A program made the position numbers and the translations under genes. Shown piece after piece: positions 1 through 64,000 of a DNA stretch of 64,000 nucleotides (within the stretch, counting starts at the first letter, position 1; each line of letters starts with the position of its first letter). This DNA is from Macrostomum lignano. Its lineage: Eukaryota. Under the pieces are notes generated by a model. It saw only the letters and a program-made list of their open reading frames with translations, was not told the origin of the DNA and did no database searches. The stretch lies in NCBI GenBank assembly GCA_002269645.1, contig NIVC01000363.1:588231-652230 (forward strand), given 5' to 3'.

Positions 1-942
1 GACAAATGCTGTTGGGTAAGAGTTCGAGCAGCTGGTGCCTTAAAAAAGAAATTTTTGTTGATTTCTTGATTTGCTTTTTCAAATTTTAACTGCTGTTTTG
101 GTAGTGATATTCGGAAGTTCGACTACTTCGAGCGGTTACAGGAATATCATCTATAGTAAATAGCGACATTGAACTGTGTGCAGTGAGATGTAATTGAAGC
201 GGGCACTATCTCAAGGTCCAAAAATCGTTAGAAGGAACGGCCATAGACAGTTCAACTGGAACTTCTATGTGCGTGTTGTACCTAAGCTGGTGTGTATCCA
301 TAAACTATAATTCAATGAAGTGAAGTATTTTATAACTAATTAATCCGTAATTAACCAAGCACATTATAGCAGAGCATTCTGACAATACGAGAGCAGGAAA
401 ATAGGAGATGAATTGAGTTAAACGCGTTTATTTTCTGTATATTATTAGAAAATCGTATTTACGAGCAAACAAAGCTTTATTGCGGATAGAGTTGAACAAT
501 TATTAAGTAATTATTGAACAATGTCGTAGGATCGGAAAGGAATCGTAGGAGTAGTACTCAAGAACAGGAGCAGGAAATAGTTTTTTACCCTGCGCGTTGT
601 TTAGTACTTGTACTTAAAAAATCAACATTAAGTACTTAATGTATTTTTCTATTTTATTTTTTACTTTAATTTTATTTCATTTCGTATTTCTATTCGAAAA
701 GTACAATTTTTACTTGTATTTAAAAAACGTGCTTCTATTTGAAAAAAGTACATTTTGTACTTTAATTTAAAAAGTACAATTCGTACTTCTATTTGAAGAA
801 TTACAATTTGAACTTTTATTTGAACAAGTATAATTTTACTTCTGTTTTATAAAGTACTTCTGTTTTACAATCCCCTCTTCAGTTGTCAAACGCAAAGAAA
901 TTAATTATAAATATATATTATTGTTACATTTTTTAAATTTAT

Positions 943-3816
943 TTAAAATCCGCCTCGCAAATTAAAACCCGGCGGCAACTGCGGCTGTGGCTGAGACTGC
1001 GCCGGAGGCGGAGGCAGTTTAGCGCTAACCGCGGCAGCTGCGGCAGCCGCAGCGGCAACAGCAGCCGAAGGAGCCGCAGGCGGATTAGCCGTATCGGCGG
1101 CTACACCGCTATTAAAAATTTCGCCATCTCCGCCGCGGATTAGCCGAGAATAGGCCTTGCCACCGGACGGCGGCTTGGGGCTGTGCCGGTTCTGCTGCTG
1201 CTGACTTTGCTGATGCCCGTGCGACGCTCCGGCCCGATGACCCTCGGACCTGGCCGGCCAGGTGGGGAACAGGGACGGGTCAATCGCGGCCGGGCGCTCG
1301 CTAAAGTACTCGTGCTTCAGCGCCTGTTCAGCCGTGAGCCGCCTGCTCGGATCGAATGTCAGCAGGCCGTTGATAAGGCCGAAAGCGGCGTCGGACATCC
1401 TGTCAGCCGGGAACCGGTTTCTCAACCGGTTAAACCGGTATTCATCTCCGTCAAATAGCGGTTGTTCAACCAGTAACCGTTTAGCCGCTGCCAGCTGCAG
1501 CAGATCCGGCCAGATCTTCTCCGTCGGCCGGCCCAGCTCGCGGAATATCAGTTTGAGCTGTTCGATCTCGCCTTTGCCCCGGAATAGCGGCTCTTTGAGC
1601 AGCAGTTCGCCAAATATGCAGCCAACGCTCCAGCAGTCGATGGGTGTGCTGTAGAGCCTAGTGCCCAGCAGCAGCTCAACTGAGCGATACCACAGGGTCA
1701 CCACAACGGTGGTGTACTTTTTCAATGGGCTGCCGTACTCGCGAGCTAGGCCGAAATCGCCGACTTTCAATATGCCCTGATGGCTGAGCAGCAGATTGGA
1801 GGTTTTCAAATCGCGATGCAGAATCCAATTATCGTGCAGGTGAGCCACGGCACGAAGGAGCTGCAGCATCAGGCATTTCACCTCCTCGATCTGCGGGGCG
1901 CAGGCGGTGACAGCTATCACCATTGGGACAGAGAGAATGCCTTTGTAACTAGGGGTGGATAAGACTACGGTGAGGGGCGGCTGTGTCTGTGTAAGGGGGC
2001 GGATGAGTCTGTAAGGAGCGGATGAGTCTGTGTTAGAGGACGGATGAGTCTGTGTTAGAGGGCGGATGAGTCAGTATAAGGGTAGTGGATGAGTCTGTAT
2101 AAGGGGGCGGATGAGTCTGTATAAGGGGGTGGATGAGTCAGTATAAGGGGGCGGATGAGTCTGTATAAGGGGCGGATGAGTCAGTATAAGGGGGCGGATG
2201 AGTCAGTATAAGGGGGCGGATGAGTCAGTATAAGGGGGCGGATGAGTCTGTATAAGGGGGCGGATGAGTCTGTATAAGGGGGCAGATGAGTCTGTATAAG
2301 GGGGCGGATGAGTCTGTATAAGGGGGCAGATGAGTCTGTATAAGGGGGCAGATGAGCCTGTATCATTTACCTTGAACGGTTTAGTCATAATTTCCATCAG
2401 CGATTTGAGATCGTGGGCAACATAGTCCATGACAATGTAGATCTTATCCATATTGCTGCCAACCACAATCTCCCTGACAGTAACAATATTCTCATGTTGA
2501 GCTTTTAACAGGGTGTTAATCTCGCGCAACGATGTAATGGGAAAGCCTTCGCGTTCGTTCTCCATTTTTAATCGTTTCAAGGCAACAATTTCTTTGGTCT
2601 TTTTGTCGCAGGCTCGGTAAACAACGCCGTAGGTGCCTTCCTCGATGCGGTTGAGGCAGTGGTACTCTTCCACATTGCGGCAGCCCTGGATAGCCGGCAG
2701 GTAAACTCGACGGGGCGGCTTCGGCGGCTCCGCCTCTTTCTGCTCCTGCTGTTGCTCAGGCTGCTTCTGCTTAGTAGGCGACTCTCTTGGCGAGGATGAG
2801 CCTGCTCCAGCGGAGGATCTGGATGAAGCCACTGACGAATTCGATGGGGAACTGGCGATGGCTGTGGGATGATTTGCATTGCCTGCCGACCGAGGCGGCT
2901 CTTCAATCGACACCATTGGCGAATTGCCGACATCAACATCGTCGTCCTCGTTGGCCTGTTCATCAAATTTCTGCTTCTGCTGTTGTTGTTGTTGCTTTTT
3001 CTGCTGCTTTTCTAAGCGCTCTTTCTCGCGGATTTTCAATTCCAATCGTCGGCGCATCGCCTCCTCTTGACGCTCGGCGGACGACGCCGAAGGACGAGAC
3101 TGCTTTGCCGATGGCGACGGGGATCGAGCTGGGGACCTTCCATGCCGACGCTTCCGACTGTCTCTGGACGTTCTGGAGTCCCGATCGCGATCCCGATGGT
3201 CCCGACGCCGGTCGCGCGACCGATGCCCCTGACGATCGCGACTGCCGACGTCGCTCCGACGTTGCGCTTCGCCGCCGCCGCTGCCGCCGCGCTGCTCCTG
3301 ACGCCGGCGCGATCGCTCGTGACGTCGCTTTGAGTCGCGCCGGTGCTTCTGGCGTCGAGAAGCGGACTGCTGCTGCTGCTGCTCAGAGGACGCGGCCGAA
3401 TCGGACGATGCAGATGATGACCGGCTGGATCGGGGAGACTCGGAGTCGTCGCTGCGCACAAGAATCGGCTCCGGCTGGCGCTCCTCGCCCTCAGAGTAGG
3501 ACGACGCAGACGAAGGCGAGCGTGGCGGCTGCTGCTGCTGCTGGCCGCGCGAGCTGGAGGCAGCCGCTGAAGATGCCGACGGTGCTTGAACCACGCTGAT
3601 TGCCGAGGTTGGACGAAGCCGCTGCTGCGGCTGAGGCGGTGGCGGCCGCATTCCGCCTTTATTATTGCTGTCCTCTTCGTTGCTGGCGCTGCCGCTGCTG
3701 CTGCTGTCGTTGTAGTTTCGGCGAGACTGGAAGACGCGTAGAGGTGCGATTGTAGAGCTTGTATATATACTACTAATATCGTCTATTGCAGCATAGTTTA
3801 GAAATGGAACCATCAT
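943..3816 (-). CDS. CDK11: CDK11 (PITSLRE) cyclin-dependent kinase. Exons ~3726/3816-2371 and 1890-943; 5' end uncertain.
   Basis: Kinase motifs EEGTYGVVYRA, VALK, EGFPITSLREINTLLK, HRDLKTSNLL and DFGLAREYGSP. RS/RD-rich N-terminus as in CDK11p110. Donor AAG|GTAAAT at 2371/2370 and acceptor CAG|ATC at 1891/1890 join PFK to IEEVKC in frame. Confidence 0.95.
1985..2365. repeat. ~22-bp minisatellite (GCGGATGAGTCTGTATAAGGGG) filling the CDK11 intron
   Basis: Tandem copies visible directly; explains the spurious ORF tail PLYRLIRPLIQTHPPP. Confidence 0.95.
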
Positions 3817-3824
3817 TTAGATAG

Positions 3825-4630
3825 GGGGCGGAGAGGCAGATTCTTAAGGACTGAGGGGAGGGGGGGGGCGGAGTGGCAGATTCTTAAGAACTGGGGGAGG
3901 AAGCGGAGAGGCAGATTCTTAAGGACTGAGGGGAGGGGGGCGGAGTGGCAGATTCTTAAGAACTGGGGGAGGAAGCGGAGAGGCAGATTCTTAAGGACTG
4001 AGGGGAGGGGGGCGGAGTGGCAGATTCTTAAGAACTGGGGGAGGAAGCGGAGAGGCAGATTCTCAGGGACTGAGGGGGGCGGAGAGGCAGATTCTCAAGG
4101 GCTGAGGGGAGCGGAGAGGCAGATTCTCAAGGACTGAGGGGAGCGGAGAGGCAGATTCTCAAGGACTGAGGGGAGCGGAGAGGCAGATTCTCAGGGACTG
4201 AGAGGGCGGAGAGGCAGATTCTCAAGGACTGAGGGGAGCGGAGAGGCAGATTCTCAAGGACTGAGGGGAGGGAGCGGAGAGGCAGATTCTCAAGGACTGA
4301 GGGAGCGGAGAGGCAGATTCTCAAGGATTGAGGGGAGGGAGCGGAGAGGCAGATTCTCAAGGACTGAGGGAGCGGAGAGGCAGATTCTCAAGGACTGAGG
4401 GGAGGGGGGGCGGAGAGGCAGATTCTCAAGGACTGAGGGGAGGGAGCGGAGAGGCAGATTCTCAAGGACTGAGGGAGCGGAGAGGCAGATTCTCAAGGAT
4501 TGAGGGGAGGGAGCGGAGAGGCAGATTCTCAAGGACTGAGGGAGCGGAGAGGCAGATTCTCAAGGACTGAGGGGGCGGAGAGGCAGATTCTCAAGGACTG
4601 AGGGGAGGGAGCGGAGTGGCAGATTCTCAA
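3825..4630. repeat. ~31-36-bp minisatellite (GCGGAGAGGCAGATTCTCAAGGACTGAGGGGA)
   Basis: Tandem copies with a variable G-run. Confidence 0.95.
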
Positions 4631-4979
4631 CAAATAACTTCAAGAAAAAACAAACAATAGAAACAAGACTTAAACCATTGTGCACAAGAATTTTATAAAA
4701 TGGCGGCAGAATTATAATTGGATGCTATGATTACTTCTGAATAATTATTAATGAAAAAATAGCAAACAGCGAATGACTAATACATACTTGTAAAAGACTG
4801 TTATACTCAGCTGTCTTTCTCAATTAAACAAATGACGACAAAAAGTAAAACAAAAAATAAACAGCAAAAAACTGACAGCTCCCGTTTTGTTTCATTTTGC
4901 CTATACTATATAAAAAAGGCGGGCGAATCTCTCAACAGTCTACATAATGATTTCTAGCAATGCACAATTCTTGGTAAAA

Positions 4980-5155
4980 GCCGATGGCAAACAGGTATCC
5001 AACCCTAATGAGTTGCCGAGCTGAACCGCTAATGAGCAAAGGTGCCTGTGTAAGGTGCCTTGGGTGCATGCTAAGAGTTGCTAGGTTTACGCTTGAACTT
5101 GTGTTGCGTGTGTGGTCAGAATAATCAGTGCTTTGTCATTGTGCGATTCTTCATC
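4980..5155. mobile_element. Possible SINE-like dispersed repeat fragment
   Basis: Non-coding, moderately GC segment between AT-rich DNA and a minisatellite; loose resemblance to invertebrate SINE bodies from memory only. Confidence 0.2.
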
Positions 5156-5159
5156 TGAG

Positions 5160-5680
5160 GCAGTGGCCCAGCAACTGGGGATCTGGGAGGCTGGCTCAGA
5201 AACTGGGGATCTGGGAGGCTGGCTCAGCAACTGGGGATCTGGGAGGCTGGCTCAGCAACTGAGGATCTGGGAGGCTGGCTCAGCAACTGAGGATCTGGGA
5301 GGCTGGCCTAGAAGGCCCAGAAACTGAGGATCTGAGAGGCTGGCCCAGCAACTGAGGATCTGGGAGGCTAGCCTAGCAAATGAGGATTTGGGAGGCTGGC
5401 CCAGCAACTGAGGATCTGGGAGGCTAGCCTAGCAAATCAGGATTTGGGAGGCTGGCCCAGCAACTGAGGATCTGGGAGGCTAGCCTAGCAAATCAGGATT
5501 TGGGAGGCTGGCCTAGTAACTGAGGATTTGGGAGGCTGGCCCAGCAACTGAGGATCTGGGGGGCTGGCCCAGCAACTGAGGATCTGGGAGGCTGGCCCAG
5601 CAACTGAGGATCTGGGAGGCTGGCCCAGCAACTGAGGATCTGGGAGGCTGGCCCAGCAACTGAGGATCTGGGAGGCTAAT
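5160..5680. repeat. 28-bp minisatellite (GCTGGCCCAGCAACTGAGGATCTGGGAG)
   Basis: Tandem copies; the same family occurs inverted at 26640-26870. Confidence 0.95.
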
Positions 5681-5758
5681 TATTAAGGGTTAATACAAGA
5701 ACAAAAGCTGTTTAAAAACTCGTAGCACTGCAAAACAGTCTAAATGTCATGCCAGCCC

Positions 5759-8700
5759 TCAAACCCAGCAGACGCAGAGTGCCTGCAGGAAGCCGGCAGC
5801 AGCCGCAGCCAACATCGGAGGCCGCAATTCCAGTTTAGCACAGCCGCAGTTGCCGCTAACAACGGGCCGGCCGTCCAGCTCCCAGGGCGAGCGCCAACAC
5901 TGCGACGGTCCCAAGAGCTGCGGCGGCGGTAGCTGCCCAGAACCGCAGACGTGGATGCTCAATCGATACCATTGATTTGGCAGCAGCACCAGAGCCCTGG
6001 GAAAGGTCACCTCAGTGAGGCTGACAGCCTGTCTAACCGTCTGACTGCATTCTAGCGATGCTTCATTGGGTTCGAATCTGCTATTAAACAGGCAGTGCTC
6101 AACATCTTCCACTGAGGTCACTTCAGCCATTATGGACATGTCTGAGCCGCTAGGATTCTGCTGCTGTGCTTGAACTTGTCTCAATCGGCTACTCGACGAC
6201 TCGGATTTAGGCGGCTGTCGGAACAGATTAAAGCCGGTTAATAGCAATCGGCGATTAGTTCGCATCTCGATGCTGCCGAATATGGCGAACTGCTGATCAG
6301 CTGCGATAGGGGGGATTTAAACAAAAGATCAACATTGGTGTGATGGAAAATGTTCTGGCTTTCTGTCTCCCACTGTTACATTAGCTTTACTACCACTCAC
6401 CCTTCATACCCTCTCATCCCTCACAGTCTCACTCTCGGTATACCACATTCACTGAATCTTTCACTTTCAGTCTTTCACTCTCAAGGTCTCACAATCTCAC
6501 ACTCTACACTGTCACTTACAGTTTCAAACTCTCAAAGTGTCACTCTCTTACTCTTACAGTGTCACTCTCTCACTCTCACAGTGTCACTCTCACACTCTCG
6601 CAGTGTCACTCTCTCACTCTCACAGTGTCACTATCTCACCCTCACAGTGTCACTTTCTCACCCTCAGTGTCACTCTCTTACTCTCACAGTGTCACTCTCT
6701 CACTCTCGCAGTGTCACTCTCTCAATCTCACTCTCACAGTGTCACTCTCTCACTCTCGCAGTGTCACTCACTCAATCTCACTCTCAGTGTCACTCTCTCA
6801 CTCTCACAGTGTCACTCTCTCACTCTCGCAGTGTCACTCACTCAATCTCACTCTCAGTGTCACTCTCTCAGTCTCAAATTTTCGGAGTTTCACTCCATTT
6901 TCAACCACTCTTTCACTCTCTCCTTTTACCCCCTCACTACCACACAGTCTCACCCTGAGCTACAATGGGCCAATTACCTAAGCTCAGCAGACCGGATGCT
7001 GACACAAACGTGGACGCTGAAGACGATTCGTCTGTCACTGACGGCGGCAGGGCCATGGGCAACCTGGCCGACACCTGGGAGGGTGCAGCGGCAGCGCGTA
7101 CAGCGGCGGCGGCCGCGGCCAAATCACACAGAACCAGCTGTTCGGGTTCGCCAGGAAGGCTTGGGCACCGCGGCTGAGCGTTGAATTCAACGACGGTGTC
7201 TCGGTCTGAAGGTGGGAGAGATGGTAAATTGAGCTGCCACTATACATCAAATATGCCATTAGAGATCAATACACTAGCATTAAAAGTGCCATTTGAGAAC
7301 AAGAAACTGGCATTCAAGTGCCATTTGAGAACAAAAGACTGGCAATCAAGTGCCATTAGACATCGATGCATTGGCATCAAAAGTGCCACTGGAGATCAAT
7401 ACACTGGCATCAAAAGTGCCACTAGAGATCAATGCACTGGCATTTAAGTGCCACTAGAGATCAATACACTGGCATTTAAGTGCCACTAGAGATCAATGCA
7501 CTGGCATTTAAGTGCCACTACAGATCAATACACTGGCATTTAAGTGCCACTAGAGATCAATGCACTGGCACCCAGAGTGCCGCTAGAGATCAAGATAAAT
7601 ATTCAAGGCCACACTCTTACCTAGATTATCCCTGTCCTGTCCTGTCAGAATTCTGACCAATTGTCCATCAGTCAATAGCCCGGTAGGCGCCACTAGACTG
7701 CCAATCTGGCGTCGCGACATTCTTGAAAATCTAACGCATCGTAGCAACGGTGCATAATCGGTTAAATCCCCGACAGTCCCCAATGATGACAATGAACCAG
7801 ACGGTTTATCCTCTTCATCAGCATCAGCACTATTACGAGACTTTGCCCAGCATAAAATCCAATCAAATATTTCCACCTCGTCGCATGGCAGACCATCCTG
7901 GGACAGAACGCAGGCAATCAAATCTTGAGAATACGTGTTTCCATGGCAACCGAGCAGATCCGAACTGATTCGTTCCCATTGGTGACAAATTAAACGGAGA
8001 CATGGTTGCACAACTGAAGGCACCTGGACAGTGAAATATTTATTGATTGATAAATGCTAAGTGAACCAATTCGTTCCTATTTAGGATTTAAATAGAATAC
8101 TCTGTTTATAATCCAGAGGGTTCTTCCTAATTTTAGAATCTGAAGTGATTTTCACTCACTATTTTAAAATAATAACAAATGGTAATTCCATACTTCAGGA
8201 TCTGAAAGGTGGTGCATCCCTGTCTCAGGATCTGAAAGGTGGTGCATCCCTGTCTCAGGATCTGAAAGGTGGTGCATCCCTGTCTCAGGATCTGAAAGGT
8301 GGTGCATCCCTGTCTCAGGATCTGAAGGTGGTGCATCCCTGTCTCAGGATCTGAAGGTGGTGCATCCCTGTCTCAGGATCTGAAGGTGGTGCATCCCTGT
8401 CTCAGGATCTGAAAGGTGGTGCATCCCTGTCTCAGGATCTGAAAAGTGGTGCATCCCTGTCTCAGGATCTGAAAGGTGGTGCATCCCTGTCTCAGGATCT
8501 GAAAGGTGGTGCATCCCTGTCTCAGGATCTGAAAAGTGGTGCATCCCTGTCTCAGGATCTGAAAGGTGGTGCATCCCTGTCTCAGGATCTGAAAGGTGGT
8601 GCATCCCTGTTTCAGGATCTGAAGGTGGTGCATCCCTGTCTCAGGATCTGAAGGTGGTGCATCCCTGTCTCAGGATCTGAAGGTGCTGCTTCTCTGTCTC

Positions 8701-9715
8701 AGGATCTGAAAGGTGGTGCATCCCTGTCTCAGGATCTGAAAAGTGGTGCATCCCTGTCTCAGGATCTGAAAGGTGGTGCATCCCTGTCTCAGGATCTGAA
8801 AGGTGGTGCATCCCTGTCTCAGGATCTGAAAAGTGGTGCATCCCTGTCTCAGGATCTGAAAGGTGGTGCATCCCTGTCTCAGGATCTGAAAAGTGGTGCA
8901 TCCCTGTCTCAGGATCTGAAAGGTGGTGCATCCCTGTCTCAGGATCTGAAAGGTGGTGCATCCCTGTCTCAGGATCTGAAAAGTGGTGCATCCCTGTCTC
9001 AGGATCTGAAAGGTGGTGCATCCCTGTCTCAGGATCTGAAAGGTGGTGCATCCCTGTTTTATTTTGGGATCAAAATTTGGTGCTGCCAGGTTTTAGAATT
9101 TAAAGATGGTGCTCCGCTGTTTCAGGACCTGACGTAATTTTTCACTGCACTATTTCGCACCTGTAGAAACATACAATGCTCCAGCACTGTAAGCGCATTA
9201 TCCACAGTCAAATGCTGACGCAAGTACTCGCAGCAAGCGTTAGCAAGACCATCAACAAGATATTTCTTAGCGGCGTACAGCGTTTGAAATACGTTGCTAT
9301 CGGTAACACCTTCTGTACAGTCTGTATAAGCAAATATTAATAGATTCTCAAAGGCGCTGGACTCAATATCAGATAGCTCGTGGATAGTCTCATTCATCAG
9401 TTTGCTATTGTGATTAGAATCCGGACTCTGCAGCTGCCGACTCAATGGGCTATCGAACATAGCTCGGAACACTGGACTGACAGATGCTAGTACAACACGG
9501 TGAGCATTGAATCGGATTTTAGCATCGCCAATTAGAAAGGCTACATCGGAGAATTCGCCACTATCTAGACTGAGCTTCAAGCGCTGGCACAGTGTGAGCG
9601 GAATCTGCGGTGCAACCTGCTCACTAGCTTGATTGTTTGAGTCTGCAGACTGCAGTTGAACGGTTGGTGGTCCCAGTGTCTGAGCTAAACAGAATGAGTC
9701 CTCCAATTCTTGCAT
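5759..9715 (-). CDS. BTB-BACK-PHR domain protein (BTBD1/2/3/6-like Cul3 adaptor). Exons 9715-9161, 8023-7621, 7205-6978, 6300-5759.
   Basis: BTB motifs FSDVAFLIG, AHRVVLASVSPVFRAMF, FENLLIFAY and YAAKKY. BACK motifs DEVEIFDWILCWA and VRFSRM. FNAQPRC and a PHR-like exon (RTNRRLLLTGFNLF, LLPNQWYRL). All three introns are GT-AG and phase-compatible. Confidence 0.85.
6480..6870. repeat. ~20-bp CTCTCACAGTGTCACT minisatellite in BTB intron 3
   Basis: Tandem degenerate copies. Confidence 0.9.
7255..7585. repeat. 32-bp minisatellite with internal inverted repeat (TGGCA-TTTAAG-TGCCA) in BTB intron 2
   Basis: Unit spacing of 32 (7441, 7473). Confidence 0.9.
8192..9057. repeat. 30-bp minisatellite (TCAGGATCTGAAAGGTGGTGCATCCCTGTC) in BTB intron 1
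   Basis: Highly homogeneous tandem array; produces the 10-aa periodic ORFs. Confidence 0.97.
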
Positions 9716-10429
9716 TCTAATTGGTTGTTTGATGAATCAATAGGCTCTGAGATGTCAGCAAAAAAATATAGATTTATGACAATGCTTGGTAATTGGTATA
9801 CTTTATGCCTACAATAATTGACTGCAGTAAAATAGGAACCTGCAATAGCTATTGATATGGCCATATAAAACAACTGCTCTTACAGCAATAACTATAAAAA
9901 TATTGTAGTTTGAAGTTTTGTTGTTTTACATGTACTTTTTAATTTTTTTGGAAAAATAGAAAATAAAGCAAAATTATTTTAATAAAGGTACCACAATCTA
10001 ATAAAAAGTTAAATTATAAGTAACCACTTTAGAACAGAAAAGCATATTAAAGAATTAAAAAACATACTTTTTTTTATTATATAGTAACTTTTAATTGCAA
10101 TTTAATATTAAATTTGCCAATCTAGACCTATAAAAATTTTACATATAAAACATAAAAAAGCACTTTGTAAGAAATACAAAAGAGTCATTTAGACCAAAAA
10201 AGGCATCATGTCAGACATGAAAGAAGCATCATATAAAACATGAAAGTGTCATGCATAATATATAAGAAACTTCATTTAAATTATAAAAGAAGGGTATAAA
10301 ACATAAAGAAGTGTCATATAAGAAATAAAATAAAAGCCATATAGACCAAGAAGCACCATGTCAAACATGAAAGAAATGTGTTCTAAAAAATAATCATGTC
10401 AAACATATCACAAAATAAGTGTTATGTAG

Positions 10430-11200
10430 TTTTGAGGAGAATTGCTGAGATGTCAAGGCTTACTACAGATTATTGACATTTCAAGGCTTATTGTAAAATT
10501 GCTAAGATGTCAAGGCTTATGAGGGAATTGCTAAGATGTTAAGGCTTCTTGGGAGAATAGCTAATTATAAGATGGCAAGGCTTATAGGGAGTATTTCTTA
10601 GACTTAGATGTCAAGGCCTTGGGAAATTGCAGAGATGCTTATGGGGGGATTACTGAGATACTAAGGCTAATGTCAGAAGCTACATAGTAGTCTATATTCT
10701 TTGTTGGCTCCTAATGGAAATAGAAAAAGTAGCATTAAAATAAAAGAAGTGTCATTTAGACATGAAAAAAACATTATTTAAAACAAAAGAAATGTCAAGT
10801 CAAAAAGAAAAGAAATCATATAAAACATAAAAGAAGCATCTATCAGACAAAAGAAGCATTATTTCAAACATAGATTTATTTAGGAATTGCTACAATGTCA
10901 AAGCTTGGAAGGATTTGCTATAAGGCTATAACTATTGGGGGAAATTACTAAAATTTCAAAGTGTATATAAGAAGAATTGCTAAGAAGTCAAGGCTTAAGG
11001 GTTAAGGTTAAAGTGGGTTGCTAAGATTTCAAAGCTAATAGACACTTATTAAGATTTCAAGGCTTATAGGAGGCATTGCTCATGGGGATTGGGAAAAGAC
11101 TATTAAGATATCAAGGCTTACTAAGGGAATTGCTAAGATATAAGGCTTTCTAAGGGGAATTATATAGATGTCAAGGCTCAAGTTAAATTGCTAATAGATA
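10430..11200. repeat. Degenerate tandem repeat (ATTGCTAAGATGTCAAGGCTT core)
   Basis: Core recurs many times with high divergence. Confidence 0.75.
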
Positions 11201-11984
11201 TATCAAAGTTTGAAAGTTCACCTAGCTATTAAAGTTATTTTTTGATCAAAAATGCAACTTACCTAATACCCTATTAAAGAAATGCAAACTAAAGCAAAAA
11301 TCAATGTAATTTTAAATAAAAAGCAAAAGTAACTATGACTATCCAATCTATCTAATCTATCCATCCATTCCATCCATCCATTGTTTCCTATCCTTCCTAT
11401 CTTCTCCATCTCCTCTCTAACCAATATACTAAAAATGAGTTGTCTATGGGTATACAATAAATTAAAAAAATGGCTCAATTGATTTTCTTCAAGCTTGCAC
11501 CATTTGATCAGAAATTTTCCTGGACAGTACATGCATCTTGGCTAAGAAATTGCTCAGTGTTAAAGGGATTAAATATTCAAAAAACATGCTTTTTTGCAAA
11601 GGTCAAGCTAAATTTTTTACTTGAAATACATTGGAAGAATGCTAGAGAAAACACTGACTGACTGAATTTTGATTCTAATAAAGATTACATCACAACAAGT
11701 TGAAAACAGTGTTGAAGAAATGCGCACAAGACTTGATTGAAGTTTCGTAACCATATTGCTAACTTAAATTGAGACTGATACTGGCTGACTAAGAAATTGA
11801 TTATGTGATTATGTCATAACTTTTTACTCTAACCAACTTGCTGAAGATATTGAATTATAAGGGCCACAATTCATGTTCTCTAATTGAAAAGAGATAGCCT
11901 AGATACAAACAGACTGCTAATGTAGCAACCTGGGTTTGAATCTTAGTAGTGCAAAATACCATAAAAAATACAAAATGCTAAAGA

Positions 11985-13005
11985 TAAAAGAGCCACCATG
12001 TCAAACATAAAAGAGCCACCATGTTAAAAATAAAAGAGCCACCATGTCAAACATATACATGACTACATGTTGAACATAAAAGAGCCACTATGTCAAACAT
12101 TTGTGACTCCATGTCAAACATATATGTGACTCCATGTCAAACTACGTGACTCTATGTCAAACATATATGTGACTCCATGTCAAACTACGTGACTCCATGT
12201 CAAACATTAAAGAGCCACCATGTCAAACATTAAAGAGCCACCATGTCAAACATAAAAGAGCTACCATGTCAAACATAAAAGAGGCACCATGTTAAACATA
12301 TGTGACTCTATGTCAAACATAAAAGAGCCACCATGTTAAAAATAAAAGAGCCACCATGTCAAAAATAAAAGAGACACCATGTCAAACATATACATGACTA
12401 CATGTTGAACATAAAAGAGCCACTATGTCAAATATTTGTGACTTCATGTCAAACATATATGTGACTCCATGTCAAACTACGTGACTCCATGTCAAACATA
12501 TATGTAACTCCATGTCAAACATTAAAGAGCCACCATGTCAAACATTGAAGAGCCACCATGTCAAACATTAAAGAGCCACCATGTCAAACATAAAAGAGCT
12601 ACCATGTGAAACATAAAAGAGCCACCATGTTAAACATATGTGACTCTATGTCAAACATTAAAGAGATACCATGTCGGACATTAAAGAGCCACTGTGTCAA
12701 ACATAAAGAGCCACCATGTGAAACATAAAAGAGCTACCATGTGAAACATAAAAGAGCCACCATGTTAAACATATGTGACTCTATGTCAAACATTAAAGAG
12801 ATACCATGTCGGACATTAAAGAGCTACCATGTCAAACATAAAAGAGCCACCATGTTAAACATATGTGACTCTATGTCAAACATTAAAGAGATACCATGTC
12901 AGACATTAAAGAGCCACTGTGTCAAACATAAAGAGCTACCATGTCAAACATTAAAAAGCTACCATGTCAAACAAAAGAGCCACCAGTTTAAGCATAAAAG
13001 AGCCT
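11985..13005. repeat. ~22-bp satellite (AAACATAAAAGAGCCACCATGTC and variants)
   Basis: Tandem copies with higher-order blocks; stray copies at 13750-13800 and degenerate copies at 10150-10410. Confidence 0.9.
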
Positions 13006-13281
13006 GGCAATCTTCAAGTTTTGTTCATTAAATTTTTTTTCAATGATTTCTGAACTATCTTGCTGAGATGATTATTTTTGAGCTCTCCAGTGTACCCAGC
13101 CCTTTCCTAGCTGAGAAAGTAGCAGCTTTGTTAATATTAACCTCTAAGGTACCATAAAGCCAGAAATATAAGATGCAAACAAGCAAAGCTAACATGTAAC
13201 GCTGAGTACAAACAGACAGAAATAGTAACACAGTGGGGTACAACAGGGGCAGTAGTAGCAGTCCAGTTCAGTAGCAACAGT

Positions 13282-13527
13282 TTAGCACATAGCATGGCAG
13301 TTGGTGCAAGCCCAAGCGTAGCCGTCAATAAAGCGGTCATCTTGACGGAGCTGCAGCCGAAGTTGAATGGTTGAGTGGTATTTGGCCATCCAATTCATGG
13401 TATCCCTTGTTGTTGCCATAATCACAGCCAGTTCCTGCATTGTCAAGGTGATGTCACACAAAGCTGCAGCTAGTTGCACTTGTGCTACTGGTACAATAAA
13501 AGTGGGTGCCACTGGTTGTCCTGCCAT
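13282..13527 (-). pseudogene. Possible decayed Merlin/ISXO2-like transposase N-terminal fragment
   Basis: MNWMAKYH...IDGYAWACTNC resembles the W...DGYxWxCxxC motif of Merlin-type transposases; no DDE region seen. Confidence 0.3.
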
Positions 13528-15899
13528 AGTATATTAGTCTTATAGTGTATTAGCTGCTTGTCTATTAACTGTGTATGATATTACTCCATGCCACTCCTAA
13601 AGCTGCGTACAGTAGCATCTTTATTCCCCATAGACGTTCTTTGCTAAAATGCCACGTCAGTGAAAGCCACGTCATCATTACGTTACCATGGTCCGTAATA
13701 TGGGCCATAGACATTCCTTTGCCTACCAATGACTTTACGGTACATTTTGACACCATGTCAAACATAAAAGTGACACCATGTCAAACATAATAAGAGCCAC
13801 AACTTAATTTAATTTATTGTGTTGCAGGGCATGCTGTGTGCCATGCTGCGCAACACTATGGCGCACAACACTGCACTGCAACTGCGCAATATTAGCCTAT
13901 GCCACACAAGTCACAACACTGCGCCGCACAACACCACACCACACAACACCGTGTCATGTGTCACAGATTTTGGACTGTTTTTTTGCACCCGTGTAGTGCA
14001 TCCGCAGGTTCTGGAAAGTTATTCCAATAAGGGACCCTTTGCCATCTGTATATATATATCAGCATATTTGCAAGTCACAAGACAAGACAAGACTAAAATT
14101 CCTAGGGTCTACTAATTTAGGGCCCAGCTACTGCCACTGGCACTAGTACTTGTAAATTGGTAACAATTAAATTAATAATAAGCCCCGTCGGCGTCATGAT
14201 GATTATATTTATGTTAGGGCCTAGGCCGCCTAGCCCCCCCCCCTATGGCTATAATAAGGAAATAAAAAATGAAATTGTAAAAAATGATCAGGTTTAGAAG
14301 AAATAGGCCTATCATATAGACTAGAGTACTAGTACTAGGCCTAGGAGCAGTATCAGTGGAAAGACCTATAAGGATTGGCCTCGAATTCGATCGATCGTCG
14401 CGGATCCTGTTAAAAGAAGATTTAAAAAACCCTCAAGCAAACGATACTTCTTGTTCTTATCTTTTATTAAAAGTAAAAAAACAAAAACAAAAAACTTTTA
14501 GGCCCCCTAATTTCTTAATTTTTAAATCTGATTGCGAGGGGGGCTACGGCTAGGTTTAAGAACACTTTTGTTATATTTTTAAACAAATTAATTGAACAAA
14601 GAACAAATATTCACGGCATGCACGAAAAACTTCAGAGCCTCAGAGACATTATCTATTAGGCTTTCGCCCTTGTCAGTAGCCGTAGCCTTAGCCATGAAAT
14701 GGCACGAAAGAGAACTAAGGACTGCTATTAGGCCTTAGTCGTGGCCTTTAGGCTTTAATTCCTTAAGTCCTAATGCTAAGGCCAGGATGTAGGTAGGTAC
14801 CATGTACCAGTAGGCCTAGGGCCCTACTGTACTACTCAATTTGTCTACTAAGCTGTTTATCATAAAAATAATTTCAAAGTTAGATCTTTTAAGTTTATTT
14901 TCTTAAAAATTTAAGACTTGGCATGAGCTTGACTTTAGCTTATATATAATATAATATAGGCCTATATAATATGTAGCTATAGGGCCTATTACTAGGCCTA
15001 GGTTACACCAAATTTGTTTTTGCCAATAGATCTAGACCTAACTAAAATGTAAGAAATTCAATGTAAGATTCAAACAGTTAAAACAAACTAAGAAAAATTG
15101 TCAAAAACAAGACAGACTTATCTACTAAAGTTATTTCTTTACATAATATGCAATTAAATAAATTTCTATAATTCTATATACTTAACTCAATGAGCAAAAT
15201 ATTGTTAGACTTTAATATAATTTTATGATTTGCTAATTATACATTATTATATCATATGAGTAAAATAGCTCAGTTTAATATAAATTGAATCTATCCAAGT
15301 TTTGTTTATTTTTTTAACCATTAACTAAGCGGCATTAACAAAGTTTTATTTAAGTATGACTACAAATTCCAAAATGTATGCAAATTATTAGCTCTGGGGA
15401 TTGAAATTCATTGGGTTTCAAATCCTAGATTTTAACAAGCTGACTTGTGAAAAATAAAATTAGATAAAAACTATTCATTTCATTTATTTCAATTATTTCT
15501 TTTGTATCTCTTGACTTCTCAAATAACATTTGTCTCAATTTTTAATATATAATAATAATACTAGTTAATAGTGTATAAGTGTGTATAGTTAGATAACAAA
15601 AATGGTTAACAATACATTGAGAAATGAACCAAATTCATGAATAGTAAGTTGAAAAGTTAGATGTTGACAAATTTGGTGGCATCCATATAACCTACTTATT
15701 ATACCATAATAGATAGGTCCTATATTATTTAATGTAAGCAAATTATTTGAATAATTAAATGTATATTTTGAATAATGCATTGCTAATATTATATATAACT
15801 TTATAAGCCTATAAAATTTAGGCACAGCCTTACCATGGGTCTATATTCCCATTGGCCTTGGCAGAGTTAATATAAGTATTGGTATATGTTTATATTATA

Positions 15900-17032
15900 T
15901 GAAGTACAGGTGTCTTGCCTGTGGTTGTCTAGAGGCCTTCAATAGGAACGCTGCCCCGGTGAAGTACAGTTGCTTGAGCTCCTCTGGGAAGTCTCCGGGT
16001 TGATCTAGTAGCGTTGGTAGTGCTGCCACCAGCTTCGCAGAGTCGCAGCCTTCGGTGAGGTGCTGAGCTCGTAGAAGCAAATAACTAAGACGAGAGAAAG
16101 AGACTCGCACTTCGTGCAGATTTAGCAGTTCTCGCGCAGAGGTGCCCACCGTCAGCAGTCCCTGCCGGGCTGGTGCGGGGTGAGAGCGAAAGTGCTAGCT
16201 TCGGGCGATCTGAGCTGGCCTGCTAGCTGATAGCAGGAACAATCAGAGCCAGAGGCAGTCACGCGCAAAGTCGGGAGTCTTGGAGTTCAACTTAAGCGTC
16301 AACTTGGCACACAACTTAGAGTTCGCTAGAAACGAAACGGAAGGAACGCTAGGAAAGCTTGGAAAGCTAGGAACGCGAGGAACGGTAGGAACGCTGAAAA
16401 CGCAGAAACGAGAGGCTGAAACGGAAGGGCCGGTTAACGGAAGGAAAGAAAGGCTTGTCTGAGCCAAGCCAGGAGAGGGGCTGCATTTATAGGGAGGATC
16501 GATTGCACCATAGCACGAAAGGCCCCCGCTGAGAGTCATAAGTGACTCTGTTGCTATTTTTAGCAACAAACAAGCGGGCCCTGCCTCAGAGGAGGCAAGG
16601 GGGGGTCCGGGCGCACGTGATCTCCCCATAAACACGAGCCCAGCGTACAATGATGAAATCATTGCACTTTGGACTAAAGAAGGAAGAGGGCCTTGTCATG
16701 TGACTGACTCACATGACAAGGGGAAAAGGCCCACAAGTGAAGGCACTCGTGACCGTGGGACCGGAAAACAGGAAGGCACTCCAAATTTGGAGATGCCTGA
16801 CAGAGAACGAAACAGAGGCAGGCCAGACCAAGCTGTCTGGGCACTGCAAAAAGGGAAAGCGAGACAAAAGGGGCAAACGAGGACAAACAGACAGACAGAC
16901 AAACGGGCAGAGGACAGGCCAGGGACAGGCGGGAGGGACAGGCAACTGCCCAGCGGCAGACAGAAACCTGGGGAGAAGGCGAGGGCAACAGCTGACTAGT
17001 GCGGCGCCTAACTAAACTAGCGACTCACTACA
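15900..17032 (-). repeat. 3' LTR
   Basis: Same length as the 5' LTR; all ORF-track translations inside are identical to those at +9052. Confidence 0.97.
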
Positions 17033-17040
17033 CTCTCCCC
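17033..17040 (-). promoter_or_regulatory. Polypurine tract (GGGGAGAG) abutting the 3' LTR
   Basis: + strand ctctcccc immediately after the LTR end. Confidence 0.9.
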
Positions 17041-17434
17041 GTTCAAATAAAGAGGCGGAGTGAAGCGGCGCGCGCTTTATTTAAAACAAAGTAAACGTGA
17101 ATTTACTGACAAAAGAAAACACACAAAATTTCAAATGCGCTCGTGAAATTGCGCGACTGGCCAGGTCGTAAAGATAGTGGCCTGATACCGCGGGGGCGCC
17201 AACCCGCTAATAGCCTGCGCCTAACTATTCCTCGTGCTCCAGCCCGCAAAATTAGTGCTCGAATTTGGTGTGGGGGCGCCGGCCCACCCTAGAAATGGCG
17301 CCTAAATATTGCGCGGGCGATACCTGAATACACAAGCCAACCGGCTTAAAATTCCTGCATAAGGGCGCTTAACTAGCGCGGCAAACGGGGCAACTTCATT
17401 GTCAACAGGGCGTACATCAGCGTACGGCCGCCAA

Positions 17435-20287
17435 TCAGTCAAAATAGCACAGACGCGGAGTCATCAAGAGCATCGGCAGGTCTTCTTCCCCGCCGCCCAT
17501 GAATCGGGCAACGCGGACGGCCGCCAGGTGGAGAGCGTACGGCCGGTTCGGCCGCTCCAGGTCGGGGCCGGCCAGGCCGACCGCCTCCGCGAATAACCGG
17601 CTCCTCTCCTCGGCCGTGGTTTGACGGAGCTCCGCCCAGATCGGGCCACCGAGGTCAACGATTTCTCCGCCTTGCCGAGCCGCTCTGACGAGTACAGCGC
17701 TTGTCAGGTTGGCGCCGGCAGCGATGACGGTAGCTCGGTATTCCGGTATTGGCGACTCCGTTTGAGTGCCGGTATCGAGCGTTTCCGCCGGACGTTCGGG
17801 CGATGGTGGCGGGGCCCTGGGCAGGGTGCGGCGCAGCGACGCGGCCAGGTCGGTCCAAACAGCTGAGGAGCATGCGGCCGCTCCCTGAGTGTCATCGGTC
17901 CAAGACATCGGAGACGGGGCCGCGTCGGGATGCCTGGCGTCGTCGAGATCCCCTCCGCGTTCATCTGTTCCGCCGGGCCTGCCATGGTGCTCCGACCCGA
18001 CTCGCTCACGGGCCGCCGGCCGAGCCCCGTCGATGTCTGGAAGGGAATTGCGGACTTGGAGGCGGATGTCCGCCAAGCCCCGCATCACCTGCTGTTCCAG
18101 CTGCACGTAAGCCAAAGCGGCCGCGATCCGGTCGACCATGAGTGTCCGCGCAGTCGCGTCTGGCGATGGCGAGTCGCGCGTGAGGTCGATGACTTCGGGC
18201 GAGTGTCGTTGACCCCGAGCGGGGTGTTGAGCTGCATGGCTCTCCAGAACGGGCGAAGGGCTTCGCCTGGGTGCCGATGTTCGGAGTGGCCTCCCATTCC
18301 GCCTCTGGGGCTCGGGAGACGGCGTGCGACGGTGAGGGCGCCGATCAACCTGGCGCGTCGGCCTCGCCGAGCCGTTGCCTTCAGCCCTGAGTCTCCGGTT
18401 AATTGTCTCCAGCGGGCGCCGCGGGATCCCCATGGTCTCTGGCGAGACCGGGGTACCAGGTCGGCGCCGGCTACGGCTAGGCCGCCCTTGCTCCGCATCG
18501 GACGAGGAGCTTGAGCTCACGTGGAGCGGACGCTTGTGCATTTCTGCGCTGCAAGGTTTTAATTTGTGCACACGCATGCGGGCGGTGCGACTAACGTACG
18601 TTTTGGCCCTAGGATCGCTAATCAGAAGCCTCTCCGGCGGCCTCCGATCCCTAACTGGCCTACCTACCACTACTGGTATGGGAGACGCTTCCACCTGAGT
18701 GGTGCAAGGAGGTGGCGCAGGAGACTGCACCGCCGAAAAAGGTTCGGGAAGGGGGGACGCATGGACAGGTGAAAAAGAAGCAGCAGGTGCAGACGCATTC
18801 AAACCAGGCACACCATCATGGCGATCACCATACGGCAGTGGCTCACGCCGAAATGCACTTGCCTGGTTCGCTGGTGTCGTGACCGGTCCACCTCCTGGCT
18901 GCACATCCGGGATCGCCAACGGCCGGAAGCGCCACCGGAAGGCCGGCCATGCGTCATCATCATCATCGTCCTCGTCCGGATCGTCCTCCGGAATCGGTGT
19001 CAGAGTCGCGGGTCCTGCACCGTCCGGGGCATCAGTCAACCTGCAGCGCTTCTTGGCCTGGTCGACTTCTGGATCCGAAGTCAGCTGGTAGTCGGCATCA
19101 GGGACGAGTAGCAGATTCCGGCGATGGACTACTAGCTCGTCGCGCCTGGCCCGCGGGTTTGGCACTCTACGGCGAATCTTGTAGACGACCTCGCCCTTGG
19201 GTTCGACTACCTCGTACAGCGCTTTGCGAGGTCGATGGAACTTCGCCGCTTCATCCGGTTCGAGCACCGGGTTGTTGAGGAAAACCAGGTCACCAGGTTG
19301 GAGCTTCTTGGCAGCGGGCAGGTTCGAATAGTGCTCGTCGCGCAGTTGCTGATGCAGATGCAGGCGTTCTTTGGCTAGCTCAGTCGCTTCGTCCAAACGG
19401 CGCTGGAAGTCCTTGACATAGTCAGGCAGATTGGCATACTCCGGCAGCTTCTTGATCGCGTTGTCGATTGGTAGTCGAAAGTCTCGACCAAACACCAGGT
19501 AGTGAGGCGTGAAACCTGTCACCGGGTGTACACTAGAGCGGAGCGCCATCAAGCAGGCTGGGAGGAAGGTGTCCCAGTCGTTATGGTTGCGCTCGAGGAG
19601 GCAGGTGAGGACACTCTTCAGCTGCTTGTTGAGGTTCTCGACTTGCCCATTAGAAGCTGGGTTGTACGGTGTTGTCGTCGTATGCCGGATGCCAAACAGG
19701 TCGCAGAACTTCTTGAAAGCTGAGCCAGTGAAATTGGTTCCTTGATCAGTGTGTATCCAGCATGGTACACCAAAGTCAGGGATCAAGCGCTCCTGCAGGA
19801 TCTTGATGACCGTCTTGGCTTTCTGGTTCCTCATCGGATAGGCGAACGGATACTTCGACGTCGCGTCGCATAGCGTCAAGATGTAGCGGTTCCCGCTCTT
19901 GCTCTTCTGGGCGATAGGGCCTACTACATCGCAATGTACTCTTCCCAGAACTTCGCACACAGGGAAGCTCTGTACAGGTACTCGGTCTCGTCTTCGGGAT
20001 TTACTTTCAAGACAGGCGCGGCACTTACTGATAAAGTTCTCGGTGACACGGGCTAATCCGGGCCTCCAGAATCGTTCACGTAGCCGCTTCAACGTCTTCG
20101 TCTGGCCGAGGTGTCCACACAGTGGCGAACTGTGGAGCTCCTGGAGCACCTGGGCATCAAGAGACTCAGGCAGGACAACCTTCGGGGACTGCTGGCCATC
20201 AGTCAGATCGATCATCAGCAGGCCGTTGTCCTCTAGCAGATTATCATAATATCCGAGCAGATTCCGCTGCTCCTTCGTCAGTCGCAA
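17435..20287 (-). CDS. Gypsy integrase with very long C-terminal extension
   Basis: HHCC zinc finger (ELHSSPLCGHLG...CRAC), DDE core (HCDVVGP, HTDQGTNF, NGQVENLN), GPY/F-like region and RRPPERL, then ~370 aa more. Confidence 0.93.
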   Translation of the reverse strand: MRLTKEQRNLLGYYDNLLEDNGLLMIDLTDGQQSPKVVLPESLDAQVLQELHSSPLCGHLGQTKTLKRLRERFWRPGLARVTENFISKCRACLESKSRRRDRVPVQSFPVCEVLGRVHCDVVGPIAQKSKSGNRYILTLCDATSKYPFAYPMRNQKAKTVIKILQERLIPDFGVPCWIHTDQGTNFTGSAFKKFCDLFGIRHTTTTPYNPASNGQVENLNKQLKSVLTCLLERNHNDWDTFLPACLMALRSSVHPVTGFTPHYLVFGRDFRLPIDNAIKKLPEYANLPDYVKDFQRRLDEATELAKERLHLHQQLRDEHYSNLPAAKKLQPGDLVFLNNPVLEPDEAAKFHRPRKALYEVVEPKGEVVYKIRRRVPNPRARRDELVVHRRNLLLVPDADYQLTSDPEVDQAKKRCRLTDAPDGAGPATLTPIPEDDPDEDDDDDDAWPAFRWRFRPLAIPDVQPGGGPVTTPANQASAFRREPLPYGDRHDGVPGLNASAPAASFSPVHASPLPEPFSAVQSPAPPPCTTQVEASPIPVVVGRPVRDRRPPERLLISDPRAKTYVSRTARMRVHKLKPCSAEMHKRPLHVSSSSSSDAEQGRPSRSRRRPGTPVSPETMGIPRRPLETINRRLRAEGNGSARPTRQVDRRPHRRTPSPEPQRRNGRPLRTSAPRRSPSPVLESHAAQHPARGQRHSPEVIDLTRDSPSPDATARTLMVDRIAAALAYVQLEQQVMRGLADIRLQVRNSLPDIDGARPAARERVGSEHHGRPGGTDERGGDLDDARHPDAAPSPMSWTDDTQGAAACSSAVWTDLAASLRRTLPRAPPPSPERPAETLDTGTQTESPIPEYRATVIAAGANLTSAVLVRAARQGGEIVDLGGPIWAELRQTTAEERSRLFAEAVGLAGPDLERPNRPYALHLAAVRVARFMGGGEEDLPMLLMTPRLCYFD

Positions 20288-21339
20288 CCGGGCGTCGAAC
20301 TCAGGCTTCGGGCTTTGTTCTCGACCAAGTTGAGCACGTAGCTGATTGCTCGGTCGGCGCGCTGCGCGTCGACAAACTGTTGCCGCGTCATCGGCATCCT
20401 CATAAAATCAGTGAGCACGGCGCGGCATGGCTGAGGGTTCCGGATTTCCTCAGTCTCCGCTTCTGTGGCTCGCAGTTGATCACGCGACTCCGTCTTGTCG
20501 GCGTCAGGATTAGGTCGCTCCGAGGGACTTTGTCTCACAACGTCGGCGTACGATCGCTGATCTCGTTTCGAAGTTCTCATCGTCGCTCTCTTGACAGGAA
20601 TTTCCGCAGCTGGAGCAGTGCACTTGCCTCCACTGCACAGCCCAGGCGACTCTTGGCTGTAGGGCGAGACGCAACACGTGAAGCACGCCTCGTCGCAGGC
20701 AGCCGTAGCCGTCGGCTCGATCATCGTCGTCATTGGGTGAGTCTTCTCCAGCACTGGGCGGTGTCGCAAAGGGGGACTCGACTTTCCGCACAGGCGATGA
20801 GCAGCTGTCTGTCGGCTCGGGGGACAGAGCGTTGACCTTGCAGCCGTCGCGAGAGTCTGGCCTCTGTCAACACGGCGAGAACTCTCAGCGCAAAACTCCG
20901 GGGAGTTGAACTTACATTGCTGGTCTGGATTCGCGTTGTGGGCTGTCATCAGAAGGGCTGCTTGTTCAGTGGCCTCTGAGTCGTGGTCCATGGGCGTCTC
21001 CAGATTCCGAGACCCGCAGTCTTGGACATCATCAAGGAGGTCTACGTCAGCAGTGGCCTCCGAGGGTTTGTCCGGGCGAATCTCCAAGTAACGGCAGTCG
21101 GCGTGGGCGTCGCTGCGGAGGGCTGAGGTGTCAGTGGCCTCCGGGTTGGTGTCCAAACCGGTCTCCAGGCGTTGACTGCAGCGATGGTCGTCGTGCTGAA
21201 GGACTGCTGGCGCAGTGGCCTCCAGGTCTTCGGCCAGGGCAGTTTCGGCCTCCTTGTTGCGAGTGTGGACCTTCTTCGGGGCTGCTCTTGCAGTGGCCTC
21301 ACGGTGGTGTCCAATTCCGGCTCCAGCTGGTGTCATCAC
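20278..21339 (-). CDS. Pol linker between RNase H and integrase (frameshifted relative to both)
   Basis: Open for 353 codons; ends in a pre-integrase-like motif (FVDAQRADRAISYVLNLV). Confidence 0.6.
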   Translation of the reverse strand: MMTPAGAGIGHHREATARAAPKKVHTRNKEAETALAEDLEATAPAVLQHDDHRCSQRLETGLDTNPEATDTSALRSDAHADCRYLEIRPDKPSEATADVDLLDDVQDCGSRNLETPMDHDSEATEQAALLMTAHNANPDQQCKFNSPEFCAESSRRVDRGQTLATAARSTLCPPSRQTAAHRLCGKSSPPLRHRPVLEKTHPMTTMIEPTATAACDEACFTCCVSPYSQESPGLCSGGKCTAPAAEIPVKRATMRTSKRDQRSYADVVRQSPSERPNPDADKTESRDQLRATEAETEEIRNPQPCRAVLTDFMRMPMTRQQFVDAQRADRAISYVLNLVENKARSLSSTPGCD

Positions 21340-23563
21340 GTCGGGCTGCAGAACGGGTGCTCAGCAGTCGGCCGTGCTCGAAGTCAACCGGTGGTGTCTC
21401 CGGGCGTCTTGACAGGGCGTCAGCGTTGGCGTGGTCCTTGCCTTTGCGATGGTGAAGCTGGAAGCGGAACTCGCTTAATCGCTCAATCCAACGGCCCAAG
21501 ATGCCTGTGACCTGCGTCTGGTTCAGCAGCCACAGCAAGGCCCGATGGTCAGAACGAACTTCAAACTTCTTGCCGATTAAATAATGACGGAAATGTCGCA
21601 TCGCGTCCACGATTGCAAGCAGCTCTTTCTTCGTGACCGTGTAGCGCTTCTCAGGATCACGAAGCTTCCGGCTAAAGAATGCAATTGGGCGCTCGACGCC
21701 GTCGGATTGCCGTTGTCCAAGACAAGCGCCTATGCGAATGTCTGAGGCATCCGTGTCTAGGACAAACTTCACATTAGGATCTGAGTTAAACTCAGGCAGA
21801 GCGAGAACTTCAGTCGAACACAACTTCTTCTTCAACGTGTCGAACGCTACCTGGTGCTCATCAGTCCAATGCTGCCGCAGGCTGCCGATGTCCTTTCGAG
21901 TCAGGGCATGTAGCGGCGCAGCAAATCCAGCGTAGCCGTTGACAAACTTGTGGTAGTAATTGGCGAGGCCTAGGAATTGTCTCAGTTGAGTAACGGACTG
22001 TGGCACGGGCCAATCACGGATCTGCGCAATCTTGTCCTCACAGGTCTTCAGGCCGTCGGGAGTCACGACGTGGCCTAGATAATGCAGCTCCTTGAGGAAC
22101 AAATGGCACTTCTTCGGCTTGACCTTGAGGTTGGCTGCGATAATCCGCTGGAGTACAGTCCGCAGGTTGTCCAGCTGCTCCTCGAAGGTCACAGAGTGCA
22201 CCACGATGTCATCCATGTAGCCAAGCGCAGTCTTTGGCGTCAGGCCGTCCAGGAGCTTATTGATGCAACGCTGAAAGCTGCCTGGACTATCGTGGAGACC
22301 CATCGGTAGAACATTGAAACAGAATTGTCCGCGGTCAATCACAGAGAACGCCGTCAGGTGCTGATCGCAGTCGCGCAGCGGGATCTGCCAGAATCCTTGA
22401 GCGAGATCCAAGCTAGAGTACCACTGGGCACCACGCAGCTTCGCGAAGGTCTCCTGAATGTGCGGCAGCGGGTACGGGTGGTACACACACTTGTCGTTGA
22501 GAGCTCTGAAGTCATGCACCAGCCTGATGTTGCCGTCCTTCTTGGGCACTATCAGCATTGGCGAGTTGTAGCTAGAATAAGCCGGGCGAATGATGTGCTT
22601 CGCCAGCATCTCGTCTAGCAGGGCGTCTAGCTTGTCCTTCAGATGAGGCGGGATCCTGCGCGGTGGTAGCGCAACTGGTGTCCGATCCTTCAGGATGATC
22701 TCGTGGGTCACCAAGTGTGTCAGGCCAGCGTCTAGCAGATGCTTCGAGAAGGCTGCTTGACACTCAACTAGTAGATCTCGCACTCTCTGTCGTTGATCTT
22801 CGGACAGCTCGCTGTTGATCTCGACTTCCTCTAGCCAAGCTGTGCTGGACTCTTCAGGGCTCCTTGGCAAATGTCGCACTTCAGGTTCCGGCGTCTCTTC
22901 CAGGTACATCAGGTCGGCAGTTCTAAGTGGTGTCGCAACACCAACGCGGATGCCCGACTGCAGGAACACCTCACAGTCAGCAGTGTTGACGACCTCGATG
23001 TAGCCTCGACCTTCAGGCATAGTCATCAGAGCTGGAGCTGCTTCCAGAGTGTTGCAGCTGGGGTGCAGTCTCGACTTCACCAGCTCGACGATTGATGGCG
23101 ATCCTCGGTTCTCGGGGTGGCCGACATCCAACTGGACGGCCAACAGCGCTGAACTTCTCGGCGGCAGAGTGCACTTCTCGGAGGTGTACACCCGGCATGA
23201 TTGAAGCTCACGGCGCGAATAGCGAACGGGAATGCACGCGCCATTGTTGAACTTTAACATTCCTTGAGCAAAGTCCAAGTTCTGGCAGTGTTCACGCATG
23301 AAATTAATACCAAGCAAATTTTCACAATCGGTGACCGTGACCAGGAATTCGGTGTCCGCGACGACATCACCGAACTCCACCGGGATGATCACCTTACACG
23401 CAAGGGGTAGCTGCGTACCGTCGTACATGGTCACGCAATCCGGGATAGCATGCGATATGATACAACGAGGCATCCGACGTCTAACATTGGCCCAGGTCGA
23501 CGCTCCAAGAAAGTTTTTCCGACTGCCGCTGTCTAGTAGGAAAGGGACTTCTCGGCCCGCCAA
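21299..23563 (-). CDS. Gypsy Pol: aspartic protease, reverse transcriptase and RNase H
   Basis: FLLDSGS; SPMLIVPKKDG, LDLAQGFWQI, PMGL and GYMDD; LDTDASD and DHANADALSR. Confidence 0.97.
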   Translation of the reverse strand: MAGREVPFLLDSGSRKNFLGASTWANVRRRMPRCIISHAIPDCVTMYDGTQLPLACKVIIPVEFGDVVADTEFLVTVTDCENLLGINFMREHCQNLDFAQGMLKFNNGACIPVRYSRRELQSCRVYTSEKCTLPPRSSALLAVQLDVGHPENRGSPSIVELVKSRLHPSCNTLEAAPALMTMPEGRGYIEVVNTADCEVFLQSGIRVGVATPLRTADLMYLEETPEPEVRHLPRSPEESSTAWLEEVEINSELSEDQRQRVRDLLVECQAAFSKHLLDAGLTHLVTHEIILKDRTPVALPPRRIPPHLKDKLDALLDEMLAKHIIRPAYSSYNSPMLIVPKKDGNIRLVHDFRALNDKCVYHPYPLPHIQETFAKLRGAQWYSSLDLAQGFWQIPLRDCDQHLTAFSVIDRGQFCFNVLPMGLHDSPGSFQRCINKLLDGLTPKTALGYMDDIVVHSVTFEEQLDNLRTVLQRIIAANLKVKPKKCHLFLKELHYLGHVVTPDGLKTCEDKIAQIRDWPVPQSVTQLRQFLGLANYYHKFVNGYAGFAAPLHALTRKDIGSLRQHWTDEHQVAFDTLKKKLCSTEVLALPEFNSDPNVKFVLDTDASDIRIGACLGQRQSDGVERPIAFFSRKLRDPEKRYTVTKKELLAIVDAMRHFRHYLIGKKFEVRSDHRALLWLLNQTQVTGILGRWIERLSEFRFQLHHRKGKDHANADALSRRPETPPVDFEHGRLLSTRSAARRDDTSWSRNWTPP

Positions 23564-23648
23564 TCGGCCGGTGACGTACGGATCAGCCTCACGCGCATGG
23601 ATTTTTTATCATCGGAGGTGTCCACGAAACCTCCGCACTCAGCCTCAC

Positions 23649-24817
23649 TTACTGATGAGCGACTGTCGGACTGGGCATTGGCGTCTGCGCAGCCGACATC
23701 CTCTTCTTCTGGTGAGCGTTCGGAGTCTGCCAAGTAGCCGGGGCTTGGGCTCTGCGGAGGGCGTTGCCGTGGGCGCTCTCCGTCTCGCCGTTTCCCTGGT
23801 TCTGGCGTAACGGGCACTGTGCATTGCGATGACCAGGCTGACCACAGCCATAGCAGATCATGGCTTTCGCCGGCGGACTCGTTTCTGCTGCTGGTCACGC
23901 TGCACCAGGTTGTCTAGCAGTCGCTGCTGTTTCTCTAGCAGATCAGTCAGAGCTAGGAGAGCTTGAGCGGTGGCGTCGGGCGTCGGGTCACCGTCGCGCT
24001 CCCCGTTCAGCATGCGAACCGGGGGTTGAGCAGAGCGCTGCGCCAGTTCCTTGGCGCCTTCCAGACGATGGAGTTCTCGAATAGCGGCCAGCAGATTGTT
24101 CGGGCGGACCCAATAGAGCCGCTCGCGCAGATCTGGTGTCGTCCTGATGCCAGCTAGGAACTGATCAGCCAGCTCCCGCTCTCGATCCTCAGGGTGCATT
24201 CGAGGGTACGCTCGCTCTCCCAAGGTGCGCAGGGCATCAGCGTACTCTTCTGCTGACTCGTTCTTGCCTTGCTGACGGCGCCTCAGCAGCTCTCGATATT
24301 CATCCGCGCCACCGTGGCGGGCGAATCTCTCGATCAGTCGCTGCCTGACCTCCTCGTAGCCAGCATAGCGTGGGAGGTGCATACTGAGCAGAGCCGGGTA
24401 AGCGGTTGCCAGATCTAGACTCGCAACGAGGTGCTGCTTCATCTCGATCGGGTCTTCGATACGCTCCATCTCGCAGCGCTGCTCGAACGCGGCGAGCCAG
24501 ACGTGGATGTCCTGGCTGGGCGTGTACTTTACAATCTTAACAGATTTGCTTACCGGCCGCTCCATCTGCTGCTGCAGAGCTGCCATCATCGTTCTCACAT
24601 CCTGGGGCCTGATGTTCTGGCCGAGGTCGTCCAAACCTGGCAGAAGCTCGTCTGGCGGGTCTTCGGACACTTCGCTTCTCGCACTTCGCCGCGGCATCTG
24701 CTGACCAAGGTCGTTGACCGCTGCTGCTGCGGCAGCCGATGCTGCTGCAGGTCTCGAACTGCTGATGTGCTGATCCAGCCGGCTGCTGCACCGGCTCTCT
24801 TCTCTCTCGTTAAACAT
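23649..24817 (-). CDS. Gypsy Gag (capsid-like 24817-23858; CCHC zinc knuckle CYGCGQPGHRNAQC in the -1 frame)
   Basis: Gag-like motifs WLAAFE, RQQGKNESAEEYADALRTL and DQFLAGI; the knuckle is separated by one frameshift. Confidence 0.9.
23790..23796 (-). promoter_or_regulatory. Gag-Pol -1 ribosomal frameshift slippery site G GGA AAC with downstream stem-loop
   Basis: In the zinc-knuckle frame (CAG GGA AAC). A -1 shift enters the linker ORF (GKRRDGERP...). Stem CGGAGAGCG/CGCCCTCCG (8 of 9 paired) starts 7 nt downstream. Confidence 0.75.
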
Positions 24818-24927
24818 TTCAAATTAGTAGAATAGCCGAATTCTTACTCGAAAGAGCGGTTGTCTTGGGTGTAGTAGTAGTCGAATCTTGACTTGTCGGA
24901 TCCCAGATAGTCGTGTCGTTGACTCGT

Positions 24928-24950
24928 CGAATCCCACCGCTGAGTCACCA
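24928..24950 (-). promoter_or_regulatory. Primer-binding site TGGTGACTCAGCGGTGGGATTCG (tRNA-Leu-like, imperfect)
   Basis: Starts 1 nt after the 5' LTR; complementary to a ...CGAAUCCCACCGCUG..CACCA tRNA 3' end. Confidence 0.8.
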
Positions 24951-24951
24951 G

Positions 24952-26084
24952 TGAAGTACAGGTGTCTTGCCTGTGGTTGTCTAGAGGCCTTCAATAGGAA
25001 CGCTGCCCCGGTGAAGTACAGTTGCTTGAGCTCCTCTGGGAAGTCTCCGGGTTGATCTAGTAGCGTTGGTAGTGCTGCCACCAGCTTCGCAGAGTCGCAG
25101 CCTTCGGTGAGGTGCTGAGCTCGTAGAAGCAAATAACTAAGACGAGAGAAAGAGACTCGCACTTCGTGCAGATTTAGCAGTTCTCGCGCAGAGGTGCCCA
25201 CCGTCAGCAGTCCCTGCCGGGCTGGTGCGGGGTGAGAGCGAAAGTGCTAGCTTCGGGCGATCTGAGCTGGCCTGCTAGCTGATAGCAGGAACAATCAGAG
25301 CCAGAGGCAGTCACGCGCAAAGTCGGGAGTCTTGGAGTTCAACTTAAGCGTCAACTTGGCACACAACTTAGAGTTCGCTAGAAACGAAACGGAAGGAACG
25401 CTAGGAAAGCTTGGAAAGCTAGGAACGCGAGGAACGGTAGGAACGCTGAAAACGCAGAAACGAGAGGCTGAAACGGAAGGGCCGGTTAACGGAAGGAAAG
25501 AAAGGCTTGTCTGAGCCAAGCCAGGAGAGGGGCTGCATTTATAGGGAGGATCGATTGCACCATAGCACGAAAGGCCCCCGCTGAGAGTCATAAGTGACTC
25601 TGTTGCTATTTTTAGCAACAAACAAGCGGGCCCTGCCTCAGAGGAGGCAAGGGGGGGTCCGGGCGCACGTGATCTCCCCATAAACACGAGCCCAGCGTAC
25701 AATGATGAAATCATTGCACTTTGGACTAAAGAAGGAAGAGGGCCTTGTCATGTGACTGACTCACATGACAAGGGGAAAAGGCCCACAAGTGAAGGCACTC
25801 GTGACCGTGGGACCGGAAAACAGGAAGGCACTCCAAATTTGGAGATGCCTGACAGAGAACGAAACAGAGGCAGGCCAGACCAAGCTGTCTGGGCACTGCA
25901 AAAAGGGAAAGCGAGACAAAAGGGGCAAACGAGGACAAACAGACAGACAGACAAACGGGCAGAGGACAGGCCAGGGACAGGCGGGAGGGACAGGCAACTG
26001 CCCAGCGGCAGACAGAAACCTGGGGAGAAGGCGAGGGCAACAGCTGACTAGTGCGGCGCCTAACTAAACTAGCGACTCACTACA
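24952..26084 (-). repeat. 5' LTR
   Basis: Direct repeat of 15900-17032. Confidence 0.97.
25538..25543 (-). promoter_or_regulatory. Candidate LTR TATA box (TATAAA; copy at 16486-16491)
   Basis: CCTATAAATGC mid-LTR on the element strand. Confidence 0.5.
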
Positions 26085-26250
26085 TATAGAAATCCAATAA
26101 ATAATATGTTGAGCTAATGGTATGTTTTTTTAATTTCTGGTTTCTGGCTTAACTTTGAGACAAATCCAAGAAGCAATTAGGAGTTAATTATTCTATGCCA
26201 TTCCAAAAGGCACTTATTGCAGTGTGGACTTAGACTAATTTAAAGAGAGA

Positions 26251-29200
26251 ATGTCTAGTCCTGTGCTACTACGATCTAGTGCTCCCTGGAGTGATGATGC
26301 TAAATATGTAAGCCTATTTTAACCTTTTTAAAAACCTATGTAACCAGAAAATATATTGTTTATTCCCATTTTTCAATGCAACATTCAGGCCATGACCAAA
26401 CTTGAGCAGCACTGCAATGCCATACTGGCTACTCTGACCTACCTGAAGCGTGTCTGTCTAACAAGGGCTGCCCAGTCGCAGTTGGAGAGTGTGCAGTACT
26501 TGCTAATAAGTCAGCATGGCGAAATGACAACATCTGTTAAACTGCTTTGTCAGGATTTGTATAGAAAGTAAATTAAATGCAGTTTATTACATTTAAATAA
26601 AAAACATTAAGGGCATCGCCATCCTCCCAGATTATCAATTTCTGGACCAGCCACTCAGATCCTCAGTTTCTGGGCCAGCCCTCCCAGATCCTTAGTTGCT
26701 GGGTCAGCCTCCCAGATCCTCAGTTGCTGGGCCATCCTCCCAGATCCTCAGTCGCTGGGCCGGCCTCCCAGATCTTTAGGTTGCTAGGCCAGCCTCCCAG
26801 ATCCTCAGTTGCTGGGCCAGCCTTCCAGATCCTCAGCTGCTGGGCCAGCCTCCCAATACTCAGGCTAGGTCGCCCAAGAATCCCACCAGTTTCATCACTG
26901 TTCCTAAACTGAACTCATTCCCCGCCGCCCACGCAGGCAGTCGAGCCAGTTCGAGTCCCAGTTACTAGCCGCCAACTCCAGCTTAGCAAGCCTCTGCTCC
27001 TCGCTAGACCGCCGCATCCATCTGGCTGTTAGATTTGGTGATCAATTCGATTTAGAAGACAACAGCTTGAACGATTGGACTCGACTGATGGCGGATTATC
27101 GCGAGACAATATCGGTAAGCGCAATTCGCTTAAAAGGTAGTTTTTTCGGTTGGCATCCTGGTGAATAAAACAAGGGTGAAATTCACAGCCACATTCATTT
27201 GGGCTTCGCATTCATGAGGGCCAACTCCCTAAGTTGCGAAGGCCTTTGTACACTCTGTGTGTGGTCAGGAGTCAGTGAAATGGGCAGAATTGCCTCAGCG
27301 CTAGTTGGGAGATGATGCCTTTGAACGTGAATATTTATATTGTGTAATGGCGACCTAAATAAGACTTGCCTAAACAAAATTAACATAATTTTGGGTATAC
27401 GGCAGGAGTAAATATAACTGTATTATTAAGGCTAAAAGCCTCGTCATCTTGTTAGTACTTAGTTATTAGTGTTGCACATTTATGCAAGCCTGTGTTGCAG
27501 GCCATCAGTGATGCCTCCTCTAATTGTTGTACCAAAGGCTCTGCAAATTCGCAAGTTACCATAGGCTTTGTCCGTCTTTCCACTACACACACACACAAGT
27601 GAGGGAATCGAACCCGGGACTTAAGCTCAAGCGGGGGAGGCGTTGGCGTTGCTACTGAACTATCGGGTCAAATAAGTCAAGTGTTGGAGCTTTCTTGGCA
27701 TCGTTTCTTAGATAGACCAATGTTTACTTTTAATTGCGTATATCGTTTCTGCTGTTCACGCGTGTGTATGAATTTCATGAACCCAACTAGCCTGACTACC
27801 TCCGGCTGACTTGCATCTATCTGCGCTGCACAGTGTATATAGGTTAATTGAACCGGTCTTGAATTGCGAATATCATTTTTTCTCTCTCCAGAGAAGCTTT
27901 TAAAGATTTCTCTAACGGCGACTGTTGGTAAGAATTATAATTTCATATTGATTCATTGTTTCCTATTTTACTATGTTGTCAGTGTTAGAATATCTTTATT
28001 CTTTCTTTATTCTTGTAATCCCTGTTTTATTTAATTGAACATTAAGATACCTTAGTTCCTTATTTTATTATGTTTTTGTAGCTAAGGATAGTAGGTGCAG
28101 TCTGCAACCATAATTGATAATCACTCATAACGAAGTAGCTTTTATTCGGATATTATTATCTGTGTACTCGTAGCGCTTGTTGTTTTAAAAACTTTGTCGC
28201 TTTTGTTAATCGGTCAATTTGATTTTTTATCGGTCTCTCAGTGGGCACCGCTACACCCTATCCCACTACCCCCTACCCACTACCCCCTATCTCTCTACCC
28301 CTATCCCACTACCCCCTATCCCACTTCCCCCTACCCGCTACCCCCCCTATCCAACTACCCCTAGACTCACTACCCCTATCCCGCTAACCCCTACCCACTA
28401 CCCCCTATCTCTCTACCCATATCCCGCTACCCCCTATCCAACTACCCCCTATCCAACTACCCCTAGACTCACTACCCCTATCCGCTACCCCTACCCACTA
28501 CCCCCTATCTCTCTACCCCTATCCCACTACCCCCTATCCCACTTCCCCCTACCCGCTACCCCCTATCCAACTACCCCTAGACTCACTACCCCTATCCCGC
28601 TACCCCCTACCCACTACCCCCTATCTCACTACCCCTAGACTCACTACCCCTATCCCGCTACCCCCTACCCACTACCCCCTATCTCACTACCCCTATCCCG
28701 CTACCCCCTAAACCACTACCCCCTATCTCACTACCCCTATCCCGCTACCCCCTAAACCACTACCCCCTATCTCACTACCCCTATCCCGCTACCCCCTACC
28801 CACTACCCCCTATCTCACTACCCCTAGACTCACTACCCCTATCCCGCTACCCCTACCCACTACCCCTATCTCTCTACCCCTATCCCACTTCCCCCTACCC
28901 GCTACCCCCCTATCCAACTACCCCTAGACTCACTACCCCTATCCCGCTACCCCCTACCCACTACCCCCTATCTCTCTACCCCTATCCCACTTCCCCCTAC
29001 CCGCTACCCCCCTATCCAACTACCCCTAGACTCACTACCCCTATCCCGCTACCCCCTACCCACTACCCCCTATCTCACTACCCCTAGACTCACTACCCCC
29101 TAAACCACTACCCCCTATCTCACTACCCCTAGTCTCACTACCCCTACCCGTTACCCCCTACCCGCTACCCCCAATCTCACTAACCTCTATCCCACTACCC

Positions 29201-32200
29201 CCTCTCCGCCACCCCTTCTCCGCTGACACCTACCTTATCTGTCCTATTAATCTAACCGTCGTATTTACGCGTAATAAATTGGCCATATTAGTAAATGCCT
29301 AGTTACCGGTTACTCATTAGTGTCGTCATTTCTCAGAACCAGTGTAATTTTCTCCTTTAGCAAAGCTCACATTCCTTTCTCTTTTGAAGCGTGTACGAAA
29401 CACGTGTCTGAAAATGCAGGATCGGCCAAAGTCCTTTATGGGCATTTTTTCTTCGCATTCCCCCCTCTCTCTCTCTCTCAACATCTGGCCGCTGTGCAGT
29501 TGCCAGCTTGGATTGGTGCAGTCGGTCTATTGGCTGTGCACGGGCAAGCGCGCTGCTGAAGGGTCGGCTTGAGGGGAAACGAACAACTCTCCACACTTTG
29601 TTAGGCTTTCTTGGGTGGGGGGTCTGGATGCTTGGGGATGAGGATTGGGAGAGGGGAGAGGCTTCGAACTGGCTTAGCAATAAAAATATTGGGGGACAAG
29701 CAGCCATGCGGCAAGGAAGTAAAGACAGACTGTATCGTGCACAGCTTCAGTCATTGAACGAATACGATAGAGGCCATCAGAAAACGGCTGCCAAGAAGTG
29801 AATTGGTCAGGATTACCTTGGCTGTACCTGCTAATCCCAAGCTATTTCCGTAATTCCTTGATTTTTTCAGTTACGTATATACAGTATAAGGTACCCGCTT
29901 ACCTATTGCCAATTAATTTCAGAGCATCATTGACGCCTGCCGGTCACCGAGAGTTGAAACTCACAGGTATGGCTGATTGGGGATGGAGATTTCGGGATGC
30001 CAGATGGGGATTTCGGGATGCCAGATGGGGATTTCGGGATTTCAGATGCGGATTTCGGTATTCCAGATGGGGATTTCGGGATTCCAGATGGGGATTTCGG
30101 GATTCCAGATGGGGATTTTGGGATTCCAGATAGGGATGTCGGGATTCCAGATAGGGATTTCGGGATCGGGATTCCAGATAAGGATTTCGGGATTCCAGAT
30201 AAGGATTTCGGGATTCCAGATAGGGATGTCGGGATTCCAGATAGGGATTTCGGGATTTCAGATAAGGATGTCGGGATTCCAGATAGGGATTTCGGGATTT
30301 CAGATGGGGATTTTGGGATTCCAGATGAGGATTTTCGGGATTAAATATGTGAATATGAATATTTCGAAAGATTTGAAGATTTTGGAATTCGAATAGGGGA
30401 TTTCGAGTTTTATATTCCAGCCAGGCAAACACCTCGCCGCATCCCCGTCGATTTTCAGTCGCGAACGGCTGCGCAGCTCGCTGCCTTCGGAGCTCGAAGG
30501 ACTGCACGTCGCCGGATCTGAATCGGAAGACGAAAACAAAGTGAACGAACTTGTTGACGCCGCCGGTAGTCAGCTGAGATCCACTCTGGTTTTTATGGAG
30601 CCCTCTGACTCTGAGTCTGCTTGCGCGGCGCCGGCAAACACTAGCCGATTGCTTCGGTCTTCCTCTCCTGCGTCTTCGGCCGCTTCGTCTGATTCGTCTT
30701 CTTCCTCCGGAGCTTCATCTCTGGTTGCTAACGCGTCCTCCACCTTGGCCATCGCCCCCAACGACAAAGGCGACGATGAAGCTGAATTAAACAATCGATC
30801 GGAGGACTCGACTCAGACTGAAGAGGAAGTCACCGAAGAGTTCGTTAAAGTAGACGGTGTACTTTATAAGCGTCGAATATTGAGAAGACGGCGTCAGAAA
30901 GTTGTGCGAACTCGAACTGTGGTGTCGTCGGCTGAACCGCCCGTGGTGACCGTGGCTGCGACATCTGCTGCTCCTGACCATCAGGAGTCACCGCCGCCCC
31001 CTCCACTGCCTCCCAGACTTAACAAATCAGCTAATAACACTGATGAAGACGGTACTGATGCTGGATCAGGTGTTATGCTAAGACGGCCTGAGACTGCGGC
31101 CAATGACCAGATTCGATTGGGTGAGTTGTGTCTGTAAGCTTGATTGTTGAGCACTTCATTGGGTAATTTCTCGTCGTCCCATTCACTCTACCCTCACTCA
31201 AATCGCCCCTGAACCCTTACTGAAAATCGCCCCTGAACCTTCATTAAGAATCGCCCATGAAGCCTCACTAAGAATCGCATCTGAAGCCTCACTAAGAATC
31301 GCATCTGAAGCCTCACTAAGAATCGCATCTGAACCCTCACTAACAATCGCCCATGAAGCCTCACTAAGAATCGCATCTGAACCCTCACTAAGAATCGCCC
31401 ATGAAGCCTCACTAAAAATCGCATCTGAACCCTCACTAACAATCGCCCCTGACGCCTCACTGAGAATCGCCCCTGAACCCTCACTGAGAATCTCCCCCGA
31501 AGCCTCACTAAGAATCGCCCCTGAAGCCTCACTAAAAATCGCCCCCAAGCCCTCACTGAGAATTGCCCCTGAACCCTCACTGAGAATCTCTCCCGAAGCC
31601 TCACTAAGAATCGCCCATGAAGCCTCACTAAGAATCGCCCATGAAGCCTCACTAAAAATCGCATCTGAACCCTCACTAACAATCGCCCCTGACGCCTCAC
31701 TGAGAATCGCATCTGAACCCTCACTAAGAATCGCCCATGAAGCCTCACTAAAAATCGCATCTGAACCCTCACTAACAATCGCCCCTGACGCCTCACTGAG
31801 AATCGCCCCTGAACCCTCACTGAGAATCTCCCCCGAAGCCTCACTAGGAATCGCCCCTGAAGCCTCACTAAAAATCGCCCCCAAGCCCTCACTGAGAATT
31901 GCCCCTGAACCCTCACTGAGAATCTCTCCCGAAGCCTCACTAAGAATCGCCCATGAAGCCTCACTAAGAATCGCCCATGAAGCCTCACTAAGAATCGCAT
32001 CTGATCCCTCACTAACAATCGCCCCTGACGCCTCACTGAGAATCGCATCTGAAGCCTCACTAAGAATCGCCCCTGACGCCTCACTGAGAATCGCCCCTGA
32101 ACCCTCACTAACAATCGCCCCGAAGCCTCACTAAGAATCGCCCCTGAACCCTCACTGAGAATCTCCTCCGAAGCCTCACTAAGAATCGCCCCTGACGCCT

Positions 32201-35200
32201 CACTGAGAATCGCCCCTGAACCCTCACTAACAATCGCCCCCAAGCCCTCACTAAGAATCGCCCCTGAACCCTCACTAAGAATCGCCCCTGACGCCTCACT
32301 GAGAATCGCCCCTGAACCCTCACTAAGAATTGCCCCGAAGCCTCACTAAGAATCGCCCCTGAACCCTCACTAAGAATCGCCCCTGAACCCTCACTAAGAA
32401 TCGCCCCTGAACCCTCACTGAGAATCGCCCCTGAACCCTCACTGAGAATCTCCCCCGAAGCCTCAATAAGAATTGCAGAATCTCATTTTATAGAGTGGCT
32501 CACCAATGGAAAATAAGTGCCGGAAACGCATTAAAATAAATAAAGGCTTCAGTTTTATAATTGAATTATATGATACCAAGAGCCCAAGATATAGATAGAC
32601 CTGTGACACAAAACTATAAAATTATTAATAAACCAATGCGCTTCGGAGTTAAAAGTTATGTGAAAATATTGCCACTGACCTGTTTATATCTGACCGCATT
32701 CAGTCATGCCGCATTTCCTACTGCCATGGCTGATTCTGCCAGTTACCATATGCTATCTGTATATCTGTCTCCATCCATTACCCTTTACTAAAGTAGCTCT
32801 ACGAAATGAATCTGGTTTCTCGTAATTTGCGCTGTCAGTTCTGAGTTTAGTTTATGCCTGTTTACGTAATTGCGCCTGATTCCGACCTTTGGTCTGAGAA
32901 ATTTTCTCAATTACGCTAATAGATTTTCCGTTGCTAAATAGTCTAAGTAATGTAATATCTTGTCTGATACTTTAAAGTATGGTTTTGTGTCTATTTGATA
33001 TTTTCCGTTTCTCTGCATTTGATCTAGGGTGAGATTTCCGTATCTCTGTGTTGTGTCTAGGGTGAGATTTCTTTTTCTCTGCTATAGGTCTAGGGTGAGA
33101 TTTCAGTGTCTGCGTTGAATCTATGGTGAGATTTCCGTGTCCATTTATTGGATCTAGGATGGGATTTCCGTGTCTATTAATTGGGTCTAGGGTGAGATTT
33201 CCGTGTCCATCCATTGGATCTAGGATGGGATTTCCGTGTCTATTCATTAGATCTAGGTGAGATTTCCGTGTCTCTGCATTTGATCTAGGGTGAGATTTCC
33301 GTGTCTCTGCATTTGATCTAGGGTGAGATTTCCGTGTCTCTGCAATTAATCTAGGGTCAGATTTCCGTATCTCTGTGTTGGGTCTAGGGTGAGATTTCCT
33401 TGTCTCTGCTATAGGTCTAGGGTGAGATTTCAGTGTGTCTGCGTTGGATCTAGGGTGAGATTTCCGTGTCCATCCATTGGATCTAGGATGGAATTTCCGT
33501 GTCTATTCATTAGATCTAGGGTGAGATTTCCGTGTCTCTGCATTTGATCTAGGGTGAGATTTCCGTGTCTCTGCATTTGATCTAGGGTGAGATTTCCGTG
33601 TCCATCCATTGGATCTAGGATGGGATTTCCGTGTCTATTCATTAGATCTAGGGTGAGATTTCCGTGTCTCTGCATTTGATCTAGGGTGAGATTTCCGTGT
33701 CTCTGCATTTGATCTAGGGTGAGATTTCCGTGTCCATCCATTGGATCTAGGATGGGATTTCCGTGTCTATTCATTAGATCTAGGGTGAGATTTTCGTGTC
33801 TGCATTGGATCTAAAAAAGATTTCCGCGTCTCTGTATGGATCTAGGGTGAGATTTCCGTGGCTCTGCATTGGATCTAGAAAAAGATTTCCGCGTCTTTGT
33901 ATGTATCTAGGGTGAGATTTCGGTGTCTCTGCTATGGATCTAGGGTGAGATTTACTTGTCTCTGCTATGGATCTAGGGTGAGATTTCCTTGTCTCTGCTA
34001 TGGATCTAGGGTGAGATTTCCTTGTCTCTGCTATGGATCTAGGGTGATATTTCCTTGTCTCTGCTATGGATCTAGGGTGAGATTTTCTTGTCCTAAGCTT
34101 CATCTGGAGTGAGATTTCCCCGACTCAACTTAACGTTCGGAATTTTTTTCTAAAACTTCAATTCCAGTTTAGCTTGGCAACTAGCAAAATGATGGAGTTC
34201 CTTATAATTCCTTTGTCTTGAGCCTTTTTGAAAAATAAATGGCCCCTAAATCCTTAATAAAATAGCTGAATTTTCATCAATACTGCTGAAGCGTGACTAT
34301 TGGATTTTCATCGCTTAGCTTTGACCAGATTAATATTTCATATCGTTCTGCTTGGCGGGCTGCCTGCTTATTTTTCAAGAAAAAAATCCACTTTGACTTA
34401 TGAGTTAAGTGGCCTGATCTGGAAGTTAAACCAGCCTGACTGACTGGCTAGATGGCTCTTTCAGAAGGTGAACTGTGTTCGTGCTTATATATGCTCAAAT
34501 GTGCTCAAGAAGAAGTGATGGAAAAAGAGGGAGTTTATTCGTTATAAAAATGCCGCCTATCCGATCCCAATTATTGATTTATTGCGTGCGGTTAAATATG
34601 AGAACAAAATTTCTCTACTTTTTCTGCTCGATCTCTTGTACTTTGTAGTGTTTTGTGCTCAGTCGAGGCCACTAACTGCTCAATACGCACATTGCATATA
34701 CTTGCCTAATAATATGATTTGCCATGCTTGTGTCTGTCATTAATCATAGCAGCATTGCAGTAGAGATTGCGGGCTGCTATGTAGCATGGGGCAATGTCCT
34801 ATATTTTATCTACAGACATAATACTACTGTCGCTACCTCAATGTTGGATCACAGTGAGATTATTGTGTCTGTACTTTGGAGAAGTGTCTAGAAAAGTGTC
34901 TCTACATCGGATGAGTGAGAATATTGTGTCACTGCATCGAATTTAAAGTGAGAATATTGTCACTGCATCGAACTAAAGTGAGAAATTGTGTCACTGTATC
35001 GGATCAGAGTGAGAATATTGTGTCACTGCATCGAACTAAAGCGAGAATATTGTGTCACTGCATCGAACTAAAGCGAGAATATTGTGTCACTGCATCGGAT
35101 CAGAGTGAGAATATTGTGTCACTGTATCGGATCAGAGTGAGAATATTGTGTCACTGCATCGGATCAGAGTGAGAATATTGTGTCACTGCATCGGATCAGA

Positions 35201-38200
35201 GTGAGAATATTGTGTCACTGCATCGAACTAAAGCGAGAATATTGTGTCACTGCATCGAACTAAAGCGAGAATATTGTGTCACTGCATCGAACTAAAGCGA
35301 GAATATTGTGTCACTGCATCGAACTAAAAGGAGAATATTGTCACTGCATCGAACTAAAGTGAATATTGTGTCACTGCATCGAACTTAGTGAGAATATTGT
35401 GTCACGGCATGGAATCAAGGTGAGAATATTGTGTCACTGCATCGGATCAGAGTGAAATTGTTGTGTCTCTGCATCGAATATTGAGATTATTATCTGTCAA
35501 TCGAATAAGAGCTAGACTATTCATAGATTTTGCGACTCCTTAGAATATTCCATACTCAAATGTTTTCTGCCGGTCATAAAAAATGACGTTGTTTTTCTGG
35601 ATCTGTCCGATAAGTTTCGCTGTAACCTATAGCCCAGAATAAGGATAGATGCTATGCAAAGTCTATCGCCAAAAGTGTATGACCATTGCCAGGGCAATGA
35701 GTCACTGACGTATACTTATGTAGAACTGACATTTTTAGTAAACTTGCATTACGCACACACGCTCGCTCATGCACTAATTCATTGATTGGGCGCAGTATAT
35801 TAAAGCGCGCCCAGTTTATATTTATTCATCTTCCTTTGCGGCTTGCGAAATTGATTTCCTTTTTGGTGGCGGCGTTTCCCTTCCCCTCTAGCGCTAACTT
35901 TTAGGGGTCAGTTAAGGGCAAAGCGTGTCAGATGCGTCTGTCTGTCTACGACCATTCCGTATCTTCAGCTGTAAGCCTCTTGATAGAGAGTGAACTGTGC
36001 CGTTACCAAAGAGAGCTGAATAAGTGATACTTCCTGTTCTGCCGAATACGTTTCCCTCTTTTTACTACACACTGTATAGACAGGCGCGCTCTCAGAGTTA
36101 TGGTATGGTATGGTGCAACAGCTGACTTGCTTTGACATATGGTTTTCAATTTCTGGAGATGTAGATTTTTTTCTGCTGAAAGAACTAAACTGGTTTCGAG
36201 TTCATAAATGTTGCTATTGAAAACATGTAGATTGTCAAGACGACTATGTGTAGAGTGACAACTGACAAGATGATAATAACTCAGTATATAGTGCCAGAAT
36301 GACCATATGTAGAGTGCCAAGATGATAATACTTCAGTATATAGTGCCAGAATGACCATATGTAGAGTGCCAATATGATAATACTTCAGTATATAGTGCCA
36401 GAATGACCATATGTAGAGTGCCAAGATGATAATACTTCAGTATATAGTGCCAGAATGACCATATGTAGAGTGCCAATATGATAATACTTCAGTATATAGT
36501 GCCAGAATGACCATATGTAGAGTGCCAAGATGATAATACTTCAGTATATAGTGCCAGAATGACCATATGTAGAGTGCCAAGATGATAATACTTCAGTATA
36601 TAGTGCCAGAATGACCATATGTAGAGTGACAAGATGATAATACTTCAGTATATAGTGCCAGAATGACCATATGTAGAGTGCCAATATGATAATACTTCAG
36701 TATATAGTGCCAGAATGACCATATGTAGAGTGCCAATATGATAATACTTCAGTATATAGTGCCAGAATGACCATATGTAGAGTGCCAATATGATAATACT
36801 TCAGTATATAGTGCCAGAATGACCATATGTAGAGTGCCAAGATGATAATACTTCAGTATATAGTGCCAGAATGACCATATGTAGAGTGCCAAGATGATAA
36901 TACTTCAGTATATAGTGCCAGAATGACCATATGTAGAGTGCCAAGATGATAATACTTCAGTATATAGTGCCAGAATGACCATATGTAGAGTGACAAGATG
37001 ATAATACTTCAGTATATAGTGCCAGAATGACCATATGTAGAGTGCCAAGATGATAATACTTCAGTATATAGTGCCAGAATGACCATATGTAGAGTGCCAA
37101 GATGATAATACTTCAGTATATAGTGCCAGAATGACCATATGTAGAGTGCCAATATGATAATACTTCAGTATATAGTGCCAGAATGACCATATGTAGAGTG
37201 CCAAGATGATAATACTTCAGTATATAGTGCCAGAATGACCATATGTAGAGTGCCAATATGATAATACTTCAGTATATAGTGCCAGAATGACCATATGTAG
37301 AGTGCCAAGATGATAATACTTCAGTATATAGTGCCAGAATGACCATATGTAGAGTGCCAATATGATAATACTTCAGTATATAGTGCCAGAATGACCATAT
37401 GTAGAGTGACAAGATGATAATACTTCAGTATATAGTGCCAGAATGACCATATGTAGAGTGCCAAGATGATAATACTTCAGTATATAGTGCCAGAATGACC
37501 ATATGTAGAGTGCCAATATGATAATACTTCAGTATATAGTGCCAGAATGACCATATGTAGAGTGCCAATATGATAATACTTCAGTATATAGTGCCAGAAT
37601 GACCATATGTAGAGTGCCAAGATGATAATACTTCAGTATATAGTGCCAGAATGACCATATGTAGAGTGCCAAGATGATAATACTTCAGTATATAGTGCCA
37701 GAATGACCATATGTAGAGTGCCAATATGATAATACTTTAGTGTGTAGGGCCATAATAACTATATGTAGAGTGCCAAAATCCAAAACAACCATCCGTATGA
37801 AATATTTTAAAACGGAATATTTGATTGCTAAAAAGTCTATGAGCGGCAAAGGCAGGCATTTAAGAACACCAGTGCAAAAAATGAGCTTAAAAGTACCAAA
37901 ATTCGGGATCAGAAAAGCGCCGAAAGTGCTCGAGTTGTCCTGCGTGCACTGCTAATTAAGCTTTATTATCTTTCTTCAATAATCTCTTCAAATCAATTGA
38001 GTCTCCAGACTCAAACTGAAACGTCTGAAAGACCCGCAAAAGAATCTACTAAAAAAGTTCAAAATTGGGTCTTTTTTGATAAAAGAAAATTGTCGTCATT
38101 TTTTGTGGACGCCGGATGTCGCTTGTCGCAGTTTTTCCTTACCGGGGTGACAGGAAGTCGCTGAGTCCATCTAATAAGCGAACATGCAATAGACATGCAA

Positions 38201-41200
38201 AGGCACGCACTCTAAAGCTTTTCTGCTCGTATTATCGCGTGTCTGAACTGCGCAGGGTTCTCCTATGTGTATAACATCATTTTGAGCCTGTGTTATATGA
38301 AGAGTGTTCTTGTCGTTGGACAGACAGACAGTTGACTTCATTTTACGAACTATCCGATAGCTTTTCCTATATAGTCCGCCAGTGCGACTTTGGGCACTGC
38401 AGGTACACTAATTGGGTTTAGTCTTATATAAGTCTGTGTCTCTTTCCTATCTGCTAGGCCCTGTTAACTGTGTTATCATCTGGTTGCTGCTAAAGCCAAT
38501 TTGCTTCTCTTGATTGTGTGTAGTGGGTTGCCCTGATTGTTTATTCGCACATCTCCTTTCTGCTCATATGCTGCAGTTATGATGCAATCTTCATAGAAAT
38601 CAATGATCGCCCCATTAAAAGCATCATAAAAACTCTTTTTTTTCGAATTGTTAATCCCCTTAGTAGTAGTCTCTCCCCTTCTCTTCCTCTCATTTCCCTA
38701 TCTACTCTCCATTTTCCCTTTCACCCCTTCGCCATCTCTACCTTCTGTAAGTCCTGTGACTATGGTGTATCCTTGTGCCTACCTAATTTCTAGCTGGGCT
38801 TGCTTAGTCGTACGTTGACTCAATACTAGGCCTAACATCTCCCAATCTATGTGTAAAGTCGCAATGTCGCGTTTTTATCGTATCCAGAATTTTAGTGCTT
38901 GTGACTATTTGCACTTTAGTAGCTATCGGCATAATTTATTGCTATTATAATTAAACATTGCAATTTCAATTCCGTATAAGCACAGTGTACTGTACTGGCA
39001 TTAGCATGCTGGAAGCTGCTGGAACTTGCGCAAACTGGTTTTAGCTATAAATTTGCTTAGCTAGTAACTGCCTACAGGGATTCATGCTTGAACAGCCTGA
39101 ATAAACCATTGAAGCGGATTGAAGGCATTCTAGAGTTTTAAATTGTTACTCGTAAAGCTCGGAAACTTCTTCCTCGCTCAACCATGAATCTCTAAACATG
39201 AAATCTGGATAGAGGAAACTTGTAGCTCGCTTAACCATGAATCTCTAAACATGAAATCTGGATAGAGGAAACTTGTAGCTCGCTTAACCATGAATCTCTA
39301 AACATGAAATCTGGATAGAGGAAACTTGTAGCTCGCTTAACCATGAATCTCTAAACATGAAATCTGGATAGAGGAAACTTGTAGCTCGCTTAACCATGAA
39401 TCTCTAAACATGAAATCTGGATAGAGGAAACTTGTAGCTCGCTTAACCATGAATCTCTAAACATGAAATCTGGATAGAGGAACCTTCTAGCTCGCCCAAC
39501 CATGGAGCTCTAAACTTGAAATATAGATAGAGGAACCTAGCTCGCTTAACAATGAATCTCTAAATATGAAATCTGGATAGAGGAACCTTCTAGCTCGCCC
39601 AACCATGGAGCTCTAAACTTGAAATATAGATAGAGGAACCTAGCTCGCTTAACAATGAATCTCTAAACATGAAATCTGGATGGAGGAAACTTGTAGCTCG
39701 CCCAACCATGGAGCTCTAAACTTAAAATCTGGATGGAGGAACCTTCTAAGCTCGCTCAACAATGAAGCTCTAAACTTGAAATCTGGACAGGAAACTACTA
39801 GGTACCAAACAATTGTTGAGTTCTACAGCACAAGTCCCCTCCCGTAAACCCACACCGCAGTTACCCAGTACATGCAAGCACTCGGCGACAGTAGCGGCAG
39901 AAGCAGCGGCGGCAGCTTTGATCGCGACGACCTGATGACAATCGACTTCAGCCGGCATTCGGCCATTGAATCCTTTGATCTGTGCCGAGCCAGGTGGCGT
40001 CAGCTGCTGTCGGCAGCCGAGCCAGACGATCCCGAAGCCGACGCGCCGTTGGTTAACGGTGAGCGAACCAAGACCGTCTGCCTAGTGTCTGAACAGCGCG
40101 AACTGCAGCCGGGTCTGTATGTACAGCGCAGCGCCACAGTCAGCAGGACTGTTAGGCAGCCTCAGCAACAAGCCGCTCAGCAGCCGGCTGCTTCATCAAA
40201 TGAATCGGTCGCTGCCGCCACCGCTGCGCAGCTGCCGCCTCATTGCCAGGAAGATCTCAGCGATTTGCTAGTCTGGGACAATGCTAACAGTACCGCTAAT
40301 GCTACTAATAGTAGTACGTCTGGAGACGATTGCATTCTAGTTCGAGGCGGACCATTGGACGCGTTGCTAGTCTATGCCTGTCTGCCTGGCAACGACCGGC
40401 CCCATATTCTGTTCTGCGAGAGTTTCGCCGCCACTTTCCCCTGCTTTGCTAAGCCTGCCGAGCTGCTGGCCAAGATTGTGGAACGGTGCCTGCACTTTAA
40501 GGTGAGTTTCAATAGATTAGCAATCCATTCTATTCCTGCATCAGTGTAATATTGGCTAGATTAGCAATCCATTCTATTCCTGAATCAGTGTGATATTGGA
40601 TAGATTAGCAATCCATTCTATTCCTGAATCAGTGTGATATTTGCTAGATTAGCAATCCATTCTATTTCTGCATCAGTGTGTATTGGCTAGATTAGCAATC
40701 CATTATATTCCTGCATCAGTGTAATATTGGCTAGATTAGCAATCCATTCTATTCCTGAATCAGTGTGATATTTGCTAGATTAGCAATCCATTCTATTTCT
40801 GCATCAGTGTGTATTGGCTAGATTAGCAATCCATTATATTCCTGCATCAGTGTAATATTGGCTAGATTAGCAATCCATTCTATTCCTGAATCAGTGTGAT
40901 ATTGGATAGATTAGCAATCCATTCTATTCCTGAATCAGTGTGATATTGGCTAGATTAGCAATCCATTATATTCCTGAATCAGTGTGATATTGGCTAGATT
41001 AGCAATCCATTCTATTCCTGAATCAGTGTGTATTGGCTAGATTAGCAATCCATTCTATTTCTGCATCAGTGTGTATTGGCTAGATTAGCAATCCATTCTA
41101 TTTCTGCATCAGTGTGTATTGGCTAGATTAGCAATCCATTATATTCCTGAATCAGTGTGATATTGGCTAGATTAGCAATCCATTATATTCCTGCACCAGT

Positions 41201-44200
41201 GTGTGTATTGGCTAGATTAGCAATCCATTCTATTTCTGCATCAGTGTGTATTGTCTAGATTAGCAATCCATTCTATTCCTGCATCAGTTCGTATTGGCTA
41301 GATTAGCAATCCAGTTATAACGCTCTAATAATATCAAACCCCAGACCCAGACCAACAAGGACACCCTGTGGAAGTCGGCTTTTGCTTTCCTAATCCGCGT
41401 GTTGGACGAGTCGACCCAGCAGGACCGGGAGAATCGATTGAACTCATCCAGCACCGGCTCCCACTCAGCCTCCTGCTCGCCATTGATGGAGCAGCTGGCT
41501 AAACTCAAAGAGCGTCTCCTAGCGGACGGTAACCTGGCCGAAGTCCAGATCCTTGGCAGCGCTCTGCACTGCCTTCGCATTCAGCAGCAGCAGCAGCGAG
41601 ACGAAGAAGAGAACGAAAAAGCAAATTCCACTCTGTCATTGTCGACCTCCTTGTCGATAAAACGACGCAACATAGTGGAATTCAGTCCCAGACAGGTGGC
41701 CGAGCAAATTACCTTGATGGATGCCAGGTTGTATAGGAGAATCGATATTCAGGTGAGATTGCTCTACTCCCAAGAGTAGAGTCCAGGTGTGTTAAACCTA
41801 AGGTTATAGTGCCTTAATCCCATAAATGTAGTTTTAATCCCTACAATACAGTGCGGTAATCCCCCAGATTACAGTGTGTTAATCCCTCACAATGTGAGCT
41901 AATCCCTCACGATACAGTGTGTTAATTCCCTGCATACAGTGTGTTAATCCCCAGGATACAGTGTTAATCCCCAGAATACAGTGAGTTAATCCCCAGAATA
42001 CAGTGAGTTAATCCCCAGAATACAGTGTGTTAATCCCCAGAATACAGTGTGCTAATCCCTTAGGATACAGTGAGTTAATCCCCAGAATACAGTGAGTTAA
42101 TCCCCAGAATACATTGTGTTAATCCCCAGAATACAGTGTGCTAATCCCTTAGGATACAGTGAGTTAATCCCCAGAATACAGTGAGTTAATCCCCAGAATA
42201 CATTGTGTTAATCCCCAGAATACAGTGTGCTAATCCCTTAGGATACAGTGTGTTAATCCCCAGAATACAGTGTGTTAATCCCCAGGATACAGTATGTTAA
42301 TCCCCAGAATACAGTGTGTTAATCCCCAGAATACAGTGTGTTAATCCCCAGAATACAGTGTGTTAATCCTCAGAATACAGTGTGTTAATCCCCAGAATAC
42401 AGTGTGTTAATCCCCAGGATACAGTGTTTATCCCCAGAATACAGTGAGTTAATCCCCAGAATACAGTGAGTTAATCCCCAGAATACATTGTGTTAATCCC
42501 CAGAATACAGTGTGCTAATCCCTTAGGATACAGTGTGTTAATCCCCAGAATACAGTGTGTTAATCCCCAGGATACAGTGTGTTAATCCCCAGAATACAGT
42601 GTGTTAATCCCCAGAATACAGTGTGTTAATCCCCAGATTACAGTGTGCTAATCCCCAGAATACAGTGTGTTAATCCCCAGAATACAGTGTGTTAATCCCC
42701 AGGATACAGTGTGTTAATCCCCAGAATACAGTGTGTTAATCCCCAGGATACAGTGTGTTAATCCCCAGAATACAGTGTGTTAATCCCCAGAATACAGTGT
42801 GTTAATCCCCAGAATACAGTGTGTTAATCCCCAGGATACAGTGTGTTAATCCCCAGGATACAGTGTGTTAATCCCCAGAATACAGTGTGTTAATCCCCAG
42901 AATACAGTGTGTTAATCCCCAGAATACAGTGTGTTAATCCCCAGAATACAGTGTGTTAATCCCCAGGATACAGTGTGTTAATCCCCAGGATACAGTGTGT
43001 TAATCCCCAGAATACAGTGTGTTAATCCCCAGAATACAGTGTGTTAATCCCCAGAATACAGTGTGTTAATCCCCAGAATACAGTGTGTTAATCCCCAGGA
43101 TACAGTGTGTTAATCCCCAGGATACAGTGTGTTAATCCCCAGAATACAGTGAGTTAATCCCCAGAATACAGTGTGCTAATCCCCAGAATACAGTGTGTTA
43201 ATCCCCAGAATACAGTGTGTTAATCCCCAGGATACAGTGTTAATCCCCTCTGTAATCCCCGATCCCCCAGGAGTACCTGGCCTTCGTGCGCGCCAGATCC
43301 GGGGAGCAGTTTGTTAATCTGCAGGCGTTTATAAACTTTTTCAATCGCCTCGGCTTCTGGGCGAAGACGCTGGTGCTGGGCCGGCCAGCCGATCGAATGC
43401 GCGACCGGCAGCGCTTCATGAGCTTCTTCTGCAAAGTGTCCGAAGAGCTGCGGCGGCATCACAATTTCAATTCTCACCTGGCTATTGTGCTGTGTCTGGT
43501 TAGCCTGGATCGCCTGCCGTGGCCTGGTGAGATACTACTCATGAGTGATGTGTCAGTAGTAGCAATTTGCAATAAATAAAAGTACACCCCACTCAACCGC
43601 AGGCCGCTCAGTTCGCCGCAAGCTGAAGGACTTCACCAGCAAGCTGGCCAACCAGTCCGCATTTGCGCGGGAATACTTTCGCAATATGAGCACTACGGAG
43701 CCACCGCTGGTGCCTCACGTTGGCGAGGTGCTGAAATATCTGACCAGAATTCACGAGGGCGTCATTGGCAACGACGAGATCCGACAATTGCCGGCCAGTT
43801 ATCCGGTGGAGCGGGCACGGGCTGTTGGGCCAGTGATCAACTATTGGAAGTACTGGATGTCCTATAACTGCTTGGACTTTTGCATCAAATTCAAGCGCTA
43901 CTCGGCCAATTCTATGTAAGTGATTTTAACAGTATGTGCCTAAGAAATAACTCAAGCTGCTGTTAGGATTCGAACCCGTGACCGTCGAAATTAGAGATTA
44001 TGATTAGAGATTAGAGATGTTTGTCATGTCGTAGTAAATAATCTAGAAAAATGTTTTGCCTGTACCGGGATTCCAACGTGCGACCTACCGGTTAACAGAA
44101 TCGCTCGTTACACCACTGGGCTAAATCTCGTCACGTGACTTATAGTAATTTATCGGCATTTTATGTGCAAACTACGTAATAATTATTTACTCTAGAAAAT

Positions 44201-44628
44201 AATTTGCCTATACCGGGATTCGAACCTGCGACCTACGGGTTAACAGAATCGCTCGTTACATCACTGGGCTAAATCTCGTCCCGTAGCTATAAATAACTCT
44301 CATAAATAACAATCTGCCCCATAATTATTGTATTTCGCCTCTTCTGGGATTCGAACTTGGGACCGCCTGAATGGCAGATCAATCTGTTCAGTGTTCAACC
44401 ATTTAGCTCCAAGGTTACCCGCCATTTTTGGATCTGTATATCTTTATATTATGCACGAACTCGCGAACTTAACCAACTACCTGTGACCAACAAACCAGGT
44501 ACTACGAATTCCAAAGCAACCCGGAGATCCTAGCTAGCATCGACAACTTCAATGAGGCCCTCGACGAACAGCAACTGGCTGAACTCGAGACAACCATACG
44601 GCACAAGTACAGTCAGCGGCCTAAGTAG
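26251..44628 (+). CDS. RAPGEF1: C3G/RAPGEF1-like Rap guanine-nucleotide exchange factor. Exons 26251-26307, 26389-26567, 26937-27114, (29923-29966?), 30425-31120, 39861-40501, ~41351-41752, 43271-43526, 43603-43915, 44499-44628.
   Basis: C3G-like N-terminal helical region (ILATLTYLK) and PPPLPPR SH3 ligand. REM domain (VRGGPLDALLVYA, FCESFAATF). CDC25 domain (FSPRQVAEQITLMDA, HHNFNSHLAIV, PPLVPHVG). Junctions from 31120 onward are all phase-compatible; the 27114-30425 connection is unresolved. Confidence 0.8.
26640..26870. repeat. Inverted copy of the 28-bp minisatellite at 5160-5680, in GEF intron 2
   Basis: GGCCAGCCTCCCAGATCCTCAGTTGCTG units. Confidence 0.9.
27185..27320 (+). mobile_element. 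Degenerate copy of the SINE body found at 55921-56283
   Basis: Shares CAGCCACATTCATTTGGG ~ CAGTCACATTAATTTGGG and GGAGTCAGTGAAATGGGCAGAATTGCCTC ~ GGAGTCGGCGGAATGGGCAGTAATGCCTC. Confidence 0.6.
27598..27667 (-). mobile_element. tRNA-like (SINE head / pseudo-tRNA) sequence
   Basis: A-box-like TAGTTCAGTAGC and B-box GGTTCGATTCC; no intact cloverleaf. Confidence 0.5.
28245..29210. repeat. C-rich composite tandem repeat (CCTATCCCGCTACCCCCTACCCACTAC)
   Basis: Tandem C-runs; G-rich on the minus strand. Confidence 0.9.
29990..30340. repeat. 21-bp minisatellite (GATTTCGGGATTCCAGATGGG)
   Basis: 7-aa periodic ORFs. Confidence 0.92.
31190..32470. repeat. 24-bp minisatellite (CTCACTAAGAATCGCCCCTGAACC)
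   Basis: 8-aa periodic ORFs. Confidence 0.95.
32990..34110. repeat. 33-bp minisatellite (GATCTAGGGTGAGATTTCCGTGTCTCTGCATTT)
   Basis: 11-aa periodic ORFs. Confidence 0.93.
34905..35480. repeat. 32/33-bp minisatellite (GAGAATATTGTGTCACTGCATCGAACTAAAGC)
   Basis: Tandem copies, two variants. Confidence 0.92.
36255..37770. repeat. 52-bp near-perfect tandem array (~29 copies)
   Basis: Period 52 (36309, 36361); variants GCCAAG/GCCAAT/GACAAG. Confidence 0.97.
39170..39790. repeat. 53-bp minisatellite (CTCGCTTAACCATGAATCTCTAAACATGAAATCTGGATAGAGGAAACTTGTAG)
   Basis: Period 53 (39226, 39279). Confidence 0.95.
40510..41310. repeat. 42/44-bp minisatellite (AGATTAGCAATCCATTCTATTCCTGAATCAGTGTGATATTGGCT)
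   Basis: Fills the intron 40502-41350 almost end to end. Confidence 0.95.
41800..43255. repeat. 22-bp minisatellite (AATCCCCAGAATACAGTGTGTT)
   Basis: Fills the intron 41753-43270 up to the acceptor. Confidence 0.97.
43958..44412 (-). other. Cluster of 3-4 degenerate tRNA-like units (two Asn-GTT-like) in the last GEF intron
   Basis: 44058-44127 and 44206-44275 are near-duplicates with A-box TAGCCCAGTG, CTGTTAA loop and B-box GGTTCGAATCC; acceptor stems do not pair. Confidence 0.65.
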
Positions 44629-45444
44629 TAAAAAGTCTCATTTTTACTCGTTCTGGATGATACAGTAACATTCTTTTCATACTACTTTTTTATTGAGTAG
44701 CAAGCATCGATCTTATAACGCTAGATCTAGGTCATTTTACTTGCTAGTCTTTAGCTTAGAAATCAGTGTTTTATTTTTAACGCAATATACCAATTTACGG
44801 AGACAACTATCTCTTTGCTTTACTTTAAGTAGCTTTATATACTCGTATATAAAGTTAGCTCCACAACATTTTTTTTTAATTTTTAAGTCTTGGTTTTTTA
44901 TTTCTCTTGCCTACAAATTATGATTTTTATTCTAAGTTTAAATGGCTCGAATCTCTAAGAGAAACAATAGTGTTTAAATTATCAATCTATATTTATCGAA
45001 TTACTCGTAGTAGTGTATGTAGTTCAACGTTTCTCATTTTTGTCCTCTTCTTTAAAACGGAATTCCTAGTGAAACTGCGTTCCCTATACTAAAAAGTTAA
45101 AATGGCTCAAATTAAATTTGTAAATTGTTTTGTTATTTGTGTATATAAATATGCGATATATTTATTTATTTTGTTGTATTTCATGTAGTCTGATGTCCTA
45201 GCTGCCTAGTTCACATGTATAGTTTAAACATTTGCTTAATACCTATTGTATCTATTAATACGCTGCTTTGACTTTTCACTTGTGCTAAGGCCCAATTTTG
45301 ACGCAATAAATTTATATTTGAGTTGGCTGAGATTTATGAGCTTAGCCCTACACAGCACTCTTGACGCTATTTGTAGTAAAAAGCAACTGGCTATGGTGCA
45401 GAAGTTCTGCTTTCATTTTTTATTTAAAAGTTTTCATAGTTATT

Positions 45445-45990
45445 AAATTGAGTCATAGACTATCCGTGAGCTAGAGTTGTTCATCTGTCTGCTTGGCAGA
45501 TTGAGTCATAAACTATCCGTGAGCTAGAGTTGTTTATCTGTCTGCTTGGCAGATTGAGTCATAGACTATCCGTGAGCTAGAGTTGTTCATCTGTCTGCTT
45601 GGCAGATTGAGTCATAGACTATCCGTGAGCTAGAGTTGTTCATCTGTCTGCTTGGCAGATTGAGTCATAGACTATCCGTGAGCTAGAGTTGTTTATCTGT
45701 CTGCTTGGCAGATTGAGTCATAGACTATCCGTGAGCTAGAGTTGTTTATCTGTCTGCTTGGCAGATTGAGTCATAGACTATCCGTGAGCTAGAGTTGTTC
45801 ATCTGTTTGCTTGGCAGATTGAGTCATAGACTATCCGTGAGCTAGAGTTGTTCATCTGTTTGCTTGGTAGATTGAGTCATAGACTATCCGTGAGCTAGAG
45901 TTGTTTATCTGTCTGCTTGGCAGATTGAGTCATAGACTATCCGTGAGCTAGAGTTGTTTATCTGTCTGCTTGGCACATTGAGTCATACAA
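45445..45990. repeat. 53-bp minisatellite (GATTGAGTCATAGACTATCCGTGAGCTAGAGTTGTTCATCTGTCTGCTTGGCA), ~10 copies
   Basis: Period 53 (45499, 45552). Confidence 0.95.
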
Positions 45991-46394
45991 GCGTAGACTT
46001 CTGTCTGATGACAAGGCCAACATGATTGATTTCCCAATAGATTTTTTTATTTACGCATGTGTCAAAAAATTTCATTTGTAAGGTTGTCATGCAGTTTTGC
46101 ATATAAATTGAGAAAACTTTTACATGTACGTAGTACGAATTGTACTTCGTCCATTTTTTCCTCTGGATCCAGCAGAACGGCTGCACAATGGGACTAGAAC
46201 TTTCGGCTTAATTATCCTGCCTAATAAACTTTCGGCTTCTGTTTTCGAATCGTACTCGATCCACTTGGGATTTTTGAGAGGCCGGGGCGTCTATCGCATC
46301 GAATTGTAGAGTGGGAGAGTGTGACTTCGAATTCTTCTGAGTTCAGTGTGAGCAGACTTTTTTAGATTTTTATATACATTTCGATGTATTTCCA

Positions 46395-46452
46395 TACACT
46401 AGATAGATAGATGTTGGTAGATAGATAGATAGATAGATGGATAGATAGATAA

Positions 46453-46523
<71 letters not shown>
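46395..46523. repeat. (GATA)n microsatellite
   Basis: Direct reading; interrupted by the mariner insertion. Confidence 0.97.
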
Positions 46524-47492
46524 CTTCGGGTGTGTCATAAGTAATGTCACTGATGTGAAAACAGACGAACTTGCAATCGCAGATGAACAAAACTGTACCA
46601 CTCAACAACATAGAGTCCCCCAATATCAATCACCCTCTGGCAATGCTCATACAGCTTGTCCACCTCAGCCTGCAGGTGTTTTTCCTCCAACTGCCATAAC
46701 CAGTGCAACGCAGCCTGTTTTACCTCTTCATGGTTTGCGAAACTCTTCTTGGAAAAGTCAGCCTTCAGCCATTTGAACAGGAATCTCTTGCACAAGTTGA
46801 AGTCCGGGCTGTAGGGACTGTCAGAGCAGATTCACTCGCCGTGCAGGCAGAAAATTCGAAACAGCCTTCAGGTGTGCAGCCGTGCGGTGTCCATCTGCCA
46901 CAGAACCTCGTCCAGGTGACATGGATTTGACCGGAGATTGCACCAGAGGTCCCCAGTGTGCCGGAAAAAGTCGATAAAATACTGGCCATCGACCTTGATG
47001 TTCGGTGGAGTTGTGCAGATGGAGACTCGTTTGTTTGGCGTGAAGGCTACCAGCAGCATGGTCTTCTTGTCCGAGATGGACTTCCTAGTCACCATCGGCC
47101 TGAAGTCCCCAGCTCCCAACCAGCAGCGATTATCTGCCTTGCTGCCTTTGCCATCCAGGTGGAGCCAGCTTTCATCCTCAGCAACCAGGCAGTTTAGGAT
47201 GTCATTCAAGCCCCGGCTGCTAAACACCTTGCGGATCTGCTTGGTGCAGGCGTCATGTCGAGATTCATGGTGATTTTTGTTCACTGCATAAATGATTTTT
47301 CATCGCGTTGCACTTGCTAAATCTGCTTGGCGTATTCTTGCGATAGCTTGGGCCATAAACAACCTATGCACGTCTCAAATGCACTGCTATTGCTTCACTA
47401 AGTATACTTTGCAGCTACACTACCCACAAGTCCATGTGCCTACATATTTTAGACAGAGGCCTGCAGTGACATTACTTATGACACACCCGAAG
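46524..47492 (-). mobile_element. Internally deleted, inactive mariner (Tc1/mariner) transposon, 969 bp
   Basis: Perfect 29-bp TIRs (CTTCGGGTGTGTCATAAGTAATGTCACTG) with TA TSDs. Transposase motifs AEDESW, WQMDTARLH and PYSPDFNLCK. Two in-frame stops; third catalytic D replaced by K; no N-terminal HTH. Confidence 0.95.
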
Positions 47493-47914
47493 TAGATAGA
47501 TAGACATCATACAATCTAAGGTCAGGAGTGAATGCATACTTAATGTGGTGGTTGTCCAACTGTGTGTTGAGATAAAAAGCAGCGCATTCGCAATATCATG
47601 CATCGCCCATATCGGGCTGCCTCTGCGAGCTATGCATGTGGATGATTTAGCTGCTAAATGCGCTTCACAAAACTGGGATCCCTCACTCTCGGGACTTCTC
47701 TTCGGTTGGTTTTTGGCTGAATTTTTCGAATGCGCCCTCTGTTTCAGCTCAACTCCATTCCTCCCAGATGCATGGTGGAGCATATAGATGGGAAGCAAGT
47801 GCTCACTGGACTTATACGAATATGGGAGCGACGAATGAGCACTGTTTTCTAAAACCCAAAATTGGGAAATCTTCCATGGCGTGTTTTGACCAATTAAAAT
47901 TCAAGACCCTAGTC

Positions 47915-47921
47915 TATAAAA
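47915..47921 (+). promoter_or_regulatory. TATA box upstream of the Cys/His-rich gene; MRE-consensus TGCGCCC at 47731-47737
   Basis: TATAAAA ~115 nt before the ATG; a single MRE match is weak on its own. Confidence 0.5.
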
Positions 47922-48033
47922 GCGATCGAGGATATCAGAAGACGACTGCCATGCGTCTATAAGATCGCATTCTCGAGCTCTCGAATTCAAATTTTCTGGC
48001 TATCTATTATTGTTTCAACAAGTCTCCGTGAGG

Positions 48034-48835
48034 ATGTGTAAGTAATATTTATCCACTCTTGTTTCGATTTTGAATAGCATTTGTTCAGCCGTATTTGATG
48101 TCAACAGTGTACGTATTAGTTAAGAGTCGATATAAATGTACTGATATTAGGCAGTCTCTAGCAGAATGTACACAAACTAGAAAGTTCACTCTAGTTTACA
48201 TACGTTAGAATTACTGTACTTAAAATTGTACGTAGTCTAAACAGAGTTAGATAAATGCACGTAGGCTAGGCTGGCTTAGAGGGTTGGAGAAATGTACGCA
48301 GGCTAGGCTGGGTTAGAGGGTTGGAGAAATGTACGCAGGCTAGGCTGGGTTAGAGGGTTGGAGAAATGTACGCAGGCTAGGCTGGGTTAGAGGGTTGGAG
48401 AAATGTACGCAGGCTAGGCAGGGTTAGAGGGCTAGATAAATGTACGCAAGCTAGGCTGGGTTAGAGTGTTGGAGAAATATACGCAGGCTAGGCAGGGTTA
48501 GAAGGCTACAGAAATGTACATCGCAGCGAATGAACGAATCTACATAGCCTTCGCCCCATCCACCGCGCCACCGATCGACACGCAAAGCCGACCACAAATC
48601 CTGCAAGCCATGCGGCGACACTCAGCAGAAGCATTCGGCCGAATTGTGCGGCGAAAAGTGCAAATGCCCGCCTAGCGATTGCAACTCCGGCGATTGCTGC
48701 CAGAAAAACGACTGCTGTCAGTCGGAGGCTGGGAAGCAGCATCATCATCATCAGCACGGCGAGGGCGGTCACCGCCATCATCATCAGCACGAGCCTGGTC
48801 ACCAGGGGCACCATCACTCGGATCACAAGCACTGA
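48034..48835 (+). CDS. 83-aa Cys-rich/His-rich metallothionein-like protein. Exons 48034-48037 and 48588-48835.
   Basis: ATG T|GTAAGT joins AAAG|CC GAC to give MSDHKSCKPCGDTQQKHSAELCGEKCKCPPSDCNSGDCCQKNDCCQSEAGKQHHHHQHGEGGHRHHHQHEPGHQGHHHSDHKH (10 Cys, 18 His). Confidence 0.75.
48255..48510. repeat. 37-bp minisatellite in the intron of the Cys/His gene
   Basis: Period 37 (48294, 48331). Confidence 0.9.
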
Positions 48836-49249
48836 ATGTGACGCAAAATGAGCAATCAAAACTACACTGAACGTTTATTGGACTCATGTGTTTTGCTGTT
48901 GTTGGTATTATAGAACAATTATTCAGCTTTATGAAACACTGTTGCTTTTTTACATAACAAACAGCTATTAATACAAGCAACTTTATCCAGCTGTAGTGAA
49001 ATATGAGCTATTCAGAATTTTCAAACGTAAATATACAAAACAAAAAATACAGTTCAACAAGGACGGTGGTGTGCGGGTGCAATAAAATTATCGATCGCCT
49101 TCTCTAACCCCCGTTTCTCTCTCTACTGTGACTCCGCAGTTCAGGGTGATTGACTGAATGCTTGAGAGACTAGCTGAGGATGTCCAGCAGTTGAGGCTTG
49201 CCCACTGTCCAGTCTTAATCAGCGAAACTAGAGGAATTCGCAACAGGGT

Positions 49250-49490
49250 GTCCATAGTCACCTGGCGCCATCTGTTGAAGATTTTCGGCGTCGCCGCGGT
49301 CTTGTCTGGGCTGCCTTTCGTTCTGAGAGGGCGGTCCTGCAGTCCGAGGCCCAACCTGACCGCCAGAGGGCGGCGTTGTTCCAGGCGGTGGTCGAGACCG
49401 TTCTGTTGTACAACGCCGAGGCCTGGGACGCTGACGGAGCAACAAGTTGACGCGGCCCGCACTCGGCGTCTCGTTGACTGCCTGCTGGCT
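49250..49490 (+). mobile_element. Fragment of an RTE-like non-LTR retrotransposon (end of RT/thumb region)
   Basis: EDFRRRRGLVWAAFRS...ALFQAVVETVLLYNAEAW-TL matches the AWAAF...LF...V..VLLY..E.WTL motif; frameshifted. Confidence 0.8.
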
Positions 49491-50289
49491 GACGCCGGCA
49501 CCCCGGATGGTGCTGGCGCCCCTGGTGCTGGCGCCCCTGGTGCTGGCGCCTCTGGTGTTAAAGCCCCTGGTGCTAAAGCCCTTGGTGCCGGTTGAATTTG
49601 TTTTAGAAACGCTAACTGAAACTGCAATTAACTTCTGTGCGTTTGACGACTTTATAGTTAAGGATAAGTGCACCGTGTATGACACATATTTAGTTTATTT
49701 ATTTAGATATACAGGATATTGCACGTATTATCGTAATAAAATATTTGCCGAAGTTGGCTGCAGTAGATAACGTACTCAATGAAAAAAATAATGCTCATTT
49801 TAGCTGCTAGGATAGCCGTACAAACTATAATGTGCTCTTCTATTCGTATCTCTGTGCCCTAAAACCTTTGGGTCACTGCGGCAAGCAAAGGTGACGACTG
49901 CATAGTACAGCGGAGCAGGCTCATCGGCAGGCATGGAGCAAACTAAACAGAAAATAATAAAATAAAAATATCAAACAAAAAATCCGGTTTGTTACGCTCG
50001 TACGCTCGTAAAAAGTTACGCTCGTACGAGGGGAAAGGTAATATTCACAAAAATTAAAATAAATCAACGGCATCGAGACGTCACTTCTGCAGTCAATAAC
50101 TTTTCAAAACAGTTGGCAAGAAGTGCCGAGACATCCCACCCAGATCCCTTCCTTTGGTCTCTCATAAAGATAAATGGGATAAAAAGAATGAACCCAAAGT
50201 TGAAAGGATTGCGCATTTTTTCATGTTTTATTTCGTTGTTCGCTACAAACTGTCTGAGAACTTCAGTCTCTTATTACCGAAGCTAACCC

Positions 50290-52245
50290 AATCCTAAATC
50301 CTAAACCCTATCCTCCTATACTAAATCTTCTTAAATACTAAAACCTAATCTAAATCCTAAACCCTATCTTAAATCCTAAACCCTATCTTAAATCCTAAGC
50401 CCTATCCTAAATCCGCTCTATCCTAAACCCTATCCTAAACCCTATCCTAAACCCTACCCTAAACCCTACCCTAAACCCTATCCTAAACCCTATCCAAAAC
50501 CCTATCCTAAACCCTATCCTAAACCCTATCCTAAACTATCCTAAACCCTACCCTAAACCCTATCCTAAACCCTATTCTAAACTATCCTAAACCCTATCCT
50601 AAACCCTATCCTAAACCCTATCCTAAACCCTATCCTAAACCCTATCCTAAACCCTATCCTAAACCCTATTCTAAATCCTATTCTAAACTATCCTAAACCC
50701 TATCCTAAACCCTATTCTAAACTATCCTAAACCCTATCCTAAACCCTATCCTAAACCCTATCCTAAACCCTATTCTAAACTATCCTAAACCCTATCCTAA
50801 ACCCTATTCTAAACCGTATTCTAAACTATCCTAAACCCTATCCTAAACCCTATCCTAAACCCTATCCTAAACCCTATCCTAAAGCCTATCCTAAACCCTA
50901 TCCTAAACCCTATCCTAAACCCTATCCTAAACCCTATCCTAAAGCCTATCCTAAACCCTATCCTAAACCCTATCCTAAACCCTATCCTAAAGCCTATCCT
51001 AAACCCTATCCTAAACCCTATCCTAAACCCAATCCAAAACCCTATCCTAAACCCTATCCTAAAGCCTATCCTAAACCCTATCCTAAACCCTATCCTAAAC
51101 CCTATCCTAAAGCCTATCCTAAACCCTATCCTAAACCCTATCCTAAACCCAATCCAAAACCCTATCCTAAACCCTATCCTAAAGCCTATCCTAAACCCTA
51201 TCCTAAACCCTATCCTAAACCCTATTCTAAACTATCCTAAACCCTATCCTAAACCCTACCCTAAACCCTATCCTAAACGCTATCCTAAAGCCTATCCTAA
51301 ACCCTATCCTAAACCCTATCCTAAACCCTATCCTAAAGCCTATCCTAAACCCTATCCTAAACCCTATCCTAAACCCAATCCTAAACCCTATCCTAAACCC
51401 TATCCTAAACCCTATCCTAAACCCTATCCTAAACCCTATCCTAAACCCTATCCTAAACCCTATCCTAAAGCCTATCCTAAACCCTATCCTAAACCCTATC
51501 CTAAACCCTATCCTAAACCCTATCCTAAACCCTATCCTAAAGCCTATCCTAAACCCTATCCTAAACCCTATCCTAAACCCAATCCAAAACCCTATCCTAA
51601 ACCCTATCCTAAAGCCTATCCTAAACCCTATTCTAAACTATCCTAAACCCTATCCTAAACCCTATCCTAAACCCTATCCTAAACCCTATCCTAAACCCTA
51701 TCCTAAACCCTATCCTAAACCCTATCCTAAAGCCTATCCTAAACCCTATCCTAAACCCTATCCTAAACCCAATCCAAAACCCTATCCTAAACCCTATCCT
51801 AAAGCCTATCCTAAACCCTATTCTAAACTATCCTAAACCCAATCCAAAACCCTATCCTAAACCCTATCCTAAAGCCTATCCTAAAGCCTATCCTAAACCC
51901 TATCCTAAACCCTATCCTAAACCCTATTCTAAACTATCCTAAACCCTATCCTAAACCCTATCCTAAACCCTATCCTAAACCCTATCCTAAACCCTATCCT
52001 AAACCCTATCCTAAACCCTATCCTAAACCCTATCCTAAACCCTATCCTAAACCCTATCCTAAAGCCTATCCTAAACCCTATCCTAAACCCTATCCTAAAC
52101 CCTATCCTAAACCCTATCCTAAAGCCTATCCTAAACCCTATCCTAAACCCTATCCTAAACCCAATCCTAAACCCTATCCTAAACCCTATCCTAAAGCCTA
52201 TCCTAAACCCTATTCTAAACTATCCTAAACCCAATCCAAAACCCT
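50290..52245. repeat. 12-bp telomere-like satellite (CCCTATCCTAAA)n, ~2 kb
   Basis: Minus strand reads (TTTAGGATAGGG)n. Confidence 0.95.
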
Positions 52246-52438
52246 CGACAGGGCTAGGTATAGGGATGACTAAACGTGCTAAGTGACTTGACCGCGCAAA
52301 TGTTAAATTTCGCTATTCAGAAAAAGACCGCTAAGTTTCTTCATCTGATAGCGTCAGGTTGAAGACACTCGGAATGCAATACGCAGTTAAATACCTGTAA
52401 AGAGATCGCTATCTAAAGCTGACAACTGACACGCGAAT

Positions 52439-58465
<6,027 letters not shown>

Positions 58466-58619
58466 CTGCCAGATGAAGGTTAGAAATTCAATACTGCGTT
58501 CTTGTAACTGCAGCATGGCATTGGATGGATCAGCTCTAGGCTCCTGCCCGCGGGCCCGCAAAGCCTCTCTATCCGGCCCTCGATCCTTTTTAACTTCACA
58601 ATAGCAATCCGATCCTCTT

Positions 58620-59829
58620 CTCAGCTCCCTTCTCTGTAATCTCCTCTCTCTTTTTCTCTCCTCACTCCCTCTTATCTCTTCTCTTATCTCCTCTCTTGTC
58701 TCGTCTCTCTTCTCTCCTCTCTCATCTCTTTTCTCTCCTCTCTCCTCTCTCATCTCTTTTCTCTTATCTCCTCTCTTTTCTCCTCTCTCCTCTCTCCTCT
58801 CTCCTCTCTCCTCTCTCCTCTCTCCTCTCTCCTCTCTCATCTCTTCTCTCTCCTCTCTCCTCTCTCCTCTCTCCTCTCTCCTCTCTCCTCTCTCATCTCT
58901 TCTCTCTCCTCTCTCCTCTCTCCTCTCTCCTCTCTCCTCTCTCCTCTCTCATCTCTTCTCTCTCCTCTCTCCTCTCTCCTCTCTCCTCTCTCCTCTCTCC
59001 TCTCTCCTCTCTCATCTCTCCTCTCTTCTCTCTCCTCTCTCCTCTCTCCTCTCTCATCTCTTCTCTCTCCTCTCTCCTCTCTCCTCTCTCCTCTCTCCTC
59101 TCTCCTCTCTCCTCTCTCCTCTCTCATCTCTTCTCTCTCCTCTCTCCTCTCTCCTCTCTCCTCTCTCCTCTCTTCTCTCTCCTCTCTCCTCTCTCCTCTC
59201 TCCTCTCTCCTCTCTCCTCTCTCCTCTCTCCTCTCTCCTCTCTCCTCTCTCGTCTCCTCACTCCTCTCTCCTCTTTTTATTCTCTCACCTCTCTTTTCTC
59301 CCCTCTCCTCTCTCCTTCTTCCTCTCTCTTCTCTTTTCTCCTCTCTCCTCTCTCCTCTCTCCTCTCTCATCTCTTCTCTCTCCTCTCTCCTCTCTCCTCT
59401 CTCATCTCTTCTCTCTCCTCTCTCCTCTCTCCTCTCTCATCTCTCCTCTCTTCTCTCTCCTCTCTCCTCTCTCCTCTCTCATCTCTTCTCTCTCCTCTCT
59501 CCTCTCTCCTCTCTCCTCTCTCCTCTCTCCTCTCTCCTCTCTCCTCTCTCATCTCTTCTCTCTCCTCTCTCCTCTCTCCTCTCTCCTCTCTCCTCTCTCC
59601 TCTCTTCTCTCTCCTCTCTCCTCTCTCCTCTCTCCTCTCTCCTCTCTCCTCTCTCCTCTCTCCTCTCTCCTCTCTCCTCTTCATCTCTCCTCTCTTCTCT
59701 CTCCTCTCTCCTCTCTCCTCTCTCATCTCTTCTCTCTCCTCTCTCCTCTCTCCTCTCTCTCTCTCCTCTCTCCTCTCTCTCTCTCTCCTCTCTCCTCTCT
59801 CCTCTCTCCTCTCTCCTCTCTCCTCTCTC

Positions 59830-59865
<36 letters not shown>

Positions 59866-59950
59866 CTCTTTTCTCCCCTCTCCTCTCTCCTTCTTCCTCT
59901 CTCTTCTCTTTTCTCCTCTCTCCTCTCTCCTCTACTCTCTCCTCTTATTC
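58620..59950. repeat. Polypyrimidine (TCCTCTC)n low-complexity array
   Basis: Direct reading; source of the 420-aa Leu/Ser ORF and the ERGERRE ORFs. Confidence 0.97.
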
Positions 59951-59984
59951 GCCTCTAAGAAGTCATGCGCTAAGTTCTCGATTA

Positions 59985-61308
59985 GGCGACCTGGCGGCTC
60001 TGCGGACGGAGGTCGAAGAGCTGGAAATCAAGGCGCTGACGCGGTGCCGTGCTCAACTGCAGCGCGAGCTCAACGAAAATCAGACTGCTGCCTCCTCTCA
60101 AGGTGAGCCACAGCTTTTCCTGCTGGTGTGCATGAGGCCTTTTTATCTTGCGCAGGTGTAGAGAGCGGTCAGTCGGCCAGAAAGCGCAGCCGGGCCTACC
60201 TGATCCGAGACTTTGTCAAGCCCAACGCCAATCAGTCAGGCGAAAGCCTGACCGCCTGCGTGGAAAACGGCAACCTGGTGTTCAAAAAGCAGCCGCCAAA
60301 CCTAAGCAAGATTTCCACCGGCCAATGGATCTCTGGCAATGCTCAAATCCTACAGCGCCTGATTGACGACGGGTCTGTGAACACCAGCGAGCTGAGAGGC
60401 TACCTGCTGTACTCCCAGAAGATCGGCGAACTCCTGGACGCCAACTACAGCCCAAACGTTGTGTGGGAGTTCGATGAAGACTACAGGAAGCTGATGGCCG
60501 AGTCAGACTTGCATCAGTGGGGGTGCGAACCCCCGCAGCTGTACCATCGCCACCTGAACGCTCCACGCAATCTGAAGGTCACTTTAGACCGACCCGGTAT
60601 CTCGCAGCCGCAGGCGCCCGTCTGCCTGAGCTTCAACTCACCAGCTGGCTGTCAACGGTCCAGCTCCAGGTACCGGCACGTCTGCCTGAGCTTCAATTCA
60701 CCAGCTGGCTGTCAACGGTCCAGCTCCAGGTACCGGCACGTCTGCCTGAGCTTCAACTCAACAGCTGGCTGTCAACGGTCCAGCTCCAGGTACCGGCACG
60801 TCTGCCTGAGCTTCAACTCACCAGCTGGCTGTCAACGGTCCAGCTCCAGGTACCGGCACGTCTGCCTGAGCTTCAACTCAACAGCTGGCTGTCAACGGTC
60901 CAGCTGCAGGTACCGGCACGTCTGCCTGAGCTTCAACTCACCAGCTGGCTGTCAACGGTCCAGCTGCAGGTACCGACGCGTCTGCCTGAGCTTCAACTCA
61001 CCAGCTGGCTGTCAACGGTCCAGCTGCAGGTACCGGCACGTCTGCCTGAGCTTCAACTCACCAGCTGGCTGTCAACGGTCCAGCTGCAGGTACCGGCACG
61101 TCTGCCTGAGCTTCAACTCACCAGCTGGCTGTCAACGGGGTCCAGCTGCAGGTACCGGCACGTCTGCCTGAGCTTCAACTCACCAGCTGGCTGTCAACGG
61201 TCCAGCTGCAGGTACCGACGCGTCTACAAGCTGCCTGGCTGCGGCAAGCCGCATCCCGCCCAAATGCATCGTCAGAGCAGCGATGCGGCGGAGGGGTCAA
61301 AAAACTAG
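59985..61308 (+). CDS. Gag-like ORF1 with coiled coil and tandem CCCH zinc fingers
   Basis: YLIRDFV, QWISGNAQIL, YSQKIGELL and FDEDYRKLM..WG motifs; 60-bp repeats encoding VCLSFNSPAGCQRSSCRYRH. Confidence 0.8.
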
Positions 61309-61428
61309 ATTTATTTTATAGCCACCATGCTTTTATCCCCCACCCGCCCCCATCCCATTGCTTGCATCCCCTCACCCTGCCCGCCAACCCGACCCGCCTC
61401 CCACGCCGCATCGGGTGCTGTCTTCTGA

Positions 61429-62278
61429 AATGAACCTGGCTTCTTGAAATCTTCTGCTACGCAACGACCCAGACGAGAGATTCCTCCGAAAAGGCCTTCA
61501 TAACGGCTTCCGCCTCATCAACAAGCCTCCGCCTGCCTTCACGCATTCTTCCAACTACCGTTCTGCTACTGACCATGCCGAGCAGGTTGACAAGCAACTC
61601 TCCGAAGAGCTCCGCCTTGGCCGCTTAAAACCCGCTAGCGGATGCGTCATGGTGAATGCTATCCCTAAGTCTGACGGCAGCGTTCGGATAATTCAAACAT
61701 CCATGGTCAACGACAGTTATCAGCAGGAGCGGAGTCTGAGATTCTCGTCCGTGCAGGATCTGCTGCGTCACATCCGGCCCGGCTCGTTTATCGGCAAGGT
61801 CGATCTGAAGCAGGCCTACCGCTCTGTCGGCATCCACCCGGACGATCAGGCGTTGACGGGCCTCAGCTGGCGTTTCGCAGCTGACACCGAATCCTCGGTG
61901 TTCATCGACACCCGGCTGCCATTCGGTGCCCGGGCCTCTTGCGAGATCTTTCACCGTCTCTCAGCCGCCATTCATCGCCACATGCTTAGGCAAGGCTTCC
62001 AAGCTACGGTCAACTACCTGGACGACTGGGCGGTTGCGGCGACTCACAGGAAGCCGCTGAATGCGCTTACGCCTACCCGGTGCACCTCCCCAAAGCCCTG
62101 GGCTTCACCATCAACTAGAGCAAGTCCACGGCCGCAACGCAGCGGATGGTCTTCCTCGGCGTTCAAATCGACACAATTGACGGCACACTGTCGCTGCCCA
62201 TGGACAAGGCCGCCGGCACTAGGATTTGCTGAAGGACTGCCTCTCCGCGACATCGTCAAGCTCTAGCAGCTGGAGAGG
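61429..62278 (+). CDS. DIRS/Ngaro-type reverse transcriptase (frameshifted)
   Basis: NDPDERFLRKGLHNGF, AIPKSDG, KVDLKQAYRSV, RLPFGARAS and NYLDD. Confidence 0.92.
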
Positions 62279-62318
62279 CTAGCCGGGAAGCTGTGCTGGT
62301 TGGGCCAGATCAACAAAC

Positions 62319-62860
62319 TTGCTGCGTCCATTTCTTCGCCGCTTTTTGACCTCATCAGCGACGGTCGGGATCTCCGGCTGCCTCAAGAAGCTCGCGATCT
62401 GCTGCAATGGTGGCTGCAGGCAGTGGATTCGCTTCCACCTACGCCGCTGCACCCGCACTTTTATCATTTTGGTGGCCATCGAGTCCGACAGCAGCTCCGA
62501 GGGCGCCGCTGGCATCGTAAGCGGCACCCACTTCAACGACTGGGTGTACTTCAGCTGGGAGCACGACTTTGAGTCAGAGCTCAAAGATCTCCACATCAAC
62601 TACAAGGAGGCCCTGGCTCCGCTCCTCACCATCCTGCGCTTCCACGAGCAGCTCAGCAGCAGCCGGGTGGTGGTCTACTCCGACAGCACGGCTGCAGTCG
62701 GCATGATCAACAAGCTGTCCTGCAGGAATCCATCGCTTATTCGAATCTACCAGACGGTGGCCCTCCTGTGCCTCGAGTCTGGGATCCAGCTGCAGGCGTT
62801 TCACCTTCCCGGTCACATGCAGCTCACTAGCGACTCGGCCTCTCGGATGCTGAGCTCAAA
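62319..62860 (+). CDS. DIRS-type RNase H
   Basis: ESDSS, HINYKEALA, YSDSTAAV and HLPGHMQLTSDSASR. Confidence 0.88.
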
Positions 62861-62892
62861 GCATGAGCTCGTGAACTTTTGCTGTCGCCACT

Positions 62893-63775
62893 ATGGCTCT
62901 CTGTGTGTCTGTCCTAATGAATTTTTCTCACACACCATCTCTGCCGCGTCCCGCATCACTCTCCTTTCACAGGTCGCAGCGCGCTCCCCACCGCCACGCC
63001 GTGTCCGTGCCCATCCTGTGCCGCCTGTCGCTCGCACCCAGCACCTGGAAGTCGTATGCCAGCCACCTGCGGCTCTGGAGGGAGTTCTGTCGACAGCAGC
63101 GGGTCTTCCCCACGGCCGCATCGAAGTCAGACGTCTGCAACTTCACCGCCTTCCTATTGGAGCGAGGCTGCGCCTCCTACTCAAGCGTGCAGACCAGCCT
63201 CAGCGCAGTTCCTTCATCCACAGGGCGACGGCAGCACCGGACCCCACCAAGGACAACGCCCGGCTGGCTCTCGTCTGCCGCGGAGCCCGACGCCTACTAA
63301 GCAGGCAGCCACGCAGGGCAGAGCCACTGCAGCCGCATCATCTCCGCCTGCTCTGCAACAGCCCTCTGCTTCAGCAATTGCCCCGGCGGCCTCCGCCTGA
63401 CCATCGGCAAGTCCAAGACAAACCAGTTCAAGGAGCGTCAGCTGCTGGTGTTCCTTCCGCCAATGCACCGACTGTCCACCGATCTGCCCGGTCTCTGTCC
63501 TCGCCACTAATCTGCGTGAGTGGCGAGGGCCGCACCAGCTCTCTTCGCTGTCCTGGGCGCCCGCAGAGTCCCGTTGGCTGCCTCGAGCTTCATCGCCTGC
63601 TCAAGCGGGGCCTGTCGATCTGCGGCATCCCTGAGGAAAACTTTCTCTGGCCACAGTCTGCGCAGGCGGCGGAGCCAGCGCCGCCTTCCAGGGTGCCTCT
63701 CCGTGGCCGACATCCGCTGCCTTGGTGACTGGCGCTCCGACTCCGTCTTCCGCTATTCTCGGACGATGCAGCTTT
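62893..63775 (+). pseudogene. Tyrosine recombinase, frameshifted and apparently internally deleted
   Basis: SLAPSTWKSY (N-terminal domain), IGKSKTNQF, SGHSLRR and GDWRSDSVFRY. Confidence 0.85.
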
Positions 63776-64000
63776 TGCCCGCAGGAGCTCCGCCGTCCAG
63801 CGGATTGCTGCTTCTATTAATTATCACTAACTTCCCCACTTCTTCTTTTTTCGGGGTTGGGGTCGCCTTCCCCACCTCGTCGCTGCTTTGTGCTCACTGC
63901 CAACCCGCCGCCTTTGCCTTCCTTTTGCTGCTTGTGGGGTTGCGGCGTTGATAATCTTTATCATTTTATTTGACCTTGTACAGATCAGAAGCCCCCTATG

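What the first reader, a model, noticed from the sequence alone, without database searches (positions are those of the whole stretch)
47731..48835. Bipartite metal-binding mini-protein: metallothionein-like Cys cluster fused to a His-rich tail
The gene is missed by the ORF track because exon 1 has only 4 coding nt (ATG T). The 83-aa product has 10 Cys in CxxC, CxC and CC motifs, then 16 His in the last 31 residues, and no aromatic residues. It has a TATA box, one MRE-consensus site and nGAAn-like repeats near 47970-47990. Animal metallothioneins are typically His-poor, so a two-chemistry chelator (thiolate for Cd/Cu/Zn, imidazole for Ni/Zn/Cu) may be an undescribed family.
Basis: partly seen in the sequence, partly recalled or inferred. 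Interest (0 to 1): 0.7.

Follow-up and report, generated by a model that had tools for sequence, protein, structure and literature searches.

The report
Flatworm orphan Cys/His-rich mini-protein gene
A real, transcribed two-exon gene of the flatworm Macrostomum lignano encodes an 83-residue protein with a metallothionein-like cysteine half and a poly-histidine tail; it matches no described protein family, sits in GenBank only as a 'hypothetical protein', and its metal-binding role is plausible but untested.

Summary
The gene model is correct. ATG+T (48034-48037), a GT..AG intron (48038-48587) and exon 2 (48588-48835) give the 83-aa protein as described: 10 Cys, 18 His (16 in the last 31 residues), no Phe/Trp/Tyr.

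The window is Macrostomum lignano DNA. The RNA-seq-derived GenBank annotation joins the same two exons (PAA84756.1). A duplicated locus has the same structure (PAA64456.1, 95% identical). Between the copies, exons are 98-99.6% identical and the intron 88-92% with many indels. The only coding indel is one whole His codon.

No relative was found. Pfam gave 0 hits at E<=10. phmmer against 1.84 billion representatives found only the protein itself. PDB gave nothing. AlphaFold2 confidence was low.

The regulatory reading fails. The single MRE core occurs at chance frequency and is lost in the paralog. The nGAAn repeats are at chance level and lie inside the 5'UTR.

The best reading is a lineage-restricted, disordered cytosolic metal chelator: a thiolate-cluster domain plus an imidazole tail. 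It works like a metallothionein but belongs to no described family. Metal binding is inferred from composition only. The two copies are too similar to test selection. Interest is moderate.

The parts
47890..47894 (+). CCAAT box candidate
   Evidence: The motif is present and conserved at the equivalent position of the paralog L001 (4857).. Its function is inferred only.
47915..47922 (+). TATA-like box TATAAAAG
   Evidence: Conserved in L001 (4882). It lies 13-20 nt upstream of the 5' end of the deposited transcript-derived CDS, which is somewhat short for a canonical TATA-to-start distance..
47935..48037 (+). Exon 1: 5'UTR plus the first 4 coding nucleotides (ATG T at 48034-48037)
   Evidence: The deposited partial CDS of NIVC01000363.1 begins at window 47935. 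It reads through the UTR in frame: 33 extra residues, then the 83-aa protein. A at -3 of the ATG. An in-frame TAA at 47917-47919 excludes a longer ORF.
47951..47962 (+). Three-codon upstream ORF (ATG CGT CTA TAA) in the 5'UTR
   Evidence: Read directly from the sequence. The paralog keeps it as ATG CAT CTA TAA. Any regulatory role is inferred only.
48038..48587 (+). Intron, 550 nt, GTAAGT...AAAG
   Evidence: The paralog has the same donor and acceptor and a 568-nt intron. Identity between the copies is 88-92% with 74 gap columns, far lower than in the exons.
48246..48519 (+). 37-bp minisatellite inside the intron (7.4 copies)
   Evidence: Tandem Repeats Finder score 429, 89% matches. It is also present in the paralog's intron.
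48588..48835 (+). Exon 2 coding part, including the TGA stop
   Evidence: It is 98.4% identical to the paralog, with 4 substitutions and one whole-codon (CAT) indel.
48602..48718 (+). Cys-rich half (Cys7 to Cys45: CxxC, CxC, CC, CC; 10 Cys, 22% of the first 45 residues)
   Evidence: All 10 Cys are identical in the paralog.
48740..48832 (+). His-rich tail (residues 53-83; 16 His in 31 residues)
   Evidence: Built from imperfect repeats HHHHQHGEGGHR / HHHQHEPGHQG / HHHSDHKH. Tandem Repeats Finder reports a 33-nt period with 1.9 copies at 48743-48803.
48836..49105 (+). 3'UTR with AATAAA at 49081-49086 (3' end approximate)
   Evidence: AATAAA found. The stretch 48836-49090 matches the paralog at 254 of 255 bases. 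Identity falls to 95.8% downstream.

Best explanation
This is a genuine, transcribed, lineage-restricted gene of Macrostomum lignano (Mlig034277.g2). It encodes a 9.3-kDa, very hydrophilic, probably disordered cytosolic protein that most likely acts as a metal chelator or buffer with two ligand chemistries.

The N-terminal half carries 10 Cys in CxxC, CxC and CC-x4-CC arrangement. It would fold around a metal-thiolate cluster. By analogy with 9-11-Cys metallothionein domains, it would hold roughly 3-4 Zn(II)/Cd(II) or more Cu(I).

The C-terminal 31 residues carry 16 His. They would bind borderline ions (Zn, Ni, Cu(II), Co) more weakly and more labilely. They could act as extra storage capacity or as a capture arm feeding the cluster.

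Shown: the gene structure, that it is transcribed (as deposited), the composition, the absence of a signal peptide or hydrophobic segment, and the absence of homologs.

Inferred: metal binding, stoichiometry, metal preference, and any role in detoxification or homeostasis.
For: Gene and transcript:
- The window is identical to NIVC01000363.1, and the deposited CDS joins 48037 to 48588.
- That annotation was built from RNA-seq (StringTie/TACO, BLAT-mapped de novo transcripts) with TransDecoder ORFs (PMC5730564).
- The paralog has the same structure.

Constraint on the mature mRNA:
- Identity to the paralog is 98.4% in the CDS, 99.6% in the 3'UTR, 88-92% in the intron and 94-96% in the flanks.
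- The only coding indel is one exact codon.

Metal-ligand composition:
- 10 Cys and 18 His in 83 aa, no aromatic residues, GRAVY -1.79, no 9-residue window with positive hydropathy, MW 9288.
- It is the strongest Cys+His outlier of 351 open frames.

Disorder: AlphaFold2 gives mean pLDDT 58.8 and pTM 0.29, as expected for an apo-thionein-like chain.

Precedents:
- His residues complete metal sites in metallothioneins, for example the His3Cys Zn site of C. elegans MTL-1 (PMC11134313).
- Small His-rich proteins with CC pairs store Ni. Hpn has 28 His and two EEGCC motifs and binds 5-6 Ni per monomer (PMC5312948).

Context:
- Parasitic flatworms are reported to lack recognisable metallothionein genes (PMC3561135).
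- M. lignano is reported to tolerate Cd up to about 330 uM (PMC11641670). This is circumstantial only.
Against: - There is no experimental or evolutionary test of function.
- The only two sequences are about 95% identical recent duplicates. Conservation of all 10 Cys therefore carries little weight.
- pN/pS is 0.63 on just 4 substitutions, which is uninformative.
- Overall Cys content (12%) is below the 15-30% typical of metallothioneins.
- No metal-responsive promoter signal exceeds chance.
- No homolog exists anywhere else in the searched collections. A young orphan with no selected function cannot be excluded.
- The His runs are encoded by CAT/CAC repeats and could have arisen by slippage.
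- There is no protein-level evidence.
Confidence: 0.5

Rival explanations
1. The protein is real and translated, but its role is not metal storage or detoxification. The His runs and low-complexity sequence could act as a localisation or condensation module. His repeats target human proteins to nuclear speckles (own knowledge: Salichs et al. 2009). The Cys half could be a small structural zinc knuckle mediating an interaction.
For: - Cys content is only 12% overall and spacing is looser than in classical metallothioneins.
- No MRE support.
- The 3'UTR is even more conserved than the CDS, at 99.6%. This hints at post-transcriptional control typical of regulatory genes.
Against: - No similarity to any zinc-finger or other Pfam domain, even at E<=10.
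- No confident fold.
- Two adjacent CC doublets and a CxC are typical of thiolate clusters rather than of single structural Zn sites. This point is own knowledge.
Confidence: 0.2
2. This is a young orphan transcript whose ORF has no selected protein function. The frame would be a by-product of a CAT/CAC microsatellite-like expansion and a GC-rich exon. It was picked up by TransDecoder because it is the longest ORF.
For: - No homolog among 1.84 billion representative proteins or 5.8 billion clusters.
- pN/pS of 0.63 on 4 changes does not show purifying selection.
- The tail has a tandem-duplication structure.
Against: - Exons are much better conserved than the intron and flanks between the duplicates.
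- The sole coding indel is in frame.
- Apart from a 3-codon uORF, the ORF starts at the first AUG of the mRNA, in a good context (A at -3).
- The start codon is split by the intron in both copies, yet the frame is preserved.
- The composition is extremely non-random.
Confidence: 0.2
3. This is a secreted His-rich or Cys-rich antimicrobial or adhesive peptide, like histatins or shepherins.
For: Small size and His-rich sequence. M. lignano is an intertidal animal with a specialised adhesive system and microbiota. This is context only.
Against: - There is no signal peptide. The N-terminus MSDHKSCKPCGD is polar, and the maximum 9-residue Kyte-Doolittle hydropathy is -0.17.
- There are no hydrophobic residues beyond one Leu and two Ala.
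Confidence: 0.03

Closest known systems
Metallothioneins in the operational sense; the closest animal example is C. elegans MTL-1, whose C-terminal extension supplies His ligands
   Same: - Under 10 kDa, with no aromatic residues.
- Cys in CxC, CC and CxxC motifs.
- Hydrophilic and probably unfolded without metal.
- A His-containing C-terminal part next to a thiolate-cluster part. In MTL-1 this forms a His3Cys Zn site (PMC11134313).
   Different: - No sequence similarity to any Pfam metallothionein family, even at E<=10, or to solved metallothionein structures.
- 10 Cys (12%) against 18-20 Cys (25-33%).
- 18 His (22%) against 1-4 in animal metallothioneins (PMC4101491).
- The tail is a 31-residue poly-His module, not a few ligands completing one site.
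- Metal induction and binding are untested.
Helicobacter pylori Hpn and Hpn-like (small cytosolic His-rich nickel-storage proteins)
   Same: - A 7-9 kDa cytosolic protein.
- Runs of His combined with CC doublets. Hpn has two EEGCC motifs.
- Multi-ion, non-cooperative, reversible binding is the expected behaviour (PMC5312948).
   Different: - Bacterial, with no detectable homology.
- In Hpn, His and Cys are interleaved (46.7% His). Here they are segregated into two halves.
- Hpn serves urease and hydrogenase maturation. No such nickel demand is known for the flatworm, and this was not tested.
His/Cys-rich C-terminal metal-binding tails of H. pylori HspA (GroES) and E. coli SlyD
   Same: Disordered tails mixing His runs and Cys pairs that bind several Ni/Zn/Bi ions. 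SlyD binds 3 Ni per monomer (table). The title of Cun et al. 2008 is listed. Details of tail composition are from own knowledge.
   Different: Those tails are appendages of folded chaperones. Here the whole protein is the metal-ligand module. There is no homology.
His-containing metallothioneins of bacteria (SmtA, Cys3His sites) and plants (Ec-1, Cys2His2 site)
   Same: His takes part alongside Cys in metallothionein metal sites and tunes Zn versus Cd selectivity (PMC11134313).
   Different: In those proteins a few His residues are embedded in the Cys domain. There is no poly-His module and no sequence similarity.

Membership tests
Metallothionein (operational definition) | Low molecular mass (under about 10 kDa) | tested here: met
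   83 aa, 9288 Da.
Metallothionein (operational definition) | High Cys content (about 15-30%) in CxC, CC and CxxC motifs | tested here: inconclusive
   The motifs are present: CKPC, CKC and two CC. Cys is 12% of the whole protein and 22% of the first 45 residues.
Metallothionein (operational definition) | No or very few aromatic residues; His scarce | tested here: inconclusive
   F, W and Y are all zero, so that part is met. His is 21.7% of residues, so that part is not met.
Metallothionein (operational definition) | High metal content bound in metal-thiolate clusters | not testable with these tools
   Needs recombinant protein with ESI-MS, ICP and spectroscopy.
Metallothionein (operational definition) | Metal-inducible transcription (MRE/MTF-1 type promoters in vertebrates and insects) | tested here: not met
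   There is one MRE core in 1 kb upstream. The window frequency is below random expectation (31 against 48). The paralog has none. Induction itself was not measured.
Any curated metallothionein sequence family in Pfam-A | Match to the family HMM | tested here: not met
   hmmscan of the 83-aa protein gave 0 families at E<=10.
Nematode metallothioneins (MTL-1/MTL-2 type) | Sequence similarity, including the conserved 18-Cys pattern | tested here: not met
   - No Pfam hit.
- phmmer against all PDB chain sequences gave only one non-significant, non-metallothionein hit at E=1.3.
- phmmer against 1.84 billion representatives found only the protein itself.
Hpn / Hpn-like nickel-storage proteins | Sequence homology | tested here: not met
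   No hit in the exhaustive phmmer search.
Hpn / Hpn-like nickel-storage proteins | Reversible binding of several Ni(II) ions per monomer | not testable with these tools
   Needs biochemistry.

The most novel reading that the evidence does not exclude
This could be the first metallothionein-type protein of Platyhelminthes, a phylum whose parasitic members are reported to lack metallothionein genes. It would be a de novo, lineage-specific one: a bipartite chelator with a 10-Cys thiolate-cluster domain fused to a poly-His module. The two halves would divide labour between soft ions (Cd, Cu(I), Zn) and borderline ions (Ni, Zn, Cu(II)). Or the tail would capture ions and hand them to the cluster.
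Probability: 0.35. Interest if true: 0.6.

Novelty: new variant of a known kind. Interest (0 to 1): 0.45.

Why it matters
Flatworms are widely used in ecotoxicology, and parasitic flatworms are said to have no metallothionein genes. Phytochelatin synthase has therefore been proposed as their main metal defence (PMC3561135).

A genuine metallothionein-like chelator in a transgenesis- and RNAi-capable flatworm would matter in three ways:
- It would give a testable candidate for the missing thiolate buffer.
- It would add an independently evolved metallothionein-type protein, supporting the view that these proteins arise repeatedly.
- It would offer a natural example of a thiolate domain fused to a poly-His module, useful for studying metal selectivity.

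If it turns out to be an unselected orphan ORF, it is simply a correctly annotated hypothetical gene.

Tried and rejected
- **Word-indexed homology search with the full 83-aa protein.** It found only the M. lignano cluster.
- **Exhaustive phmmer of the paralog protein against 1.84 billion representatives.** It found the protein itself plus P0003, a 237-aa repeat artefact with no real similarity.
- **Pfam at E<=10.** Nothing.
- **PDB sequence search at E<=10.** One meaningless hit at E=1.3.
- **AlphaFold2 on a single sequence.** pLDDT 58.8. I therefore ran no fold search, because a low-confidence model gives meaningless matches.
- **Rfam on the whole window.** No hit.
- **Inverted repeats around the gene.** Nothing relevant.
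- **tblastn of the protein against the window and L001.** No further copy.
- **Literature.** No paper mentions Mlig034277. Supplements of two M. lignano expression papers contain no entry for it, and a third has no supplements held. No paper links M. lignano to a metallothionein gene.
- **Other Cys- or His-rich open frames in the window** (57144-57461, 8347-9069, 13808-13993). The first two are translations of simple tandem repeats. 13808-13993 is a short Cys-rich frame with no similarity to the gene. None is related.
- **Trans-splicing to the exon-2 acceptor.** I considered a spliced leader ending in AUG, as known in schistosomes (own knowledge). AUG joined to CCGACC... gives a different frame that stops after about 28 codons. 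The deposited cis-spliced model explains the long frame.
- **Searches not run.** I ran no further search on the Cys half alone. A 45-residue query cannot reach significance in a database of 5.8 billion sequences.

Full report
**What is in the sequence**

At 48034-48037 the + strand reads ATG T, followed by GTAAGT. At 48586-48587 an AG precedes CCGACCAC. The frame then runs to TGA at 48833-48835. Joining the two pieces gives a 252-nt CDS and this 83-residue protein:

MSDHKSCKPCGDTQQKHSAELCGEKCKCPPSDCNSGDCCQKNDCCQSEAGKQHHHHQHGEGGHRHHHQHEPGHQGHHHSDHKH

- It has 10 Cys, at residues 7, 10, 22, 26, 28, 33, 38, 39, 44 and 45. These form CxxC, CxC and two CC motifs.
- It has 18 His, of which 16 fall in the last 31 residues.
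- It has no Phe, Trp or Tyr.

Exon 2's frame is open from a stop near 48545 but contains no in-frame ATG. A mechanical ORF list therefore shows only a 63-aa TTG fragment. Among all 351 stop-to-stop frames of at least 60 codons in the window, this one has the highest Cys+His fraction. It is 31.6% against a mean of 5.8% and sd of 4.2%.

**Where the window comes from, and the existing annotation**

A protein search returned one cluster from Macrostomum lignano. It has two members:
- PAA64456.1 (BOX15_Mlig034277g1), 82 aa, 95% identical to the window protein.
- PAA84756.1 (BOX15_Mlig034277g2, partial), 116 aa. It is exactly the window's 83-aa protein preceded by 33 residues that are the in-frame translation of the 5'UTR.

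The contig carrying g2, NIVC01000363.1, is identical to window 37935-58835. Its deposited CDS spans window 47935-48835.

That genome's gene models were derived from RNA-seq and a mapped de novo transcriptome. The methods were StringTie, TACO and BLAT, with ORFs called by TransDecoder. Transcripts at least 95% identical share a name prefix (PMC5730564). The 48037|48588 junction is therefore part of a transcript-derived public annotation. I could not inspect the reads myself.

The 116-aa 'partial' form is an artefact of an ORF open to the transcript's 5' end. The frame has a TAA at 47917-47919, and no in-frame ATG precedes 48034. There is no longer upstream ORF.

**Gene anatomy**

| Feature | Window coordinates | Note |
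|---|---|---|
| CCAAT | 47890-47894 | conserved in the second copy |
| TATAAAAG | 47915-47922 | conserved in the second copy |
| Exon 1 | about 47935-48037 | 5'UTR plus ATG T |
| uORF | 47951-47962 | 3 codons (MRL*), kept as MHL* in the paralog |
| Intron | 48038-48587 | 550 nt |
| Minisatellite | 48246-48519 | 37-bp unit, 7.4 copies, inside the intron |
| Exon 2 coding part | 48588-48835 | includes the stop |
| 3'UTR | 48836 to about 49105 | AATAAA at 49081-49086 |

The main ATG has A at -3. The TATA box lies only 13-20 nt upstream of the deposited 5' end. This is compatible with a promoter but somewhat short, and the true start site is unresolved.

**The second copy**

L001 (NIVC01001749.1) is syntenic with the window over about 14 kb, from window 42219 to 56436. 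The shared region includes the upstream RasGEF gene, and identity is 85-96%. This fits the known redundancy of this assembly, which comes from duplicated chromosomes. L001 has the same ATG T|GTAAGT...AAAG|CC structure.

Identity between the copies by segment:

| Segment | Identity |
|---|---|
| Upstream | 95.0% |
| TATA to 5'UTR | 94.1% |
| Intron | 88-92%, with 74 gap columns |
| Coding exon 2 | 98.4% |
| 3'UTR | 99.6% (254/255) |
| Downstream | 95.8% |

The only coding indel is one exact CAT (His) codon. Exons are better conserved than the intron and flanks, and the coding indel is in frame. Both argue that the mature mRNA and its frame are under constraint, although gene conversion could contribute.

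The four coding substitutions are D3E, K8Q, R64G and one synonymous change. They give pN/pS = 0.63, which is uninformative. All Cys are identical, but at this divergence that says little.

**Regulatory motifs**

The MRE core TGCRCNC occurs 31 times in the window against 48 expected from shuffles. The one site at 47731-47737 lies about 185 bp upstream of the TATA box. In the paralog it reads TGCGCCA, and the paralog has no core within 1 kb upstream or in its intron.

The 'nGAAn' stretch at 47970-47988 matches a three-unit heat-shock element only with two mismatches. Such matches occur 189 times against 219 expected. It also lies inside the annotated 5'UTR. Neither motif supports metal or heat regulation. 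Induction itself remains untested.

**Homology and structure**

- Pfam-A gave no family, even at E<=10.
- phmmer of the paralog protein against 1.84 billion cluster representatives found the protein itself and one spurious repeat protein.
- The PDB sequence search gave a single non-significant hit at E=1.3.
- AlphaFold2 without an alignment gave mean pLDDT 58.8 and pTM 0.29. This is as expected for a chain that only folds around metal, so I ran no fold search.
- There is no further copy in the window.
- The collection's cluster holds only the two NCBI entries. Flatworm transcriptomes are evidently not covered, so 'no homolog' means 'none outside M. lignano in annotated genomes and metagenomes'. 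It does not mean the gene is absent from other macrostomids.

**Most likely mechanism**

The protein is 9.3 kDa. Its GRAVY is -1.79, and no 9-residue window has positive hydropathy. It has no signal peptide or membrane segment and should be cytosolic or nuclear.

A third of its residues are strong metal ligands, and they are segregated into two halves. The Cys half has 10 Cys, including DCCQKNDCCQ. It resembles a single metallothionein domain in ligand count. From established metallothionein chemistry, 9-11 Cys bind 3-4 divalent ions or more Cu(I).

The tail consists of three imperfect HHH-initiated units, and Tandem Repeats Finder sees a 33-nt duplication. It resembles natural poly-His metal-storage sequences.

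I therefore rate 'bipartite cytosolic metal chelator or buffer' as the best explanation, at about 0.5. The gene and its transcription are shown. Metal binding, stoichiometry and physiological role are inferred.

Rival readings:
- A non-chelator role for the low-complexity His and Cys modules (0.2).
- An unselected young orphan ORF (0.2).
- A secreted peptide (0.03), contradicted by the polar N-terminus.

**Comparison with what is known**

Functionally, the nearest kinds are two. The first is metallothioneins that recruit His, above all C. elegans MTL-1 with its C-terminal His3Cys Zn site (PMC11134313). The second is the bacterial His-rich proteins with CC pairs, Hpn and Hpn-like, and the His/Cys tails of HspA and SlyD (PMC5312948).

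Membership in any of these as a sequence family was tested and not met. Under the operational definition of a metallothionein, size, motifs and lack of aromatic residues are met. Cys density is borderline. His scarcity is not met. Metal content cannot be tested here. So it may work like a metallothionein, but it is not a member of a described metallothionein family.

**Novelty and importance**

The gene is already public, but only as a hypothetical protein. No paper in the searchable library mentions it or any M. lignano metallothionein. Parasitic flatworms are reported to lack metallothionein genes (PMC3561135). A candidate in a free-living, genetically tractable flatworm is therefore worth testing.

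Lineage-specific metallothionein-like proteins are found regularly, and here function is purely compositional inference. I rate it a new variant of a known kind, with interest 0.45.

Noticed in passing
window 15900-25251 (- strand ORFs 17435-20287, 20278-21339, 21299-23563, 23858-24817): An LTR retrotransposon of Ty3/gypsy type. Its ORFs carry RVT_1, RNase H and integrase domains. It is flanked by direct repeats at 15900-16199 and 24952-25251 that are 100% identical over at least 300 nt, so the insertion is probably recent. The pol region is split over several ORFs.
   Followed up: partly
window 48836-49090 vs L001 5818-6072: The 3'UTR of the gene matches the duplicate at 254 of 255 bases. That is more conserved than the coding sequence (98.4%) and the flanks (about 95%). 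It could reflect post-transcriptional control or local gene conversion.
   Followed up: no
window 47951-47962: A three-codon upstream ORF (ATG CGT CTA TAA) lies in the 5'UTR. The paralog keeps it as ATG CAT CTA TAA.
   Followed up: no
window 48246-48519: A 37-bp minisatellite (7.4 copies) fills half of the intron. It is also present in the paralog's intron with a similar copy number.
   Followed up: partly
window 41834-43248 and 45447-45987: There are two large tandem arrays: a 22-bp unit in 64 copies and a 53-bp unit in 10 copies. The 22-bp array lies within the annotated RasGEF gene range (window 37935-44628); the 53-bp array lies downstream of that range. Both are shared with the duplicated locus.
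   Followed up: no
window 46523-47492: This stretch is about 970 bp here but only about 277 bp in the duplicated locus (L001 4185-4461). It lies about 420 bp upstream of the TATA box. It contains a 138-aa ORF (46868-47284, - strand) with no Pfam match, even at E<=1. It may be a remnant of a mobile element.
   Followed up: partly
window 50392-51000 and 50001-52000: A 12-bp satellite, ATCCTAAACCCT, is present in about 51 copies. GC skew is extreme there, at -0.82. Further strongly skewed blocks lie at 52001-56000 (+0.48) and 58001-60000 (-0.71).
   Followed up: no
window 943-3816 (-), 9122-9715 (-), 37935-44628 (+): Neighbouring genes are a protein kinase split over two ORFs, a BTB/POZ-domain ORF, and a 955-aa RasGEF gene upstream of the finding.
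   Followed up: partly
window 57144-57461 (-), 8347-9069 (-), 31194-32470 (-): Simple tandem repeats here translate into long repetitive 'proteins': (CLSV)n, (GMHHLSDPET)n and a 24-nt repeat. They inflate the ORF lists and are not related to the finding.
   Followed up: yes
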